Translations under genes and position numbers: made by a program
Origin: a virus
Taxonomy: Duplodnaviria; Caudoviricetes
Strand: one strand, 5' to 3'
Length of the DNA stretch: 64,000 nt
Virus record (IMG/VR): IMGVR_UViG_3300013426_000019
Coordinates: 1 to 64,000 of that record
Notes under the pieces: generated by a model
Databases searched by the model: none
What the model was told of the DNA's origin: nothing
The model's input: only the letters and a program-made list of their open reading frames with translations
In this document: positions 1 through 64,000 of the stretch, one piece after another
Layout of the letters: each line of letters starts with the position of its first letter
How positions within the stretch are numbered: the first letter of the stretch is position 1

Positions 1-676
1 ACTTCTTAGCCTTTTCTAACTTGTGCTCTCTTCTTCTTCGCAGAATATTATCATACTCTTCTTCAAAGTTAGTATCTACCCTCAATAGTTCTTTGAAGTC
101 ATCTTTGCTTAGTAGGGAGGGCATTATCTTATAACAGGATCTCTTTAAGTCTTCTCTTTGTCTTATCCTTCTACGACATAAGTCTTCATGAGTGTTCACA
201 AAGTCTAAGATCTCTTGTCCCTCATATACCCTTAAGATCTTCACATCTTCAGGATCGAAGAGTCCTATAGAGGCACCTTCCTTGTTATACTCATAATTGA
301 AGAACCCATCATACCCTAACAGCTGTATAGAGTCCACAATTCTCTCTCTATCCTTAATGCTGCCATATACTTCTAGCCAAGGCTCGTTTTTGAGGATCTC
401 AAACTCTTCATTAGTAGGATTATACCTCTTCCTGAACTTAAGTTCATCTGTAATACTTCTGGGATTGAAGATGTTTAGAGGTCTCTTAAGAGTGCAAGCA
501 TACATATACTTCAGTGCCACATTGACTCTATCTAAGGCATATCTCGCAGCATATTCAAAGTCCGGCGTAATGAAGTAGTATTTAAACTTAGCTAAGTCCT
601 TATTATACTTAGAGTACAAGGAGCCATGCCAGTATATCTTATTACTCTTGCAATAGACCTGTTCATCTAATATCAC
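1..676 (-). CDS. ADP-ribosyltransferase-like protein (partial, runs off the left edge; not in the ORF track)
   Basis: GTG start overlaps the topoisomerase stop (GTGA). Manual translation MILDEQVYCKSNKIYWHGS...YFITPDFEYAARYA...LNIFNP...LGYDGFFN matches the HGS / F-x-T / YA..YA / GYDG pattern of phage ART domains. Confidence 0.6.
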   Translation of the reverse strand, partial: MILDEQVYCKSNKIYWHGSLYSKYNKDLAKFKYYFITPDFEYAARYALDRVNVALKYMYACTLKRPLNIFNPRSITDELKFRKRYNPTNEEFEILKNEPWLEVYGSIKDRERIVDSIQLLGYDGFFNYEYNKEGASIGLFDPEDVKILRVYEGQEILDFVNTHEDLCRRRIRQREDLKRSCYKIMPSLLSKDDFKELLRVDTNFEEEYDNILRRRREHKLEKAKK

Positions 677-1995
677 AGCAACTTCTCCAACTCAGCCAGG
701 TCCTTCTCCCACAGCGTTTTAGGGGTCTCTTGCTTCATAATCTCTAACTCCTTAGCCTTCTGAGCCCATCTCTCCTTGGCCTCTTCAGCCTTCTCCTTAG
801 TTATAGATACTAGTGGCATGTTCAATAGCTTGTCTACTAGAGTATACCCTCTACTCCTTATCTGAGCCTCTACATCTACTCTCTTGAGTTTGAGGTTGAT
901 TGTACCCTCTATTACATCTACTATAAACTTGTAAACCTCTTCAAGTACTGCTAACTCTTTAGTTAGACGTTCAATCTCACTTGCTATTCTCTTATTTAAA
1001 TACTCTAACTTAACTTGATAGTAGTAGTTGAATAGTTCCTTAGGACTCCTAAACTCTGTAATTGCATTGTTGGCATCTAGACATATTAGAGACTCAGTGT
1101 AAGGTACAACTAGCTTGAAGTCGTTCATAATATCATCTATACCCTTCTTGGCTTCCTCAGGACTTAATGTCACTTTAAACTTGAATACATCCTCTTCAGA
1201 GAGATCGTCGTACTTGATAAGTAAGCCCCTATCCTTAAGTTTCTTCAATATTACTATATAGTCTGCTAGACTGTAGTTGACAGGAATCTCTGTAATCGTA
1301 AGCTTATCTTTATCTAATTCTACTGCACCCTTAATAAGCCACCTATTATCTCCCGCAGGTTCTATTGTACCTTTGAATCCTTTAAAGTATGGAGTGAAGG
1401 CATTCCGGGATAAGGCCTTATGATTGAGTGTATCCCTTATAGCTTTGATGAGGGCCTTAGGTGATCTGCTTAATATCTTAGCTGCGAAGCCTACTCCTAT
1501 ACCCGTACAGCCATTAACTAAGATAAGAGGGAGGGTAGGTACAAAGAATCTAGGTTCAATTATACCTCCTTCAAAGATCTGCGTTATTAAGTTAGCATCA
1601 TCTTCCTTCTTGAAGAGCTGGTTAAAGTAAGGTTCTGGGTACGTGTATATGTAACGAGGGGCTGATGGTTCGTGGCTGAAGCGTGTACCGAAGTTACCAT
1701 CTGCTACTAACAAAGGTAAATTATTGGCTCCTGCATAATCTTGTGCTAGAGTTGTTATGGCCCCTATAATACTCACATCACCATGTAGATAGTCCGTCTC
1801 AGCTGCTACTAATGGGCCAAGTTGTGATACCTTCTGACGAGCTGTTAGATTCTTCTTCTTGATTGTGTATACTGCCTTCCTATGAGATTGCTTCAAAGAG
1901 TCTATTGCACTCGGCAGTGACCTAAAGCTTAGGTATAGCGCTGAGGAACTGAAGTCCTCTTCTAGAAAGTCGGTTATGTTCTTGGGATCTTGCAT
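673..1995 (-). CDS. Type II DNA topoisomerase, GyrA/ParC-like subunit (T4 gp52-like)
   Basis: DSLKQSHRK, YLHGD, GNFG and catalytic APRY motifs; LILVNGCTGIGVGF. Confidence 0.95.
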   Translation of the reverse strand: MQDPKNITDFLEEDFSSSALYLSFRSLPSAIDSLKQSHRKAVYTIKKKNLTARQKVSQLGPLVAAETDYLHGDVSIIGAITTLAQDYAGANNLPLLVADGNFGTRFSHEPSAPRYIYTYPEPYFNQLFKKEDDANLITQIFEGGIIEPRFFVPTLPLILVNGCTGIGVGFAAKILSRSPKALIKAIRDTLNHKALSRNAFTPYFKGFKGTIEPAGDNRWLIKGAVELDKDKLTITEIPVNYSLADYIVILKKLKDRGLLIKYDDLSEEDVFKFKVTLSPEEAKKGIDDIMNDFKLVVPYTESLICLDANNAITEFRSPKELFNYYYQVKLEYLNKRIASEIERLTKELAVLEEVYKFIVDVIEGTINLKLKRVDVEAQIRSRGYTLVDKLLNMPLVSITKEKAEEAKERWAQKAKELEIMKQETPKTLWEKDLAELEKLL

Positions 1996-2023
1996 TGTAA
2001 GGCTCCTCCTCTCTCTATGTATA

Positions 2024-2052
2024 GTATAACTCCTAATGTCTCAATTAGTCAA
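2024..2052 (-). promoter_or_regulatory. Sigma70-like promoter for the topoisomerase operon
   Basis: TTGACT-N18-TATACT on the minus strand, upstream of a GGAGGAG RBS. Confidence 0.5.
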
Positions 2053-2069
2053 GCTCTCTATGAGACAAA

Positions 2070-2093
2070 GAGAGCTCCTGATAAGAGGAGCTC
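2070..2093. terminator. Hairpin terminator downstream of hsp20
   Basis: AGAGCTCCT-loop-AGGAGCTCT inverted repeat. Confidence 0.6.
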
Positions 2094-2118
2094 TGAATAA
2101 CTTAATTAGTCTACTGAC

Positions 2119-2640
2119 TTACTTAATCTCAAGTTGCTTGGCTGTGGACTTTACCTCCTTGACAGGGATGTAAATAGTAAGGAGGCCATCTCTGTAAGTT
2201 ACCTCGGTCTTTGAGGTATCATAAACCTCTGGGATCTTGTAGGTCTTCTTGAATGATGTGGCCTTAATCCTTCTCTTAAGATATTTACGTTCGTCAGTCT
2301 CAACCTTAGGATCAGCCTCAATAGTAAGTACTGTACCGTCTACAGATACATTGAGCCACTCCTTCTTATAGCCAGTCAATGCCATCTCGTAGTAGATGGA
2401 CTTATCATCCTGACTAATAGCAATGTTGATTGGGGGGAAGTTATCCTCAAAGCTAAACTTAGGACTCTTAAAGATCTGATCAAAATCTGAAAAAGCCATC
2501 TTGAAAAAGTCGTCATCCCAAATTGTGTTACAAAGGAGAGATCTACTTGGGGATGTCAAAGTAGTCATTGCCTTATTCTGAGTCATATCACGTCCTGTGA
2601 TCATATAATACTCCTTCGGAGCTTCATGCTCCTGTCTCAA
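2119..2640 (-). CDS. Small heat shock protein (Hsp20/alpha-crystallin); true start probably downstream
   Basis: FPPINI, EMALTGYKKEWLNVSVDGTVLTI, SFKKTYKIP, YRDGLLTIYIP. Confidence 0.93.
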   Translation of the reverse strand: MRQEHEAPKEYYMITGRDMTQNKAMTTLTSPSRSLLCNTIWDDDFFKMAFSDFDQIFKSPKFSFEDNFPPINIAISQDDKSIYYEMALTGYKKEWLNVSVDGTVLTIEADPKVETDERKYLKRRIKATSFKKTYKIPEVYDTSKTEVTYRDGLLTIYIPVKEVKSTAKQLEIK

Positions 2641-2810
2641 TTATAAGCCAACTGCCTGTTGGTTACTTCAATTCAAATTAGTGTAGGACTTGTAAGGTCT
2701 CACACCTTATGTATATAATATAACCCTTAAATCCCTGAATCTTCAATAATTAGAGGCTTGAATTTGCGGCGCAAACTAACTTATTATATAATCAAGAGGA
2801 ACGAACTTAA

Positions 2811-5576
2811 ATGCAAAGATTAGTTGAAGGCACTATTACAGGACAAATATTACAGCACATGAATCATACAGAGGACTTAATCTTAAATGGGTCCGAAGCT
2901 TGTGAATATGTATATGATACATTACAAAGTATGTATGATATGCTTAAAGGCAATACTACTCGGGTAAGAGTATCAGTTAAGCTTGATGGTGCTCCTGCAG
3001 TTATTGCGTGCAGTGATTATAAGGGCCAGATGTTTGTAGCTACTAAGTATGCCTTCAATGCGAGGACAGGAGAATTAAGGGCGGATAAGGTAGCTCATAA
3101 TGAAGAAGAGCTAAACAATGTGACCTCCAATCCTGAAGTTAAGCATAAGTTAAGTCTACTGCTCAAAGCTTTGCCCTTAATAAATATACCTAAAGATGAG
3201 ATATGGGGCGGTGATTACCTATTTGAGAATAGTGACTTAGAGAGAGATATTATAGACGATACTCCTTGTATATTGTTCCACCCTAATACTATTGTATATG
3301 CTGTACCTGAATCAGACCCCCTAGCTACCAGGATTAAGAGAAGTAAGTTTGGGGTTGCCTGGCATACTTGTTATAAAGGTGATGACTTGCAGCACCTTAA
3401 AGTAGGCTTCGATGTCAACATATCTAAGATTCAAGAAGTACCTACAATATTCCAGATAGATGCCACCATGCCATCTATAGCAGGAGTAGTAACACTCACA
3501 AGAGAGGAATCTATTGAAGCTGAGGAATTATTAGATAATATAAGGATTCACCTTGATACTCTTAAAAGTGAGGACTATTACAATAATATTGTAGAGGACT
3601 CTCAATATGTTACCTACTTAAACACTTATAGAAATGCTCTAATTAGACAAGATAAGCAGATGCCAACGGCTGTAGGGTTCTTTGAGTGGTTAAGTGATAA
3701 GTACGATACTATTATTGCTTCTAAGACAACCGCTAAATCTAAAGAGAGTTGGACAATTAAGAAGGACCTCGTCTTAAATAAGGTAGAAGAAGAGAACTTA
3801 AACTACTTATATAGCACACAGAATCTAATCAGAATCTTAAAAGAGATGTTCATAGATAAACTGAACAACCTCACTAACTTAAAAACCTACTTAAAATACA
3901 CAGATAATCACTACCAGAAGGCTAATGCTGAGGGTTATGCTATATCAGATATTAATGGTAATGTGCAGAAATTTGTGAGCAGACTAGAGTTCTCTAAGGC
4001 TAACTTCTCGAAGGATATAGCGAAGGGGTGGACATCTGAAAGAAGAGAATTGGAGTCTAAGATTGTAAAGTATAGTAAGTTAAGGGAGGCAGACGAGGCC
4101 GTGGTAAATAAGATTGATGATCTTGTACAGTCCCTTAATAATGTCATAGGCACAGATAATAAGAAGAGTAGGCAGCCTGCTACTATAACCCCTAGAACAA
4201 CTAAAGTAACATATACTCTACAGCCCAAACAAGGCGATAGTGAAATAAGAGATATTAAGCAAGATAAAGCCTCAGATTATCTAAATACAATTGGTAAAGA
4301 TAATCGTAGCTTCTACTTAGGCACTACCCCTATTATAGACTTTGTTGAGGATGACTTGGTCGTTAGATTACAGTTTAAGCCGAGAGGTGCTGGTGCTCAA
4401 GATACTGAAGGTGACGAAGTATACTGGGCTTATTGTATGGCAGCTATACAGAATAATAGAGAAGAACTCTTACCTCAAACACCTGAAGATGTAGAAGACT
4501 TTGACTTAACACAACTTGGCTTGGTGCCTACACGTAAGGCTAAGCCATCTAACTTCAAAGGTTATACTGAAGGATCCAGGATGTTATGTAATATGTACTT
4601 GAAACCGTCTACACCTTATATCTTCTTCAGGGAGAATACTGTTATAGACAATATAGGTGATGGTAATTACAGATCTCTACATACTCTTATAAATAAGGCA
4701 GCACGGATTGTTGCTGGTAGAGGATCTAAAGATACTTGGAACCCATCTGACATTATAGCTTGTGCAGTGCCAACTTATGACTTGTTTGTGAGGGAGTGGG
4801 AGGAAGAGATAGCTAATATTGAAGCTAAGCCTGCCTCTAATAGAAACTTCGATACACTTAACGATATACTCAAGAGATACTTAGCATCCAAAGAGGTAGT
4901 TGGGATATCCCTTAAAGATATAGGCGATGGCCCAATACGCGTAGAGGAAGTCAATGTTAACAATAATGATGCTCCTAAGTTAGATTATGATATCACCTTA
5001 GATAGTGTGGTATGCGCACCTCTAAATGTAAGAAGCGAAGCTAATAAATTCTATGGTAAAGTCATGTCAACGGGACTAGCTCTAAGATTAACTTGTGACG
5101 GTGTAGGCGTTGTGTTGCAATATAGACTCTTCGGAGGTCCAGGAATGCAGGCTGAGGCTTATGAAGTAGGAGGTGCTGCTAAACTTGGTAAATGCTCTAT
5201 AAATGTTATAAAAGACTTATATAGAAAGTTTGGGGTAAGAACAGAAGTACTAACTGCTAAGGACTCTGAGAGTATAATGGAAGCTCCTGAAACACTAAGC
5301 TCTAAAATACAGAGTATAGTAAACTCCGGACTCCCTATAACTATGCCTGGTGATCCCCTAAGTATTGAAACGTTTGAGAAGTTTGCTAAAACGACACAAC
5401 CTGAATCTGAAGAAGATTATCGAACCTACGTAATGTGGCCTAGAATTATAGACTTCCTGTATCTACTAAGTATAGTATATAATGATCCTGATAAGTTGAG
5501 TTATGTATTGCAGACTCTCTATAAAGGAGCTAAAAAAGAGTTTGAATATTGTGCACCATTCATTAAACTCTGGTAA
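2811..5576 (+). CDS. Large multidomain phage protein: N-terminal KxDG nucleotidyltransferase/ligase-like domain plus C-terminal PD-(D/E)xK-like domain
   Basis: VSVKLDGAPAV and EGYAI resemble ligase motifs I and IV; C-terminal DTWNPSDI...VGISLK. Confidence 0.5.
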   Translation: MQRLVEGTITGQILQHMNHTEDLILNGSEACEYVYDTLQSMYDMLKGNTTRVRVSVKLDGAPAVIACSDYKGQMFVATKYAFNARTGELRADKVAHNEEELNNVTSNPEVKHKLSLLLKALPLINIPKDEIWGGDYLFENSDLERDIIDDTPCILFHPNTIVYAVPESDPLATRIKRSKFGVAWHTCYKGDDLQHLKVGFDVNISKIQEVPTIFQIDATMPSIAGVVTLTREESIEAEELLDNIRIHLDTLKSEDYYNNIVEDSQYVTYLNTYRNALIRQDKQMPTAVGFFEWLSDKYDTIIASKTTAKSKESWTIKKDLVLNKVEEENLNYLYSTQNLIRILKEMFIDKLNNLTNLKTYLKYTDNHYQKANAEGYAISDINGNVQKFVSRLEFSKANFSKDIAKGWTSERRELESKIVKYSKLREADEAVVNKIDDLVQSLNNVIGTDNKKSRQPATITPRTTKVTYTLQPKQGDSEIRDIKQDKASDYLNTIGKDNRSFYLGTTPIIDFVEDDLVVRLQFKPRGAGAQDTEGDEVYWAYCMAAIQNNREELLPQTPEDVEDFDLTQLGLVPTRKAKPSNFKGYTEGSRMLCNMYLKPSTPYIFFRENTVIDNIGDGNYRSLHTLINKAARIVAGRGSKDTWNPSDIIACAVPTYDLFVREWEEEIANIEAKPASNRNFDTLNDILKRYLASKEVVGISLKDIGDGPIRVEEVNVNNNDAPKLDYDITLDSVVCAPLNVRSEANKFYGKVMSTGLALRLTCDGVGVVLQYRLFGGPGMQAEAYEVGGAAKLGKCSINVIKDLYRKFGVRTEVLTAKDSESIMEAPETLSSKIQSIVNSGLPITMPGDPLSIETFEKFAKTTQPESEEDYRTYVMWPRIIDFLYLLSIVYNDPDKLSYVLQTLYKGAKKEFEYCAPFIKLW

Positions 5577-5590
5577 AAAAAGGGAAATTT

Positions 5591-7741
5591 ATGAGAAAAG
5601 CTACCCAGAAAGAAATAGAAAGGTTTGTGACTTATAGAGCTAATCACGTAGCGCTTGTACAAAGAATAGGTAAACTTGTATTCGATATAGACTTATCAGA
5701 TCATGATCATGATAAGATTGAATGTAGTGGGGAAGACCTGAACTTATGGTCTCTTAGAAACCTTATGCAAGATGATGAATATCACCCTAACAAAGGCGAT
5801 AGAAGAATCTTAAATAGAATAAGCGCTATACATAAAAAGACGCAGCCACACCATCCAGAATATTGGGATGATAATGTAACAGTAGAAGATATTATAGAAG
5901 ATGATAAACAAATTGTAGCTACTAAGATGTCTAAGAAAGCCTTACTAGCTATGATATGTGATTGGGCTTCAGTAGCTATTAAACTTAATCAACCTCTGTT
6001 TAAGTTCTACAATAGTGTCGTAGAGTCTGAGAATCCTAAATATGTGTTCACTGATAATCAGAAGAAGTTTATAGTAGAAGGCATATTACAAATAGAGAAG
6101 AATATAGATAAGGATAAGTTATACTGGTTGGGTAAGAAGTATACTGCTAAGCAGGTAGATCCTCTAGGAGTTGTAAGTCTAACTGAAAGGGTATCTAAAA
6201 AACTAAAGGTTCTGGAAGAGTCAATCTTAGATGTACCACAAAAAGAATACTGTAAAGAGCTCTTAACGTCTGATGATAAGATGAAGCCTGAGGTTAGGGA
6301 TCAAATCTTAAATACTGTTAAAAACTGGCAAAGTCAAATCAACTTCGACTTCGAGGTGAAGAAGGTATACGCTAAGGGATCACTACTGAGTAAAAGATAT
6401 AATGATACTTCAGACTTAGATGTATCTATATATACAAATATGTCTAAAGAGCAACTAGATAGCGTGTATGATATTATACCTAAAGGTCAAAATATTGAAG
6501 GTACAGAACATTCACTTGACTTCTTTGTCTTAATAGAAGGAGAAGATACTCCGGAAAAGAACTTAGACAATATCTATGATGTCTTGAACGATAAGTGGGT
6601 TAAGAGAACCAGTGAATATGAGAATGAAATACCCCTTGACTATGTAGTACAAGTTAGTAACTTCTTCATAAATGGCGCCAGAATTGCATTAAGTAACTAT
6701 GAGAATGATAAAATCCTCTACGAATACTATAATGACCTAGACTCCCAGAACTATGAAATAAGTGAAGAAGAATTAAATAGTACAAGAGAACTTAAAAAGA
6801 AGGACCTTATGGCAGATCTAGATGCTCTTAAAATAGCTTTGCATATGATAAGCTCCTTCAGGCAGGAAGTATATGAAGAAGAGAATCCGCAAGCCTTCAA
6901 TATATCTATTGAAACTGCCTCAGATAATCCTCATGTATCTATAAACGAGCAGCTTGCTAAAACACTCGAGAAGTTCGGTATAAGACAGGCTCTTAGAGAT
7001 GCTGTAGATGCTTGTGAAGCTCTAATAAATGAAGGTGAAAATGCCCTCAAGGAAGAAGTAGCTAGCAGTGCGTTTGCTGGAATGGTACCGGAAAATAATC
7101 TTAGAATGATTAAGTTGAATATGACTGCTGTTAAGGATCTTGAAAAAGAAAAAGGTGAGAATCTTAAGGAATCTAAGAACTTAACAGCTGCTATGTGCTT
7201 CGGAAGATATAATCCCCCTACTATAGGTCACTTAAAACTATGGCAGGTACTTGGACATGTAGATGCAGATACAAGACTCTTATATACATCACATACTAGA
7301 GACAATAAGAAAAATCCTCTAGACTATAGTACTAAGGCAGCCTTAATTGAAGCTTGTATTGAAGAGCATAATATAAATGTGGCATTTGTTGATACGGAAG
7401 CTCGCACGTTTATAGACGTGGTCGTGGATGTATATAACAAAGGTTATAATAACTTAATTATTGTAGCGGGCAGTGATAGATTGGAAGAACTGGTTGACTT
7501 GGCTAAGAAATACAACGATGTACCCAATAGAGCTGGAGAAGCTTATCACTTCGATAATATTGAGGGTAGAAGTGCAGGTCAAAGAGATCCTAATTCTGAA
7601 AATGTTGAGGGTATCTCCGGTACTAAAATGAGACAGTTCGTTAAGGATAATGACTTTGAGGCCTTCTCTAAATATTGTCCTGTTACTGATAAAAATATTG
7701 TAGAAGATGTTTGGAAGGAATTAAGAGCAATCTTAGCTTAA
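5591..7741 (+). CDS. Three-domain fusion: HD-family hydrolase, Pol-beta-type nucleotidyltransferase, and cytidyltransferase/NMNAT-like domain
   Basis: HDHDK...HHPEYW...MICDW; KGS...SDLDV; FGRYNPPTIGH...GSDR...ISGTKMR. Confidence 0.75.
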   Translation: MRKATQKEIERFVTYRANHVALVQRIGKLVFDIDLSDHDHDKIECSGEDLNLWSLRNLMQDDEYHPNKGDRRILNRISAIHKKTQPHHPEYWDDNVTVEDIIEDDKQIVATKMSKKALLAMICDWASVAIKLNQPLFKFYNSVVESENPKYVFTDNQKKFIVEGILQIEKNIDKDKLYWLGKKYTAKQVDPLGVVSLTERVSKKLKVLEESILDVPQKEYCKELLTSDDKMKPEVRDQILNTVKNWQSQINFDFEVKKVYAKGSLLSKRYNDTSDLDVSIYTNMSKEQLDSVYDIIPKGQNIEGTEHSLDFFVLIEGEDTPEKNLDNIYDVLNDKWVKRTSEYENEIPLDYVVQVSNFFINGARIALSNYENDKILYEYYNDLDSQNYEISEEELNSTRELKKKDLMADLDALKIALHMISSFRQEVYEEENPQAFNISIETASDNPHVSINEQLAKTLEKFGIRQALRDAVDACEALINEGENALKEEVASSAFAGMVPENNLRMIKLNMTAVKDLEKEKGENLKESKNLTAAMCFGRYNPPTIGHLKLWQVLGHVDADTRLLYTSHTRDNKKNPLDYSTKAALIEACIEEHNINVAFVDTEARTFIDVVVDVYNKGYNNLIIVAGSDRLEELVDLAKKYNDVPNRAGEAYHFDNIEGRSAGQRDPNSENVEGISGTKMRQFVKDNDFEAFSKYCPVTDKNIVEDVWKELRAILA

Positions 7742-7749
7742 ATGTGAAA

Positions 7750-7772
7750 GAGGAGAGTCTGAACGCTCTCCT
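7750..7772. terminator. Bidirectional terminator between convergent genes
   Basis: AGGAGAG...CTCTCCT hairpin. Confidence 0.55.
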
Positions 7773-8498
7773 CTAGTCTTCAACTTGTTCAGCTATACGG
7801 TTCTTGAGTTCCAGGAAGAGTAAGTTGAATGCCTCCTCCTCCTTACTGTCTAAGTATAACTCTTTGAATGTCTTAAGTGTGTTGCGTGCCCTTGGTTTAC
7901 GAAGTTGTAATACCATCCAGGGTAAGAATCGTACAAAGGTCTTATAGGGTAACATATTATAAGCATCGTCTACAAGAGTACTTATCTCTGAATAGAATAT
8001 ACTGTAATCCTCTGTGACTTGATCCCAGGGATCGTCTCCCTCTAGCGTCTTACCAAATGCACTCTGCCAAGGTAAACAGGCATTAGAACTTACTAAGTCT
8101 AGAAACTCCTTACCATCGTTCTCCCCACTAAACGTTGTGTTGAGAGAGAATACCATGTCCTCAGATGCTTGCCCATACATAGCCTCTAATAATTTCCAGT
8201 ATAAAGCTCCTGCAAATGAAGTTAAGACCTTCCAGCCTGGCTTAGTGTATTGCTTCATCAGTAGTAAGGCTGCGTCTGTGCAAATCTCGTCAACGCGTTC
8301 AGGCTGTAAGAAGATACCCTTACGCTTAATCTCCTTAAGCGCCAAAGACCTTGCATATGTCCTTAGTAATAAGAAGTAATCATCTCTGACTTGTTTAGAG
8401 CAATCCTCTTTGAGATACTCCTCTTGTAGTCTCTTGCACTCTACCTCAGTCTTAGGAGGTAGAGTATTATACTTGGCTCGCTTGATCTTAGAAGGCAT
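7773..8498 (-). CDS. Hypothetical protein, possibly a divergent sigma-like (late) transcription factor
   Basis: Helical segment TYARSLA...DEICTDAALLL...SFAGALYWKL resembles sigma region 2; lies directly downstream of the clamp-like gene. Confidence 0.35.
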   Translation of the reverse strand: MPSKIKRAKYNTLPPKTEVECKRLQEEYLKEDCSKQVRDDYFLLLRTYARSLALKEIKRKGIFLQPERVDEICTDAALLLMKQYTKPGWKVLTSFAGALYWKLLEAMYGQASEDMVFSLNTTFSGENDGKEFLDLVSSNACLPWQSAFGKTLEGDDPWDQVTEDYSIFYSEISTLVDDAYNMLPYKTFVRFLPWMVLQLRKPRARNTLKTFKELYLDSKEEEAFNLLFLELKNRIAEQVED

Positions 8499-8501
8499 CT
8501 G

Positions 8502-9647
8502 CTAGTCCTCTAACTTAGATACTAATGCTAGACAAGACGGCGCTTCTAGTAATACACCTGGGCCATCCTCGTCATAAGATACCTTAAGAGTTGCTTCAGG
8601 GTCATTGAGTAAGAGCTTAGTTATGATCTTCCTAAGAGTCTCTGAATCAACTGTAAAGATGCCATCCTCTGTACCCTCAACACCATCTAACTCCTTGGTA
8701 ATCTCAGCTGTTGGATGATGATAATGTAACAAGACCTCCTTGCCCTTCTCGGCCTTAAAGGTAATTGGCTTCCACATACTACCCTCATAAAAGCCCGTAA
8801 AGAAGTCTAGGCCCAACTTAAGTGATGCTAACTTAGTGCTGAAGTAGCCATTGCCCTGAGGTAGAATTGCTTGAAACTCTTCATCAGAAGGTAATGCGAT
8901 CTTCCTGTCACTTGATACCATGTAGATTGCTGAGTTGAAATCTTCCCAATAGAAAGTACCAAAATCTGAGTTAAATAAGAACTCATTGGATGTTGGAGTT
9001 AAGTAGTTAAGAAGCTTGATTGTGGTGGAGTGAATATAAATGTAATCACTATCAGTAAATAACTCCGAAGGTAGAGAATCCTTAAGAGAGATTTTGAGTA
9101 CCGCTGATCTGTCTGAGTATATAACATCTTGTTGCCCTAAGCCTACGGAATTAGCTTGAGATGTTGAAGATGTAAATAAACTATCTGCAAAGTTCAGAGC
9201 ATCTACGACCTCTGGAGTAAATGTAAGTCTATGCTGATTAGAAATCTCCTCTCTCTTAGATGTTAAGAAGTTGTCTAATACAATAGCTTCTGAGCTGTCT
9301 TCTTTGAAGTATAGTACCCCTAAATTAATAACATCAGAAGAATCTGGTGAGGTAATCTTGAGAAGGTTAGGAGTGAACTCTAAGACAATAGAAGAGCTGC
9401 CTTCAAACTTCTGAAGAGCAATCTGCCACTTATTAAAATCTACTGAAAAGTAAATAGGCTTGTCTAAAGTTGTAGTGGCTGCAGGAATAGTTGTCTGAAA
9501 AACCCCATACTGACCTCTTAGCATAAGTCTGAAGAACTCAGGAGTAGCTTTGAAATACGCTCTGGTGAAGAAGGCACTTAAGAAGTTAAGTAGCTTAGTC
9601 TCTGTTTTGAAAATATTTAAATTATCTCTTGTTAATGTAATATTCAT
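8502..9647 (-). CDS. Putative sliding clamp (DNA Pol III beta-like)
   Basis: 381 aa with a repeating beta/alpha pattern, C-terminal VLLEAPSCLALV, and replication-gene context. Confidence 0.5.
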   Translation of the reverse strand: MNITLTRDNLNIFKTETKLLNFLSAFFTRAYFKATPEFFRLMLRGQYGVFQTTIPAATTTLDKPIYFSVDFNKWQIALQKFEGSSSIVLEFTPNLLKITSPDSSDVINLGVLYFKEDSSEAIVLDNFLTSKREEISNQHRLTFTPEVVDALNFADSLFTSSTSQANSVGLGQQDVIYSDRSAVLKISLKDSLPSELFTDSDYIYIHSTTIKLLNYLTPTSNEFLFNSDFGTFYWEDFNSAIYMVSSDRKIALPSDEEFQAILPQGNGYFSTKLASLKLGLDFFTGFYEGSMWKPITFKAEKGKEVLLHYHHPTAEITKELDGVEGTEDGIFTVDSETLRKIITKLLLNDPEATLKVSYDEDGPGVLLEAPSCLALVSKLED

Positions 9648-9732
9648 TGTTATTATGTTAATCCTTATGTATATAATATAAGATTATGTCCTGAAAAAAC
9701 CCTTACAAAATTAAAAAAAGTTGAAAAAATAC

Positions 9733-9762
9733 TTGACCAAATAGTGAGTCTTGTAATATAAT
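9733..9762 (+). promoter_or_regulatory. Sigma70-type promoter of the phage sigma gene
   Basis: TTGACC-N18-TATAAT, followed by an AGGAGG RBS. Confidence 0.65.
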
Positions 9763-9794
9763 TATTATGTTGATTAGGAGGATAGTAAAAAATT

Positions 9795-10499
9795 ATGAGA
9801 GTAACAACTGAAGATCTTAAAAAAATGAAGGAACTAGATATTATTAAGCTTATTAAAAATCCTAATACAGACTCAATGTCTTACAATAGAGCTTGTGAAT
9901 ACTTACTTAAAAAGTATGATAAGATGTTCCACAGACATTGGTGGACATTGCAAAGACAACTTGGTAACTCTTATATTGTTAATGATCTAAAAGATGAATA
10001 CTACTCTTGTGCTTATGAAGCATTCTTCCAGGTTATTAGAAAAGTGGATGCTGCTAGAATCTATGATGAAAACTTCAAGATTATGCAGCTCTTGTCTTGG
10101 TACTTAAGTAACGTTAGATCTAGACTCATTAAGGAGGCCCTTAAGAGATCTAAAACCAAACCTATTAACTATGTTAATAGCACAGAGGATCCTAATAATC
10201 AAACTATTGATTCAGACGTGGAATCTGCATATTGGAATTATGAAGGTGGTTATATGACAGAGCCCTCTTACCAGGCTGAGGTATCTGACAGAGAAGAAAC
10301 TTGTAACCAAATCCTAATGGAGTGCTTCGGTAGATGGAGTGATCTTGAAAAACATATCTTTGCATTATTAAGAGCAGGTAAAAATAAAACAGAAATAGCT
10401 GAGGCTCTCAATATTAAACCTTCAAGAGTATATGTTAAAATATGCAAAATGAAGAAGGAGTTAAAGGAAGCCTTAGGAGTAGAAGAGACCACTAATTAA
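9795..10499 (+). CDS. Phage RNA polymerase sigma-70 family factor
   Basis: Region 2-like helices and a C-terminal region-4 HTH (WSDLEKHIF...GKNKTEIAEALNI...V). Confidence 0.8.
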   Translation: MRVTTEDLKKMKELDIIKLIKNPNTDSMSYNRACEYLLKKYDKMFHRHWWTLQRQLGNSYIVNDLKDEYYSCAYEAFFQVIRKVDAARIYDENFKIMQLLSWYLSNVRSRLIKEALKRSKTKPINYVNSTEDPNNQTIDSDVESAYWNYEGGYMTEPSYQAEVSDREETCNQILMECFGRWSDLEKHIFALLRAGKNKTEIAEALNIKPSRVYVKICKMKKELKEALGVEETTN

Positions 10500-10503
10500 G
10501 CAT

Positions 10504-10992
10504 ATGGAAAAGAATGACTTCACTCAGCGAACAGCTCTGATAAACGATATACAAAAGCAGATAGGAAAGGAAAAAATAGAAATTGAAAGACAAAGAGATA
10601 TGGCTACATCTTTGGTTAATGATGTGATTAACTTGACATCTAAAAGGGATGTCCTGTACTCTAAATATCTAAACTTCATCAATGAATTATCCTTTGATGT
10701 ACCTACTGTATCATCTGATCTGTTCCCTGGTATTAAACCTACTCTAAATAATGTAGACTTAAACGACTTGCAGAAAAAAGCTGATACTATGAAACAGTAT
10801 GCTCAGGATATTGGCTCCCTTAATCATAGATACGACTTTGCGAAGTCCTCTTGTGTTAAGACCCTTAAATCCCTATTGTCTACTGTGCTTAATGTAATAA
10901 GTCAAGAAGATCAGATACAGGATCTTAGTACAACTTTGTTGTATGACTTAGACAGTCCTTATGATATTGGTCAATTAGCTAAAAATAGTTAA
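10504..10992 (+). CDS. Hypothetical coiled-coil protein
   Basis: ORF preceded by the ACTAATTAA motif. Confidence 0.6.
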   Translation: MEKNDFTQRTALINDIQKQIGKEKIEIERQRDMATSLVNDVINLTSKRDVLYSKYLNFINELSFDVPTVSSDLFPGIKPTLNNVDLNDLQKKADTMKQYAQDIGSLNHRYDFAKSSCVKTLKSLLSTVLNVISQEDQIQDLSTTLLYDLDSPYDIGQLAKNS

Positions 10993-10999
10993 AGTAAGA

Positions 11000-11019
11000 A
11001 GCTACCCGGAAAGGTAGCT
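11000..11019. terminator. Terminator hairpin
   Basis: AGCTACC-CGGAAA-GGTAGCT between convergent genes. Confidence 0.6.
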
Positions 11020-11975
11020 TATATTATTGTGTGCCTGAATTGCTCCAAATAATGGGCACCATAGGTATCCGCAATGTATTGTAAGTATTGACTATAATCT
11101 GTCACTATTATGACCTTATTATATAACATGCAATTATACTTATCTTGCCACGATAACTTAGTATAAGGATCTAGGGGTTTACCTTCGTCATTAAAGAACA
11201 TAGGGCCCTTAATCTCTACTAACTCACCCTCTACTCTGAAATCAGGATAATAGTAATGTATCTTGCCTAAACCATCTACGTACTCTAACTTCTCAGTATG
11301 ATAAGTGAAGTCTATATTGTGATCCTTAAGCCAGATGTAATATGCCAACTCGGGCTTAGAATCAAACTTAATACCCCTATAGTAGTATCGCTGTGACTTC
11401 TTGACTTGAAACTCTCGGACTTGGGAAGGATTACTTACACCATATCTCTTAAGCATAGTTCGATGAGTCTTATCTATCATCTCCTTGCCCTTAAGAGCTC
11501 TTATATCCCTGTTGATCTTCTTAACCTTCTCAGTTTGGAATGGTATCTTAGCCCCATAGTTCTTAAGACAAGTCTTCTCCTTCTTCTCTTGTACCCACTT
11601 AAGCTGAGAAGGATTGTTCACACCATACTTCTCTAAACACTTACGTCTCTTAAACTCATTCTGACACTCAACACTACAACAAGTATCTCTGTAATATCTA
11701 CCACCATTAGTCTCGAACTTACAATTACTACCGCATATTGGGCATCTGGGAGGCTCGCTTAAATTACTAGCAACACAATATAGGAACTCCTGAATAGTTG
11801 GGAAGGTATTCGAGTACTCCTTAAGATCAGGGTACTTCTTAAATGTGTCCTCTAATAATGTACCCCAGATATGTGGTCTTAATACAACTTTATATGGATT
11901 GCTTGCTTTTGGGTGGTGTGTGAATACTCTACCATCTACTAGGATATCCATAATCTCTTTAAGAGTTCTTTGCAT
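11019..11975 (-). CDS. Free-standing homing endonuclease (Zn finger, KYGVxNxSQ repeats, PD-(D/E)xK domain)
   Basis: CPICG, KYGVNNPSQ repeats, FDSKPE...YYPDF...VEIKG. Confidence 0.75.
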   Translation of the reverse strand: MQRTLKEIMDILVDGRVFTHHPKASNPYKVVLRPHIWGTLLEDTFKKYPDLKEYSNTFPTIQEFLYCVASNLSEPPRCPICGSNCKFETNGGRYYRDTCCSVECQNEFKRRKCLEKYGVNNPSQLKWVQEKKEKTCLKNYGAKIPFQTEKVKKINRDIRALKGKEMIDKTHRTMLKRYGVSNPSQVREFQVKKSQRYYYRGIKFDSKPELAYYIWLKDHNIDFTYHTEKLEYVDGLGKIHYYYPDFRVEGELVEIKGPMFFNDEGKPLDPYTKLSWQDKYNCMLYNKVIIVTDYSQYLQYIADTYGAHYLEQFRHTII

Positions 11976-12933
11976 CTCTATCCTTTAAATATTGAGCTAT
12001 CTTGTCTTTTAAAGGATCCTCTTCTCCTTTATTCTCCCAATATACTCTTCTCTCTACAAAATATCTGTCTTCTAATTCATTAGATAACTCTACATTAAAT
12101 GGATCAGGATCTTCATACTTGCAAGTCTTCCACTCTACCCCGAAGTTCTTAGGGTCTCTTCCTCCTTTGTAATAGTCACCCTTATTTAAATCAGAGACTT
12201 CGCAATCTATAACTAATGGCACCCAGTTGTTCTGCAATTCAGGAATAATTCTCTCGAATAAATGCTTAGCATGTGAGAGGACAGGTTTGATCTCGTCCTT
12301 CGCAATAAAATAGTCTACGCTATCATGAATCTCTCCCCACGTCCACGATTTATAACCCTTCTCTCTCATCCACGTTTGCATCTCATATTGTGCTCGACCT
12401 CTTATACAAGCTTCCATGTTCTGAGCTGCATGATTTGCACTAATGTTCTCTAAGTTCCTGAGCATGCCGGAGCTAACCTGATTGTCGTATTCTCCTCTCA
12501 AAAAGAGTTCTATTAAGTTACGTACTTTGCCAAATTCGGTCCTTACATAACCATTATTAGCTGCTACTTCCTTCTCCCTAACTATCCTGCCCCACAGACC
12601 TGGATAACCTTTAAAAAAGTTCTCCCTCAAAGACATACAAACTGCTATATTTTTGAGTTTGGCTTCACACTCTCCTTTATAAGACTTTCTGGCTTGCTCT
12701 AAAAATCTCTCCGCATGATTGGTCTCTATGTACTCATCGCATTGATCTTCATCCCAGAATGATTCAAGTGCGTTATCTGATAGAATCTTTGCTGAACCCC
12801 CAAAGATTAGCAAAAAATTTTCAGACTTCGCTAGCTGACGCATCTCTGAATAAGGCTGAATAGTCTTTTGTTTTCTAAACTCTTCTTCTGTTATCTCTCT
12901 ATATTCTGTTGTCTTTGTAATCTTGCAGCTCAT
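11959..12933 (-). CDS. polA: DNA polymerase family A, fragment 3 (motifs B and C)
   Basis: RQLAKSENF (motif B), GYVRTEFGKVR, NHAAQN, EIHDS (motif C); has its own TTATATTATATA promoter. Confidence 0.88.
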   Translation of the reverse strand: MSCKITKTTEYREITEEEFRKQKTIQPYSEMRQLAKSENFLLIFGGSAKILSDNALESFWDEDQCDEYIETNHAERFLEQARKSYKGECEAKLKNIAVCMSLRENFFKGYPGLWGRIVREKEVAANNGYVRTEFGKVRNLIELFLRGEYDNQVSSGMLRNLENISANHAAQNMEACIRGRAQYEMQTWMREKGYKSWTWGEIHDSVDYFIAKDEIKPVLSHAKHLFERIIPELQNNWVPLVIDCEVSDLNKGDYYKGGRDPKNFGVEWKTCKYEDPDPFNVELSNELEDRYFVERRVYWENKGEEDPLKDKIAQYLKDRDAKNS

Positions 12934-12971
12934 GTATATAATATAAAAAATATTAATGAGAATCTACCTCT

Positions 12972-13007
12972 GTGAACAACCTTTAGCTAAAGCAGAAGAG
13001 TTTCTTG
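12972..13007 (-). mobile_element. 36-bp IS200/IS605 left-end/right-end hybrid mini-element
   Basis: Minus strand reads TTGAG|CAAGAAACTCTTCTGCTTTAGCTAAAGGTTGTTCAC. The 5' half matches the IS left end and the 3' half matches the right end. Confidence 0.8.
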
Positions 13008-13092
13008 CTCAAATCTTTTTAAAAATAGCCACCTTTTGGATGGCTATTAATTTTTAATTTTGAAAATAAAGGATTTTTCACCGTCTTGAGAA

Positions 13093-13566
13093 TTATCTTA
13101 CGAAGTCCTCAATCTTTTTCCAAATAATACCGTAGTTAGAGTCGCCATCTGGTTCGGAGTTTATTACAATATTATATGCTTCTTTTGCGGCTTCTTCTGG
13201 TGTTGGGTAGTCCTCTTTATCTAATTCAAGGCCTTCAGTAATATCATCTTCAAGATACCAATAATCGTCTCCATCATCAACTTGAGATTTTAATTCTTTA
13301 ATCCAGCTAGCAATGGCTTTTTCAGGTGATTTTACTTTAGAGAAAAAGCAGTCTTCATCGTTCCACCAAAACATTACGTAAGTTCCAATAGGAGCTGTTA
13401 TTCGAGCTCTGCATTCATATCCAGATATGTCTGACCTTTCTGTAGAAAATATAGGATCTTCATAATCCTCGTGATCAAACCCAGCATAGACTGTCATCTT
13501 AGATGAACTGGCTTCTCTAAGAGATTCTCTACTTCTTAGCAGATTGTGTTCTTTCCATCTTTTCAT
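13093..13566 (-). CDS. Acidic hypothetical protein, possible internal head protein
   Basis: ACTAATTAA motif upstream (13603-13611); N-terminal SLREA; terminator hairpin at 13024-13047. Confidence 0.6.
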   Translation of the reverse strand: MKRWKEHNLLRSRESLREASSSKMTVYAGFDHEDYEDPIFSTERSDISGYECRARITAPIGTYVMFWWNDEDCFFSKVKSPEKAIASWIKELKSQVDDGDDYWYLEDDITEGLELDKEDYPTPEEAAKEAYNIVINSEPDGDSNYGIIWKKIEDFVR

Positions 13567-13771
13567 ACACTATTATTTCCTTTTATAAAGAATTTCTTTT
13601 GATTAATTAGTATTGTTTTTTTTTTGATTGATCCCCGAAAATTAGCTATATTTCTCTATATGACCATTTAGAAAAAGATTCTTCAAAATTCTTAGGATAA
13701 TCTTCATAATCCTCTTTTAAAAAGGTTTTAACTTCAGATAATTCTTCACTCATAATTAATTCTTTCCACTA

Positions 13772-14020
13772 CTAAGACCTTAACAATAGAGAGTAGGACC
13801 ACCCATAAGGATCTGTTGGATAATGTGTTCCCTTAGGATTAGCATTAGGAATAACTTCTGGTTGAGGATAGCTTTTTACTGCTTCAATTTGCTTTATTCC
13901 TGCGTAGTTTGAATTTATCATTAAGATAATTTCTTCCAATTGAGAAAAAGTCAACTTAGATAAATCTTCATCTTTTCCAATAATAATCTTTATTACTTTA
14001 AGCGCTTCTGTGGGCGTCAT
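13772..14020 (-). CDS. Small hypothetical (early) protein
   Basis: AGGAG RBS; in the operon downstream of a sigma70 promoter. Confidence 0.6.
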   Translation of the reverse strand: MTPTEALKVIKIIIGKDEDLSKLTFSQLEEIILMINSNYAGIKQIEAVKSYPQPEVIPNANPKGTHYPTDPYGWSYSLLLRS

Positions 14021-14051
14021 TTTGATTCTCCTTGTACTGGGTTTTTATGAA

Positions 14052-14078
14052 CTTCAGTCTTAGCTGAAGGTGGTTCAC
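14052..14078 (+). mobile_element. Orphan IS605-like right-end hairpin
   Basis: CTTCAG-TCTTAG-CTGAAG followed by GTGGTTCAC, similar to the other right ends. Confidence 0.5.
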
Positions 14079-14267
14079 TCAAAATAATTCTCGGAGTTCC
14101 TGGAGAAGCTCCGTAGAATCATCTATTGAATGTATAGCTTCTAGAATATCTTGTCTTAATCCTCTATAATTTTTCTTATCGAACATATCTTTGCTGACAT
14201 TAAAAAGAATATTTGAGGCTTCAGTCATGTGGGAAATTGCTACATTGAGTTGTTCCTTATAATTCAT
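14079..14267 (-). CDS. Small hypothetical (early) protein
   Basis: GAGGAG RBS and a consensus promoter upstream. Confidence 0.65.
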   Translation of the reverse strand: MNYKEQLNVAISHMTEASNILFNVSKDMFDKKNYRGLRQDILEAIHSIDDSTELLQELRELF

Positions 14268-14292
14268 AAAAATTTTCTCCTCTTATAATTAT

Positions 14293-14321
14293 ATTATAAT
14301 ATAAGGGAAAAATTATGTCAA
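14293..14321 (-). promoter_or_regulatory. Consensus sigma70 promoter
   Basis: TTGACA-N17-TATAAT on the minus strand. Confidence 0.85.
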
Positions 14322-14484
14322 TAGATCTTCCGAAAAAGAATTTCCTCAGCACTTTAAAAAGATTTGAGCGAGAAATCCTTCTGCTTCAGCTAAGGGATGA
14401 ATCGCTCTGAATAGCCCCTCCCCTAATATAAAGGTTACTTAAATATTTTTATAACCTTTTGAGGAAGTTCCACTAAATACATAG

Positions 14485-14922
14485 ATGACAAAAGATCAAA
14501 AGAAATTAGGCTTAGATAGTAATTGCAATGCAGTTTTCTCTTTAAATTATCACATAATTATCTGTGTTAAATATCGAAAAAAAGCTTTTGAGAGTGAAGA
14601 GATCTCTGAAAGGTGCAAAGACCTAATAAGAGAATCCTCAAAGGAAATGAAAGTGGATATTTTAGGCATAGATTGTGGAAGCGATCACATCCATATCTTG
14701 TGTAGAACAAAACCCACTCTCGATATTCCTAAATATATGAATCTTATTAAGGGATACTCTTCAAGAGTTCTTAGAAAAGAGTTTCCTGAATTAAAGAAGA
14801 TTCTCTGGGGTGATGCGTTTTGGTCTCCTAGTTACTATATTGCAAGCGCAGGTAATGTAAGCTTAGATACTTTAAAGAAATACGTTGAGTCCCAAAGAGA
14901 AAAAGAGGAAATAGAAGAGTGA
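14485..14922 (+). CDS. tnpA: IS200-type Y1 HUH transposase
   Basis: YHIIICVKYR, DHIHIL (HUH), KGYSSR, FWSPSYY, YVESQ. Confidence 0.95.
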   Translation: MTKDQKKLGLDSNCNAVFSLNYHIIICVKYRKKAFESEEISERCKDLIRESSKEMKVDILGIDCGSDHIHILCRTKPTLDIPKYMNLIKGYSSRVLRKEFPELKKILWGDAFWSPSYYIASAGNVSLDTLKKYVESQREKEEIEE

Positions 14923-16127
14923 GTTTTTACACCTACAAGTTTAGAGCATATCCTACTCCCGAACAAGCTCAGAAAATTAATCAGACAATAGGTTGTGCTA
15001 GAAAAGTGTATAATCTCTTGCTTGATGACTGTCAGAAGCAGTATAAGGAGAGTGGAAAATTTTCTGTAATGAATGTAGGTGAATTAAAGAAAAAAGAAGA
15101 TCTACAATATCTCAAAGAAGTAGATTCATTAGCGCTATGTAATTCCTATATGCATCTTAAAACAGCTTATACTTCTTTTTTCAGAAATATTAAAAAAGGA
15201 AAAGTTACTCCTCCTAAATTTAAAACTAAAAGAGATTCAAAACAATCTTATTGTACTAATAATATTAACAATTCAATTAGAATTGAACATGAAGGCCTAA
15301 GACTCCCAAAACTCGGGCCCGTAAAATGTAAATTTCACAGATTTGTAGAAGGAACTATAAAATCTGTAACAGTTAAAAGAACAAAAACAGGAAAATATTT
15401 CGTCTCTATTCTAGCGGATAGAGAAGATAAAATAATAGAAAGAGAATGTGATACCAACTATGAAAATAGCGTTCTCGGAATAGATATGAGTATTCCGAAT
15501 TTTGCAGTATACAGTGATAATACGAAACCCAAGATTATGCATTATCTAAGAAATTCGGAAGAAAAGCTAGCTCGGGCGCAGAAAGATCTTAATAGGAAGC
15601 AAAAAGACTCTAAAAACTGGGAAAAGCAAAGATTAAAAGTAGCTCGAATCTACGAAAAAATAGCTAATCAGAGAAAGAATTTCATTGAAACAGAATCAGC
15701 TAGAATTGCTAAAGAGTTCGAAGCAGTAGTAGTTGAAGACATAGATCTTAGAGCAATGTCTAAATGTTTACATTTTGGAAAATCTATCTCTGATAATGGA
15801 TTTGGTTATTTCAGAGCCAGACTAGAATCTAAATTAAAAGCTCAACTCAAGGACTTTGTTAAAGCTGACAGATGGTATCCTTCTTCTAAGGCCTGCCATG
15901 TGTGTGGTCACGTGAATAAAGATCTTAAACTCTCTGATAGGGAGTGGGATTGTCCTTCATGTGGAACTCATCTTGACAGGGATTTTAACGCTACTATTAA
16001 TTTAAAAAATTATTATATTCGTATGCAACGTACGAATCTTGTGGAGACAGGCACTGTGGATGACAAGCTTAACAGCCCTAAAAAGCATCCTGCCGATGAA
16101 GCAAGAAAAATTGTGAGCAGGGGGTAA
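14919..16127 (+). CDS. tnpB: RNA-guided endonuclease TnpB
   Basis: HTH start YKFRAYPT; RuvC GID / VED / DRDFNA; Zn finger CHVC...CPSC. Confidence 0.95.
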   Translation: MSFYTYKFRAYPTPEQAQKINQTIGCARKVYNLLLDDCQKQYKESGKFSVMNVGELKKKEDLQYLKEVDSLALCNSYMHLKTAYTSFFRNIKKGKVTPPKFKTKRDSKQSYCTNNINNSIRIEHEGLRLPKLGPVKCKFHRFVEGTIKSVTVKRTKTGKYFVSILADREDKIIERECDTNYENSVLGIDMSIPNFAVYSDNTKPKIMHYLRNSEEKLARAQKDLNRKQKDSKNWEKQRLKVARIYEKIANQRKNFIETESARIAKEFEAVVVEDIDLRAMSKCLHFGKSISDNGFGYFRARLESKLKAQLKDFVKADRWYPSSKACHVCGHVNKDLKLSDREWDCPSCGTHLDRDFNATINLKNYYIRMQRTNLVETGTVDDKLNSPKKHPADEARKIVSRG

Positions 16128-16180
16128 AATCCTAAATCACAAGCCTTTTGCTTTAGCTAAAGGTAGTTGACAAAATAAGC

Positions 16181-17458
16181 TCACTTAAAATACTCATCAC
16201 TTAGAGTGTCCTCTTCCGCTAATTCCTCTGCCAGGATAGATCCTCTGTTCTTAGTAAATATAACCTCTCCACCTAAGAAATCTACTGCTTTTCCATCTTG
16301 TTCTACATGAACATTTGTCACATTAAATTTTCTTCCTTTAGCTAAAGTAGCCCAACCTGTGGCTGAGTGAATATCTGCGTTTGGTCTTCTAAGTACCTCT
16401 CTAAGATAATCTTCTTGACGAGAATCGATAGATGCCAATCTCAACTGCAAACTACTATAATCTATAGTTACCATATAATACTCATCATTATTGGGAGTAA
16501 TAATACACTTCTTAACTTTAGTAGCCCAGTCAGAATGAGAAGGTACCTGCTGCATATTAGGATTTGTGCATTTTGATCTTCCTGAATCTGCAAACATAGG
16601 TCTATAATTAGGGTGCATTCTCCACGAATTATCTTCAGGGTGATAGACTAAACACTTAGACCATCCTTTATCTCCCTCCTCGTCATTATCGCCTAAAAAC
16701 TCTGCGATTACTGAATTAGAAGTTTTATCCCCAATAAAAGTATTTAAGAGGGTTTGTACAGATTTCATTTCCGTTATAATCTTAGCTTCTTTATGATCTT
16801 TTTTCCAACGAGTTAATTGAAAATCTCCTACTAGATAATCTCCTGCTTTTGATCTTCCTAAATCTTCCCAACCTTTACTCTCTAATAATTTACCTAATTT
16901 AGGATTAGAAGTCCATTCAAAATCTTCAGACACCCCAAAACTTTCAGCCAACTGTTTTCTCAGATCTTTTAGGTAATTATGCATCTCATCTCTTAAAGCG
17001 TCGATAGCATTCTTGTCTACGTAAACTCCTTTGTATTCTATTCTAGCGTACATATTCTCGGCAGGAATACGTCGTTCATAATAATAATCTACAATTCCCT
17101 TGGAAGATAATTCATTCGGATATTTTTTATCTAATTCCTTTGCACAATTCATTAGATTTGTATATATCCTTCTTGTTACTATAGCATCCATTACGGCATA
17201 GTCCCAAAGTATTTCTTCAGGAATATCATCAATATAACTAATGTTTTTACCCTTACCTAATTTAGCTTTGATGTTGTCTAAAGGTCTTTCATATCCACCA
17301 TATTCACTGTATAGATAAGCTAAAGCTTTAAGAGAATTAGATCGAGTCTCGTCAATGCTGTGTCCCAATGCGATGATGTCTTCATCGATTTTCGCTTCAG
17401 GAATCCCCTCATCCCAGATATCTTTTGTATCTTCAACTCTCTCTATTATTTTTATCAT
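16181..17458 (-). CDS. polA: DNA polymerase family A, fragment 2 (ExoIII, thumb, motif A)
   Basis: SLKALA, YAVMDA (ExoIII), GVYVD, SGRSKCTNPNMQQVP, DYSSLQLR (motif A), DIHSAT; has its own promoter and GGAGG RBS. Confidence 0.9.
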   Translation of the reverse strand: MIKIIERVEDTKDIWDEGIPEAKIDEDIIALGHSIDETRSNSLKALAYLYSEYGGYERPLDNIKAKLGKGKNISYIDDIPEEILWDYAVMDAIVTRRIYTNLMNCAKELDKKYPNELSSKGIVDYYYERRIPAENMYARIEYKGVYVDKNAIDALRDEMHNYLKDLRKQLAESFGVSEDFEWTSNPKLGKLLESKGWEDLGRSKAGDYLVGDFQLTRWKKDHKEAKIITEMKSVQTLLNTFIGDKTSNSVIAEFLGDNDEEGDKGWSKCLVYHPEDNSWRMHPNYRPMFADSGRSKCTNPNMQQVPSHSDWATKVKKCIITPNNDEYYMVTIDYSSLQLRLASIDSRQEDYLREVLRRPNADIHSATGWATLAKGRKFNVTNVHVEQDGKAVDFLGGEVIFTKNRGSILAEELAEEDTLSDEYFK

Positions 17459-17496
17459 TTAAAGACCTCCCATATATGCAATATATATAATATAAT

Positions 17497-18660
17497 TTAA
17501 TTTCTTTTCGTGATAAGGAGGTCGGGATGATTTATGTGAAAAGATTTCTCCAATTCTTTGAAATAGGAAATATCACTTAAGACTTTCACTTTATTGGCTT
17601 CCATACATTTTGTCTTTTCTTTTAATTGCTCTTCTGCTTTTAGTAATTTTTCTTGAGATAACCCGGAAGTGAACAAAACCCTTAGGTTACCCTCTTCATC
17701 TAATAAAGCAGGATTTTTTATTTCAATTAGCTCCCCTGTATCAAGCCTTTTAAAGTCACAAAAGTAAGTATGCGAATCCTCTTTCACTTTATAATTGAGC
17801 TTAACTTGTTCTTCAAAAGGAATATTATTATCTTTTAAATAATAAAAATAGTAAATTTCCCATTTACTGTCAAATTTTTTACCTTCAACAGTCCAACAAT
17901 AGGATCTTTTTCTACTATAATCGTCAGTTTTTGAATACCAATCCACCCCATATTTCTCAGTGCATGTTGTCTTTATTTTCTCTAATACCTCTGGTGCTTT
18001 ACCGTAAGTTACGCCATAGTGGTTAAAAAAAGAATCTTTCTTTTTTTGTTTTATTTCTTCAAGCTGAGAAATATTATCCACTCCATATTTTTCTTTTGTG
18101 GTTGCTTTTCTTTTTTTCTGAATATTAATTAAAAAATTAGGATCTTCTTCAAGATGCTCGGCTCTTCTTTTTCTAATTTTCTCTCCATAATTTATATTCT
18201 TAAGAGTCTCATTTCTTTTTGAGTAAATTTTTTCATTTAATTTTTTATAAGCTTCGGAATCTTTTGGATAATTTTTATTGAAAGTATCTCTTCCTTTCTT
18301 TTTGATTTCTTCAAGTTGTTTTGCATGAGCAACGCCATATCTTTTTAAACAAGTTTCTTCGTTTTTTCTTGGGTTATTATAGTTTGCATCGCCATATTTT
18401 TTGAGCTTCGTTTGTTTGCATTTTGCAACAATCCTCCTAACAACTTCAGGATTTTTTGCAGCACAGTATTTACTTCTATCTTTTTTTAGATTAAAAGTTT
18501 TCATTACATATCTAATCCCCCCGTAGTTTATTGAGAATTTTTCTCCAAATTGCTCCGCTGTCATAAAAGAATTTAAATATTCTTCTTCCAAAGCCTCTTT
18601 TATTTTTAAACAAAGATTTTCATCTTTTTTAAGATTACTTAATGTGATTGATTTTTCCAT
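17497..18660 (-). CDS. Free-standing homing endonuclease between polA fragments 1 and 2
   Basis: KYGV repeats; FDSKWE...YFCDF...IEIK. Confidence 0.75.
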   Translation of the reverse strand: MEKSITLSNLKKDENLCLKIKEALEEEYLNSFMTAEQFGEKFSINYGGIRYVMKTFNLKKDRSKYCAAKNPEVVRRIVAKCKQTKLKKYGDANYNNPRKNEETCLKRYGVAHAKQLEEIKKKGRDTFNKNYPKDSEAYKKLNEKIYSKRNETLKNINYGEKIRKRRAEHLEEDPNFLINIQKKRKATTKEKYGVDNISQLEEIKQKKKDSFFNHYGVTYGKAPEVLEKIKTTCTEKYGVDWYSKTDDYSRKRSYCWTVEGKKFDSKWEIYYFYYLKDNNIPFEEQVKLNYKVKEDSHTYFCDFKRLDTGELIEIKNPALLDEEGNLRVLFTSGLSQEKLLKAEEQLKEKTKCMEANKVKVLSDISYFKELEKSFHINHPDLLITKRN

Positions 18661-18711
18661 ATATAATTAATATATATTAACACATTAGAGCAAATCCAAA
18701 ATTTGACCCAC

Positions 18712-19812
18712 TTATATTTTATAGGGGACTAACTGGTTCCAATTTTTTATAGTGTCAGTATCTTCTAATTTCCAAGCCTCTTTTGATATAGACATACCTG
18801 ATGCTTCAATCTTTTCATTTTCTACTTCTACAAGAGTATGATTCGGTATTTTATATCGCACACCTTCAGAATCTTCTAGTATTATATGGCCTTCTGCGCC
18901 CTTTTGCTTTAATGTGGGCCTCCAAAGATATTTAACGTCGAATTTTCCATTAGCAAGGACCTGCCTACTATTTTTTAAGATTTCCCTTAATTTTAATTTA
19001 TTATCATTTTCTTCTACAATCTTCCAAGGAATATAGAATCCCTCAGTACCATTATAACTTAATGTAATACAACCAATTCGATCTTTGAGGAAACTGAGAC
19101 CCGAGGTTTCCAAGTCCCACGCAAGGAGTTCTCCTCTCTTATCCTTGTTAGGTTCATAAAACTCTTTAATAAATTGTTCGCTTGTTTCTATTTTATGTTT
19201 TATTAATTTAGGATAACGAGGAATAGGCTTAGCCCCATTTTGAACTAAGCTACTAATCTTTATTTGTGCTAACTTTGTTTTATAGGAATCCACAGGATCT
19301 TTAAATCCTCTGGCAAAGATATCCCTGAAGCTATCTATGGGATAAATCCAGTGTCCTTTTTCTGTCGTCAAATCTTCCGAAAACCAAAAACTTGACTTAC
19401 CAAAAAATAATTGCTGGGTGTAAGCGGGGTAGATATCATCTTCAAGTATTAAAGAGTATAAAGCAGCTCCTACTGTAATAATAGGGGAGTACTTTGGTAT
19501 GTAATCGTAAAACTTAGATCTGTTATTCTTATAAAACTTAATCTTACCTTCTGCTTTAACTACCTTATCGTCGACTTTACAATTAATAGCAGATATTATT
19601 TTATATTTTCTTAAACCCAACCTAATCAAGAAAGTTTCTATGGCTTTTAAGGCAAAGTCTTCGTACATTTCATCTGTTAAAATAACAGGGACAAAATCAT
19701 ACTTAGTTGGAACGTCACTCTTATCCACTAATAATGGATTGTCATAAAGTTTTAAATCTAAGATCTGTTTCTTTGAAGATACTTTTATATTACCAAAACT
19801 AAAACCACTCAT
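18712..19812 (-). CDS. polA: DNA polymerase family A, fragment 1 (UDG-like N-domain, ExoI/ExoII)
   Basis: AWDLETSGL (ExoI), ANGKFDVKYL (ExoII); N-terminal AINC...IITVGAAL resembles a UDG-fold domain. Confidence 0.85.
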   Translation of the reverse strand: MSGFSFGNIKVSSKKQILDLKLYDNPLLVDKSDVPTKYDFVPVILTDEMYEDFALKAIETFLIRLGLRKYKIISAINCKVDDKVVKAEGKIKFYKNNRSKFYDYIPKYSPIITVGAALYSLILEDDIYPAYTQQLFFGKSSFWFSEDLTTEKGHWIYPIDSFRDIFARGFKDPVDSYKTKLAQIKISSLVQNGAKPIPRYPKLIKHKIETSEQFIKEFYEPNKDKRGELLAWDLETSGLSFLKDRIGCITLSYNGTEGFYIPWKIVEENDNKLKLREILKNSRQVLANGKFDVKYLWRPTLKQKGAEGHIILEDSEGVRYKIPNHTLVEVENEKIEASGMSISKEAWKLEDTDTIKNWNQLVPYKI

Positions 19813-19861
19813 TAAAAATAGGCTCCTCTTATATATAATATAATGTAGAGCCTTATGTTTT

Positions 19862-20263
19862 TCAAGCTGTAGGATTCGTTTTTTTGATTTGTCTTACAGG
19901 TATTTTTTTAATTTGATCTTCTGATTTTTTCTCTGACTTTTTAGTTTCTTTCTTTACAGTTACTGTCCTAGATGTTTTGCATTTTTTCTTCTTACGTTTT
20001 TTAGTGCTTGTTTTTTTCTTAGTATTTTCAATTCTAGGAATTTGAGAACCATCAAATGCGATTTTACAGAAGAAGTAGCCCTCCACATATACTTTTGGAT
20101 AAGGCCATTGCTTAGGTGTTATGTTTTTTAAATCTTCCTCTGTTTCCTTTAAAGACATAATCTCTTCTGCTATACTTGCTGCAGCAGATTTAATCTCAGA
20201 ATAAGAGAAGACTTCTCTAATGAATATTCTATTGTGAAATTTACAACTTACTTTTGATTTCAT
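19862..20263 (-). CDS. Hypothetical protein with a very basic C-terminus (start reassigned to MKSKVS)
   Basis: TTATATTATATA motif at 20283-20295 lies just upstream of the ATG at 20263; Lys-rich tail. Confidence 0.55.
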   Translation of the reverse strand: MKSKVSCKFHNRIFIREVFSYSEIKSAAASIAEEIMSLKETEEDLKNITPKQWPYPKVYVEGYFFCKIAFDGSQIPRIENTKKKTSTKKRKKKKCKTSRTVTVKKETKKSEKKSEDQIKKIPVRQIKKTNPTA

Positions 20264-20435
20264 AGCTATGATACTTATCTTTATATATAATATAAACTTA
20301 TGAATAGAAAATTTCAGTGGCTGGTAGGAAGAACTTACAAAGGTATTTTTAAAGAAGGTAGGTAAAGAGAACAAAAAGAACAACCCAAAGCGTAGTCCAT
20401 ATCTTCTCTATCTAGAATGATCTCTATGATCTTAT

Positions 20436-20545
20436 AAACTACTTTTAATTTAAAGATTTAATTATTAATTTAACTACTTTTAATTACTAGTTTCTTTAAT
20501 TTAATCTTAATTACTATTAATTCATTTATTTAATTTACTCAACTT
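20436..20545. repeat. Extremely AT-rich tract with an AACTACTTTTAATT direct repeat (candidate origin/unwinding element)
   Basis: Two copies of AACTACTTTTAATT and many TTAAT units, in the intergenic gap between the divergent polA and primase modules. Confidence 0.35.
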
Positions 20546-20668
20546 AGATTCTTCTATTGGTTTGAAGCAATATCAGCCTATCTAAATATATAATTCATAT
20601 AAGATATAAGATAGATTATATCTTTAAGTTGACTGAAGTAATATATTTAATGATCTTAAATTAATCGA

Positions 20669-21122
20669 CAGTCGGTGCCTTGGTAAGGGTTCATAGTGTT
20701 CTAACTATGCTCTTACACTCGTACCTTCTTTACTTTTCAGCGTCTTTTTTAAGACTGTGCTTAGATTATGTAAAGGCCAGTAGCTGGCGAAGCTCACCCG
20801 CAAGGTAAATAAATACCTATTGCATTTGACGGATGGAGTTGTACGCGATTACAGGGTTTTTCATTTTAACAGAATAAAGCTGTTTTTCGACTTTGCCAAA
20901 GCCTCATCTTTATTCGCCCCCATTCCCTTGGCTGGATTGGTTAACCACGCACGGCCATTTTTGCGTTCAGCCTCTCAGATAAGTTCTCTCAACTTGAGTT
21001 CCCCGTTACAGCCTTCAGCAAGTACCTTTTGGCAGGTACAACCGCCTATTTAGCTATTTCTATTGTCCAGGCTTCAAACCCCTTCATCCTCAAATAGCAT
21101 CAACCCCTCTTTTCATCGACTG
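20669..21122 (-). ncRNA. Candidate large structured non-coding RNA (~455 nt), family unknown
   Basis: GC-richer non-coding island with many stems and terminal CAGTCG/CGACTG pairing; TTATATTATATA motif near 21196-21207 points into it. Confidence 0.55.
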
Positions 21123-21409
21123 GGATTTTTTTATAGTTTGTACTTAGTTTTAAGTCATTATTAAGTAAGGACCCTTTCTTATTACTCGAATCACATATAT
21201 AATATAACAACGACTTAAAAACTTTTCTCAAATTGTTTCCAATTTTTTTAACGTTTTAATTAGTGGGTAATTTTAAAAATCAAAATTAATATAATCTGAT
21301 ATTTTTAAAGGATTTGTGAAACTTTTTCAAATTTTTTTCACAAACCACTTAACCTTTATTACGTGGTTTTACTGAATTTTCAAAATTGAAGCTTCCCCCA
21401 CTAATTAAT

Positions 21410-21469
21410 CAAGATGGATGCCTATGCCATCATGTGCGTTAGAGATTGGCTCCCTCTAACGCTTTTTTT
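21410..21469 (+). ncRNA. Candidate small RNA: two hairpins plus a U-tract after a late-type promoter
   Basis: ACTAATTAA at 21400; GATGG..CCATC; GCGTTAGAG..CTCTAACGC followed by T7. Confidence 0.4.
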
Positions 21470-21486
21470 AATTAAGGGTTATTATA

Positions 21487-21861
21487 ATGCAAGAGACAAA
21501 TTCATCTATATTAGGGATGTACTTTATTATTTTTCAGACTCAATTCAATGGATTTGTTAAGGTCTATGTAGATGGTGATGATAATTGTGATTTCTATTTT
21601 AGAGAGGATTTCTTAAACTTAGCTCTTAAGATTAACAATTACAAATTATATAATGAGTTATCTGAAGCTTTGACAGAGAGTAGCTTTTATTTGTGGGATA
21701 TAGATAACAACGCCGTTAAGAGACTTCGAGCAACTCCTAATACTTTAGATTCAGCTGCAACACTTCTGACTCAGAAGGTTAATGAATTAAGGAGACCCAA
21801 TGTCTTCAGCAAGTCTAATCCTGTAAGTTTTGATGGTAATACAATTTTCCAGATGAAGTGA
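21487..21861 (+). CDS. Hypothetical protein
   Basis: 124-aa ORF with TATTATA directly before the ATG. Confidence 0.65.
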   Translation: MQETNSSILGMYFIIFQTQFNGFVKVYVDGDDNCDFYFREDFLNLALKINNYKLYNELSEALTESSFYLWDIDNNAVKRLRATPNTLDSAATLLTQKVNELRRPNVFSKSNPVSFDGNTIFQMK

Positions 21862-21906
21862 AGATTCTCAGGCATTTCACTTATACTATATGTAAGTGAG
21901 ATATAA

Positions 21907-22911
21907 ATGATGAGAAGTGATTTAAATAGGAGAGACCTAACAATACAAGCAATATCTCTCCTCAACCTCAAGACCAAGATACATATAGGGTCTAGTACAA
22001 GAGAGATTGCTGTGTGCTGCCCAATGCATGGGGTAGATAAGACCCCGAGCTTCTTCATAGACCTAGACAAGGGATTATGTCATTGCTTCAGCTGCAATTG
22101 GTCAGGTAATATAGAGAAGTTATATAGAACCTTAACAGGACAAAGCTTATATAGAGCACTAGGATATAATAATGATTCATTCTCCTCATTTGCCAGAGCA
22201 CCTCTTAAGTTCAACTTCTACACAAACTTAGAGAGGGTTGAGACGGCTCTTAAGAGTGTATATGTTAATTACGATTCTAAAGCCTTAGTAGATATAGAAG
22301 GTACACCTGCAGAAAGCTACATCCATAGTAGAGGCATATCTTTAGACAGGGCTCATTCTATGAAGATGAGGTATTGTGAGGAGACAAGGATTAATGGTAC
22401 CTTATTTAAGCGAAGATTAATAATCCCGGTCTATGAGGACAATAAGTTATTAAGCTTTGAAGGTCGTAGAGTATATCCTGAGGATCCGGACCCTAAAGTA
22501 TTATACCCAAAGAACTGCACAGTTAATACATTGTATGACATAGACAACTTAGACAAGGCTCAGCCTATATATGCCTGTGAAGGATTGATGGACTTGGCAG
22601 TATTAAGGGAATGTGAATACTTCAAGAACTCAACATCTATATTTGGTGCCAACCTAACCAAGAGACAGATAGAGCTGTTTAAGCAATTTCCGAAAGTTAT
22701 ATACATAAACGACTTAGACGAGGCAGGAGAGAGGACCTTAGAAGCTCTTAAAGCATCTGATATACCTAATGTATATAAGTTGGTATTGCCTAAAGAAGTT
22801 AATGGCATTAAGATCAAAGATATAGGGGACTTACCTAAAGCACATATATGTGTTGGCGACTTACTTAAACATAACTGGCTTAATTATGAGTTCCCTCTTC
22901 GAACTAATTAG
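21907..22911 (+). CDS. DNA primase (CHC2 Zn finger + TOPRIM)
   Basis: CPMH...TPSF...CHCFSC; EGR; CEGLMD; DLDEAG; KDIGD. Confidence 0.92.
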   Translation: MMRSDLNRRDLTIQAISLLNLKTKIHIGSSTREIAVCCPMHGVDKTPSFFIDLDKGLCHCFSCNWSGNIEKLYRTLTGQSLYRALGYNNDSFSSFARAPLKFNFYTNLERVETALKSVYVNYDSKALVDIEGTPAESYIHSRGISLDRAHSMKMRYCEETRINGTLFKRRLIIPVYEDNKLLSFEGRRVYPEDPDPKVLYPKNCTVNTLYDIDNLDKAQPIYACEGLMDLAVLRECEYFKNSTSIFGANLTKRQIELFKQFPKVIYINDLDEAGERTLEALKASDIPNVYKLVLPKEVNGIKIKDIGDLPKAHICVGDLLKHNWLNYEFPLRTN

Positions 22912-22958
22912 GTTAGAGTAAAATATACAAGTAAATGATAAAGGAGAAATGAATTAAA

Positions 22959-23225
22959 ATGTTCAATGAAAGTAAACTTATTGAGTTCTACTCAGCGCTG
23001 ACAGAACAAGAAGAACAAGCAAATGACATTAAAAAGGACATTCAGGAACAGCTTAAATCTGAAGCATCTGAATTAGAACTTAGTCCTAAAACAATCAAAG
23101 CAGGATATGCTTTATTTAAGAAGTACAAAGACGGCAAGAACACACAGGTAGAGTTAAACGATTACTCTATGATTGAAGGTATTATTATGTCCTACTTCTC
23201 AAACAATAGTAATCAAGTTGAGTGA
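22959..23225 (+). CDS. Small dsDNA-binding protein (T4 DsbA-like)
   Basis: 88-aa helical protein, IKKDI...ASELELSPK pattern, close to the RNase H gene as in T4. Confidence 0.4.
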   Translation: MFNESKLIEFYSALTEQEEQANDIKKDIQEQLKSEASELELSPKTIKAGYALFKKYKDGKNTQVELNDYSMIEGIIMSYFSNNSNQVE

Positions 23226-23228
23226 GCA

Positions 23229-23789
23229 ATGATATTAAGTAATGTAGATTCAAACAAATACAGAGAGGACTTCAAAGCCAAATTTACAAATTTTGGGGAC
23301 AAAGCTCCTATTATATTATCCTTCGCTACAGATGAGCTAGGAGTAACAATAGTACATGAGAATTCCGGTACTAAGTACTTCTACGACTGGGATTACTCTA
23401 TACCTCTTAAAGCGTTTATACACAATATAAAGCAAGATTTAAGCAGGCATCACTATCCTAGAATATCTAGAATGGAAGTTAAGGTTACACCTACAAGCCC
23501 TGAGAAGGCTGCGCAGATGATAGAAGAAGGTTGTGATGTAAATGCGGTACCTGCTGAAGAGAGGCACGAAGAAGAAGTAATATATGTCATAGATAAGATC
23601 TTGGCATTAAGAGACGAGTTCATAATTGTCAATGAGAAGACAGGCGAACAATATTGTTATAAGATGAGAGGATCAGGCATCTACTTCTTAAAGAATTACA
23701 GAGAAGGTGTATACAAGAGTTTATTAGAAGCAGGAGAGGCGTTCTTCAAGAAGAGTACGCTAATCTGTGCATTAGATAAGGAGAGCTGA
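23229..23789 (+). CDS. Hypothetical protein
   Basis: ORF within an operon. Confidence 0.65.
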   Translation: MILSNVDSNKYREDFKAKFTNFGDKAPIILSFATDELGVTIVHENSGTKYFYDWDYSIPLKAFIHNIKQDLSRHHYPRISRMEVKVTPTSPEKAAQMIEEGCDVNAVPAEERHEEEVIYVIDKILALRDEFIIVNEKTGEQYCYKMRGSGIYFLKNYREGVYKSLLEAGEAFFKKSTLICALDKES

Positions 23790-23813
23790 CTTTAGGTCAG
23801 CTTATATTATATA

Positions 23814-24197
23814 ATGAAGGTAATAAGAAGATCCTCACAGGACAAGCACTGGCAAGATATTAAGAAAGAGGTAGCTGCAAGAGATAGAGGGTGTAGATTG
23901 TGCAGGGTGTTAAGCACACAAGAGTTCCTACAACTCAGAAAGAATGCAGGAGTTCAGTTAGGAATATTAGATCCTGCGCATTACAAAGCGGTATCCCACA
24001 ATCCTGAATTGTGCTACGACCCTAATAATATATGCATGCTTAACCACTACAGCCATACGATGCTAGATGATTGTAGAAATCCAATAACTGGAAGTTATAT
24101 TAATATAGAAGAGGTAAACTCCTGGTGGATTAGAATCCTCAGGGGTAACAAGACTCAATATAACTACCTACTAGAGAGGCAAATAATAGATGAGTAA
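23814..24197 (+). CDS. HNH-like endonuclease
   Basis: RDRGCRLC...DPAHY...YDPNNICMLNHYSH. Confidence 0.7.
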   Translation: MKVIRRSSQDKHWQDIKKEVAARDRGCRLCRVLSTQEFLQLRKNAGVQLGILDPAHYKAVSHNPELCYDPNNICMLNHYSHTMLDDCRNPITGSYINIEEVNSWWIRILRGNKTQYNYLLERQIIDE

Positions 24198-24372
24198 TTA
24201 CAGTGAGACTAAGTGCAATATGAATGAAGAGACAAAGAGAACAGTAACTCTAAACAATAAGGAAATCACCTTAGATGCGTTCAGAGAAGCAACATCTAAT
24301 CTTAGACCTAATCAGAAGTTAGTAGAGACCCAAGAAGGTTGCTATTACATTGTAGAGAGAATGTGGGGTTAA
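24190..24372 (+). CDS. Small hypothetical protein
   Basis: Translationally coupled ORF. Confidence 0.55.
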   Translation: MSNYSETKCNMNEETKRTVTLNNKEITLDAFREATSNLRPNQKLVETQEGCYYIVERMWG

Positions 24373-24403
24373 GTTAAATCCCGCAATAATTAGGAGCCAG
24401 CCA

Positions 24404-25357
24404 ATGCCAAGTAAGTATGATTGTCTAATAATCGATGTTGTAAATCTATGCTATAAACTCTTCAAGAAGAGGGAAGATACTGTTATACAGGCAGGATCCA
24501 AACTAATCTTCAAGAAGTCTATCTGCGCGTTCATTAGGACACTAGAGGAGTTAGTAGATAAGTATCTCCATTCAGATGGCAAGGTATACTTATTGTTTGA
24601 TAACTACTTCTCCCGAGCCGATCTCAAGACCTCCTTCATGTTTGCAGATAGGAGAGAGTTAAGCAAGGCCTATAAGGAGACACGCAAGAAGGAGAATAAG
24701 GAGTTCTATAATAGTATTAACTTCTTGAAATACTTCTACTTAACAGGCCCCTCAAAGTACAGCACATTACAGATTACAGGCTTAGAGGCTGATGACCTAG
24801 TCAAACCCCTTCTAGCAACCAATCTGTGCAAAGGTAAGAGCTGCTTATTAGTTACATCAGACCTAGATTGGTGCAGATACTTAAGTAACAATCCTCAAAT
24901 TGACTGGCTACCCAAATTAGGCGAGCAGCCTGAAACTTATGAAGATATATCCCATCAACTAGGATTCCCAGCTACGGAGTCTAATATTATTATATACAAG
25001 GCAGTATTAGGAGATAAGAGTGACAACATAGAGGGGCTGGTAACAAACAACGACAAGCACAAGCAAGATCTAATATCTCTACTGCCTCAAGTTAAGAGCC
25101 CTGAAGATCTTATATACCTAAGTAGACAATTAGGATCAGATTCCCCTATACTTAAGGCAATAGCCAATAATGAGAAGCAGTACAGTGTTAACATTCAGTT
25201 AGTGTCATCAATACCTTGCAAGAGTGAATACATTGAATCTAACCTAGTAGTAGGAGAGGACGCGAAGACACTTCACAAGACAGTACTGGAGGCATTAGGA
25301 TTAGAAGGAGAGACTCCCAAGTTTGTATTTGGCAACGTTAAGAGGCCCCGCATATGA
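24404..25357 (+). CDS. 5'-3' exonuclease / T4 RNase H-like
   Basis: IIDVVN, YKETR, LEADD, TSDLD, LGDKSDNIEG. Confidence 0.92.
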   Translation: MPSKYDCLIIDVVNLCYKLFKKREDTVIQAGSKLIFKKSICAFIRTLEELVDKYLHSDGKVYLLFDNYFSRADLKTSFMFADRRELSKAYKETRKKENKEFYNSINFLKYFYLTGPSKYSTLQITGLEADDLVKPLLATNLCKGKSCLLVTSDLDWCRYLSNNPQIDWLPKLGEQPETYEDISHQLGFPATESNIIIYKAVLGDKSDNIEGLVTNNDKHKQDLISLLPQVKSPEDLIYLSRQLGSDSPILKAIANNEKQYSVNIQLVSSIPCKSEYIESNLVVGEDAKTLHKTVLEALGLEGETPKFVFGNVKRPRI

Positions 25358-26346
25358 TCTGTATCTTAGGAGACTTACATTTACGTAGTGACAAGAAGTA
25401 CTTCATAGACACCTGCAATAAGTTCTTAGATTGGTTTAGAGACTGGGATTGGAATAAGGATAGCAATGAATTAATCTTAGCGGGGGACTTAGTAGAACAA
25501 GCAACGCCTGGAGGTATTACAATATCCTTCTTGGAGAGGTTAGTTAGTGAGTCTAAGTTTAAGAAGATACATATATGTGTTGGCAATCATGATGACAAGA
25601 AGATTAATGGTATACAACAGCTTGCTTACGAGTTCTTAAACTATAAGGATAATGTTATTATATACCGCACCCCTCGAGAAGTTACAATTGATGGTCATAG
25701 CACTCTAATATTACCTTATTATGTAGGAGTTAACGACTTAGGCCTAACAATGAAGGAGTACTACTCTAACATCCCTAATAACAAGAAGTTCAAGAACGAT
25801 TACGACTTAGTGGTTGGACACTTCTCTGGATCAGATGCGTTGTTCTCCGAATTACCTGATTGTATAGCCAACTTAGATAGATTCAGCGGCAGGGTATGCT
25901 TAGGACATATACATACAAGGACAGCTAATCCTCAGAGATACTTAGGTTCAGTGTTTGCAGGCAGGAAGAGCGAGAATGATTATACTAGAGCTGCATGGGG
26001 TTTAGATGATAATGGTTGGCAAGAGTATCCTCTACCTCTGTTCAATGAGTTCTTAACAGTAACCTATCCTCAGGATCTACCTAAGTCGAAAGCGTTGGTA
26101 CCTATATATACAATCTTAAATTGTGGTTCAGAAGATATAGCAAGGCAGAGGTATGGTAATATCTACATCAGGAGGTTAACCCTGGACTTAGTAGATAGCA
26201 GTGTTCAGAAGAACTCAGATCTAGACAGACAACTAGGCTCTATAAAGGAGTTCAATATACGGGAGCTGTTTGAAGAGTTCTTGAAGAGTAGAAGCGACAT
26301 AAGCCCTGACTTAGCTAGCAAGTGTAGAGGCCTATTAAATACTTAA
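25354..26346 (+). CDS. Mre11/SbcD-like nuclease (T4 gp47-like)
   Basis: GDLH, AGDL, GNHD, VGH and LGHIH metallophosphoesterase motifs. Confidence 0.9.
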   Translation: MICILGDLHLRSDKKYFIDTCNKFLDWFRDWDWNKDSNELILAGDLVEQATPGGITISFLERLVSESKFKKIHICVGNHDDKKINGIQQLAYEFLNYKDNVIIYRTPREVTIDGHSTLILPYYVGVNDLGLTMKEYYSNIPNNKKFKNDYDLVVGHFSGSDALFSELPDCIANLDRFSGRVCLGHIHTRTANPQRYLGSVFAGRKSENDYTRAAWGLDDNGWQEYPLPLFNEFLTVTYPQDLPKSKALVPIYTILNCGSEDIARQRYGNIYIRRLTLDLVDSSVQKNSDLDRQLGSIKEFNIRELFEEFLKSRSDISPDLASKCRGLLNT

Positions 26347-26453
26347 ATAGTAGAAGCCTGGGGAGTAATCTTCAGGCCAAATTAGTCTAACCCCTCCCAG
26401 CCAAACCTAAAGGCCTTCACAGATTCAGAGTTTACAATCCAACTAATAATATT

Positions 26454-27785
26454 ATGATAGAAACTACACCAGCCAGATTCAAGGCTTCGCAATATTATTG
26501 TCACAGGTCTTATGTACCGACATATTACTGGATCTATTTATTCCTGGAGCAGTGGCTAGCATCAGTAGTGTTCAGGAATGATACAAGTCGAGTGTTTATG
26601 GCCTCAGACAACTATGCATTCAGGAGAAGATTTGAGCTCACAGACATGAGCAAGAGTTATGATGATATAGGAGCCTCCTCATTGCAATTCCCCTTTGCCA
26701 ACTATGCCCCTCAAAACTCAGGTTGGGAAGCAGATGATAGAATAGCAGCTAATACTGCTAAACAAGTATATCTAGGATTATATGTAGGTTCTACGAAGTT
26801 AAGAGCAGCTGCAGTCAAGCACACAATACCTGTACAATTCTACTTTGATAGAGAGGATGACGCGAGATTAGCCTATGATAGGTTGTTCTTCTACTCTTAC
26901 AATGAACATTATTACTCAACAGATGTACCTTATGGCAATAATAGCTTATATGTAGATGGTAAGAGAGCACCGGGAAGCACCTTAGATCTCCCAATTACAA
27001 TTACACTCAAGAATCTAGCCTTCAACCCAACGTTTCAGGAAGAGGACTGGCTACAGAAGAACAGAATCTTCATTATAAGAGTTAACTTTGAGTGCAGATC
27101 TTATATAATAGCGCCACCAGCACAGCCTGACTATACAGTTAACTTAGATTCAAGAGAGGCTGACAATTATGATGATGGTGAAGCTAGCTATTATCCTGTA
27201 GAAGATGTAATCTTCAACTTAGCTAACAAGGCCTGGGATATAGAGACCTATGATGGCGGAGTAGATAACTTTCCTGATAAGGGTAACAGCTCAACCTTAT
27301 ATGTAGACAGCACTATAGAGGATAAGGACTATTCTGGAGGAGGGTTAGAAGCCAAGGAGTTGTCAGCCTCTAGAAGGTATTACAGGTGGAACAGGTTCTC
27401 CAACAACTATGAGTTATATGATCCTTATAAGTGTGATGCAGATACAATAAGAGTTGCATCTAAGATCACACAGGATGTAATAGAGGTTGACAGACTATAC
27501 TTCAAAGGCTTAGACTCAACTACAGGGGCTATTAAGTGGGAAGTTAACAATATTGACAAACTTAAGGAGATACAGATACATGTCGATAACCTTAAAGACA
27601 CTATAATCTTAACGCCAGACAAGGATCAATATATACTGAAGGATCTTATACCTAATAGTAGTTACTATGCCTATGTAGACTTCATTGGGCTAGATGGTAC
27701 AGTAACAAAGCTTAGAATAATATGTACGACTAAGGCAACTCATCAGGATACTAATACTAGTGCATTAGTAGGTATGACTTGGTGA
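26454..27785 (+). CDS. Putative tail completion/structural protein with a C-terminal FN3-like domain
   Basis: Late-type motif upstream; adjacent to the sheath gene; YILKDLIPNSSY FN3-like signature. Confidence 0.45.
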   Translation: MIETTPARFKASQYYCHRSYVPTYYWIYLFLEQWLASVVFRNDTSRVFMASDNYAFRRRFELTDMSKSYDDIGASSLQFPFANYAPQNSGWEADDRIAANTAKQVYLGLYVGSTKLRAAAVKHTIPVQFYFDREDDARLAYDRLFFYSYNEHYYSTDVPYGNNSLYVDGKRAPGSTLDLPITITLKNLAFNPTFQEEDWLQKNRIFIIRVNFECRSYIIAPPAQPDYTVNLDSREADNYDDGEASYYPVEDVIFNLANKAWDIETYDGGVDNFPDKGNSSTLYVDSTIEDKDYSGGGLEAKELSASRRYYRWNRFSNNYELYDPYKCDADTIRVASKITQDVIEVDRLYFKGLDSTTGAIKWEVNNIDKLKEIQIHVDNLKDTIILTPDKDQYILKDLIPNSSYYAYVDFIGLDGTVTKLRIICTTKATHQDTNTSALVGMTW

Positions 27786-27873
27786 TAGCCCTCGAATTAA
27801 GGGAAACAGCGCGCACTAATTAAAACGTAAAATAATCTTAGATTAAAAAGACATTAGAGGAGAAGTTAAATAA

Positions 27874-30075
27874 ATGGACTCATATCGTCTAATTATAAAT
27901 AACAATGACTTAAGTACAAGTAGCATAGAGCAAACAACATCTGTATGTGGCTATACTGTTATTAAGGCTCCTAAAGGACCTAAAACACCTATTAGAATCC
28001 CAGCCAACAGCGCAGCTAAAATCAAAGATATCTTTGGAGAGGCTTCAACAGAATACCCAGAAATCTATGAAGCTACTACATTCAATACAAACTATGACCT
28101 ATATATTTCTGCCCCCTATACATCCTGCAGTATGCCTTATGGTGTTATTACAAAAGATGGCGTGTTCTTAGCTCAGGGTAAGTTAGAATATAGTGATCTA
28201 TTAGAGAAGGCTGTCAATGAGGATGATGTTGGGGGATTGACACTAACAAATCTTGGCGTTAAGGGTAATATCTCAATCCTTAAAGATCTGAGATATCCTA
28301 AAACAACATTAGGCCAGAAGCCTAATATCTCTACTCAGATCGGGTTTGACACTACATCTGAAGCTAAGGGAGGGGCCCAAGGTATCACTTATAATCTAGG
28401 CCTAACCTTGAAGCAGCTTATAGGGACAGATGATTCCAAAAGCTTCGGAAGCTCTGACAGCCTTCCAATTGTTATTAAGGGTATTGGAACGGAGGATGTT
28501 GAACTTCAGATTGTAAATGAAACGGTAGGAACAGGGGGTAACTCTGCAGTTTGGTCTATCAAAGACACCTCAAAGGACAAGTACCAAGTGGGGTATCTTG
28601 CTAAAGCCGGTGTTTTAGGGTCAGAGTTAAGTGCAGATGCATCTGATTCTAAGTTCAAAGAAGCTGAAACTGAAGTAGTAATTGTACTAACAGGCTCGAG
28701 CACAGCAGGAAGTGCTCTTGAAGAGAGCACAATTATAACATATGCTCAACCTGACAATCTTAAGAAGCTTAGTGCTTATATAAAGAGTGAAGTTGAGCAG
28801 AATGAAGTGTATGGCATCATTACATCTAAATATCCAACAAACTCTGCCCTACATATAACATTTGGAGCATTTGATGAGAACAGAGGCTTCAGCTCTAAAA
28901 CACCTGCAGCTAGAAACACTTTAAAGATCACAGCTTATGAAGATGGAGCGTTCCACAATGTAAGTCACCCTGTAACGTTTACGGGATCATTAGATAGACA
29001 AGCTACAGATGCAAATGGCTCATATATTGGGTTCACATCAGCTAACTCATCTTATGCGGCTCAGGACTTAGTGTTTGTCTGCCCAATCAAAGCCTTTAAA
29101 GAGCCATCTGAATTAGGTAATGTAGACCTTACTCAGTATGCACCACTCACGCTTGAAGGTGGTGTTAAGAGTGTTAAAGATGGTACGGATAAGGACATAT
29201 ATACCAGCGGTTGGGAAGAAGCAAAGAACGAAGACTACTCAGTAGTTGATGTGTTCTTCGACGCACAGAGACACAATAATACAGATCCTTGCGAGACCTT
29301 CAGAGGCTTAGCAAAGTATCATCCACTCAGTGGCTTCATCTTCAATAAAACAATTGAACCTAATGATAACATAACAACTACGCTATCAAATGCAACACCA
29401 CTAGATTATGGTGAGAACTATTGGAACATTTGTAATGAAGCTATTGTAGATTTAGGATCTTACGGTGGCAGAATTATAAGCCCTATTACAGGCGCGAGAG
29501 CAGCTATGCAGTGCAGAATCATAGAGAATAGATATGGTGGAGTTGCACCTATGTATCTTAACAGTGGTACTCCTTCAATGGGAGGTCAGTTAACAGTACC
29601 TGGTATTTGTAAGATGAGATTTAAGTATCCTAAAGATATTCAGAGAAGTATAGATGAACTCAATTACAATACAGCAGTTATGGATCACACATATGGTGTA
29701 ATGGTAGTTAACCAGAGAACTTGCAAATCAGGTGCCACAACAGACTGGTCATATATTGGTCATGTATGTTCGTTCATTAACTTCCAGAGAGAGGTAAGAA
29801 CTCAAGTTATGATCCCACAGCTTGGTAAGCCTAACAATCCTTACTATAGAGAGCTTAGAAGAGAACAGGTTCTTAAACTTCTTGAGAAGAGACTTGAGGG
29901 CAATAACAGAATTTGGGCTGAGGCAAGCGTAGATACGTCAACAGCAGCAGGCTGCAATGATGTACAGGCTCAGAAGGCTAAGAAGTTCATTATTAACGTA
30001 AAGGTCAAGCCAGATATCTATTCGGAGTTTGTAGAACTCAACTTCACAAACGTAGACCCTGACATGGCAGTCTAA
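27874..30075 (+). CDS. Tail sheath protein
   Basis: KAPKGP...IFG N-terminus; C-terminal NQRT...PNNP...INVKVKP..EFVELNF. Confidence 0.85.
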   Translation: MDSYRLIINNNDLSTSSIEQTTSVCGYTVIKAPKGPKTPIRIPANSAAKIKDIFGEASTEYPEIYEATTFNTNYDLYISAPYTSCSMPYGVITKDGVFLAQGKLEYSDLLEKAVNEDDVGGLTLTNLGVKGNISILKDLRYPKTTLGQKPNISTQIGFDTTSEAKGGAQGITYNLGLTLKQLIGTDDSKSFGSSDSLPIVIKGIGTEDVELQIVNETVGTGGNSAVWSIKDTSKDKYQVGYLAKAGVLGSELSADASDSKFKEAETEVVIVLTGSSTAGSALEESTIITYAQPDNLKKLSAYIKSEVEQNEVYGIITSKYPTNSALHITFGAFDENRGFSSKTPAARNTLKITAYEDGAFHNVSHPVTFTGSLDRQATDANGSYIGFTSANSSYAAQDLVFVCPIKAFKEPSELGNVDLTQYAPLTLEGGVKSVKDGTDKDIYTSGWEEAKNEDYSVVDVFFDAQRHNNTDPCETFRGLAKYHPLSGFIFNKTIEPNDNITTTLSNATPLDYGENYWNICNEAIVDLGSYGGRIISPITGARAAMQCRIIENRYGGVAPMYLNSGTPSMGGQLTVPGICKMRFKYPKDIQRSIDELNYNTAVMDHTYGVMVVNQRTCKSGATTDWSYIGHVCSFINFQREVRTQVMIPQLGKPNNPYYRELRREQVLKLLEKRLEGNNRIWAEASVDTSTAAGCNDVQAQKAKKFIINVKVKPDIYSEFVELNFTNVDPDMAV

Positions 30076-30098
30076 CGTTAAGATTAGAGTTAACTAAG

Positions 30099-30122
30099 AG
30101 GGACAATCGCAAGATTGTCCCT
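30099..30122 (+). terminator. Terminator after the tail sheath gene
   Basis: AGGGACAATC-GCAA-GATTGTCCCT. Confidence 0.75.
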
Positions 30123-30137
30123 TATATTATATATAAT

Positions 30138-31547
30138 ATGAGCCTAGCTGAAGTATTATTGGAGCATAAGATCATCTACAAGAGTGAAGACTGTTATATG
30201 AGGGCACCTAAATATAAGGATAAGCTAAGTGCCTTATTAGAGGATCCCAATATAGCAATCTTATATAATAATTATATAGCTCAATATAGATCAGAGGGAG
30301 AGGCCTGGCATTGCCTACTTAAAGGCGACAATCCTAATAATCACTTATGTGAGGTATGCGGCAGGCCTAGTGAGTTCAATGCAACAGCCACGACAGTTGG
30401 TTATAGCAGGTTCTGCAGCAAAGAGTGCAGGAATAAGAGTAGGGACAATAATAGAGCTAAGACCTGCTTAGATAAATATGGTTATGAGTCTGCCATGCAA
30501 TCTAAGGCAATACAGGACAAGAGTAGACAAACTTGTATAAGCAGGTATGGTGTTGAGAACCCTAATCAAAGTGATAAGATCAAAGCTAAGAAAAGACAAA
30601 CCTGTATAGATAAGTACGGCGTAGAATGTAGCTTACTAAGCTCTCAAGCCCAACTCGAGTCACAGCAAACCCTTATGGTCAATTATGGTGTGAGTAATCC
30701 TCTTAAGAGTGAGGTAGTTAAGGATAAGATAAGAGCCACCAATCTTAGGAGATATGGAGTATCCAGTTATAGCCAAACTGAGGAGTATAGACGCAAGTAT
30801 ATCTCTGCCTCTAATGCGCATTATTCAACGAATAATCCCCGTCAGAGTGTCCTTGTGAGTAATCTTATTAAGGACACAAACAAAGCTCGTTATGGCGCTG
30901 AATATTACACTCAAACAGAGGAGTTCAAGGAGAGGTACAGAAATACCTGTACAGGTAAGTACGGTGTGTCAACTACGCTGCTAGTACCGGGGGTTAGGGA
31001 TAAGATAGCTACAGCTATTAAGAGTAAGTACGGTGTTGACAATGTATCCCAAAGTCCTTTTATTAAGGAGAAGAAGAGGCAGACGTGTATAAGTAGATAC
31101 GGCGTTGATAGTTACACAAAGACAGAGGAGTTTGCAAGGCAGAGATCTAAGAGATGGGTAGTTGAGGATCAAACTTATGATAGCAAGCCTGAGATCTATT
31201 ACGCTTACTATCTTAAGTACAACAATATGCCCTACGAGAGACAAGTTCCTTTAAGTTATAGAGACGCCTTGGGCTGCAATCACGTATACTTTGTAGACTT
31301 CTTAATACTAGATACTCAGGAGTTAGTGGAACTCAAAGGTAAGCACTTAATAGATGAGGATACCGGGGAACTTAAGAATCCTTATATAAGCAAGCTTACT
31401 GAAGCACAACGTCAAGCCCTTAAGGAGAGAGACGAGGCCAAGAGTAAGTGTATGAGGGATCATAAGGTTACCATAATTACGGATTATAGAGAGTATGAGG
31501 CACTCTTCAAAGAACATTACCCTAATCTTAAGATATCTTCAATCTAG
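30138..31547 (+). CDS. Free-standing homing endonuclease (KYGV repeats, PD-(D/E)xK)
   Basis: CEVCG, FCSKEC, about 10 YG repeats, YDSKPE...YFVDF...VELKG. Confidence 0.75.
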   Translation: MSLAEVLLEHKIIYKSEDCYMRAPKYKDKLSALLEDPNIAILYNNYIAQYRSEGEAWHCLLKGDNPNNHLCEVCGRPSEFNATATTVGYSRFCSKECRNKSRDNNRAKTCLDKYGYESAMQSKAIQDKSRQTCISRYGVENPNQSDKIKAKKRQTCIDKYGVECSLLSSQAQLESQQTLMVNYGVSNPLKSEVVKDKIRATNLRRYGVSSYSQTEEYRRKYISASNAHYSTNNPRQSVLVSNLIKDTNKARYGAEYYTQTEEFKERYRNTCTGKYGVSTTLLVPGVRDKIATAIKSKYGVDNVSQSPFIKEKKRQTCISRYGVDSYTKTEEFARQRSKRWVVEDQTYDSKPEIYYAYYLKYNNMPYERQVPLSYRDALGCNHVYFVDFLILDTQELVELKGKHLIDEDTGELKNPYISKLTEAQRQALKERDEAKSKCMRDHKVTIITDYREYEALFKEHYPNLKISSI

Positions 31548-32224
31548 TGTAGCCTCCAAGGAGCAAAGTCTCTAGCTAACTCCCAAGTCTGGTTAGGATA
31601 TCTATGTTTGAGTTGTCTACGGGCATTATCCTCACATATAGCCTTAATTGTCACTTGCTCTGTGTTATCCTTACCTACTTCCTGAAATACATAGTAACTA
31701 TACTGCCTGCCTCTTGTGCCACTCCCCTTAAGTCTACCCGCTCTTACAATAACTGTAATTATAGCTGCTTTGCTCTCAGAGGCAGGCTCAAAGCTATCTA
31801 TAAGAGTCTCACAATCTGAGTAGTACTTCTTGTAGTTAGAATAGGTCATAGTATATAGAGAGTCACCTTGCTTAATACTTGTGAGTTGTCTCTCCTTGTC
31901 TTGTATTCTCTTAAGTGCTCGTTGAGTAGCCTCATCTTCTAAATCAATATGATCTCTTAATGCAAACTGGGAACATCTTACAATCTTAGTTTGTTCTATG
32001 CCTCTGAAGGATTTGATAGTATCTGTAATACCACATTTAAACTCCACAACATCCCCTACCTTAAGAGGCTCTAGTGTCTCTTCGATGAGTAGTTGTCTAG
32101 ATGTTATACAAGAGTAAGCCCTGTGAGTTGTCGTCGTATCTTCAAAGACGTAAATGTATGCCTTGTAGTTGTCATTATACTTAGCAGTCTTAACAGTCGC
32201 AGTTATAGTTTGGCGTGTGTACAT
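31544..32224 (-). CDS. Hypothetical (early) protein
   Basis: TTGCCC-N17-TATTAT promoter upstream. Confidence 0.65.
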   Translation of the reverse strand: MYTRQTITATVKTAKYNDNYKAYIYVFEDTTTTHRAYSCITSRQLLIEETLEPLKVGDVVEFKCGITDTIKSFRGIEQTKIVRCSQFALRDHIDLEDEATQRALKRIQDKERQLTSIKQGDSLYTMTYSNYKKYYSDCETLIDSFEPASESKAAIITVIVRAGRLKGSGTRGRQYSYYVFQEVGKDNTEQVTIKAICEDNARRQLKHRYPNQTWELARDFAPWRLH

Positions 32225-32318
32225 ATTATTCTAATCCTTCTTATGTATATATAATAATATATTTAAGCATAAGGGGCAAGAGGATTTGAGGGGCAGGAAG
32301 GTATATTAATATATATAT

Positions 32319-33068
32319 ATGAAGTTTGATGTAAAACCTGCGAATTTTGACCACTCAGAAAAATTGAAAGAATTTAAAAGAACATACAAATTCTTAAGAG
32401 AAACTAAAAAACTAGGAGTATCTATCCTTGCAAGGCTTGATTTAAATTTACTAAGTAGCAACAATTCCTCTTCCAAGAATTATATTATAAATGATGAAGC
32501 TTTAGATGCGTATGCAAAAAGTACAGGTATAAATTTCTTAGATTTGCTTCGAAGCAATTTTATAAAACCTCAATCCTCTGTTCTTGATTTAGGGGGAAAT
32601 TTTGGATATTTTAGTATGGCACTAGCAGAAAGACTTGATTGTGAGTGTTATGTCTTAGATTCTGATCCTTTCGTAATAGAGCTAGGAAAATTAATAAAAC
32701 AAGATTGGTTCGACCTTAGTAAAGAAAGATTAGATATAAAATATTTATGCGGAGACGCATTTAAATTGAGTTTAAAAGACAGTGTTGATTATACTATAAT
32801 ATCAAATGTTTTTTCCAGTTTCCGAAAGGATTTAGATTTTGGGGATTCACATGGTTTAATTACTTTACCCTTATTATCTCCTAGTATTCTCAAAAATTCT
32901 AAGAATTTAATTATTCATTTGCCTAGGAAAAATGAACCTTTAGTCAGAACATATGAATATTACGAAAAGCAAATAGAAGACATAATTCATACCTGGAAAA
33001 TAGCTAAGCCTCAAAGAATAAAAAATTGGATTGTTTTTTATAATCCGAGAGCTTTAATTGTCCGCTAG
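32319..33068 (+). CDS. Class I SAM-dependent methyltransferase
   Basis: VLDLGGNFGYFS (motif I), VLDSD, CGDA, VDYTII. Confidence 0.85.
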   Translation: MKFDVKPANFDHSEKLKEFKRTYKFLRETKKLGVSILARLDLNLLSSNNSSSKNYIINDEALDAYAKSTGINFLDLLRSNFIKPQSSVLDLGGNFGYFSMALAERLDCECYVLDSDPFVIELGKLIKQDWFDLSKERLDIKYLCGDAFKLSLKDSVDYTIISNVFSSFRKDLDFGDSHGLITLPLLSPSILKNSKNLIIHLPRKNEPLVRTYEYYEKQIEDIIHTWKIAKPQRIKNWIVFYNPRALIVR

Positions 33069-33086
33069 CAATTTAGCTTGTTTGAG

Positions 33087-33132
33087 CAAGAAACCCCAAG
33101 AAACCCTTTTGCTTTAGCTAAAGGTTGTTCAC
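33087..33132 (+). mobile_element. 46-bp IS200/IS605 left-end/right-end hybrid mini-element
   Basis: TTGAG|CAAGAAACCC-CAAGAAACCC-TTTTGCTTTAGCTAAAGGTTGTTCAC. Confidence 0.8.
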
Positions 33133-33250
33133 AAAGATTCTGTAAAAATTTCACGAAAGAGAAAAGAGCTATTCATTTTAAAAAACCAAGAGTTCAACTA
33201 ATATACATATATCATTTTTAGGGGTGTTCTTTCTGGAGAAAGATGTAAAG

Positions 33251-33361
33251 ATGTTTGATAAATATAGAGATTACTTTAAAAATCTGGAGGATGAGAATGA
33301 CTTAGAATTCCAACTTCTTAAGGATGGTAGAAAGTTATATCTACGAAGGGTGTTGAAGTAA
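33251..33361 (+). CDS. 36-aa small ORF (MFDKYRDYFKNLEDENDLEFQLLKDGRKLYLRRVLK)
   Basis: Follows an ACTAAT motif at 33197 and a GGAG; below the ORF-track length cutoff. Confidence 0.35.
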   Translation: MFDKYRDYFKNLEDENDLEFQLLKDGRKLYLRRVLK

Positions 33362-33505
33362 ATTTTTTTAATAGAAAGGACTTATAAGGTGTTCTATAAG
33401 ATAGAAAAGATTAATTGTGTGACCCCTTAAAAAACTTTTTAATCTTTTGATCAAGGAAATAGTCTACAGTCTCTATAAAAAAAAATCACCCTGGAGGACT
33501 TTTAT

Positions 33506-34246
33506 ATGGGAAATACAAGAGACAGCTTAAGGTTAAGTTTATTCAGCAGTCATGATAGTCACAGTAGTCACAGCAGTCACAGCGATCATAGCAGTCACAA
33601 TAGTCATAGTAATCATGCCAACACAGATACCCAGAATTGGGATACTTCTAAGCTAGCAAATATTTCTTTCCCTAGTGCGGATGATACACTTAGTGTACAG
33701 AAATATCAAAATTTAATGAAAAATTTAAATATTATTAGATCCGCAGTAGGATTATCTCAAAGTAGTACCAATGCCTCTGATATTGCGGAGGCTTCAGAGT
33801 ATAATAGATTTAAATTACAATTAAAAAAAGTGACTAAGCAAGGGGTAACAGGAGGCACTTATTACAACGGGTTGTCGGAGGGTGGTACTGATTGGATTGA
33901 TATCCCGGGAGGGGCATCAAGTAAACAATCTTTATTAACAGATGTTCTGGGTTATTCTACTATACAATCTAGAATATTGGATGCTAAAAATAGAGGTATT
34001 CCAGTGCATGCCAGCCATAATAATCATATTGATCATGGTGACCATGGTAGTCATAGCGACCATAGTAGTCATAGTGACCACAGTGACCACAGTAGTCATA
34101 GTAATCACGACAGTCATAGTAGTCACGGCAGTACCGCGGCAAATTCCACATATAATGCATCTATTTATATCTCTAATTTAGGTTCAGATCACGGAAGCCA
34201 ATACTCCACACCTTATAAGAGCTCAGACTCATGCTATAGAACATAA
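33506..34246 (+). CDS. His-Xaa-Ser/Asp/Asn repeat protein, putative radical-SAM substrate
   Basis: 8 HxS/D/N triplets (33551-33622) and 14 triplets (34007-34132) flank a ~130-aa core; GGAGG RBS; first gene of the rSAM cluster. Confidence 0.8.
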   Translation: MGNTRDSLRLSLFSSHDSHSSHSSHSDHSSHNSHSNHANTDTQNWDTSKLANISFPSADDTLSVQKYQNLMKNLNIIRSAVGLSQSSTNASDIAEASEYNRFKLQLKKVTKQGVTGGTYYNGLSEGGTDWIDIPGGASSKQSLLTDVLGYSTIQSRILDAKNRGIPVHASHNNHIDHGDHGSHSDHSSHSDHSDHSSHSNHDSHSSHGSTAANSTYNASIYISNLGSDHGSQYSTPYKSSDSCYRT

Positions 34247-34258
34247 GTATTCATATTT

Positions 34259-35317
34259 ATGAATTTAGGTTTAGGGACTTTACATTTTTCATCTAAAATT
34301 TTGAATTCTTCAGAATTCAGAGAAATGATCCATTATTGTGTTCGAAATAATATAAGTTATTTCGACACTGGATTTTATTATGGGGAAGAACTAACGGAAT
34401 TTGCATTAGGAAAGCAATTATTTAATTTCCCAAGAGAATCTTATGAGATAGCTGTAAAATATATCCTTAATAGAGAGCATTCCCCTGAGGAAATGCTAAG
34501 GATTCAATTTCAGAAATTAAATATATCCTATGCAGACAATTTACTACTACACAATTTAACTGATAAAAATATTTCTTTTTATTTTGATTTTTTGGATTTT
34601 TTAGAGAAGAGTAAAAGAGAGGGCCTAGCAAAGAGAATAGGATTTTCTTCCCATCTATCCCCTCAAAACTTGGAAATTTTCCTAAAAATCAGAAAGTGGG
34701 ATGTAATATACCTTTATTTAAATTGGGTCGATTTTTACTCGAATACGGCCGAGGAAGAATACAAATTATGTGAAAAATACAAAGTCCCTGTTGTTGCTAT
34801 GGGTCCTCTAAGAGGTGGAAGAATATTAACTTTACCTAAAAAATATAGTTTGGAGTTAAAGAGAGTGCATTCCGAGTGGTCTTTGGTGGATTGGTCTCTA
34901 GGTTGGTTTAATTCTTTAAAAAATTGCAACAGAGTGCTTACTGGGGCCCTTTCTATTAAAGAATTACAAGCTAATATAAAAGCCTCTAAAAATAATTTAA
35001 GTTTATCAGATTTAAATCTTCTGAGAGATATTGCTGTAGATTATAAAAAGGAAAAATTAATACCGTGTACCGGTTGTGGATATTGTGAGAATTTTTGCCC
35101 TCAAAAAATAAAGATACCTCTAATAATTAAAAATTACAATAAATTTCTCTACGAGGAGGAGAAAGATCCTCGCTGGCTTCTCTCTTGGATGAAAGAAGAC
35201 TTAGTTTCATCAGATATAAACCTATGTGTTTTCTGTGGCAATTGTGAACAAATATGTCCTCAAAAAATTGATATTCCAAGGAGAATTAAAATAATTGAAT
35301 CTTGTATTAACTGCTAA
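34259..35317 (+). CDS. Aldo/keto reductase with a C-terminal 2x[4Fe-4S] domain
   Basis: LGLGT, YFDTGFYY, IGFSSH, AMGPLRGG; CTGCGYCENFCP and CVFCGNCEQICP. Confidence 0.9.
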   Translation: MNLGLGTLHFSSKILNSSEFREMIHYCVRNNISYFDTGFYYGEELTEFALGKQLFNFPRESYEIAVKYILNREHSPEEMLRIQFQKLNISYADNLLLHNLTDKNISFYFDFLDFLEKSKREGLAKRIGFSSHLSPQNLEIFLKIRKWDVIYLYLNWVDFYSNTAEEEYKLCEKYKVPVVAMGPLRGGRILTLPKKYSLELKRVHSEWSLVDWSLGWFNSLKNCNRVLTGALSIKELQANIKASKNNLSLSDLNLLRDIAVDYKKEKLIPCTGCGYCENFCPQKIKIPLIIKNYNKFLYEEEKDPRWLLSWMKEDLVSSDINLCVFCGNCEQICPQKIDIPRRIKIIESCINC

Positions 35318-36323
35318 ATGTGATAAGAATTGTAAAAACTGTTTTGCCTCAGAATACAGAAGACAAGAAAACCTTTTAAATAAGGATTTAGATTTATCTT
35401 TTTTAGAAAAAATATCGCCCTGGGACGGAGTATCCTCTCCCGATATAGGTATATTAGGAGGGGAGCCTACCCTAAATTCCTCTTTTTTCTTGATTCTTAA
35501 AAAATTATGGGATTTGGATTATGTTCCTGTGGTTTTTAGTAATTTTTTATTTGAGGATTTTTTCAAAATTAAATTAAATTCTTTTGTTCAGGATAATATC
35601 TCTCAGAAATTAAAATTCCTCGTAAACATAAATGATTTGAAGGGACCACATCTAAGTAGAGTAGTCAAAAATATTAATTTTATTCAAAAAACCCTTGCTT
35701 CTCAGAGGAAACTGAATGAACTATCTCTTTCTTTAACTATAGATCCTGTAAATTTCAATTCTACTTTTAAATATTTATGTGCCTTTTATAAAAAATTAGA
35801 TTTTATGCCTCGTCTTCGAGTAGGGATAGCTCTTCCCTCTGATTCAGAGGATAAATCTCAGTATAAAAAAATTATAAATAATAAAAATTTAGGAAATACT
35901 ATTATAAGCATTCTTCAATGGTCAGAAAGGCATCGTGTGTGTGTTTTTCTCGATTGTGGTATTTACCCCTGTATTTTTTCTTCTGAAGATTTCTCTATTT
36001 TTCAATCTTTTTTCCCAGATTTTAAATTTGGGTGTGGTGATGAACCCGCTTTTGATATTTTTCCTAATGGAAGGTCTATATTCTGTTTTCCTTTAAAAAA
36101 TCAAATTGCAAATTTTCTTTCTTTAAAAAGAAATTCAGATTTTTCTAATTTTTTTGATATAGTAGAAGCAAAAGAGAATTTAAAAAAGCAATTTATAACA
36201 ATGAAAGAAAAATATTCTTGTAAGGAGTGTTTGACATGCTTTTATAGTGATCTCTGTGAAGGAATATGCCCTGCATTCTTAAAAGGTTCTTTAAAAAAGC
36301 CCAAAGAAGCCTACAAAAATTAA
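35295..36323 (+). CDS. Radical SAM enzyme 1 with a Cys-rich C-terminus
   Basis: CDKNCKNC, LGGEPT, C-terminal CxxC-x5-C-x3-C. Confidence 0.88.
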   Translation: MNLVLTAKCDKNCKNCFASEYRRQENLLNKDLDLSFLEKISPWDGVSSPDIGILGGEPTLNSSFFLILKKLWDLDYVPVVFSNFLFEDFFKIKLNSFVQDNISQKLKFLVNINDLKGPHLSRVVKNINFIQKTLASQRKLNELSLSLTIDPVNFNSTFKYLCAFYKKLDFMPRLRVGIALPSDSEDKSQYKKIINNKNLGNTIISILQWSERHRVCVFLDCGIYPCIFSSEDFSIFQSFFPDFKFGCGDEPAFDIFPNGRSIFCFPLKNQIANFLSLKRNSDFSNFFDIVEAKENLKKQFITMKEKYSCKECLTCFYSDLCEGICPAFLKGSLKKPKEAYKN

Positions 36324-36378
36324 AAACAAAATCAAAATAATTATATTATTAATATAAGAGGTAAGGAGATTTAAAATT

Positions 36379-37815
36379 TTGGAGCCTTTATATAAATTTG
36401 AATTTGAAGCTGTCAATATATATTTTTCTGCAGTCTGTAATCTGAGGTGCAGATATTGTTTTCAACCTAAAATAAATGGTATTTCTCAAGAAATAAATAA
36501 AAAAATTGTAAATTGGATTACCTCCGGAAAAATGGAAGAGGATATAATTAAATATTACGGGGTAAATATTAGTGCTCTCTCTCTCTGGGGAGGAGAGCCT
36601 GGTATAAACCTTCCTATATTAGAAGAGAGGTTGGAATTTATTTATAATAAATTCCCTAAATTAGAAACCATACATTATTCCAGTAATATTTCCACAAAGA
36701 AATTAGCGCGCAATTCTGTTAATTTTATAAAAAAAATAGCTTTTTTGAATGAAAAGTTAGGTAAAAAAATCTCAGTATCTTTACAATTTTCAATTGATGG
36801 GCCTCCCGAAATAAATGATTACAACAGAGTTGGCTCAAAAGCAGAAAATATTCTTAATAATATTACCTTTTTATTGGAAGAATTAAAAGATGTTTCACCT
36901 GACTCTTATTCTTTGAATATTAAAGGAACTCAATCCGCGGATAATATTACTTTTCTAATAAAAGACAATAATTTACTTGAATATTATCAATATTTTGATA
37001 AATGGCAATCCCTCTGGCTAAAAATTTTACCTGAAGAAAAAATTCCGAAGGGCTCAACTTTTATCACACTAGTATATCCTGGGAATTTCACCCAGGAGGA
37101 TGGTTTTAATTTTAAAAAGCTGATAGAGCTTCAAAATTCTGAATCTTTTCAAGAAGAATGTGCCTGCAACACCTTTGTAAATTTCGATAACCAAGTAACA
37201 CGCCGTATAAAAGACACCCTTTCGGCTCTCAGGGCTGGTTACTATAGGGAGTATAAGGGGGAGTTATTACGGGTCTGTTCTTGCAGCGCAGGCAAATCCT
37301 GCGGGGGCCTAACCTATGATTCTCAATTTCACCTATGTCAGGCCACCTATATGTTTAATGAGGATATTCTTAATTATATTGAAAAACATAATTTAATTTC
37401 CGAATTTGAGGATAAGCAGGGATTCAGCTTTAGAAGCTTCGACGATCTTATCAAAGATAATATTGTAGTATCCTTTAGCGATGATTTAAAATTGTCAAGA
37501 CTTCTTTATAAGATAAATAATTTTAATTATAATTTATCTCTTAAAGTTCAGTACTTTGAAGTAATTTTATCGGAATTAGCAGCTGCGAATCAAATCAGCA
37601 GATGCTATCTGGACCCTAAGTGGAGAGATTTAGGTGTTGCTTATCTTCTTTTTGGGGGACATGAATGTCCTGTAAATAACATTTGGGAGTTTAGTTCTCC
37701 TTATATAAGAAGCACCTCCCATTTAAAATTGGTTTTTAATGGGGCCTTTGAGTACTATGTAAGTAATCATTATAGAGATATTTTAGGTCTAAACATAAAG
37801 GATATGATAAGATGA
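36379..37815 (+). CDS. Radical SAM enzyme 2
   Basis: CNLRCRYC, WGGEP, SIDG, CSAG...LC. Confidence 0.9.
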   Translation: MEPLYKFEFEAVNIYFSAVCNLRCRYCFQPKINGISQEINKKIVNWITSGKMEEDIIKYYGVNISALSLWGGEPGINLPILEERLEFIYNKFPKLETIHYSSNISTKKLARNSVNFIKKIAFLNEKLGKKISVSLQFSIDGPPEINDYNRVGSKAENILNNITFLLEELKDVSPDSYSLNIKGTQSADNITFLIKDNNLLEYYQYFDKWQSLWLKILPEEKIPKGSTFITLVYPGNFTQEDGFNFKKLIELQNSESFQEECACNTFVNFDNQVTRRIKDTLSALRAGYYREYKGELLRVCSCSAGKSCGGLTYDSQFHLCQATYMFNEDILNYIEKHNLISEFEDKQGFSFRSFDDLIKDNIVVSFSDDLKLSRLLYKINNFNYNLSLKVQYFEVILSELAAANQISRCYLDPKWRDLGVAYLLFGGHECPVNNIWEFSSPYIRSTSHLKLVFNGAFEYYVSNHYRDILGLNIKDMIR

Positions 37816-39197
37816 ATTTCAATTTCATAGAAGAACAGAAAAAACTACTTTATTCTTTTCTAGACATTCACTGCTTCAGGAATTGGAGGATTCCCCCCTC
37901 AAAAAGAACAGGAGAGGAGTATGTAAATCTTTTAGAAATGATGGTTTCGCCCGTATGTAATACTGCTTGCACATATTGTTACATGAAAAATTATGCTGAT
38001 TCTCTATACCCTTGTTTTTATGATAAAAATTCCTTATTAAATAATTGTAAAAAGATTATGACCTGGCTCAAAAAAGAAAATTTTTATCCCTCAAGTATAG
38101 AGATTTTTTCCGGAGAATTTTTCAATTTGCCCTTTTGGAAGGATTATTTACAAATAATTTATGATTCTCTAGAAAAAATGGAGGAGGGTAAAAAAGTACC
38201 AATAGTAATTCCCACCAATGGAACTTTTTTTGATTCTGAGAAAAAAACACAGGAAATACAAGATTATTTTGACAGAGTTTATAAAAAAGGTTTTATTATT
38301 GTTCTATCTCTCTCTGTAGATGGATATTATTTAGATAATGATACACGCCCTTTTAGAGACAAAAGAAGATACACAGAAGATTTTTATGATAGGATGTTTA
38401 GATTTGGGGCTCGTAATTTAATTAAATATCATCCTATGATAGGCGCGAAAGGTATAGAGAGATGGGTAGATAATTTCGATTGGTATGTAGAAAATATTCA
38501 AAAATATTACAAAATTCCAAAAAAAGAAGCCCTTGAAAAATTATACTTATTAGAGGTAAGAAATCCCGACTGGTCTACTAAGGAATTAAAAGATTTTAAA
38601 GTTTTTTTAAATCATATAATTGATGTTTTATTTGAGGGGTGCACATCTCCTGAGGAGAAGTTCAATCTACTTCTCAGCAATACTTTAAATATACTAGCAC
38701 CTCTAGTAGTTACTATAGGAAGAGGCCTCCCCTGCTCTTTTCAGCAGTGTCTAGATTTAAGGGTAGGAGATCTTGCCTTAGTTCAGTGTCATAGAACAGC
38801 ATATAGCGAATTGCTAGGCGGGTATTTTAAAATATCAGATAAAGGAGAATTAGACCTAGACGTGCGCAATGCAAATTCATACATTTTTTCTAATTCTTTT
38901 AATTTTAAACACCTAGCCAAATGCATAGATTGTCCTATTAGCTCTCTTTGTAATGGGCCTTGTTTAGGGTGTAATTATGAGGTTAACAGGGATTTATATA
39001 CTGTAGTGCCTACAGTTTGTGATTTAGAATACACAAAGGCTTTGACTTTAGTTGAAAGGGCGTATCAAGAAGGCTTTTTAGATAGTATTTTAGAAATACA
39101 TTCAAATAGCACCTCCTCTGATTCTGTTTTAAAGAAAAATCAATTATTACACCTTAAAAAATATCTAGAAATTAAAAACACTAAAGGAGATTTTTAA
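37812..39197 (+). CDS. Radical SAM/SPASM enzyme 3
   Basis: CNTACTYC, TNG, SVDG, CIDCPISSLCNGPCLGC...C. Confidence 0.9.
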   Translation: MNFNFIEEQKKLLYSFLDIHCFRNWRIPPSKRTGEEYVNLLEMMVSPVCNTACTYCYMKNYADSLYPCFYDKNSLLNNCKKIMTWLKKENFYPSSIEIFSGEFFNLPFWKDYLQIIYDSLEKMEEGKKVPIVIPTNGTFFDSEKKTQEIQDYFDRVYKKGFIIVLSLSVDGYYLDNDTRPFRDKRRYTEDFYDRMFRFGARNLIKYHPMIGAKGIERWVDNFDWYVENIQKYYKIPKKEALEKLYLLEVRNPDWSTKELKDFKVFLNHIIDVLFEGCTSPEEKFNLLLSNTLNILAPLVVTIGRGLPCSFQQCLDLRVGDLALVQCHRTAYSELLGGYFKISDKGELDLDVRNANSYIFSNSFNFKHLAKCIDCPISSLCNGPCLGCNYEVNRDLYTVVPTVCDLEYTKALTLVERAYQEGFLDSILEIHSNSTSSDSVLKKNQLLHLKKYLEIKNTKGDF

Positions 39198-39199
39198 TA

Positions 39200-39703
39200 A
39201 TGTTATTGGATCAAGTAAAAGAATTTATTAATTCAAATAAGAATTTGATAGACGATCTAACTAAGGCTAGACCACAGGGGTATATTTATGCTTTTTTACA
39301 AGAATGCCTCTCATTAATGGAAGGAGGAGATTCCTCAAAAATAGATGAGACCTTTTTACATGAATATAGATATACTGTATTGACTTTTACAGACGTCATT
39401 ATCAAAACAAAAACAACACAATCAGAAAAAATCGTGATAAAAGCAATTGCAAACTTATTATATAATGTCTCTATTAATTATGGCATAACCGAGTGCAGTA
39501 CTGAGCTTAATGCTTTGGTGATACTTTCAGAAGCCTCAAAATCTTTAGAGGATATTTTATATGTATTGATATGTATTTTTAATAAATTAAGTGATAGACT
39601 TTATGAAGAGCCTACGACTAATCTTCTTTCAAGAAAATATTATTTAGAACTAAGTGATTTTTTAGAAGCAAGAAAATCCCATGATGAAAAATATAATATA
39701 TAA
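39200..39703 (+). CDS. Hypothetical helical protein of the rSAM cluster
   Basis: AGGAG RBS, operonic position. Confidence 0.65.
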   Translation: MLLDQVKEFINSNKNLIDDLTKARPQGYIYAFLQECLSLMEGGDSSKIDETFLHEYRYTVLTFTDVIIKTKTTQSEKIVIKAIANLLYNVSINYGITECSTELNALVILSEASKSLEDILYVLICIFNKLSDRLYEEPTTNLLSRKYYLELSDFLEARKSHDEKYNI

Positions 39704-39744
39704 AAGTAACAACAAAACTTAATCATTTTTTAAGGAGTACTTCA

Positions 39745-41016
39745 GTGTTTCAGTGGAGTAATTTAATTATAGTGGCACTCACTCAAAAATGTAATATGAA
39801 CTGTAAATATTGCTATCTTGGAGATAAATCATCCCTTCCCGACACTGAGATGAGTTTTGCCACCTATAAAGTTTTAATAAATCAAATAGCTTTAGATAAG
39901 GTTCAGTTTTTTAAAGAAAAAGGGAAGATTTCCAAATTTCAGGTGCTTCTTCATGGGGGGGAACCTACTCTTATTTCCAAAAATAAATTTGAGAGATTTT
40001 TAGAATATGGAACAAAAGTCTTCAGTGCGTATGGCCTGCCCTTCGAATTTTCAGTGCAAACTAACGGCATTAACTTAGACCGGGATTTATTACAGATATT
40101 TAAAGATTATAACGTCCATTTAGGTATAAGTATAGACGGATGTACTAATAATTTAAGAGATGCCCCTGTTGATCAAAAATTGATTATTAATCATTTAAAT
40201 TTAGCTAAAGAAATGGATGTTAAATTTGGCACAGTAAGTGTATTCACATCATTAGATGATAAAAATTTTTTGGATGAAATTCTAGCTTATAATGGGTGGA
40301 TGTGCATCAAAGTTAATAAAATGGAAGAGTATTATAATAATGGATTAACTCCCTCTCCTGCCCATTATTTTAATAATATATTTCTGCCGTCCTTCAAAGA
40401 TTATATTTCAGGATCTAAATCGAGAATTTATTCTGATTTAGAAAGAATAATAGATGGTTTTTTAATAGATGTTGCTACTTCTCATAGTTATAATACCCAG
40501 AGTACCTGCAAATTTAAGTTTTGTGGAGCAGGAACAAAACTTATAAGTATAATGCCCAGTGGGCTAATGCATATATGTGATCATTGGAGAGGTGATGAAA
40601 CTTTTTACAACGAAAAAGTGCATCAAGTGGGAACTTTTGATTTTCTTACTTTGCAACAATTCAGAGCCTCCCTACGTTGGATTCAAAAATTAAATCCCTT
40701 AATTAAGGAGAAAGGATGTGATAATTGTATTTACTCAATTATATGTTTGCATGAATGTCCCTTATCTAATATAAAGTTAAATGGGAAGTGGGCCCTTGAT
40801 AAAAGGGATTGTGAACTTACTAAGATGATTTATGATTATCTTTGGGAGCATCTTGAGGATTTATTAGAAGGTGTAAGTAAAAGGAAAAATAATATAATTT
40901 CGACCACTGATTTCTCTATATATAAGTTGCATAAAAGATTCCAATTGAGTAAGTATAAAATATCAAAGATTAATCGTAATTCTATTAAAATAGAAAAAGG
41001 CGCAGAGCATGTTTAG
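39745..41016 (+). CDS. Radical SAM/SPASM enzyme 4
   Basis: CNMNCKYC, HGGEP, QTNG, CGAG, CDNCIYSIICLHECP...C. Confidence 0.92.
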   Translation: MFQWSNLIIVALTQKCNMNCKYCYLGDKSSLPDTEMSFATYKVLINQIALDKVQFFKEKGKISKFQVLLHGGEPTLISKNKFERFLEYGTKVFSAYGLPFEFSVQTNGINLDRDLLQIFKDYNVHLGISIDGCTNNLRDAPVDQKLIINHLNLAKEMDVKFGTVSVFTSLDDKNFLDEILAYNGWMCIKVNKMEEYYNNGLTPSPAHYFNNIFLPSFKDYISGSKSRIYSDLERIIDGFLIDVATSHSYNTQSTCKFKFCGAGTKLISIMPSGLMHICDHWRGDETFYNEKVHQVGTFDFLTLQQFRASLRWIQKLNPLIKEKGCDNCIYSIICLHECPLSNIKLNGKWALDKRDCELTKMIYDYLWEHLEDLLEGVSKRKNNIISTTDFSIYKLHKRFQLSKYKISKINRNSIKIEKGAEHV

Positions 41017-42274
41017 ATTTACAAATTTAATAATTTTCGAATTGACTAGAGATTGTAATCTTAATTGTAAATATTGTTTAATGCAAGAAAAATATAAACA
41101 TAGAGGAGAAATTATTGATTTTGAGCTTTTTAAAAAAATAATTAATAGAATAGCTGAACAAAGAATTTTAAATGGTAAAGATCAAGAAGAATTTCATATA
41201 AATTTTCATGGGGGTGAGTGTACTCTAATAGGAAAATATAATTTTACTAGGTTTTTGGACTATGTGACTAAAACTTACGATGAATTGGGTCTGAATTATA
41301 AATTAGGGATACAGACTAATGGAACTTTATTGGATGAGGAATTCCTTAAGATTTTAAGACATTATAATTTATCTGTTGGTATCAGTTACGATGGTACTGG
41401 GGAGAAAAAGCCTTTACGATATTCCACAGACATTCAAAGTAAACTCGAGGATACTATCAAACTCTGTACCAAAATGAAAGTACCTATTGGTGTATTAGGT
41501 GTTTTATCTAAAAATAATAGTAATAATTTAGTTAAAGACAGTATTTCCCAATTTAAAAAATTAGGTATTTTTTCTAAATATAGTTTTCTTGAGGACTTAC
41601 AAAATCCTTATGATTCTAAAATCGAATTAACAGGAAAACAAATATTCAAAAGAGCATATAAACCTATAATTGATTTTTACATAAAGACTGGAATTAAACT
41701 AGAACAACATACAATAGCTTTAATGACTGACACCTTGACTGATATATTATGCTATCACCCTAGAAGGTATGAGACAGGTTGTTCAGGGTTGATTTGTGGT
41801 GCTGGTATGACCATGATTGCTGTCAGGCCTGATGGTACTATGGGGTACTGCGATAGATATTCTAAAGATTTTAATGAGAATTATATAGAGCACGCTTTAG
41901 ACTATGACTTTTTAGGTCTTCATCAATTGAGCAAAGCTATTAAATTAGTCCAAATAAAGCACAGAATAATTCAAAAAGTAGGTTGTGATACCTGCAGGGC
42001 AAATTATATGTGTGAAAATGGGTGCTTGGCTTTTTATTATTCTAAATTTGGGAAATATGATATTCAAAAGGAACTTATTTGTGATCAATATTTACTTACT
42101 TATGATTATGTAAGAAAAAATTTAGTTAAAATATTATTAAGTAGCATCGACAAACATTTTATTTTACCTGCCGGAATTCATGATATCAAGCCTTATTATG
42201 TAGATTTATTTAAAAATAAATATAAAATTAAATTGACAATAATTGATAATATATTATATATATATAAGGTATAA
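41009..42274 (+). CDS. Radical SAM/SPASM enzyme 5 (paralog of enzyme 4)
   Basis: CNLNCKYC, HGGE, QTNG, CGAG, CDTCRANYMCENGC...C. Confidence 0.92.
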   Translation: MFRFTNLIIFELTRDCNLNCKYCLMQEKYKHRGEIIDFELFKKIINRIAEQRILNGKDQEEFHINFHGGECTLIGKYNFTRFLDYVTKTYDELGLNYKLGIQTNGTLLDEEFLKILRHYNLSVGISYDGTGEKKPLRYSTDIQSKLEDTIKLCTKMKVPIGVLGVLSKNNSNNLVKDSISQFKKLGIFSKYSFLEDLQNPYDSKIELTGKQIFKRAYKPIIDFYIKTGIKLEQHTIALMTDTLTDILCYHPRRYETGCSGLICGAGMTMIAVRPDGTMGYCDRYSKDFNENYIEHALDYDFLGLHQLSKAIKLVQIKHRIIQKVGCDTCRANYMCENGCLAFYYSKFGKYDIQKELICDQYLLTYDYVRKNLVKILLSSIDKHFILPAGIHDIKPYYVDLFKNKYKIKLTIIDNILYIYKV

Positions 42275-42284
42275 GGAGCCTCAG

Positions 42285-43865
42285 ATGTTTGATTTAAAAG
42301 TAGGATTTACATGCAATAATAAGTGTATACATTGTGTGGTGGAGGGTAAAAAATCAACTAAGGATTTAACCTTGGAAGAAATTAAAGACATTGTAAATAG
42401 AGTTCCAGAAAGAGAGGGGATTGTACTTACAGGAGGTGAGGTAAGTATAAGAAAAGATTTTTACGATATTGTTAAATATTGTTTTGACAAGGGGCATAAA
42501 GTATGTATACAAACTAATGGTACAGGTTTTACAAAAGAGTTAACAGAAAAAATTGCCCCCTATCTTTCGCAGGTCTTAATAGCTATACATTCTTGCAATG
42601 AGGATATTCATAATAAAATCGTGCAATGTAAGGGTCCTGACTCCATGTATAAAAAAACAATGGAAGGTTTTAAAAATTTAATAGAAGCTGGGGTTAATTT
42701 AGAAACACAGACTGTAATATCCACGTTGAATATAAAGACTTTATATGATACGTATTCCATGATTCAAAAAATGTTGCCAATGTGTTTTATGCATCTGACT
42801 TATCCACACCCTATGGGAGGAGCTTACGACAATCATGAAATAGTATGTCCTAAGTATAGCAATATCAAAAAATATATCCTCCCGATCGTGAGGGATTTTG
42901 GAACAAGACTCGTAGTAGAGGCCATCCCCCCTTGTTATCTGCACCCCTGGTATCAATCCATTGAAATTTTAATGGATTCAGAAATTAAGAGAGGCTCTCT
43001 TTGTCGCAAAGGCTTTGATAAGAGTATTTCTGAATCTAATGAGACTGTACAAGATTATAATAAAAATGATGTAAATTCAAAAAGAAAAGGTCCTCTCTGT
43101 AGTGAATGTGCTTATAACTATGAGTGTATAGGCGTTTGGAAAGAGTATTTAGAATTTTATAGGGATAATTGTGATTTATATCCTGTTGAAGAAATAGATG
43201 ATAATTCTATAAATAGGGTTTATATTAAATTATCCGGGGCTACAGATCAATTCTTGTTGAATCAAATACTGTCCAAATATAAATATGAGGAAATTATTCC
43301 TTATGGAAATTTGAGAAGTAGCTTAAAAACTCTTAATTTTTTTAATTATAAATATATCAGACCTTATGTTTTAACCGAAAAAAATTTATACTTATTAGAG
43401 GAATTTAAAGATATTAATCTCCATATAGAAAAGGATACTCATTTTTTAGATTTTCTTATAAAGAATAATTATAAAAATAATTTTTATGTTGATTTTGATA
43501 TTTTAAATAGAACTTTTGAGGAAGTAGAACCTATTTTGAATAAACTATCACAATTGAATATTGGATATTGTAGAATTTTCCGGAGTAAAGGTGAAAATAT
43601 AGAAGATGGCAAAGAATCTTTTGCTATTTTAAACAAAATTAATAAAATTAGAGATAACTACCCTTATCAAATATTATTTGTGAATGCTCAAAATTGCAAC
43701 TTTGATGAATGTACTTATTTAATTCAAACATTACGTGATGTTTATATTGAAATAACTGACAAAATAATAGAGAATAAAATCGACAGCGATCTGTTTAAAA
43801 CAAAATGTTGCTTGAATTGCACTTTTGATTCTAGGTGTTTTGGTTTTAAAAAAGGAGGACTCTAA
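42285..43865 (+). CDS. Radical SAM enzyme 6 (HxsC-like) with an extra C-terminal Cys-containing domain (start reassigned)
   Basis: AAGGAG RBS before the ATG at 42285; CNNKCIHC, TGGE, QTNG, IPPC, CSECAYNYECIG; terminal CLNCTFDSRCFG. Confidence 0.85.
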   Translation: MFDLKVGFTCNNKCIHCVVEGKKSTKDLTLEEIKDIVNRVPEREGIVLTGGEVSIRKDFYDIVKYCFDKGHKVCIQTNGTGFTKELTEKIAPYLSQVLIAIHSCNEDIHNKIVQCKGPDSMYKKTMEGFKNLIEAGVNLETQTVISTLNIKTLYDTYSMIQKMLPMCFMHLTYPHPMGGAYDNHEIVCPKYSNIKKYILPIVRDFGTRLVVEAIPPCYLHPWYQSIEILMDSEIKRGSLCRKGFDKSISESNETVQDYNKNDVNSKRKGPLCSECAYNYECIGVWKEYLEFYRDNCDLYPVEEIDDNSINRVYIKLSGATDQFLLNQILSKYKYEEIIPYGNLRSSLKTLNFFNYKYIRPYVLTEKNLYLLEEFKDINLHIEKDTHFLDFLIKNNYKNNFYVDFDILNRTFEEVEPILNKLSQLNIGYCRIFRSKGENIEDGKESFAILNKINKIRDNYPYQILFVNAQNCNFDECTYLIQTLRDVYIEITDKIIENKIDSDLFKTKCCLNCTFDSRCFGFKKGGL

Positions 43866-44449
43866 TGAAAAACATAGGATTGAATAAAACGAGCTGGTCA
43901 GACCCTGAAAAACGGAATTATATTAATTCATGTTTACAGTCAGAAGGAATTATTAGATTTCAGTTTATGCCAAATACATTTTTAAATGTGGTCGAGCATT
44001 TAGAGGATTTAGAAACTTTAGAGCCTCTGCGGGAGATGAATATATATACTCTTTCTCCAAAGGAAGGTAAAAATCAGATTACTGTCAAAAAAGCTTCTGT
44101 AGAACTTAATGTGTTTTTAGGGGAGGGACTTAAAATAAAATCCCCTATCGAAGTAGATTTTTTTACTTTTGTATATATATGTGATGAAATTAACATCCTC
44201 TCTAATTTGATTTCTTTTAAAAAATTATTAAAAGAGTATAATATAGAGGGAAAAATAGAAGGTGACCTTATCTCTCTGGGGGACAGCACTAGATCTGATG
44301 TACTTATTCGCTGTTTCAATTATCACACAACTTCCAATTTACTTAAAACTCTTGTTTTTTGTGATACAAGTAAAATACTCAAAGAGGAGAAGGAACGCAT
44401 ACGATTCAATGAGAATTTATTAGAAATATTAGAAAGAGGAGAAGTTTAA
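43865..44449 (+). CDS. Hypothetical protein
   Basis: Coupled to rSAM 6; GGAGG RBS. Confidence 0.65.
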   Translation: MKNIGLNKTSWSDPEKRNYINSCLQSEGIIRFQFMPNTFLNVVEHLEDLETLEPLREMNIYTLSPKEGKNQITVKKASVELNVFLGEGLKIKSPIEVDFFTFVYICDEINILSNLISFKKLLKEYNIEGKIEGDLISLGDSTRSDVLIRCFNYHTTSNLLKTLVFCDTSKILKEEKERIRFNENLLEILERGEV

Positions 44450-44451
44450 TT

Positions 44452-44799
44452 ATGATATATGATATAAATAGATGTAGTCGCTGTGGAAAAAAGTTTGAGG
44501 ATTTAAGGTTATCCATTAGACTGGATATTTTCACTGAGAGGTTAAAAGAAACGGGAGTTTGGGAAGAAATTCCTAACTTAACTCAAGTATCTACAGAAAC
44601 ATTATGCCCCGAATGCTTTGATAGGTTCGTAGATGCCATGGCTTCTCTTAACGTTCCTCATGAGATTCATGAGGAAATGCTAGAAGAAGCTGTAAATGAT
44701 GTCGCAAGTATCTATCCTGTAGAACCTGCCCTAGGAAATTCTCAAGTTTTTCCAGATCAGCCAAAATCCGAAAATAAAATTTCCTTAGTAGAAGACTAA
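44452..44799 (+). CDS. Zn-ribbon protein
   Basis: CSRC...CPEC. Confidence 0.6.
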   Translation: MIYDINRCSRCGKKFEDLRLSIRLDIFTERLKETGVWEEIPNLTQVSTETLCPECFDRFVDAMASLNVPHEIHEEMLEEAVNDVASIYPVEPALGNSQVFPDQPKSENKISLVED

Positions 44800-44827
44800 G
44801 AATATTTTAAAAGGTATTGATTTATTT

Positions 44828-45832
44828 ATGGAATTTAAATATAAATTATGTGCCTATGCTATTTGTAAAAATGAGTCTCAATTTATTGATAGATGGGTAG
44901 ATTCGATGAGTGAGGCAGATTATATATGTGTATTGGATACAGGCAGCACTGATGACTCTTTTTTAAAATTAAAATTAAGGGGAGTTCATACAGAACAAAG
45001 AATATTTGAACCTTTCGATTTTAGTGTTGCCAGAAATGAATCTTTAAAATTAATCCCTAGTTGGTGTGATCTCGCAATTTGGGTTGATTTAGATGAATAC
45101 ATGGAGCCAGGCTGGCGCTCCATATTAGAAGCAAATTTTTATGGGCTTATGATGGATGTAATAAGGTCTAATCCCATAGAGGACTTTAGCGGCAAACCTT
45201 TAGAAAGGATGGATTCAATATGTTGCCAACGTATTCACAGAGTAAATTATAATAACAGTAAATTAAAATTTGTTAATCCAGTGCATGAAGGCTTAGTAGA
45301 TTTAAATAACTTAAATTATAGAAGTTCCCTTATAAAGGGTCTTAAGTTAATCCACACTCCTGATTATAGCAAAAGCCGTATTTTTTATAAAGATTTAAAG
45401 ATTTCAAAAGAAAAGGCTTCAATCGAGAAAGCTTTAAAAAATAAGGATAATTTAAAGATTTATTTTAAGGGTATAAGAAATTTTATAGATGATTATACTA
45501 ATCCTATAGATCCTAATTGTGATTTATTTAAAGAATATAAAAATGTTATCTGTGACAGATTATTAAAATTAAAAACAGGGTATCCTTTTGCCATTTATCT
45601 TTTGTGCCTATTGAATTTTTTAGAAACAAATCAAATCCCTCGAGATTTAAGTTTTGAGTTATATAAGAGGAGCCCGATTTGGTATTCTAGATTTATATTG
45701 ATTATGTGGGTCTGGAGTGATAAGAACTTGAGGAAAGGGAATCCTAGATACAGGGAAATATATCAATTGATAACCAATAAGGAGCCTTCTTTGCTAGAAA
45801 TAAGCAGGATCCAAAATTACATAGAGGTATGA
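44828..45832 (+). CDS. GT2-family glycosyltransferase
   Basis: AICKNE, DTGSTD, FDFSVARN, DLDE, VHE. Confidence 0.9.
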   Translation: MEFKYKLCAYAICKNESQFIDRWVDSMSEADYICVLDTGSTDDSFLKLKLRGVHTEQRIFEPFDFSVARNESLKLIPSWCDLAIWVDLDEYMEPGWRSILEANFYGLMMDVIRSNPIEDFSGKPLERMDSICCQRIHRVNYNNSKLKFVNPVHEGLVDLNNLNYRSSLIKGLKLIHTPDYSKSRIFYKDLKISKEKASIEKALKNKDNLKIYFKGIRNFIDDYTNPIDPNCDLFKEYKNVICDRLLKLKTGYPFAIYLLCLLNFLETNQIPRDLSFELYKRSPIWYSRFILIMWVWSDKNLRKGNPRYREIYQLITNKEPSLLEISRIQNYIEV

Positions 45833-45838
45833 ATAATA

Positions 45839-45860
45839 AGGGCTAGTGAGAACTGGCCCT
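45839..45860. terminator. Terminator at the island's right boundary
   Basis: AGGGCTAGT..ACTGGCCCT hairpin. Confidence 0.55.
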
Positions 45861-45881
45861 CCTATCTACACTTACTACAAC

Positions 45882-47087
45882 TTACAAGCTACCTCTCAAC
45901 ACTCCTGATGCTTTAGTTAGCTTCTTAAGGACTTCAACAACCTCTTGTTCCTCTCTAACGCCTTCTTCAATTAGGTAGTTATAGTCTACCTGGCCTGGTA
46001 TATCTGATTTAGATTGTCGCCTTAGATTACCAAACAGTTGTTTAACCTTAGCCTGGCATAACTTAATAGCGTTATCTCTCTGAGCGAACTCAACATCCCC
46101 AAAGCTATTAGACTTAATACCCCACCACACATTGAACTCCCCCTCGATGTTAGAGTAGATAGTAATATATCTATAAGGTTCGATGTTAGTGATATTACCT
46201 TCATCATCTCTAGTTATTTTAGAACCCTCATAAGGACCTTCGTAGTGTACCCTACGTCTATAGTTAACCAAACCTTGCATTGCAGCATTGTTGAGAAGTA
46301 GGGTATTACTTCTATTAGCACTTCTAAGAGGACTACCAAACACACTAACATCGTTCATACCTTGCCCAATCTCTAGGTAAGGAGATATTTGTGTACTCCA
46401 TATAAGAGGGTTAGTAACATTACTATTAGCAGAGCCTGCTTGCTGCAAAGACAACCCCACAACACCATAGGCATCACTCGGCATATCAACGTTCTGGACG
46501 TTAGTAGTAACATTGACAATCTCGGGTCTAGTATGAGGGCACCACTTAAACATAATCTCGAGTGCAGGTCTAAGTGCAAGTTTACAGATCTCTTCTCTTG
46601 TAAACTCTAACTCCTCCTCTCTTATAAATGGTACACCCATACAAGACATAATAGTCTCATAATCCTCATCAGATATTGTGATGCTATCATTCTTCTCGTA
46701 GAGCTCCTTAAATGGGATGAAGTTAGGATTAACAGGAACATCTTTAAGACCGCTCAGCTCCTTCTTAGTTAAGACAACGTAGAAGTGTGATGATACAATG
46801 TTATTGCCGAATGATATCTCACCATAATCAGAGTCTATAAGTGTAGCATTATTCCAATTGAGGTTACCAATATACTCCTTATCACAATATACGAGACAAC
46901 TTATCAAGGCACTATTAGGATAGCCAGCATCTCCTGCCTCTATTCTATATATCATTCCCTCATTATATATACGGGTTGACTTCTTGATTGTGATTCCACC
47001 TAGAGCTTGCCAAGCATCTCTAATATTAGAGAGAGTAGGAGGATTAGAGAATCTATAACTCCTTAGTATATCGAGCTTAGAACTCAC
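45882..47087 (-). CDS. Neck/head-completion protein (T4 gp13-like C-terminal domain)
   Basis: C-terminal AKVKQLFG...IPGQVDY..LIEEG.REEQE pattern. Confidence 0.55.
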   Translation of the reverse strand: MSSKLDILRSYRFSNPPTLSNIRDAWQALGGITIKKSTRIYNEGMIYRIEAGDAGYPNSALISCLVYCDKEYIGNLNWNNATLIDSDYGEISFGNNIVSSHFYVVLTKKELSGLKDVPVNPNFIPFKELYEKNDSITISDEDYETIMSCMGVPFIREEELEFTREEICKLALRPALEIMFKWCPHTRPEIVNVTTNVQNVDMPSDAYGVVGLSLQQAGSANSNVTNPLIWSTQISPYLEIGQGMNDVSVFGSPLRSANRSNTLLLNNAAMQGLVNYRRRVHYEGPYEGSKITRDDEGNITNIEPYRYITIYSNIEGEFNVWWGIKSNSFGDVEFAQRDNAIKLCQAKVKQLFGNLRRQSKSDIPGQVDYNYLIEEGVREEQEVVEVLKKLTKASGVLRGSL

Positions 47088-47521
47088 CTAGCTACCTCCT
47101 TCTTGTAAGGGTTATCCCCTATAACTCTAATGGCTGTCTTAATAGGGATAACATACTCTATAACTAAGGATCCCTCCTTAGTATCAATACTAACCTTCTT
47201 GAGATGTGCATCTTCAATAGATAGTGCCTTAGTAAGAGTCTCCGTATCCTCATTGATAGCTTCAATAGGAGCTTCGGGCACCTTAAAGTAACCTACATCA
47301 TATACAATACTACAATGCAGTCCACTCAAACCTTCCTTAATATTAACAAGCTGTGATACGTTAATACTGCTACCCTTAATACCCTCTAAGTCTCCAAGCA
47401 TATCCTTAAGAGTACTCTCAATACGAGGCAAGATAGTATATCTAATAAGGTCACAAGTAGATGGTAACTCTACTGTGGCGAAGTTCTCAAAGTCATTATA
47501 ATTACCAGCTGTAAATGTCAT
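47084..47521 (-). CDS. Hypothetical late protein
   Basis: ACTAATTA motif upstream (47545-47552); coupled to the neck gene. Confidence 0.6.
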   Translation of the reverse strand: MTFTAGNYNDFENFATVELPSTCDLIRYTILPRIESTLKDMLGDLEGIKGSSINVSQLVNIKEGLSGLHCSIVYDVGYFKVPEAPIEAINEDTETLTKALSIEDAHLKKVSIDTKEGSLVIEYVIPIKTAIRVIGDNPYKKEVAR

Positions 47522-47618
47522 TACACAAACTCCTAGTCACTTAATAATTAGTTGAGGCTTAATAATCACAAATCGCAAGGGGAAGATTAGAGGCTTTGAA
47601 GTGTATATTATATACATT

Positions 47619-47975
47619 ATGACAACATTTAAATTAGACGAAGATACAAAGAAGACAATATTAGAGATAAGCACACTTAGTGGGTATACTCAGAATGTAG
47701 TAAGGGAAGTCTTAGAATACCTCGCCTACTCTTGGGCAATCAAAATTGTAGATAATCCAAACAAGTATGCCCCTCTCAGCGTACCATACTTAGGTACAGT
47801 TAATGTTAAGTACAGGAAGGATGAGATTACACCAGAAGGAGGTATAGACACTCAAGTAGACGTATTGGTGGCCTTAAGTTCAGGGTTCAAGAAGTTGGTA
47901 GGTGACTTACATGATGAGGGATACTCTGAATTGGTGCCTATTATGCAGAAGAAGATCGAATATGCCAGAGAATAA
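47619..47975 (+). CDS. HU/IHF-like DNA-binding protein (start reassigned)
   Basis: ILEISTLSGYTQNVVREVL...LSVPYLGTV; TATATTATATA directly upstream. Confidence 0.5.
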   Translation: MTTFKLDEDTKKTILEISTLSGYTQNVVREVLEYLAYSWAIKIVDNPNKYAPLSVPYLGTVNVKYRKDEITPEGGIDTQVDVLVALSSGFKKLVGDLHDEGYSELVPIMQKKIEYARE

Positions 47976-48085
47976 TACCCAACTTAATATTATGCTAAGA
48001 TTGACCACTAATTAAGAGAACAATAATAGTTAATTGTGCCTCCTTATACTATAGGAGGAGATATAATAAGTTAAGAGGGCTTTAG

Positions 48086-48874
48086 ATGGCAAAGAATATT
48101 GAGAAGTTATATTCAGATCTCTTCAAGTTAAGAGACAGTTTAAGTGATATTGTAGATGAAGCTAAGGACATTGCTTCAGATTCAAGGGAATATCCAGGCT
48201 TAATTGGCAACGTACTCTCTGAGCAGATTCAGAAGTACTTCATCCCATCAATTATGGCACTACAGGAAGACACTACAAAGCCAGGAAGCTTAGCAGGTGT
48301 TATTAAGTTCTTAGATGCAGTACCACTTGCATATACAAGAGATAAGGAGATTACATCCCCGACAGATCCAATCATCCCAGAGAATGCAAATATTGAAGCA
48401 CCATCAGGATCATCTATTGTGGATTCTAATACACCTGGAGAAGAGCCTACTGAAGAAGAACCAGTAGCAGCTGAACCAGAGAGTGTAGATGAGTTACCAC
48501 TTAATGCATCATATGCCAAACCAGAAGGTGAAGAGATGAGACCTGTTGAAGAGGTGTCAGCTGAAGAACCTGTTGAACCAATTAGAGACAATGTTGAAGA
48601 GTCTACTAAGAGATCAGCAAATCGCAAGAAGTTAGAGGGTAAGGCTTGTCTATATAGAATCAGTCCCGAAGCAGGCACAGGATATATTGATAAGAACGGT
48701 AAGCTCTATACAGAAGCAGAGTTTGTTGAGAAGGCATCCAGGAGACCAACATTGTTCTTATTTGAGAGTAAGAGAGAGGCTCAGAAGTATATTACAATGA
48801 ACTCAGATTTACTTAATAGTAAGGTAAGTGAGAGCTGCAAGGACAAGGTCTTGTACACAAGTAAGAGTCTATAA
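48086..48874 (+). CDS. Hypothetical acidic late protein (possible head-internal protein)
   Basis: Late motif at 48007; Glu/Pro-rich linker; VEES and VSES sites. Confidence 0.55.
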   Translation: MAKNIEKLYSDLFKLRDSLSDIVDEAKDIASDSREYPGLIGNVLSEQIQKYFIPSIMALQEDTTKPGSLAGVIKFLDAVPLAYTRDKEITSPTDPIIPENANIEAPSGSSIVDSNTPGEEPTEEEPVAAEPESVDELPLNASYAKPEGEEMRPVEEVSAEEPVEPIRDNVEESTKRSANRKKLEGKACLYRISPEAGTGYIDKNGKLYTEAEFVEKASRRPTLFLFESKREAQKYITMNSDLLNSKVSESCKDKVLYTSKSL

Positions 48875-48895
48875 TAATTATATAATTATTATATA

Positions 48896-48917
48896 AGGGA
48901 GGTTATTAAGACCTCCC
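48896..48917. terminator. Bidirectional terminator
   Basis: AGGGAGGT..ACCTCCCT. Confidence 0.65.
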
Positions 48918-48922
48918 TGTTA

Positions 48923-50347
48923 TTATAATCTAAATCCATTAAGAGCCATAAACTTCTTAAGTTGTTCAGTGGAGCGTTGCCTATTACTCTCTTTAAGGTT
49001 AGCAGGTAGAGTCTGAACGCTCTTAGGATCCCAATTAACTTGGGCAACGGGGTACTCCTTAGAACATAATTCAACTACGGCGGCAACGGAGTCACTAACG
49101 TCCTTACCGTAGTAACCAATGTATGAACTATCCCAATTAGGGTCTCCTGTTAGAACCTGTGCAGCCGAAGAGTCATGATCTATCTTAACGCCTTCAGACT
49201 TAGCTCTATGTACAATATACAAACTCTTAAGATTGTTCTTCAGGAAGATGTTCTTACCTGCAACAATCTTACGGCGGTTCATTAGAGATATTAAGTTAAG
49301 ATAAGGACCTGTAGTTCTATCTACACTCAAGTTCTCAACTTCAAACTTATCCCTCTTAAGATTCTGCACAGTAACAGCACTTTGGAATCTATCGAAGCTA
49401 ACCTTTGTAATATTGATATTACCCTTACTTCTAAGGTCCCTTATAAACTCCTCAATAGCTGCTAAGTTAACTCTCTCCTTACCCGGTACAATTGCAATAG
49501 TGAAGTCTACTACATATATAAGCTCATCTGAATCTCTATCCCTTTCTACATGAGCCATAGATATAGATGTAACGTCTGTAACTTCAGATTGGTCAACACT
49601 TATACATCTTGATAAGTAAGGTAGATAGTAGTACTCATAACGACCAGCCTTATTAATGAAGAAGGTATCCTTTATTTGACTCCATATTAACTCTTTAGGA
49701 CTGGCGCTTGCGGGTGCAGATATATTAAGATATATGTTCCTGAGGTTATTATCAAACATATCTTCGATTATATTATAATCTGTAATAAGACTATCAGCAG
49801 CACCTGCAGGTATACCCCCAAAGTCCTTAAGTGACTTAATTAAGTCATCTTCAAAGTAACTTCTTAACTTACCATCAGGGCCCTTAGAAGGTACCTCAAT
49901 AATCTTAGACCTATCAGCTGTAGGATCTTGCAACATAGGATCTAGAGGATCTAGTATACGGGGAGGTTGCCCCTTACCACCTGTAAATATCTTGAAGGTA
50001 TCATGGTTCTTGAAGTCTTGCTCATATTCTTTAGGATTCCACTGCCATACAGATCCCTTAACAACATAATAATTAGGGTCCTTAGATGCTTCATACCATA
50101 TCCAACTCTCTAGCGGAGAGGTGAGGCTGTTAGGTGATGAGTCAAGGATACTTACACCATAATAGTTACCCTTCATACGTGAGTAGATACGACCCTTTGT
50201 ATCGTTGTAGATGCGGAGGATGTAGTCATCAGAGTTATGAGTGATAAGGCCATTAGCTAGAGCGAACAGACCATCGGGATTATCTACCGTTATACATTTC
50301 TGAGGTATTTTTTCTCCTACTTTTTTAATACTCTTTACTTTAGGCAT
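48923..50347 (-). CDS. terL: Terminase large subunit, C-terminal part, starting with a 38-aa IntC (start reassigned)
   Basis: MPKVKSIKK...KCITVD...LITHN|S; ILDSSP coupling motif; nuclease motifs ISVDQS, SFDRFQS, KDVSDS. Confidence 0.88.
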   Translation of the reverse strand: MPKVKSIKKVGEKIPQKCITVDNPDGLFALANGLITHNSDDYILRIYNDTKGRIYSRMKGNYYGVSILDSSPNSLTSPLESWIWYEASKDPNYYVVKGSVWQWNPKEYEQDFKNHDTFKIFTGGKGQPPRILDPLDPMLQDPTADRSKIIEVPSKGPDGKLRSYFEDDLIKSLKDFGGIPAGAADSLITDYNIIEDMFDNNLRNIYLNISAPASASPKELIWSQIKDTFFINKAGRYEYYYLPYLSRCISVDQSEVTDVTSISMAHVERDRDSDELIYVVDFTIAIVPGKERVNLAAIEEFIRDLRSKGNINITKVSFDRFQSAVTVQNLKRDKFEVENLSVDRTTGPYLNLISLMNRRKIVAGKNIFLKNNLKSLYIVHRAKSEGVKIDHDSSAAQVLTGDPNWDSSYIGYYGKDVSDSVAAVVELCSKEYPVAQVNWDPKSVQTLPANLKESNRQRSTEQLKKFMALNGFRL

Positions 50348-52406
50348 TTTTTCTCCATATATATTTTTTAGATCCTGCACCCCAAATCGTGAACAACATA
50401 CTCTCTTCGAGCTGCTTTCTCTTTTTAGGGTTTCTATTTACTTTGTGCTCAGACTTGTCCACGTAGAACTTATCAGGGCCAGTATATCCTATAAGCTTCA
50501 TTCCCAATGCTTCGTAACCCTTACCATCGAACTTATTGTAGTCACAATAGGAGAACACGGCGTCGGGATTATATTCCCTTACAAACGCCTTGAACAATTT
50601 AGATACCCCACCTACAACCTGGTTGTTACTTCCCGGACATCCTCTTATAATTTCCCAATCGTTCTCGCCCTTAAGATTTCGATTATACTTACATTTCGAG
50701 AAGGACATGAGCTGTTGCAATTCATTATTATAGTATAAGCCGTATGTTACTTCAGCATTTCTATGTCCTTGCAAGTGGTTCTTTTCATTGAAGGCCTTAG
50801 CTTCTTTATTATCTATTTTCCTTACTTCACATTTTCTAGCCCCTATTTTGGAGTAGCCACAACCCAAGGCTATTCTTATAAGGGACTCTAATTTTTCTCT
50901 CATATATTTCCACTCACACTCATAGATATGTATTAGCCTTATTCCATACTCTTCACATATCTTAGATTTTGTTTCGTGGTATTTCTTCTCTTTATTTTCA
51001 GAGCAGTGCCAGAAGTCACCATTATATTCTATTGCAACCTTTTTCTCAGGTATATACATATCAAGTTCATAGGTATAAGGTTTCAAGATATTCCTTACAT
51101 TTTCCAGAACCTCTCCTTTATACACACTCTTAATGAACTCGAGTATTTCTTTCTCTGTGTGTGATACATTACTATGGCCTATTCTATAATATTCTTTAAT
51201 TTGAGGCAAGTATTCATTAGACACAAAGCAATAGGATTTACTTTTTAAGAGGGGTAGATCTAATTTAAGCCAGCCCTGCCCATATTTTTCTATTAGAGTA
51301 GTTAATCTAGTGCAGTTGTTTTCTTTCTCAAAGATTTCAGCTTTTCTATCTATTGTTGCTTTCATCCTCTCAGCATGACCTTCTCTTTGGCTTATATTAT
51401 CTTCTACACCATATTTTTCTCTGATAGTGTTTTTAATTTTCTGCTTAACTTGTTCATTTTTAAGGGGCGACGTCGACCCATATTTTTCAAGGCAAGTCTT
51501 TTCTCTTTTTTCTTTGCTTATCTTATTAGCCAATTCTAGAGATCCATATTTTTCAATTTTAGTAGCTTTGGTTTTTTCTTGTATTTCAGCCCAATAGTTA
51601 GGATTCTCTTCTAAGTTTTGCTTCATAGTTTCAGCTACTTTCGCCTTGAACTCAGGTACATCCATTACATTGTCAACGCCATATTTATCCAGCAGAGTTT
51701 GTTTTATTTTTTCATTGGCTACTTCATAGGCATTTTCTAGAGACCCATATTTTCCAATTTTAGTAGCTTTAGATTTTTCATTTCTATTTTTCCAGAAGTC
51801 AGGGTTCTCTTCTAGTTTTTGTTTTATGGTTTCTTGTCTCTTTTCTATTGTACCAGGTATATCTGTTACCTTTTCTACACCATATTTTTCTGTAATAGTA
51901 TTTTTGAGATTATTATTCATAATAGCATAGGCATTTTTTAGAGATCCATATTTCTCTATCTTTGTCGCCTCAGCTTTCTTTTTTCTATTTTCCCAGAACT
52001 GTGAGTCTTTTTCAGCTGATTTTTTCTTGATGTTTTCTCGAGCAATCTTTAGTTGGCTGGGGTTGGTTATATTATCCCAATCTTCATCAGGATATTTTTC
52101 CCTAAGAGTATTCATCTGCTTTTGATATCTGATTTTATTTGCATTTTCTAGAGATCCATATTTCTCTATTTGAGTAGCTATTCTTTTTTTATTTTTCTCT
52201 TCCCTGAACGTCTTATATTCTTCAGGATGCTTATCCCAATACGCCTTTTGTTCTTGCGCTTTCCTTTGCTGTATAATAGATCTATTCTTTTTAAGCAATT
52301 CTTGATTTGTCTTCTTGCACTCTGAGCATATACAGAGGAGAGGATCTTTTTCGTAAGTACTCTTATTTTCTTTTCCACATACTATGCAATTATATCTATA
52401 TATCAT
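50340..52406 (-). CDS. Free-standing homing endonuclease between the terminase halves
   Basis: Many EKYG repeats; ELDMYIP..KVAIEYNGDFWH Vsr-like domain; Hef-like C-terminus (NHLQG, GGVSKL, SYCD). Confidence 0.8.
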   Translation of the reverse strand: MIYRYNCIVCGKENKSTYEKDPLLCICSECKKTNQELLKKNRSIIQQRKAQEQKAYWDKHPEEYKTFREEKNKKRIATQIEKYGSLENANKIRYQKQMNTLREKYPDEDWDNITNPSQLKIARENIKKKSAEKDSQFWENRKKKAEATKIEKYGSLKNAYAIMNNNLKNTITEKYGVEKVTDIPGTIEKRQETIKQKLEENPDFWKNRNEKSKATKIGKYGSLENAYEVANEKIKQTLLDKYGVDNVMDVPEFKAKVAETMKQNLEENPNYWAEIQEKTKATKIEKYGSLELANKISKEKREKTCLEKYGSTSPLKNEQVKQKIKNTIREKYGVEDNISQREGHAERMKATIDRKAEIFEKENNCTRLTTLIEKYGQGWLKLDLPLLKSKSYCFVSNEYLPQIKEYYRIGHSNVSHTEKEILEFIKSVYKGEVLENVRNILKPYTYELDMYIPEKKVAIEYNGDFWHCSENKEKKYHETKSKICEEYGIRLIHIYECEWKYMREKLESLIRIALGCGYSKIGARKCEVRKIDNKEAKAFNEKNHLQGHRNAEVTYGLYYNNELQQLMSFSKCKYNRNLKGENDWEIIRGCPGSNNQVVGGVSKLFKAFVREYNPDAVFSYCDYNKFDGKGYEALGMKLIGYTGPDKFYVDKSEHKVNRNPKKRKQLEESMLFTIWGAGSKKYIWRKNA

Positions 52407-52475
52407 ACTATAATTAGTATAACAACTTGCTACTAGGACTGAGTATAATAGGTGGTCTTATATTTAGAGAAGCAC

Positions 52476-53582
52476 TCAATTTTCAATTTGAGGTATGTCG
52501 AACTCTATTTCGGGGTGGTCTATCATATATTGGGTTGTTACTACCTCGTCGTGGTATATGTTGTTTTCATCCCAATATGTTACTCTCCACTTATGATTGG
52601 CATTACACCTAACAGTTCGGCCGTCTTCTACCTCTATCTCATATAAGTCATCTTCACCCTGCCAAGGTATATTGATTACTTCGGTCTCACCGCAATAAGG
52701 GTGCAGTAACTTATCCCCTACTCGAACATCTCTCATAGATTTAAGTGTACTATCAGCCATAACAACTTGCTCATTTAAGTCTAGGGCCTTACCCGCATCT
52801 TTGAAGAATGCTAGTTCGCTCAAAGCGGCACTGATGATAGACAAACCTAATAACGCTTGTACCGAAGATGCTATCTTAATAGCTACGCCTGAATCGAACA
52901 TTAACTCCGAGTCAGGATCAGCAGTAGTGTAGTATAACTTGTCTACAGTAGATCTCTTGTCATATTCCGCTCTGAGTTCCTTCATAGCCTCCTTACGATT
53001 AACCTTCTCGAAGTAAGGGGAAGCGCTCATTATATTTAAGTAAGGGGCTAGCAGCAATTCTCTCGACTTTTTAATAGAGTAAGATATTAGGACCTGGGCT
53101 AGTAGTGTGGCAGGAGATAACCCAAAGTACTTATAGGGATCTCTCATAAGGGATACGTTGACTGTTATGTATAACTCTATTAAGGTGGAGAGGAACGATT
53201 TACCCCAGCTAATATGAGGATATAGCACCAAGTTCCTCGCCCTCTGAGTAGGATCCATAAACTGCAAGAACACATCTCTAATTCTAGGATATATTGTCTT
53301 AGCGGTAGGACCTAGGTACTTCTCAGACAGGAACTCTTCCGGAGTAGGGGGTTTATCCCTGAAGTTAATTCTCCAGGAATCCTTAATAAGATTAGCCTTC
53401 TCCTGCTCAGTCAAACCATCGCGCTGTACAATGAAGTTAAGAGCGGTTTTAATAGCGTTGAGATCAAGATTCATCCCCTCAAACATTTTAAGAGCGTAAG
53501 GATCTCCAGCGGCTAAGTCTTTATACAAGTCGGCTGCATTATTCAAGTCTTTAGGATTATTTACAAGTTCATTTGAATTCAT
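52476..53582 (-). CDS. terL: Terminase large subunit, N-terminal ATPase part, ending in a 103-aa IntN (start reassigned)
   Basis: TPEEFL...YLG, WGKS Walker A, ALSELAFF Walker B region; then ALDLNEQV...VRVGD...EDGRTVRCNANHKW. Confidence 0.88.
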   Translation of the reverse strand: MNSNELVNNPKDLNNAADLYKDLAAGDPYALKMFEGMNLDLNAIKTALNFIVQRDGLTEQEKANLIKDSWRINFRDKPPTPEEFLSEKYLGPTAKTIYPRIRDVFLQFMDPTQRARNLVLYPHISWGKSFLSTLIELYITVNVSLMRDPYKYFGLSPATLLAQVLISYSIKKSRELLLAPYLNIMSASPYFEKVNRKEAMKELRAEYDKRSTVDKLYYTTADPDSELMFDSGVAIKIASSVQALLGLSIISAALSELAFFKDAGKALDLNEQVVMADSTLKSMRDVRVGDKLLHPYCGETEVINIPWQGEDDLYEIEVEDGRTVRCNANHKWRVTYWDENNIYHDEVVTTQYMIDHPEIEFDIPQIEN

Positions 53583-53733
53583 GTCTATTATTAACTTAGT
53601 TACATTACACAACTAATTAAGCAGACCTACAAATAGGCCCTTCACAATTAATATAGAGGTCTTAATAACTGTTTATATTATAATTATAAGTGAACCGAAG
53701 GGAATTTACACAATATATTATAGGAGATTTCAA

Positions 53734-55071
53734 ATGAACGGAATCAAGACAAACAAGCCTCTCAATGAAGAGGAACTCACAGAGCAGCCAGCACTTGAGA
53801 CACAGCCACAGCCAGTGCCAGCTACACCAGATGAGGTATCACAGGCCCAGGATGTCCCAGTAGAGGATGTACCAGCTGAAGAACTGGCAGATGAACCAGC
53901 AGCAACAAGTGCAATGTTTACGCCACCTGCTGAAGGATACGTACCAGCTGGTTGGGTTAAGATTGAAGATTTAGCATCAGCAGTAGCACAGGTTACAGGA
54001 GATCTTGAGGCTGCATCAACAGCACCAGATGTTCAGCCATCAGCTATTGCAGACACAGAAGCAACAATTCCAGCAGCAGTAGAAGAACCAGAAGAGGAGC
54101 CACTTGTACAGGAATCTGTCAAGTCTAACAAGGGTACACTCAACGAGGTCAAGGCCAATGTCAGGGATCACAAGTTTGCCTTTCTAATTTGTGATGGTAA
54201 TGGTGCCGCATCTAGAGGAGGTGAACCAGATTACTTCTACACATCAGAATGCGTTGCTAAGGATCTCAAATCAGCACTTCTATTGATTCTTCCGGACATG
54301 CTAGGCTATGACCCTGAAGACGATTTAGGTGAAGATCTTGTGGACATGACAGGAGATGAACTCTTATCCACATATTCTGAAGAGGTTGATTTAGGAGATG
54401 GTTCTCCTTGGATTGAAGCAGTTATGCAGGACAACAAAGTCATTGCTGACATGGGTGTTATTGATTCCATGATTGGTGACGAAGATTACAGATTTGACAT
54501 TGATCCAGCTGATGCTGAACTCTGGGGCATTGAACTCCCTGATTACGATGATGACGATGACGATGAAGAGTTTGATGAGTCAGTTAAGAGATCATCCAAG
54601 AAGTATAATCGCAAAGCCTCTAAAGACTTTGATACAATGGTAGAACGCATCAACAACAAGGGACATCGTTTTAATACAATGGCAGAGAGTATCAACAGAG
54701 CAATTTCAACCAGAGCAATTAGAGAGCGCTATGAAGGCTATCTACCTGCAGGCTCAGAACACTTTGCAAACGACGACGATCTAGTACAGACATATACAGA
54801 GTCTGCAGCTTCTAGAAGAAGAGCTATTAGAGACTTCAGAGAGTCTCTCAAGGCTAAGAGATCTTCAAATCTTAGAGGCAGACGCATCGAAGATGTTGCT
54901 GAACCAGAAGTCACAGTAGACCCAAGATTTAAGGAGGCACTTAAGAGTTCTTCCAGAATTGAGGAGTCAATCAATACTGATTCCAAGTCCTGGAGTGCTA
55001 ACAAATTCCAGGAGAAGGCTGAAGACAAGCTATCTTGGAAGGAGCTACTTGCTAAGGGCTTCTTAGGCTAA
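53734..55071 (+). CDS. Acidic prohead core/scaffold-like or internal protein
   Basis: Late motif at 53612; low-complexity acidic sequence with many xxES/xxEA sites. Confidence 0.5.
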   Translation: MNGIKTNKPLNEEELTEQPALETQPQPVPATPDEVSQAQDVPVEDVPAEELADEPAATSAMFTPPAEGYVPAGWVKIEDLASAVAQVTGDLEAASTAPDVQPSAIADTEATIPAAVEEPEEEPLVQESVKSNKGTLNEVKANVRDHKFAFLICDGNGAASRGGEPDYFYTSECVAKDLKSALLLILPDMLGYDPEDDLGEDLVDMTGDELLSTYSEEVDLGDGSPWIEAVMQDNKVIADMGVIDSMIGDEDYRFDIDPADAELWGIELPDYDDDDDDEEFDESVKRSSKKYNRKASKDFDTMVERINNKGHRFNTMAESINRAISTRAIRERYEGYLPAGSEHFANDDDLVQTYTESAASRRRAIRDFRESLKAKRSSNLRGRRIEDVAEPEVTVDPRFKEALKSSSRIEESINTDSKSWSANKFQEKAEDKLSWKELLAKGFLG

Positions 55072-55092
55072 GTCTTTAAGATGCAATAATAT

Positions 55093-55114
55093 AGGGGAAG
55101 TTAACACTTCCCCC
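55093..55114. terminator. Terminator
   Basis: AGGGGAAGT..ACTTCCCCT followed by a T-run. Confidence 0.7.
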
Positions 55115-55172
55115 TTTTCTATTCTTTGCTATAATAGCGATTATATTGAGTATACGCGACTTTGCTTGTGGT

Positions 55173-55895
55173 TTAATAATTATTGTTATATTCAAACGAT
55201 AGAGACCCGTTAGTCTCAGATATTGTTACATTACCTATTTGGACGGTGCCTGCTTTTAATTTATTAACTGTTACATTATTATTCTTTATAGACACAGCCC
55301 CTTCAATAGCCAAGTCACCTTTAAGTTGCTTAGAACCTTTCAAGATTTGAGCACCCGTAGTAACGACACCATAAGTAGATTCAGATGCAACAGGGATAGT
55401 TATATGAGCTTGGTGGTTATTACCGGCATCTGTAGAGTCTACATGTTCTCCTGTCCCCGATAATTTAAGACCTCTTACAATCTCTGAAGTATCGTTTGCC
55501 ACGCCAGCATCTTTAGTATCCAAGTTGGTACCTAACTTAATAACACCTGGAGTATTATTTGTAGCTTCTTCGAGCATACCTTCAAAGACATCCCAATACT
55601 CATACCAGTTATCTGATTTTATTGCAGCAGTTATATCCTTTTTACATACAACGTTACAACCAGCATACACAGATACGGGTCTATTACTGTCTGCAGTATC
55701 CTTAACACCATTAATAATATTATATACATCACCCTGCTTAGCACTTGTAAGAGCCATAAGCTCAGCCCACGTCTTATTACCTTTAACATGATAGACGTTA
55801 CCGAGCATTTTAATTCTATCGCTAAGTTTTCTATATACTGTATTTAGACCATCTAAGGTTACTACTGGAGATAATTTATTACTCATTAATTTCAA
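55173..55895 (-). CDS. Fibre-like virion protein
   Basis: VYHVKG...GDVYNI, ATNNTPGVIKL and ASESTYGVV fibre repeats; late motif upstream. Confidence 0.6.
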   Translation of the reverse strand: MKLMSNKLSPVVTLDGLNTVYRKLSDRIKMLGNVYHVKGNKTWAELMALTSAKQGDVYNIINGVKDTADSNRPVSVYAGCNVVCKKDITAAIKSDNWYEYWDVFEGMLEEATNNTPGVIKLGTNLDTKDAGVANDTSEIVRGLKLSGTGEHVDSTDAGNNHQAHITIPVASESTYGVVTTGAQILKGSKQLKGDLAIEGAVSIKNNNVTVNKLKAGTVQIGNVTISETNGSLSFEYNNNY

Positions 55896-55916
55896 GTCTC
55901 CTCTACAGTAATTAGT

Positions 55917-57743
55917 TCAGATTACGTCATTTGAGTAGGGTACAGGATCACAAGTTTCAGTACAATTGAAGATTTGTTTCCATTGCTCCTGACTCAGGAA
56001 CTCCTTACTTACCAGGCCTTTAACAAGAGCTCCTTTATTCTTCAGGGATTTATCCAACAGGACATCCAAGCTTTTATCATAGAGTAGTATATAAGACGTA
56101 AAGTTATTCTTCTGCCCTATTCTATAAGCCCTAGCAGTGCTCTGATCATAAGTAGTATAATCGAAGGTACGCTCAACATATACTTGATAGGTAGCTTCGG
56201 TTATAGTTACAGAGGTATTGAGACATATAATATTAGCTATTAGGATTTGATGCTTCTTATCCTTCTTGAACTCCTCGATAAGCTTGAATCTCTCTTCCTG
56301 AGGTGTCTCCCCAGTTATTACAATAGGATTATATTGAGCATATCTCTTAGCCATATTATTTATAGAGGTAGGGTGGATTGCCCATATAATACCTTTCTCT
56401 TTAGGGTGGTCTTCTATTATAGCATCTATAGCTTCTAATTTAGCTAGGCTGGCATCCTTAAACTTGTTAACCATAAGATTGAACGACATATCAAACTTAT
56501 CCTCATGTTTTAAGAGGAGTTTAGGGGCATCTACACTTAACATCATATAAGGGAACCTTGTTACAATATCCTTAACAGTGTGTTGCTGCGCAAGGTCATT
56601 AACAACCATCGTTTCATATATAGCCCGGTGCTCTTTAGTCATTGGAATGTAGAGTCTCTTCTCTATATATTCAGGGAGTTCAACCAAGTCGCTTGTTTTG
56701 TAGTAGTTGCCATAAGATTTCAAGAACCTCTGATTCTGCTTCTCAACTTCATCTCTCTTCCACTCTCTAATCGCATATCTACTATAGTAAGTACCTATAT
56801 TAGCTAACTTATCCAGCCACTCTGAGTAGGATAGATTCCAGACAAGCGCAGGATCTAAGATCTTGAACTGAGTATACTCTTTTTCTACCTTATCTGCGGG
56901 GGTACCACTGAACTCGTAGCGATACTTGAACTCAGGGGCGTGGAGTGTTACAAGGTGGCTCTGCTGGGATTTAGGATTAGCAACATTGTGACTCTCATCT
57001 AAGATTAACATTAGAGGCTGACCATTTGACCACTCTTTAAGAGGCAGGAACGGTTTGCGAGGCTTCTCAGACGTTACCTTCTTAATTTGCTTATAGTAGT
57101 TACCTATAAGGCGGTAGGAGTTGTAGCTCGTCACTACAATATTAGCCTCTTTATGGTCGAACACATCTCTACAATTCTTATTACCTATAATAACTTCTTC
57201 GTCTTTAAGATCTTTAATGAACTTGAAGAGTTCGTGATACAGGTTAAGTACACCTACATTAGATGTAACTAGGACAACCTTACTACAATCATGATATTTT
57301 AAGAGTCTATGAGCAATTAAGGCCGATGCAACGTAGGATTTACCACTTCCCATGCCCCAATAGTAGGCATAGCAGGATCTATTGATACCCATACTTATAC
57401 CTAAGTGCTGGAACTTCTCATTGGGACTCTTACCTTCAATAGGCTTGAAGTTCATAAGACTATAGTCAGGGATACGTCTAGTAGATTCTATAATTTGGGT
57501 AGACTTAACCTCTAAGAGTTTGTCTAGTTCTGCTTTGTTGACATTATCCTCTATAACATCTATATCTTCCAAGACACTCTTAACTTCTTCATACTTATAA
57601 GGAGCCAGAGTCCAGGTCTTAGAGGACTTGTCCCACTTAGCACCTTCTTGTTTTAGAAGTTTAAGAGCCTGGCTGAACGACGCGTTTGTTAGACCTGTTA
57701 AGTCAATGTCTATGTTCTTATTCTTTATGTCTATTTTGATCAT
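55917..57743 (-). CDS. SF2 (SNF2-like) helicase
   Basis: GMGSGKS, ILDESH, SGTP, QSTARAYRIGQ. Confidence 0.9.
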   Translation of the reverse strand: MIKIDIKNKNIDIDLTGLTNASFSQALKLLKQEGAKWDKSSKTWTLAPYKYEEVKSVLEDIDVIEDNVNKAELDKLLEVKSTQIIESTRRIPDYSLMNFKPIEGKSPNEKFQHLGISMGINRSCYAYYWGMGSGKSYVASALIAHRLLKYHDCSKVVLVTSNVGVLNLYHELFKFIKDLKDEEVIIGNKNCRDVFDHKEANIVVTSYNSYRLIGNYYKQIKKVTSEKPRKPFLPLKEWSNGQPLMLILDESHNVANPKSQQSHLVTLHAPEFKYRYEFSGTPADKVEKEYTQFKILDPALVWNLSYSEWLDKLANIGTYYSRYAIREWKRDEVEKQNQRFLKSYGNYYKTSDLVELPEYIEKRLYIPMTKEHRAIYETMVVNDLAQQHTVKDIVTRFPYMMLSVDAPKLLLKHEDKFDMSFNLMVNKFKDASLAKLEAIDAIIEDHPKEKGIIWAIHPTSINNMAKRYAQYNPIVITGETPQEERFKLIEEFKKDKKHQILIANIICLNTSVTITEATYQVYVERTFDYTTYDQSTARAYRIGQKNNFTSYILLYDKSLDVLLDKSLKNKGALVKGLVSKEFLSQEQWKQIFNCTETCDPVPYSNDVI

Positions 57744-57793
57744 ATAATTATATTATAAGGAGGAGAGGCTTGATCAAACCCTCATTTAACTCC

Positions 57794-58648
57794 TTACTTA
57801 TCCATTACTGTGTATTTTGTTCTGAAGTGGTAGCATTGCTGGGAGCTTGTCCACTTAAAGTCTGTACCTGCATCGAACGTTAAGATCTTACAATTTTTGG
57901 TCTCACCTTCTATAATACCATCTAGCTCACCCTTAAGTGATATCCTAAGATTCTTAGCACTTATGATCCTACCTACTCTACGTGTTACATTGTCTATAAT
58001 ATTATCATACTTCTTATCAGCCCTGACTGTCAACATATTAGATACAAGCTTCTTATAACTATTTAAGTTATGATCAGCCTTATCCCAGATTTCATCAATC
58101 TCACCATATCTAGATTCATATCTTCTCTGCGCTGTGTTCATCGCCTCTTCTTTTAACTTTAATTTAGCCTTAATATCCTTATCAGATACACCTGCGTTGT
58201 AGTCCTCAAATCTACCTTCATTGAAGTATTCTCTATAAGCTTCTTCAGCAGCTTCTACAGTTTGTGCGGCGAGCTTTTTATCATTAGATTTAAGTTCATC
58301 TATGTAGTAGTTTAAGCATCTCTCTTTCCAAGTATCTAAGAACTCTGCAATTGGTTTAATATCTCGGACTGTCTTCTGTATATTTTCAAGCTGCGTATAA
58401 TATTTATTTAGAGTACCCTGCGCTGTGACTAGATCCTGTGATGCGATTCTATAGTCCCACTCGAGGTTTTCGATTCTTATCTTAATGCTACGATTATTAG
58501 GGTCACTCTTAAGCTGATATCTGAGCTCATTGATCTCTTTAGATTTCTTCGCAATCTTAGCTTCCAGTTTAGACGCCTTAGCTTCTAATTTTTCAATTCT
58601 TACATTTAATTCTTCGGCTGTTAGCATACTTGGTATCTCCTTATCCAC
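57794..58648 (-). CDS. Hypothetical coiled-coil (early) protein
   Basis: TTGACA-N17-TAATAT promoter upstream. Confidence 0.65.
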   Translation of the reverse strand: MDKEIPSMLTAEELNVRIEKLEAKASKLEAKIAKKSKEINELRYQLKSDPNNRSIKIRIENLEWDYRIASQDLVTAQGTLNKYYTQLENIQKTVRDIKPIAEFLDTWKERCLNYYIDELKSNDKKLAAQTVEAAEEAYREYFNEGRFEDYNAGVSDKDIKAKLKLKEEAMNTAQRRYESRYGEIDEIWDKADHNLNSYKKLVSNMLTVRADKKYDNIIDNVTRRVGRIISAKNLRISLKGELDGIIEGETKNCKILTFDAGTDFKWTSSQQCYHFRTKYTVMDK

Positions 58649-58762
58649 ATCTATATATTATATTATATATGACAATTTGTCAAGCCTTATAAGGTAGATT
58701 TTTTAATTTATTTTTTTCACTTTTAGGTTGATATTTTACTGTAAGGGGGTTATATTATATAC

Positions 58763-59317
58763 ATGAACAACGATAAGATAACAATGACAATTGGTGCAAG
58801 TATTATTCTTAACAAGGTTTTGACTTTGATCTTATTTACAGATCCTACTCCAGGCAAGACAGTTGAGCGTGTTTTACCATTCTCGGTTAAGTATTGTCTT
58901 CAGAGAGCGAAGAGCCAGGTTGAGAAGGATTGTGCCACATTTGAGCAGCGCAAGGCTGATCTAATTAAGAGGCTTGGAGTTCCGCAGGAGAACGATCCTA
59001 ATACAATTGCAGTGCCTGAAGATAAGATGGCAGAGTACAAGGACGATCTCCTTAAGATCTTACAGGAGCAAGTAGAACATCAGTTCCTCAAGCTCAAGCC
59101 ACAGGATGTTCTAAGCATAGATGTAGAGGGTCTATCAGTAGAGGAGGTAAGCTTATTTATGGCACTTCTTATTGATGACGCTGAACTCACAGAGGAGTTA
59201 GGTGGTTCTACAACACCTACAGATAGTGCAGATACAACTGCGCAGGATTCCAAGGTTACAACCGCTGAGCCTCCAGAGGGCGTCACTGAACCTTCATCAA
59301 CCTCCACCACTAATTAA
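58763..59317 (+). CDS. Hypothetical protein, paralog of 61903..62577
   Basis: Shared pattern LP.S..Y.L...K...E.D...F...R/K..L....G. Confidence 0.65.
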   Translation: MNNDKITMTIGASIILNKVLTLILFTDPTPGKTVERVLPFSVKYCLQRAKSQVEKDCATFEQRKADLIKRLGVPQENDPNTIAVPEDKMAEYKDDLLKILQEQVEHQFLKLKPQDVLSIDVEGLSVEEVSLFMALLIDDAELTEELGGSTTPTDSADTTAQDSKVTTAEPPEGVTEPSSTSTTN

Positions 59318-59424
59318 GGAGTATTGTAAGAGTGTTTTGAACACCTTCAACAATAATCCTCCTTTTTTCTTTGAGGCGTCTCTTCTCCCTGATAAGACGC
59401 CTCTCTTTTTTAGAGGGTTTTGAG

Positions 59425-60940
59425 CAAGAAACCCTTCTGCTTCAGCTGAGGGATGAATTGCTCTAAAAGGTTTTTTAACTCCTTTTAAATCTCTTCCACT
59501 AATTATAATATAAAAAACAGGATACTTTAGAAGTACCAATTCTAAAATATCCCTAAACAAAAACCAAACTAGTAAGGAGTTTGATTAATGTCTGATAAAA
59601 TTAGTATAATCCACAAATCTTTAAAAATTAGACTCTATCCTACTGAAGATCAAAAAATACTCCTCAATAAAACATTTGGTTGTTGTAGATTACTCTATAA
59701 TGAGAGATTGTCTGAACATATCGAATGGTACAATGCAAACAAAGACTTATCTAAAGATCAGCGTTCAAAATTCAAAGGTAAACTACCTAAACAACTTCGA
59801 GAAGAGAAATATGAATTTTTAAGCGAGGTAATTGCAGAGCCATTAATCAATGCTCAGCGAAATTGTGAGCAAGCATTCAGTAACTTCTTTAAGTCCATAA
59901 CTAAGCAAAGAAAAGGCAAAAAAGTAGGATATCCTAAGTTTAAATCTAAAAAACAACATAGAGATAGCTTCACGATCTATATGCTAACTCCTCGCTGTTT
60001 AGATTGGGAACACAGATTAATTACAATACCAAAACTTAAACAAGTCAAATTTAGACATGCTGAAGATAAGTCAAATAAATGGATTGATTGGTTTAAGGAA
60101 GCTACTACTAGAAGCATAACAATTTCTAAAAATGCATGTGGGGAATATTGGTGTTCAATCTTGTTTGAAAAGGAACAAGATGTTTATTCAACGATTAAGT
60201 TAGACAAAGCTATAGGTTTAGACTTTAGTCCTAATTCATTATATATAAATAATTTAAATGAAGAAGCTTCAAACTTCAAAAAAGCCAAGCAAGAAAATAT
60301 AAAGAAACTAACAAAACTACAAAGGAATCTAATGAGAAAACAAAAAGATTCAAAGAATCGGGAAAAAGCGAGAATCAAGCTAGCTCGATTTGAGAATCAT
60401 ATTGCAAACATTAGAAAAGATTACAGAGAGAAGGAAACTTTGAGATTAGTTCAAACTTACGATGTAATTGGAATCGAAGATCTTAACCTTCAAGGTATGA
60501 TGAGGTTCAGTCACAATGCTAAAAATTATATTGACACTAGTTGGTATTCATTCGTAACAAGACTTGAACAAAAAGCTATATTCAATAATTGCTTAGTGAT
60601 TAAGTCAGATAGGTTCTATCCTTCTAGTAAAACCTGCAATCATTGTGGTTATGTTAATAATGAGCTAACATTGAGAGATCGAACATGGATTTGTCCAAAA
60701 TGTGGAACAGAGGTAGTTCGAGATCAAAATGCTGCTCAAAATCTAAAAGAAAACGCAATTAAAATCCTAGTTGATGAGATAAAATCAACTCTACTCTTGG
60801 AACAAGAGAAAGTTATGTCTATGGAGGATATGGAAGTAGAGATCTGCAACTCAGAAATCTGTGGAATATCCTGTGAAGTAGAAAGTCAGAATAGTGATGT
60901 TCGGAAAAGAAGCCTTTTGCTTTAGCTCAAGGTTGTTCAC
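59425..60940 (+). mobile_element. Non-autonomous IS605/IS1341-type element (tnpB only)
   Basis: TTGAG target; left and right end hairpins near-identical to those of the 14369-16171 element; ends in TTCAC. Confidence 0.9.
59588..60925 (+). CDS. tnpB: RNA-guided endonuclease TnpB
   Basis: KIRLYPT; GLD / IED / RDQNA; CNHC...CPKC. Confidence 0.95.
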   Translation: MSDKISIIHKSLKIRLYPTEDQKILLNKTFGCCRLLYNERLSEHIEWYNANKDLSKDQRSKFKGKLPKQLREEKYEFLSEVIAEPLINAQRNCEQAFSNFFKSITKQRKGKKVGYPKFKSKKQHRDSFTIYMLTPRCLDWEHRLITIPKLKQVKFRHAEDKSNKWIDWFKEATTRSITISKNACGEYWCSILFEKEQDVYSTIKLDKAIGLDFSPNSLYINNLNEEASNFKKAKQENIKKLTKLQRNLMRKQKDSKNREKARIKLARFENHIANIRKDYREKETLRLVQTYDVIGIEDLNLQGMMRFSHNAKNYIDTSWYSFVTRLEQKAIFNNCLVIKSDRFYPSSKTCNHCGYVNNELTLRDRTWICPKCGTEVVRDQNAAQNLKENAIKILVDEIKSTLLLEQEKVMSMEDMEVEICNSEICGISCEVESQNSDVRKRSLLL

Positions 60941-60983
60941 GGTTGATTAATTCCACTAATTGAGTAGCGAGGATTATTAGTAG

Positions 60984-61406
60984 ATGTTATACTCTACCCC
61001 TAAGAATATATTACAAGAGAGACTTAACAACATATTAGACCACCACGAAGAGACCATTATATCGGACCTGGTCAAGTTAAGTCTACTTAAGCGAGCTGAG
61101 AAGAACTCAGATGAGCTGGTCTTTTCAGAGATATACAATCTACTTGGCTTAGAGGACTTCACAAGCTTAATAACACTAACAGATGGCAAGACAATCACCT
61201 TCCCAACCAAGGAGGAGTTTGAGGATGCTCTGATGATAGTTATAGCCTACTATTACAGGACAGTAGAACAGAGGTCCTGGGATGAGATCAAGGATCTATT
61301 AGGCATACAAGATCTCAACTCAGTTAAGCTAGGTATACAAGCAGGACAATATGAGCGGTTCCTTCAGAAGATGATTAAGAGGTACAACCCTCTAGGAGGT
61401 GAGTAA
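60984..61406 (+). CDS. Hypothetical protein, Mor-like/HTH regulator
   Basis: LLGLEDFTSLI...GKTITFP and SWDEIKDLLGI. Confidence 0.4.
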   Translation: MLYSTPKNILQERLNNILDHHEETIISDLVKLSLLKRAEKNSDELVFSEIYNLLGLEDFTSLITLTDGKTITFPTKEEFEDALMIVIAYYYRTVEQRSWDEIKDLLGIQDLNSVKLGIQAGQYERFLQKMIKRYNPLGGE

Positions 61407-61906
61407 TGGACAAGTACGGGGATGTAAGTACCTTAGTTAAGATTAAGGACAACCTACCAACAGCTGAGCTTAAGGCAGATTCAGTACGCATACACAATCC
61501 TTCAGCAGAAGTCAAGTCAGCTCTCAAGGACTTTGCGGTTACGAGGCTTGAGAAGGTCAAGGATGATATAAGCTTTGAGGATACCATTAAGGACACAATA
61601 GCTTTGAGGATGCCTGAAGCAACCTTTGAGGAGCTATTAAGGTTATTAGCCATAACCTCAGCAGCCAACAATAAGATGACGGAGACACTTGCTAACATGT
61701 TCCAGTCACAGAACTCCGATAAGACTATTATAGAGCGCTTAGAGGACAGAGGAACCGAGAATGCAGCCGCTCAGTTATATGCAAGTACCAACAACAAGAA
61801 TGACATACAAGCCTTAACATACTTAAGTATGATACTAGGCAAGGCACAAACACAAGGATTACAAGATCACACAATAGAGACCCAAGCCGAGGAGGTTAAG
61901 GAGTGA
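61406..61906 (+). CDS. Hypothetical helical protein (possible small terminase)
   Basis: Size, helical pattern and late operon context only. Confidence 0.3.
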   Translation: MDKYGDVSTLVKIKDNLPTAELKADSVRIHNPSAEVKSALKDFAVTRLEKVKDDISFEDTIKDTIALRMPEATFEELLRLLAITSAANNKMTETLANMFQSQNSDKTIIERLEDRGTENAAAQLYASTNNKNDIQALTYLSMILGKAQTQGLQDHTIETQAEEVKE

Positions 61907-62577
61907 AGTTAACAGAGGAGTTGAAGTTATCTATGGGCGTAGAGATCCTAATATTAGGGATCCTAGACAAGATACTTAACATACACAAGGTAGGATCAAA
62001 CGGTGAGGGCATAGTTGAACCTCGTGAACTACCCTTAAGTTTACAATACAAGCTTAATTGCAACAAGATATTATTAGAGAATGATTATAATAAGTTTGAT
62101 GAGGCTCGAATAAGGCTCTTAATGAAGTATGGTATAGCCAATAAGGATATAGTAAGTGTAGATCCTAGCAAGCTAGCAGAGTATCAAGAGGAGCTTAATA
62201 AGTTGCTAGACACTGAGACAATACACTATGTAACCAAACTATCCTCTGAGGACTTTGAAGATCTGTCTAAGGATATAAGGACATCAATATCAACAGAGGA
62301 GTTTAAGGTGCTATTAGACTATCTAGTAGAGGATACAGACTTACAAGCAGCATATGCTAAGAGCATCCACTTCAATCTAACAGCCCCTAAAACGGAGGAG
62401 CCTCAGGAGGAGATTACTAAGTCTGAAGAATCCAGGCCTAAGGCAACAAAGAAGAGTACATCCAAGGCTAAGGCATCTGAGGTGGTTGTAGAGATCAAGG
62501 ATAGTAAGAGAAGCAAAGTCAACACAATAGACAAGCCTAAGAACAAGAGAACAGTTAAGAGTACTAAGAAGGTATAA
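61903..62577 (+). CDS. Hypothetical protein with a basic tail, paralog of 58763..59317
   Basis: Shared sequence pattern with the paralog. Confidence 0.65.
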   Translation: MKLTEELKLSMGVEILILGILDKILNIHKVGSNGEGIVEPRELPLSLQYKLNCNKILLENDYNKFDEARIRLLMKYGIANKDIVSVDPSKLAEYQEELNKLLDTETIHYVTKLSSEDFEDLSKDIRTSISTEEFKVLLDYLVEDTDLQAAYAKSIHFNLTAPKTEEPQEEITKSEESRPKATKKSTSKAKASEVVVEIKDSKRSKVNTIDKPKNKRTVKSTKKV

Positions 62578-62780
62578 GGGACCATAAAGGTCGGGCGTTT
62601 GAAGATACTAATTATAATAGGTAGGGGAGCTTATAGACTCCCCTTAATTTAAAGGATCAATAGTGATAAGGGTTTAAGATTACAAATAGATTACATAAAC
62701 CGTTAACGCCCTCCCCACTAATTGTAATATAATAAGAGGCTTCTTCGAGAAGCTTGTAACGTTACAAGGAGAATATTATA

Positions 62781-64000
62781 ATGCCAGAGAATCGAACATA
62801 TCTTGACCGGGCCGGCTTGATAGAACTCGTTAAACAAATCAAAGCTTACTACTCAGCTACTAATAACGATGGTAGAGTAGCTTATGCCACAGCAGCAGGA
62901 ACAGCTACTAAGGCAGGAGCTCTTGCAGAACCACATACATTCCAGGTATCAGGAGATGCAACAGCTACAGCAGTATCCTTTGATGGTTCACAGAATGTAG
63001 ACCTCAAGGTCACAATTGCAAATGCCTCTACAACTGCCAAAGGCTTAATGTCAAAGGAAGACAAAGTCAAGTTAGATGGTCTTGCTAACATTAAGAGTGT
63101 AGGAGACAAGTTAGCTGTTAGTGAAGAAGGACAGTTAACTGTTGATCTCAGCACTTATGCAACTAAGGATGATATTACAGCTGTCTTCAAGTTCAAGGGA
63201 TCAGTAGAAGATGCAGCTTCTCTCCCAACAGGTGCAACAGTAGGTGATGTCTATCATGTTATGGATACTCACTCTGAGTATGTATGGGTTGATGGTAATG
63301 CAGACGATCCTAACACAGCGCATCAGGTAGCTCACTGGGAAGAATTAGGTCTATCCACAAGCTTGGCGGGCTATGCCTCACAAGCCTGGGTTACAGACAA
63401 CTTTATTGGGAAGACTGAAAAGATTGCTGTATCAAGAATTGAAGGTCTTGATGATCATATTAAGGGTGTTAAGGTTGACGCAGCAGTAACTGCAGATAAG
63501 GTTGCTCATGCTCTTACTGTTGTTGGCCCTGGCAATAGCACAGAGCATACTTATGATGGTAGTGAAGCTCTTAAAGTTGACCTCAGTTCAATTGCAACTT
63601 CTGCATCTGTTGAAGCAAAGGCTGACAAGCTAACAGCAGCAGCTAGTGGCCACATCCTAGTAGGTGCAGCAGATGGTAACCTCGCAGATTCAGGAGTAGC
63701 AGCAACACAGTTAAGTGGTGGTACAATCACAGCTGGTAAAGATGTCGCCGCCACAGATGGAAGACTTGTTACAGGTACAGTTGTCAAGGCGTATGTTGAC
63801 AAGCAGGTTGGTGATACTAAGAGCGCAGCAGAAGCAGCAATTACAGCAGCTATCAACAATCTTGACGTAGCAGATGTAACAGGAGATTACCTCACAGTAG
63901 TTGGCCAGACAGATGGTAAGATCCATGCAACAGCTGGAACTAAAGGTACAATCGCAGCAGAGTCAACAGGCTTAGTTGATGGTAAGACAGTCTATGCAGC
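62781..64000 (+). CDS. Tail/head fibre-like protein (partial; not in the ORF track)
   Basis: AGGAG RBS; MPENRTYLDRAGL..., FDGSQNV, ASTTAKGLMSKEDKVKLDG, FKFKGSV...VGDVY; open to the window end. Confidence 0.8.
   Translation, partial: MPENRTYLDRAGLIELVKQIKAYYSATNNDGRVAYATAAGTATKAGALAEPHTFQVSGDATATAVSFDGSQNVDLKVTIANASTTAKGLMSKEDKVKLDGLANIKSVGDKLAVSEEGQLTVDLSTYATKDDITAVFKFKGSVEDAASLPTGATVGDVYHVMDTHSEYVWVDGNADDPNTAHQVAHWEELGLSTSLAGYASQAWVTDNFIGKTEKIAVSRIEGLDDHIKGVKVDAAVTADKVAHALTVVGPGNSTEHTYDGSEALKVDLSSIATSASVEAKADKLTAAASGHILVGAADGNLADSGVAATQLSGGTITAGKDVAATDGRLVTGTVVKAYVDKQVGDTKSAAEAAITAAINNLDVADVTGDYLTVVGQTDGKIHATAGTKGTIAAESTGLVDGKTVYA

Follow-up and report, generated by a model that had tools for sequence, protein, structure and literature searches.

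An uncultured phage of ~215 kb encodes its sole detectable DNA polymerase as three separate proteins. The polymerase belongs to family A (PolA) and is probably expressed as three polypeptides, each separately transcribed and translated, which reassemble non-covalently via catalytically dead, truncated Hint modules. The genes lie in the window, a stretch of 64,000 nt that was analysed here (IMG/VR record IMGVR_UViG_3300013426_000019, positions 1 to 64,000), and no other polymerase family was found in the 159-kb record.

In the proposed arrangement, each break would sit inside a small beta-domain, a truncated Hint fold devoid of catalysis. The upstream fragment would end in four strands of this domain (the tail), and one long strand at the start of the downstream fragment (the head) would close the sheet. 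The module would be broken at the position where natural split inteins break and where intein endonucleases sit. The three polypeptides would reassemble non-covalently, and we infer that the module holds the pieces and that the three-piece enzyme is active. Most likely the dead middle piece of an intein fold holds the fragments together without joining them.

Organization of the polymerase locus

Three minus-strand ORFs together make up one PolA (Table 1). They cover consecutive segments of the phrog_17 profile, at positions 536-747 (P0001), 764-1043 (P0002) and 1056-1257 (P0003). The Pfam domain DNA_pol_A_exo1 is divided between P0001 and P0002, and DNA_pol_A between P0002 and P0003. Unsplit homologs of 1023-1043 aa align end to end with the three fragments at 68-74% identity, and motifs Exo I-III and A-C are all readable across the three ORFs. 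The original prediction of a PolA in three ORFs is thus borne out, coordinates included, as are the positions given for its breaks: break 1 is in the exonuclease domain, after ExoII, and break 2 is in the fingers, between DIH and motif B. For assembly, the native interfaces of these domains (exonuclease fold, fingers) may be enough.

Table 1. Features of the split polymerase locus (positions in the window)
Feature	Position	Strand	Remarks
Promoter-like motif TTATATTATATA	19832-19843	-	Just upstream of fragment 1
PolA fragment 1 (P0001, 366 aa)	18712-19812	-	N-terminal domain, ExoI and ExoII motifs, then tail-1
Tail-1 (P0001 residues 299-366)	18715-18918	-	Hint-like N-part; absent from unsplit homologs
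Break-1 mobile cassette, 1516 bp	17405-18920	-	Tail-1, stop, homing endonuclease, promoter motif and ribosome site, head-1
Free-standing homing endonuclease (P0004, 387 aa; DUF7487, phrog_3339)	17497-18660	-	In gap 1; Pfam and PHROG 'homing endonuclease'
Promoter-like motif	17484-17495	-	Just upstream of fragment 2, within break-1 cassette
PolA fragment 2 (P0002, 425 aa)	16181-17458	-	Head-1, ExoIII, thumb and palm with motif A, DIH, then tail-2
Head-1 (P0002 residues 1-18; starts MIKII)	17405-17458	-	Conserved in 11 middle fragments
Tail-2 (P0002 residues about 380-425)	16184-16321	-	Predicted four-strand N-part of half-Hint module
IS200/605 element	14358-16159	+	tnpA 14485-14922, tnpB 14919-16127; Pfam
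Three small ORFs (62, 82, 157 aa)	13093-14267	-	No assigned function; old fragment 2/3 gap
Promoter-like motif	12935-12946	-	Abuts fragment-3 ATG
PolA fragment 3 (P0003, 324 aa)	11959-12933	-	Head-2, motif B, motif C, C-terminal region
Head-2 (P0003 residues 1-14)	12892-12933	-	Predicted long closing strand of half-Hint module
Second DUF7487 homing endonuclease (P0005, 318 aa)	11019-11975	-	Overlaps fragment-3 end; also in close relatives

A promoter for each ORF had been proposed, and the promoter-like motif TTATATTATATA does lie upstream of all three. It is enriched, with 21 matches at no more than one mismatch compared with 3.1 expected. Ribosome sites of the GGAGG type also precede fragments 1 and 2. 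Since the ATG of fragment 3 comes 1 nt after the motif, its mRNA may be leaderless; the same spacing is found at 7 of the 19 exact copies of TTATATTATATA in the genome.

Break 1 and its mobile cassette

Break 1 stems from the recent insertion of a 1.5-kb cassette, still mobile, whose parts are all present as one unit. The cassette stands in place of 8 bp of a cassette-free allele, as shown by blastn against a relative (L003) that is 91-94% identical. A cassette-free allele of 707 aa (P0041) has 97% identity and is from the same phage species and the same 90% cluster. On the tree, split-1 forms require nine changes for 11 rows, and sister pairs at a tree distance of 0.003-0.018 differ by the cassette only. 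The endonuclease gene reported between fragments 1 and 2 is present and is of the DUF7487 type; in distant relatives, the same endonuclease family is found after fragment 1. Tail-1 is conserved in 14 split N-fragments, which have 45-71% overall identity. A His residue noticed earlier in tail-1 is present, but it is not conserved among related tails.

Break 2 and the IS200/605 element

Break 2 occurs in about 90 protein clusters, and a conserved tail-2 is found in about 95 polymerases terminating there. Tail-2 and head-2 constitute a module of roughly 70 aa, which is contiguous in unsplit relatives. The segments described as extra sequence at this break are extra with respect to canonical PolA, but within their own polymerase family they are ordinary conserved sequence. 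Their presence in unsplit homologs, named beforehand as evidence against the proposal, is a fact at break 2; yet the segment is Hint-like, and the tree suggests that the contiguous module of the unsplit homologs is a product of secondary re-fusion. Some lineages would have re-fused the fragment-2 and fragment-3 genes, and the module would remain there as a contiguous insert whose linker varies. Break 2 would be ancient and the usual state of the polymerase family, purely by parsimony on an unrooted tree. The 7 kb around fragment 2 do not include fragment 3 in some relatives.

An IS200/605 element is indeed located between fragments 2 and 3, inserted 21 bp past the fragment-2 stop. As the origin of break 2 it is rejected: the break appears old and is widespread, and the IS is missing from close relatives. 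The three small ORFs had been taken for cargo of the element. They are resident genes, because relatives without the IS carry them as well.

Fold of the tail and head segments

The profiles of tail-1 and tail-2 are homologous (hhalign probability 97.8%, E 9.4e-13), which supports the assignment of the tags at both breaks to one domain family; head-1 and head-2 have no detectable similarity to each other. An AF2 model of the contiguous break-2 module, taken from an unsplit homolog, has five strands (pLDDT 88.3, pTM 0.72), and in it the head strand is integral to the sheet of the tail. In a Foldseek search of the PDB with this module, about the top 33 matches were inteins or Hedgehog Hint domains, with the NrdJ-1 split intein first (probability 0.98-1.0, TMq about 0.5, E-values only 0.09-1). 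With VIA-align, the top 25 of 48,161 chains were all of the Hint superfamily at Z 6.8-3.5, where a Z below 8 can come from a common arrangement; the aligned intein residues run from roughly 40-55 to 115-140. Matches in the ESM Atlas and BFVD were to PT-HINT, Intein_splicing and typical intein hosts.

At the sequence level, a profile of 95 tail-2 sequences gave a single PDB hit at E<1, to residues 85-106 of the NrdJ-1 split intein, the end of IntN (E 8.2e-4), and this 22-residue match constitutes the sequence support for Hint. The model of tail-1 alone (pLDDT 81) had only inteins among its top 11 VIA-align matches (Z 4.8-3.0), including the Npu DnaE IntN chain at residues 52-97; Foldseek with tail-1 alone was uninformative. 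The same genome has a genuine split intein, in the terminase gene and with the same endonuclease family, which displays no profile similarity to the tails. Overall, the predicted structures largely support a Hint-like fold, and the module would represent the second half of IntN and the start (first strands) of IntC.

Assembly of the three polypeptides

The modules had been proposed to act as a non-covalent clip, a role that we still infer. Co-folding of tail-1 with head-1 scored 0.35 compared with 0.00 for the best control, rated 'weak support' by the tool. In calibration, 58 of the 80 solved complexes reached the mark, as did 2 of the 110 mismatched pairs; at scores of 0.60 or below, only seven of the 80 complexes did so, together with both mismatches. 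Three runs share at least 80% of contacts, with a partner pLDDT of at least 52. A precedent is found in the 'genes in pieces' of Aeromonas phage Aeh1, nrdA-a / mobE / nrdA-b (Crona et al., 2011; PMC3045599), where mobE-borne tails are essential for the split ribonucleotide reductase. The Aeh1 tails are not required for the two halves to bind, only for higher-order assembly (PMC3045599), and because of this a clip role is not to be assumed.

Perhaps the tags are leftovers of former split inteins, Hint-derived but merely tolerated, and the fragments associate via their native exonuclease and fingers interfaces. Both breaks are in folded domains that could reassemble unaided, the co-folding support for tail-head binding is weak, and Aeh1 NrdA halves without tails still formed a heterodimer (PMC3045599). 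However, tails and heads are conserved across polymerases just 40-70% identical, which points to purifying selection; the module is retained even after apparent re-fusion, and the confident AF2 model places the head strand in the tail's own sheet. Tags that are only tolerated are unlikely.

An ordinary lineage-specific beta-hairpin insert of the polymerase clade, with a convergent likeness to inteins, would fit the contiguous break-2 segment of unsplit homologs, the lack of Hint model hits with single tails in Pfam and NCBIfam, and the modest structural scores, with Z below 7. This appears quite improbable, as two independent structure searches are topped only by the Hint superfamily (25 of 25 and about 33 of 33), with the Atlas and BFVD in agreement, and at E<1 the PDB sequence search matches only a split intein of a phage, in the corresponding end of IntN. 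In addition, the break is at the canonical split-intein and endonuclease insertion position, the break-1 module travels with a homing endonuclease, and the genome contains a genuine split intein with an endonuclease of the same family. The Hint reading in the original prediction is largely supported, as a truncated Hint-like fold.

Covalent joining, by non-canonical protein trans-splicing or an RNA-level event (trans-splicing, an unrecognised intron, ribosomal bypass), has parallels in class 2 and 3 inteins, which lack Cys1, and in the translational bypass brought to T4 gene 60 by an endonuclease cassette (bioRxiv 10.1101/2022.08.31.505936), but is highly improbable here: the splicing blocks are physically absent, neither junction has a conserved nucleophile, no Rfam intron model matches positions 10500-21000, promoter motif and start are separate for each piece, and fragment 3 can lie outside the 7 kb around fragment 2, as noted above. 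The lack of splicing residues noted earlier was confirmed. The first 40-50 residues or so and the terminal His-Asn strand are missing; no conserved Cys, Ser or Thr was found at the tail start, nor block A, nor a His-Asn with nucleophile at the head end, and the block-B His is not conserved.

Comparison with known split genes

The arrangement had been thought to be undescribed. Assembly tails that originate from endonuclease cassettes are already published for Aeh1 MobE (PMC3045599) and T4 MobA (bioRxiv 10.1101/2022.08.31.505936), but their Hint origin has hitherto been speculation only; the view of Aeh1 tails as degenerate intein remnants is a speculation of the authors (PMC3045599). In Aeh1, as here, a free-standing homing endonuclease interrupts a replication-related gene that is essential, and the insertion adds a C-terminal tail to the upstream piece and an N-terminal tail to the downstream piece. 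Aeh1 has neither RNA nor protein splicing, and the tails are required for activity. Aeh1 tails are short, without database matches or a known fold, whereas the PolA tags form a roughly 70-aa, predicted Hint-like domain whose profile matches a split intein. The systems also differ in endonuclease (HNH MobE versus DUF7487) and host gene (RNR versus PolA), and PolA has two breaks in one gene.

The T4 MobA element of topoisomerase genes 39 and 60 (Manning and Atkins, bioRxiv 10.1101/2022.08.31.505936) spans about 1.1 kb; this mobile endonuclease cassette splits an ORF and always adds in-frame C-terminal and N-terminal extensions. As in PolA, the split and the tails can outlast a later loss or replacement of the endonuclease, and secondary fusions occur. 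The MobA cassette has a 50-nt translational bypass element, whereas none was seen at PolA, and the extensions are not described as Hint-like in that report. Family B polymerases are also split in T4-like phages, such as gp43 of Aeromonas phage 25 and relatives (PMC2677866). Here too a phage replicative polymerase is divided, between two genes that in one case flank a homing endonuclease gene, but the polymerase family differs, and Hint-like tags are not reported for gp43 in the cited literature.

In the 'fractured genes', e.g., those of NrdJ-1 and gp41-1, the two halves of a split intein flank a free-standing endonuclease (Dassa et al., 2009; PMC2677866). Unlike these, the PolA modules are without the N-terminal third (block A, nucleophile) and the C-terminal strands (block F/G, His-Asn, +1 nucleophile), and therefore cannot splice, so that the host protein stays in pieces. 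The order of host N-part and IntN, an endonuclease gene with its own control elements, and IntC and host C-part is shared. Both are phage-borne and are broken where endonucleases insert into the Hint fold. The module finds its best match in NrdJ-1, by sequence as well as by Foldseek, and the terminase gene of the same genome is a genuine locus of this type.

A family A DNA polymerase in three pieces

On sequence evidence, the three open reading frames (P0001, P0002 and P0003) are parts of one family A DNA polymerase with a 3′–5′ exonuclease, in agreement with the original prediction. The Pfam DNA_pol_A model (PF00476) is itself divided between two of them, its positions 3–193 falling on P0002 (68 bits) and 239–376 on P0003 (44 bits), and the two halves of DNA_pol_A_exo1 (PF01612) match P0001 and P0002 below the cut-off. 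The phage family phrog_17 is covered consecutively by fragments 1, 2 and 3 at positions 536–747, 764–1043 and 1056–1257. Unsplit homologs of 1023–1043 aa (68–74% identical) can also be aligned to the three pieces along their full length, and the Exo I–III and Pol A–C motifs characteristic of PolA are all present in the translations and the alignment. In the 158,768-bp virus record (74% complete according to CheckV), this is the only DNA polymerase family detected. Cultured phage records give no megablast match to the locus, and the best protein identity to cultured phages is ∼25%; DNA contigs from one sequencing study display the same locus layout.

Each polymerase piece looks to be expressed separately. 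A 12-nt motif, TTATATTATATA, is enriched in the genome (21 occurrences when up to one mismatch is allowed, vs 3.1 expected) and is found directly upstream of all three polymerase open reading frames, which bears out the proposal that each fragment has its own promoter motif. GGAGG-type ribosome sites precede fragments 1 and 2, and the ATG of fragment 3 begins one base after the motif. Genome-wide there are 19 exact copies; in seven, an ATG lies 0–4 nt downstream with no ribosome site, and the remainder have an SD-led start 14–25 nt downstream. The ATG codons that abut the motif suggest that TTATATTATATA is a phage promoter and that some of its transcripts are leaderless. No Rfam intron model matched across the PolA region in an E-value scan.

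Coordinates of features of the split polymerase locus and of related elements (window positions; DUF7487 genes in the whole record, G000)
Feature	Position	Strand	Remarks
PolA fragment 1 (P0001), 366 aa	18712–19812	-	Exo I, Exo II
PolA fragment 2 (P0002), 425 aa	16181–17458	-	Exo III, motif A
PolA fragment 3 (P0003), 324 aa	11959–12933	-	Motifs B, C
Homing endonuclease (P0004), 387 aa	17497–18660		Gap 1; DUF7487 / phrog_3339
Break-1 cassette, 1516 bp	17405–18920		8 bp stand instead in relative L003
IS200/605 element	14358–16159		tnpA + tnpB; 21 bp past fragment-2 stop
Example TTATATTATATA copies	12935–12946, 23802–23813, 30122–30133, 58750–58761		
Terminase-large-subunit-like fractured gene	48923–53612	-	IntN ORF, endonuclease, IntC ORF
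IntN ORF of fractured gene	52476–53612		
Endonuclease of fractured gene	50340–52406		688 aa, DUF7487
IntC ORF of fractured gene	48923–50380		
DUF7487 genes, G000	11019–11975, 17497–18660, 30138–31547, 50340–52406, ∼97603–99117, ∼122240–124324		

The break-1 cassette

The gene between fragments 1 and 2 was expected to be a homing endonuclease, and P0004 belongs to DUF7487 and the PHROG family annotated 'homing endonuclease'; it gives no match to the HNH family. It is part of a discrete cassette whose components are, in order, the 68 C-terminal residues of P0001 (tail-1), their stop codon, the endonuclease gene, a promoter motif, a ribosome site and the 18 N-terminal residues of P0002 (head-1). 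In the relative L003, which has no cassette, fragments 1 and 2 are fused in a 707-aa protein that is 97% identical to P0002. Both alleles, cassette-bearing and cassette-free, belong to a single protein cluster at 90% identity; the contig counts of the two are 14 and 16, with contigs of up to 235 kb. The same endonuclease family also follows fragment 1 in polymerases that are only ∼50% identical, and tail and head are kept wherever the cassette occurs. The flanks of the cassette show no target-site duplication and no long repeat.

The phylogenetic distribution is patchy. On a FastTree phylogeny of 109 polymerases (shared core, tags excluded, unrooted), the forms split at break 1 require nine changes for 11 rows, and sister pairs at distances of 0.003–0.018 differ in the cassette alone, a pattern that an active homing element would produce. 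The break-1 cassette is thus a discrete mobile element, and its polymorphism within a single phage species documents such an element while active.

Break 2 and its gap

Break 2, in the fingers between DIH and motif B, has a different history. Most homologs of P0002 (∼90 clusters, 680–740 aa) consist of fragments 1 and 2 in fused form, and their end points differ from the P0002 terminus by a few residues at most. All four architectures are found: unsplit; 1+2 with 3 separate; 1 separate from 2+3, represented by P0026 and P0045, which share a 5.7-kb contig; and three separate pieces, as in this window and locus L001. The deep branches of the tree are all fused at break 1 and split at break 2. 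Nested among these are the forms in which break 2 is contiguous; they account for at least seven changes, and the junction linker differs in each contiguous lineage. This fits repeated secondary fusions, but the tree is unrooted and the order of split before fusion is therefore a parsimony argument only. On this reading an ancient break-2 split is common to about a hundred polymerase clusters, with apparent repeated re-fusion.

The gap between fragments 2 and 3 contains an IS200/605 element that has both the Y1 transposase TnpA (PF01797, E 5.5e-41) and a TnpB protein (OrfB_IS605, Cas12f-like TNB; PF01385, PF07282 and PF12323 matched). The IS605 element that had been predicted here is therefore present, but it is not the cause of the break: it is missing from L003, and IS-free relatives are split at the same position. 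These relatives also retain all three small open reading frames of the gap, so these are not the IS cargo that had been proposed.

In the close relatives L004 and L005, the slot immediately past fragment 2, filled in this window by the IS200/605 element, instead contains (at 12117–13196 and 3442–4521) a DUF723 gene on the opposite strand (359 aa) or an open reading frame of 169 aa. This makes the old break-2 gap an insertion hotspot for varied genes. A palindrome-containing element of ∼43–47 nt is repeated around the gap (window 12971–13023, 14353–14399 and 16145–16172) and recurs on several other contigs of public runs (loose ends at 12971 / 13013); it may act as a terminator or regulatory site, or be a miniature mobile element. 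In two samples of a single study, contigs have a 244-bp deletion at window 13455–13700, in the region of a resident 157-aa open reading frame, and otherwise show the three-piece layout with IS and cassette.

Conservation and relationship of the tails and heads

Tail-1, the extra C-terminal end of fragment 1, is 60–70 residues long and is conserved in 14 split N-fragments at 45–71% overall identity; it is not junk. Head-1, which starts with MIKII, is conserved in 11 middle fragments. Alignment to unsplit homologs gave different outcomes for the two breaks: tail-1 is missing from the unsplit polymerases, but tail-2 and head-2 (the end of fragment 2 and the start of fragment 3) are conserved family-wide and, in unsplit members, make up an unbroken segment of ∼70 residues that lies between DIH and motif B. 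This segment is referred to here as the break-2 module.

The two tails are related to each other at the profile level (hhalign probability 97.8%, E 9.4e-13), and the relation is visible through profile comparison only. Pairwise comparison did not derive tail-1 as a diverged duplicate of either tail-2 or the fragment-2 start: shuffled Smith-Waterman p values were 0.23–0.56 over both comparisons, and BLASTP found nothing significant. No hhalign signal was seen between head-1 and the break-2 module, and no additional genomic copy was picked up with the tail-2 profile. A phmmer search with tail-1 against 1.8 billion representatives returned nothing beyond tail-1 itself and one spurious repeat protein.

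Similarity to the Hint fold

The proposed derivation of the tags from the Hint (intein) superfamily is favored by the structure searches, Foldseek and VIA both being led by Hint proteins, albeit with modest scores. An AlphaFold2 model of the break-2 module (residues 657–735 of the unsplit homolog P0008, 84-row alignment) has a pLDDT of 88.3 and pTM of 0.72, and shows four strands contributed by the tail and one long strand by the head. In a Foldseek search of the PDB, the first ∼33 ranks were all inteins or Hedgehog Hint domains, with the NrdJ-1 split intein first (probabilities 0.98–1.0, TMq 0.5–0.56, E 0.09–1). With VIA-align against 48,161 chains, the top 25 were all of the Hint superfamily (Z 6.8–3.5), and the aligned intein span, from ∼40–55 to 115–140, corresponds to the second half of IntN and the start of IntC. 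Searches of the ESM Atlas and BFVD gave PT-HINT, Intein_splicing and classical intein hosts. At the profile level, tail-2 (95 sequences) has one PDB match at E<1, to 22 residues (85–106) of an NrdJ-1 intein fusion (E 8.2e-4), which, going by the published lengths of that intein, is the end of its N-fragment.

For tail-1 alone (model pLDDT 81), the best 11 VIA matches are all inteins (Z 4.8–3.0), including residues 52–97 of the Npu DnaE IntN chain; Foldseek gave nothing clear with this model. Single tails match no Hint family in Pfam and NCBIfam at E values up to 10, and show no hhalign signal against the genome's own genuine IntN. The Hint assignment is therefore supported by matches that are exclusive and consistent with one another, no single number being decisive. 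Since the structural scores are modest, the modeled modules are best described as a partial-fold match, to the central half of Hint only.

Absence of splicing residues

According to the alignments, the splicing parts of Hint are physically missing. The tails begin right after the ExoII helix or within the fingers, and no Cys, Ser or Thr is conserved there. Block A is missing from both tags in the alignments, and structural alignments start at intein residue ∼40–55. The heads are 14–18 residues long and pass directly into polymerase sequence, and neither ends in His-Asn plus nucleophile. At the block-B Thr-x-x-His position there is Asn-Asn or Asn-His in relatives of tail-1 and Gly-Gly-Glu in tail-2; thus, the His that the original prediction had taken for the block-B His in one tag is at a position not conserved among related tails, while its wider claim that the splicing residues are absent holds. 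As every defining catalytic intein feature fails, the PolA modules are not inteins, although Hint-derived.

Relation to known split genes and a proposed assembly mechanism

The PolA locus is an endonuclease-split gene with tails, a kind already known. MobE in nrdA of phage Aeh1 (PMC3045599) and mobA in T4 genes 39/60 (bioRxiv 10.1101/2022.08.31.505936) are endonuclease cassettes that divide a gene in two and add C- and N-terminal extensions to the pieces. PolA break 1 is alike in its discrete, present/absent cassette and in-frame extensions, but MobE and MobA are HNH nucleases and the PolA cassette, with the same architecture, has a different nuclease family, DUF7487. The Aeh1 authors speculated that such tails may be remnants of degenerate inteins (PMC3045599); a Hint relationship of the tails is shown neither there nor in the T4 study (bioRxiv 10.1101/2022.08.31.505936). 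In 'fractured genes', the two halves of a functional split intein flank a free-standing endonuclease (PMC2677866), and the PolA modules share this layout but without the catalytic intein features. A paper-library search found nothing relevant on degenerate or non-splicing intein remnants as connectors. What the PolA locus adds is a single gene with two homologous modules that differ in age, and a protein family in which invasion, fixation and apparent re-fusion are all represented.

In the proposed mechanism, the three polymerase chains would be made separately, and at each break the head strand would complete the sheet of the tail to form a truncated Hint domain. This domain would tether neighboring polymerase pieces, and the native exonuclease and fingers interfaces would close afterwards. 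Co-folding of tail-1 with head-1 scored 0.35, vs 0.00 for the best of three controls, with at least 80% contact agreement between runs and partner pLDDT of at least 52. In the calibration, the mark was reached by 58 of 80 solved complexes and two of 110 mismatches, but at scores of 0.60 or lower by only seven of those 80 complexes, plus both mismatches. As the tool rates the tail–head result 'weak support', we infer rather than observe that the modules may act as non-covalent clips. A live alternative is that the tags are a passenger relic or serve higher-order assembly; in Aeh1 the tails are essential for activity and not for binding between the halves (PMC3045599).

Returning to the clip, we tentatively propose, at somewhat short of an even chance, a mobile 'gene-splitting kit'. 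This would combine a homing endonuclease with a minimal split-Hint heterodimerization module, i.e. the capture half of a split intein without splicing chemistry, and would be able to invade essential enzymes midway through their folded domains without burdening the host. Assembly of the three chains would be ordered by two copies that are diverged and possibly orthogonal; the older one would have become fixed family-wide as a structural part and have persisted after re-fusion. If true, this would provide a source for the assembly tails of endonuclease-split genes, a question left by Aeh1 MobE and T4 MobA. It would also represent a third fate of inteins besides splicing and loss, in which the association half is domesticated as a permanent non-covalent connector. 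At the practical level, natural, tiny, cysteine-free, non-splicing split-Hint pairs could become orthogonal protein-assembly tags.

A split intein in a terminase-like gene and other DUF7487 genes

The genome also has a fractured gene that resembles the terminase large subunit. The C-terminal ∼100 aa of its first open reading frame are IntN-like (Pfam Hom_end_hint, E 1.7e-4), the endonuclease gene comes next, and the last open reading frame has an IntC-like start terminating in His-Asn-Ser. Position 1 of the intein is not Cys, the block-B His is followed by Trp, and block F contains a Cys; these residues suggest a class 3 split intein.

The endonucleases of the terminase locus and of PolA break 1 are of the same DUF7487 family, and at least six putative homing endonuclease genes of this type are present in 159 kb. 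Only these two are inside split genes; the others look free-standing, and no gene split is visible at the copies at 30.1, 97.6 and 122.2 kb. Outside the window, at ∼99193–101215 of the record (G000:C1), a serine-recombinase-like open reading frame (201 aa) followed by one of 456 aa adjoins a DUF7487 endonuclease, downstream of a replicative-helicase-like open reading frame of 475 aa.

Follow-up and report, generated by a model that had tools for sequence, protein, structure and literature searches.

Six radical SAM enzymes behind a His-x-Ser repeat protein in a large phage: a candidate maturation cassette for a fibre-type virion protein

What do six radical SAM (rSAM) enzymes do behind a His-x-Ser repeat protein in a phage genome? 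The window, i.e., the whole stretch of DNA analysed (64,000 nt), comprises positions 1–64,000 of the IMG/VR record IMGVR_UViG_3300013426_000019 (158,768 bp). An earlier note on this DNA had placed the locus in a phage, which is borne out by genes for a primase, an exonuclease, SbcD and sheath-like, terminase-like and homing-endonuclease proteins. From 33506 to 45832 (~12 kb), every gene lies on the + strand and is packed with overlaps or gaps of at most 55 nt; the region is one operon. It begins with the repeat protein P0003, followed by an aldo/keto reductase (AKR)-ferredoxin fusion, the six rSAM enzymes together with three small ORFs and, as the last gene, a glycosyltransferase-like gene (Table 1). 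As noted before, the cluster lacks a peptidase or exporter; profile searches of the island ORFs found none. The reading that we favour, with somewhat better than even confidence, is that the island serves the phage as a cassette by which a fibre-type protein of the virion is matured after translation.

Table 1 Features of the island and its upstream neighbour (window coordinates)
Feature	Position	Strand	Evidence
SAM methyltransferase-like ORF, 249 aa	32319..33068	+	Pfam Methyltransf_11 23.5 bits, Methyltransf_25 24.7 bits
P0003, 246 aa, proposed substrate	33506..34246	+	8 + 14 in-phase H-x-(S/D/N) triplets
P0003 N tract, residues 16–39	33551..33622	+	8 H-x-(S/D/N) triplets; no Lys/Arg, 2 Asp
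P0003 C tract, residues 168–209	34007..34132	+	14 H-x-(S/D/N/G) triplets; no Lys/Arg, 6 Asp
Aldo/keto reductase-2x[4Fe-4S] ferredoxin fusion	34259..35317	+	Pfam Aldo_ket_red 89 bits, Fer4_9 36.6 bits
Probable rSAM enzyme 1, 342 aa	35295..36323	+	CxxxCxxC at 9–16; C-terminal Cys cluster at 309–325
rSAM enzyme 2, twitch-like, 478 aa	36379..37815	+	NF033640 twitch rSAM 59 bits, Pfam Radical_SAM 33 bits
rSAM/SPASM enzyme 3, 461 aa	37812..39197	+	PapB-family profile 49 bits, full length; CxxCxxxxxCxxxC at 371–384
ORF, 167 aa	39200..39703	+	Conserved in L002 and L004
rSAM/SPASM enzyme 4, 423 aa, paralogue of enzyme 5	39745..41016	+	28.5% identity to 41009–42274; CxxxCxxC at residues 16–23
rSAM/SPASM enzyme 5, 421 aa, triad member	41009..42274	+	~100 metagenomic clusters at 35–63% identity
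rSAM enzyme 6, triad member, 526 aa from ATG 42285	42285..43865	+	HxsC 74.8 bits (cut-off 267.9), AhbD 82 bits
ORF, 194 aa	43865..44449	+	Shared with L002 and L004
4-Cys zinc-ribbon-type protein, 115 aa, triad member	44452..44799	+	Homologues 28–48% identical
Glycosyltransferase-like protein, 334 aa, last operon gene	44828..45832	+	phrog_13126 beta-1,4-glycosyltransferase 133 bits

P0003: The description of this protein as two phased tracts, 22 triplets in all, around a non-repetitive core, with only 15 residues before the first His, stands. A 15-residue head, the N tract, a 128-aa His-free core and the C tract are followed by a tail of 37 residues that is rich in Tyr/Ser and closes with a conserved DSCYRT, and 22 of the 23 His residues fall inside the tracts. 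In 20,000 shuffles of P0003, a period-3 His run of at least 8 occurred once and a run of 14 never. Over four homologues (49–78% identity), the His columns are invariant and the x positions vary; P0001, P0002, and P0125 are homologues of the same build. The Ser codons of the N tract are all AGY, and the DNA repeat units of the C tract are diverged (63–90% matches). A strong Shine-Dalgarno sequence, GGAGGA, lies 7 nt before the ATG. The ACTAAT motif reported upstream is present, but the closest one, CAACTAATATA at ~33194, is ~310 nt 5′ of the start codon; the promoter argument is weak. Pfam and PHROG searches with P0003 gave no Peptidase_S74, Gly-rich or other domain, and no confident fold was obtained.

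rSAM enzymes: All six ORFs have the N-terminal CxxxCxxC that had been reported. Five are clear rSAM matches; enzyme 1 is sub-threshold in Pfam (19 bits) and NCBIfam, with rSAM homologues (28–30% identical) in three phage clusters that hold multiple rSAMs (L005, L009, and L010). The SPASM-type cluster CxxCxxxxxCxxxC, also reported before, is full in the ORFs at 37812, 39745, and 41009 and partial or twitch-like in those at 35295, 36379, and 42243. One of the two proposed paralogue pairs holds, namely enzymes 4 and 5; enzymes 2 and 3 show no pairwise similarity, and their homologues (29% and 32% identical, respectively) adjoin each other in L019. Enzyme 4 has no N-terminal recognition domain and scores 94 bits with PapB, 84 with anSME, 73 with YhhB and 59.5 with HxsB, all far below the cut-offs. 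With the family profile of enzyme 5, 4K36 scores 112 bits across the full length, followed by CteB and ChlB; among solved structures, the anaerobic sulfatase-maturating enzyme (anSME) is the closest relative of enzyme 5 by this comparison. The SPASM enzymes, with CxxxCxxC at residues 16–23, can be aligned over their entire length with anSME, whose substrates are whole proteins. Enzyme 6 likely starts at ATG 42285 and not at TTG 42243 of the longest ORF. Besides an HxsC-like first domain it has a second, degenerate rSAM domain in which CxxxCxxC has been lost; long relatives have two such motifs. More than 120 metagenomic clusters match it at ≥ 41% identity, none named HxsC, and a paralogue (46% identical) lies at 81838–83109 of the same record. 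No profile places the island rSAMs in a cyclophane-forming family, all scores being 4- to 8-fold below the cut-offs and no better than those for anSME/PapB.

Other island proteins: The Fe-S aldo/keto reductase that the earlier note saw after the repeat gene is confirmed by its Aldo_ket_red match and 4Fe-4S dicluster domain. In L015, two His-x-Ser proteins have a homologue of it (30% identical) directly upstream, and the fusion may donate electrons to the rSAM clusters or reduce a carbonyl intermediate. The 4-Cys protein has homologues directly after a SPASM enzyme in at least 10 phage loci, and C8, C11, C52, C55, R30, E38, N42, and E49 are invariant. Its AF2 model (pLDDT > 90 for residues 11–60) gave no significant PDB fold match; it may be a partner of the rSAM enzymes. 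The 167-aa ORF had no match in Pfam, NCBIfam, PHROGs or PADLOC, and the 194-aa ORF no significant family match in profile searches. For the GT2 proposed at the cluster end, PHROG 13126 is the sole support, as Pfam gave no match. GT2/GT8 genes and GT8-rSAM fusions occur in related clusters, and the glycosylation that had been considered is plausible because a GT8 domain is fused to the same rSAM family in P0203 and P0224. The upstream methyltransferase exists as an ORF, but it is probably accessory and outside the core system because its match is weak and it is missing from the syntenic L002; L004 has it.

Does the association of repeat protein and enzymes extend beyond this phage? Thirteen lineages of large uncultured phages share a triad made up of an HxsC-like rSAM (enzyme 6), a SPASM rSAM (enzyme 5) and the 4-Cys protein; it recurs in that order, and its members are always adjacent in the other phages. 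With a strict threshold of at least five in-phase His triplets, a protein with His (or His/Tyr) at every third residue was found in the module in 10 lineages (positives: L006, L015, L016/L023/L147, L017, L018, L145, L146, L148, and the window family); L005, L009, and L019 have His/Tyr-rich candidates only under a looser criterion. We also sampled four long-form HxsC-like enzymes, chosen by the length of the carrying contig before their neighbours were inspected. All four have an in-phase His-triplet protein immediately upstream, one of them on the same contig as L016. The repeat protein holds the position immediately upstream of the rSAM pair in lineages whose other accessory genes all vary. 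The pairing proposed earlier thus recurs in many independent phage lineages at 37–46% enzyme identity, and gene neighbourhoods support the view that repeat protein and enzymes form one functional unit. In L007 (95–97% identical to L148), the fibre gene is deleted except for its last 22 codons and the triad is kept; hence, the enzymes are not strictly tied to that one fibre substrate.

The relatives suggest what the substrate is. The repeat proteins of L016, L017, L018, L023, L146, and L148 contain Peptidase_S74 (50–68 bits), four of the six also Gly_rich_2, and judged by these domains the repeat protein is a tail fibre in five lineages. In these fibres, the first His tract starts at residue 3 and the second ends at the autocleavage serine, at the S-D-x-R-L-K cleavage site. 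As the tracts of most relatives begin at residue 3, there is no room for a leader. Neighbouring genes in related loci encode fibre-like proteins, Peptidase_G2, Laminin_G_3, and gp25. Short repeat proteins with the tract-core-tract build of P0003 occur in L145 (217 aa) and L006 (264 aa). The likeness of the P0003 core itself to fibres is short and weak: when the P0003 family was compared by hhalign with seven fibre distal shafts, the probability was 96% over only 22 columns, and phmmer matched the core to a 2474-aa protein built from 31 fibre-like repeats in tandem. No recognisable tail-fibre gene is among the nearest neighbours of the island in the window phage. At the periodic position, His and Tyr swap in relatives (YAN-YSN...HSN-HGN-HSN in L005, HAS-HSN-HVN-YSN in L009, similar tracts in L150 and L010), which suggests that the target is the aromatic ring, as it is in triceptide motifs.

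Because the His-periodic proteins of the relatives are tail fibres, we favour a maturation kit for a virion fibre over one for a secreted peptide. P0003 would be made without a leader and may be part of the virion. The rSAM enzymes would act on both His-x-Ser tracts and possibly on Tyr-x-Ser/Thr motifs of the tail. Enzymes 6 and 5, enzyme 4 as the paralogue of the anSME-like enzyme 5, and the 4-Cys protein would form the core of the machinery, to which the window phage would have added the three other rSAMs, the AKR-ferredoxin and the glycosyltransferase. The likeliest chemistry would be H abstraction at Cβ of the third residue in an aromatic-x-(Ser/Asn/Asp) triplet, followed by a C–C link from Cβ to the imidazole or phenol ring, giving a three-residue cyclophane with −2 Da per triplet. 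Ser could also be glycosylated. The outcome would be a rigid, protease-resistant cap at both fibre ends, in the relatives the N terminus near the baseplate and, at the distal end, the tip bared once the chaperone domain self-cleaves. Three-residue cyclophanes are products of triceptide synthases. For the HAA, HNR, and HTK motifs, His-C2 to X3-Cβ links are established (PMC11499958). Our literature search found nothing matching a radical-SAM/His-x-Ser fibre cassette. We know of no virus in which chemical modification of a virion fibre by rSAM enzymes has been shown; if our reading is true, such enzymes chemically modify a fibre of the virus particle.

Alternatively, the His tracts could be unmodified metal-binding segments, either metal-stabilised trimer caps or a store of Fe, Ni or Zn, while the rSAMs work elsewhere, e.g., on a sugar for the glycosyltransferase. 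In T4 gp37, His-rich HxH motifs of the fibre tip bind iron, as cited in PMC11705849. Related clusters hold KdsA/KdsB/transaldolase-type sugar genes and glycosyltransferases besides the GT8-rSAM fusions, and cofactor enzymes (AhbD, NirJ, and MoaA) are among the top profile matches of enzyme 6. We nevertheless consider this unlikely: the cofactor-family scores are 6-fold below the cut-offs, the repeat gene keeps its place 5′ of the rSAM pair, and Tyr in place of His suits ring chemistry better than His-type metal sites. The two readings are also compatible, as a modified tract could still bind metal.

Bacterial HxsABCD is a characterised antiphage defence in which HxsA, with five HxS repeats that are rich in basic residues, is matured by the rSAMs HxsB and HxsC and the small HxsD and prevents phage DNA from entering (PMC13128918). 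The phage module is composed of analogous parts, with enzyme 6 matching the HxsC model TIGR03977, and could provide an envelope effector that keeps out the DNA of rival phages (superinfection exclusion) or serve as a decoy against host HXS. This is quite improbable. The kinship with HxsB and HxsC fails at the profile level (59.5 bits against a cut-off of 370 and 74.8 against 268), P0003 is sub-threshold with HxsA4 (34.6 bits, cut-off 55) and HxsA (26.3 bits, cut-off 121.65), and the HxsD model does not match the 4-Cys protein. PADLOC gave nothing beyond generic viperin similarity. The P0003 tracts have no Lys/Arg and 8 Asp, the protein lacks a hydrophobic N terminus and a peptidoglycan-binding domain, and the relatives' repeat proteins are tail fibres with Peptidase_S74.

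A classical RiPP or bacteriocin precursor, cleaved and exported, is suggested by the repeated three-residue motifs and by RiPP maturases (PapB, YhhB, DynA, CteB-like) as best profile matches of the rSAM/SPASM enzymes, but it is very unlikely, as no leader precedes the tracts, which begin at residues 3–16, a recognition-element domain is lacking in the SPASM enzymes, peptidase and transporter are missing and the substrates are 217–627 aa long, among them autoprocessing fibre proteins. The earlier preference for a structural protein over a secreted RiPP is borne out in the relatives, where the tracts cap Gly_rich_2/Peptidase_S74 fibres. Host DNA misjoined by misassembly, which the G+C of the island (0.28–0.32 vs 0.38–0.40 in the flanks) and the adjoining homing endonuclease gene might suggest, is scarcely credible because the island is part of a phage record of 159 kb, two related phages from other samples (L002 and L004; contigs of 164 kb and 119 kb) have it in synteny, at the same genomic position with the same phage genes on either side, its rSAM families, among them many relatives of enzyme 5, occur on many 100–300 kb phage contigs, and a pattern scan of limited sensitivity over 185,579 prokaryote species genomes found no close relative.

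By these profile comparisons, in which all four HxsABCD models fail, the island does not belong to the bacterial HXS defence system. It resembles HxsABCD in combining a repeat protein with two rSAM types and a small protein, and differs from it in its tracts free of Lys/Arg and in a gene order unlike D-B-C-A.

The island (33506-45832, + strand) holds both the phased His-x-Ser tracts and the radical SAM (rSAM) cluster described in the earlier note, with 22 triplets in the repeat protein P0003 and six CxxxCxxC ORFs. A His-free core of 128 residues separates the two tracts, which hold 22 of the 23 His, eight Asp and no Lys or Arg. When P0003 was shuffled 20,000 times, a run of eight was seen once. 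The repeat units of the tract DNA are diverged copies, and among four homologues (49-78% identity) the x positions drift but no His column varies. Ser in both tracts is always encoded by AGY and never by TCN. This codon pattern is consistent with tracts that grew by duplication of a CAY-AGY-AGY unit, followed by point divergence. The tail of P0003 contains five Tyr with Ala, Ser or Thr two positions on and terminates in DSCYRT, which is kept in three homologues; these Tyr triplets may offer extra motifs to the operon's other enzymes.

P0003 and the genes downstream share one strand, where they overlap or are spaced by no more than 55 nt, and CxxxCxxC is N-terminal in all six rSAM ORFs. The earlier note had claimed a cluster lacking peptidase and exporter, and we likewise found no protease or transporter in the island. 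G+C is 0.28-0.32 in the island vs 0.38-0.40 in the flanks. The record comprises 158,768 bp (estimated as 74% complete), its first 64 kb being the window, and the flanking genes encode a primase, an exonuclease, an SbcD-like nuclease, a sheath-like protein, a homing endonuclease and a terminase-like protein. Two homologues from other samples, P0001 (84% identity, 164-kb contig) and P0002 (77%, 119-kb contig), have the whole island between the same phage genes, the methyltransferase missing in one. Because of this synteny, the island is not an artefact. The low-G+C island is closely preceded by the homing-endonuclease-like gene (PHROG 3339/12131; DUF7487 in the relative); in L004, a syntenic phage, the matching slot is taken by an ORF of 342 aa with no domain on record.

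Features of the phage record and of compared loci
Feature	Position	Size	Description
Homing-endonuclease-like gene	30138-31547	469 aa	
P0003	33506-34246 (+)	246 aa	15 residues, N tract, core, C tract
P0003 N tract	33551-33622	8 triplets	HDS HSS HSS HSD HSS HNS HSN HAN
P0003 C tract	34007-34132	14 triplets	first HAS, last HGS
P0003 tail (residues 210-246)	34133-34243		YNA, YIS, YST, YKS, YRT
Downstream of P0003	(+)		AKR-ferredoxin fusion, six CxxxCxxC ORFs, ORFs of 167, 194 and 115 aa, glycosyltransferase-like gene
rSAM enzymes 1, 2 and 3	from 35295, 36379 and 37812		
rSAM enzyme 4	39745-41016		SPASM
rSAM enzyme 5	41009-42274		SPASM
rSAM enzyme 6	42243/42285-43865		HxsC-like
4-Cys protein	44452-44799		
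Second island	79794-87940		four rSAM genes, two Cys-repeat proteins
rSAM of second island	81838-83109		46% identical to enzyme 6
First Cys-repeat protein	85521-86537		Cys at every 4th and later at every 5th residue
Second Cys-repeat protein	86552-86746		
Putative promoter motifs, examples	2712, 9670, 12935, 17484, 19832, 21196, 23802, 30122, 58658, 58750		
Double-rSAM enzymes, examples	L006:8064-10001, L018:7927-10008, L145:6001-8013		two CxxxCxxC
Deletion in L007	L007:7987 vs L148:1517-5915	4.4 kb	clean
Tandem paralogues in L150	L150:1210-3170 and L150:33-1229	~320 aa	Cys/Tyr-rich N termini, C-terminal Tyr/His-x-Asn/Ser arrays

The same record carries a second island beyond the window. A scaffold common to P0003 and the first Cys-repeat protein is not supported, as BLASTP gave no core similarity at that sensitivity. 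Two short motifs in the window look like two promoter classes. TTATATTATATA occurs 21 times with at most one mismatch (3.1 expected), mostly directly 5' of replication-type genes and of the homing endonuclease, and the 10 copies of CACTAATT (3.8 expected) precede other genes. Inside the island and near the His-x-Ser gene, neither motif has an exact copy, so the timing of expression cannot be read from the promoters.

Comparison loci were collected from IMG/VR and JGI metagenomes and then compared with the island. Single-protein queries for related loci in IMG/VR gave no match, and an alignment query was needed. Enzyme 5 has homologues in about 100 clusters (35-63% identity), mostly on contigs of 100-300 kb with phage genes and typically among 3-11 rSAM genes. 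What recurs is a contiguous triad in the order HxsC-like rSAM, SPASM rSAM and 4-Cys protein; homologues of the last share 28-48% identity, with C8, C11, C52 and C55 invariant. In L006, L016/L023, L017 and L018, the triad is immediately preceded by a gene whose product has a His every third residue, and L015 has two such genes after rSAMs and an AKR-ferredoxin homologue. As a guard against hindsight, four long-form enzyme-6 homologues were picked on contig size alone. All four have a His-x-Ser protein directly upstream, and since one lies on the contig of L016, they add three new lineages. The search for repeat and multi-rSAM synteny in phages, which had been suggested as a check, returned a recurring triad with a tract protein. 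Among the matches listed for a (CAY N6) x8 DNA pattern over IMG/VR, most were tandem DNA repeats in irrelevant frames.

One pair of contigs (L007 and L148, 95-97% identical) amounts to a natural 'substrate knockout'. In L007, three ORFs and the His-x-Ser fibre gene except its last 22 codons are gone, and the rSAM triad is intact. Further Tyr/His-tract proteins are encoded elsewhere in the L007 phage (L150). A triad kept despite the loss of its fibre is evidence against the fibre-modification reading; it may mean that the enzymes have several substrates or that L007 is a defective variant. The L150 proteins are tandem paralogues that adjoin a further SPASM rSAM, 40 kb from the triad, and in their cores they share 33% identity with the L148 fibre's distal shaft.

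The proposed substrates of several relatives are recognizable as fibres. The proteins of L016, L018, L146 and L148 (580-627 aa) share one layout, in which His-x-Ser begins at residue 3 and is followed by Gly_rich_2, a shaft, a second His tract and, directly after that tract, S-D-x-R-L-K-K-N-I, the cleavage site of the Peptidase_S74 intramolecular chaperone. The domain Peptidase_S74 is found in L016, L017, L018, L023, L146 and L148, each time within the His-x-Ser protein. Given how S74 domains are known to behave, the second His tract would form the distal end of the mature fibre after autocleavage. The shorter proteins of L145 (217 aa) and L006 (264 aa) resemble P0003, with a tract-core-tract build and no chaperone. 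Among the neighbouring genes are ones for fibre-like proteins, Peptidase_G2, Laminin_G_3 and gp25.

Sequence comparison goes part of the way towards placing P0003 itself in the fibre class. Peptidase_S74 and the S-D-x-R-x-K site are absent from P0003 and from all ORFs of the phage record. An exhaustive phmmer search with the P0003 core returned only its own small family and one protein of 2474 aa, in which 31 fibre-like repeats stand in tandem (E values of 2.7e-29 summed and 2e-6 pairwise). This metagenomic protein, P0124, is the only distant relative of the core, and its near-identical repeats of ~70 residues carry the motif ..ANIT.GTLAAARLP.SGVTAGTYG... When P0003 was aligned with seven fibre distal shafts in hhalign, the probability was 96% over 22 columns only, in a helix just after the N tract. 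An AF2 monomer from a 3-sequence alignment was unusable (pLDDT 33.6), and the homotrimer prediction with three copies scored 0.00, leaving the fold uncertain. The Atlas model (pLDDT 0.42) has Peptidase_S74 phage proteins as its nearest structural cluster, a lead only at TM 0.39-0.46.

Modules without a strict-His match were revisited in a looser scan, which found proteins of the same build with Tyr and His alternating at the periodic position. In L005, YVN-YAN-YSN stands at the N terminus, with HSN and HGN-HSN later; L009 has HAS-HSN-HVN-YSN at the C terminus; and in L010/L149 and L150, Tyr/His/Cys arrays lie beside further SPASM enzymes. Aromatic interchange and a small polar residue two positions on are the signature of triceptide motifs. 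In triceptides, links from His-C2 to the Cβ of X3 are established for HAA, HNR and HTK (PMC11499958).

The comparative evidence supports the view put forward in the earlier note that the island serves to hypermodify a structural protein and not to make a secreted RiPP. For P0003, we infer both the virion location and the chemistry. Our wider proposal is tentative, and we give it somewhat less than an even chance: large phages use their own rSAM enzymes to put RiPP-type covalent modifications on aromatic-x-Ser/Asn arrays of whole virion fibres. These arrays would cap the N terminus of the fibre and the distal tip bared by self-cleavage of the chaperone. They would receive ring-to-Cβ cross-links and perhaps glycosylation, with different triplet types read by different paralogous enzymes, of which each phage has 3 to 11. 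Alternatively, the chemistry might begin with an anSME-like oxidation of Ser to the aldehyde, in which case the neighbouring aldo/keto reductase could play a part. O-glycosylation of Ser is possible because of GT8 fusions in the enzyme-6 family and the terminal glycosyltransferase.

The enzymes stand apart from the named families. Searches against HxsB/HxsC and the triceptide maturase families, intended as a check on the original proposal, gave scores below every cut-off, and no island enzyme reached any curated cut-off. The best triceptide-family scores (bits/cut-off) were YhhB 83/445, AmcB 69/425, XyeB 63/450, FxsB 57/370 and GrrM/OscB 55/310, so that none of the island maturases falls into these named cyclophane synthase families; the YhhB profile spans the full length of enzyme 5. 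Enzymes 4 and 5 are paralogues (28.5% identity) with complete SPASM Cys patterns and no N-terminal extension. Against solved structures, the enzyme-5 family profile matched 4K36 end to end (112 bits), followed by CteB and the cyclophane synthase ChlB, the latter in the N-terminal half only (78.5 bits). The enzyme-6 family comprises more than 120 metagenomic clusters, none of them named HxsC, and its members are either short (~300-320 aa) or long (~620-700 aa). The long HxsC-like enzymes contain two rSAM units in tandem; enzyme 6 of the window retains the second rSAM domain, minus its CxxxCxxC, and in P0203 and P0224 an N-terminal GT8 glycosyltransferase takes the place of the double-rSAM build. 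The AF2 model of the 4-Cys protein is good for residues 11-60, and Foldseek gave no PDB match to its fold at E <= 0.001. Megablast of the island and flank found no match in 50,697 GenBank phage records. By tblastn, enzymes 5 and 6 had two weak uncultured matches or none, and no cultured phage at E <= 1e-10. The sole match in a narrower-alignment scan of prokaryote genome contigs was N-terminal and 28% identical.

Maturation of peptides (RiPPs) by rSAM enzymes is well known. For one bacterial defence protein, HxsA, rSAM maturation was recently reported (PMC13128918). In the literature, we found neither a paper describing enzymatic radical chemistry on a virus-particle protein nor a description that matches this system. 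If true, the proposal would add a new route to building and hardening host-recognition fibres, and it would explain the 3-12 rSAM genes in many giant phages, a puzzle since CP220/CPt10 (2010). It would also give protein engineers enzymes that cross-link whole proteins without a leader, at simple tags of three residues, and provide a comparative handle on the HXS defence mechanism. The triad and its tract protein form a compact, expressible and testable set.

HXS: HxsA/B/C/D (TIGR03976-03979) is a characterised antiphage defence (Li et al., Nat Commun 2026, PMC13128918). On maturation SHRSS gains 8 Da, the mature effector stops phage DNA entry from the periplasm, and 99.7% of the systems are in Pseudomonadota chromosomes (PMC13128918). 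Both systems combine a His-x-Ser repeat protein, rSAM enzymes of two kinds and a small partner; as in HXS, the phage rSAMs would mature a whole repeat protein and not a peptide, and HxsC is the second-best named match of enzyme 6. On these likenesses, a minority reading is that the phage module acts in exclusion. The differences are that the module is phage-borne, has 22 acidic or neutral repeats vs five basic ones in HxsA, lacks an export or peptidoglycan-binding part, follows another gene order and has tail fibres as the substrates of its relatives. P0003 does not look like the HXS effector, whose traits are basic repeats, processing at the N terminus, export and a peptidoglycan-binding domain; it has no Pfam domain, a polar N terminus and tracts with eight Asp and no Lys or Arg. 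It scores 26.3 bits with HxsA TIGR03979 (cut-off 121.65) and 34.6 with HxsA4 NF038313 (cut-off 55), mainly in the repeats. The best HxsB score (TIGR03978, cut-off 370) is 59.5 bits, for enzyme 4, where PapB and anSME outscore it; enzyme 6 reaches 74.8 bits with HxsC (TIGR03977, cut-off 267.9) and 82 with AhbD. No small ORF (45, 47, 115, 167 and 194 aa) matches HxsD in NCBIfam at E <= 0.1, a different conserved 4-Cys protein being found there. By every membership test, then, the phage module is not a member of HXS, its similar parts list notwithstanding. As a weaker extension of the fibre-modification proposal, the bacterial effector might be an evolutionary offshoot or mimic of fibre caps.

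CP220/CPt10: These virulent Campylobacter phages have 11-12 rSAM genes (PMC2853527). Like the phages compared here, they are large and carry many rSAM genes in an exchangeable module, but they have no described repeat substrate.

T4 gp37: HxH motifs bind iron in the tip of this long tail fibre (as cited in PMC11705849). Both cases have ordered His motifs in a phage fibre, towards the receptor-binding end. The His spacing is two in gp37 and three here, and scattered pairs contrast with tandem arrays. The gp37 motifs are not known to involve dedicated enzymes, and the present phage family allows Tyr for His.

anSME: The closest solved structure (PDB 4K36), an anaerobic sulfatase-maturating enzyme, is likewise an rSAM with SPASM and no N-terminal recognition domain, and it acts on Ser/Cys Cβ-H of whole proteins. 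The anSME equivalog TIGR03942 (cut-off 349) gave 92 and 84 bits. In the island there is no sulfatase gene and no C/S-x-P-x-R motif, and the target would be tandem H-x-S triplets.

Triceptide systems: HaaB (HAA), YhhB (HNR) and HtkB (HTK) are rSAM/SPASM enzymes that modify His (PMC11499958). A triceptide substrate consists of aromatic-x-x triplets in which the third residue is small or polar, and the 22 H-x-(S/D/N/G) triplets of P0003 fit such a substrate. Position 1 is swapped between His and Tyr in the phage relatives, and a SPASM-type rSAM is encoded beside the substrate. The phage module differs in having no leader, recognition domain, protease or exporter; its tracts begin at residue 3-16, and CxxxCxxC lies at residues 16-23 in the SPASM enzymes. 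Its substrates are 217-627 aa long, some are tail fibres, and they carry up to 22 or more motifs. The phage module, finally, always adds an HxsC-like rSAM, often a double one, and the 4-Cys protein.
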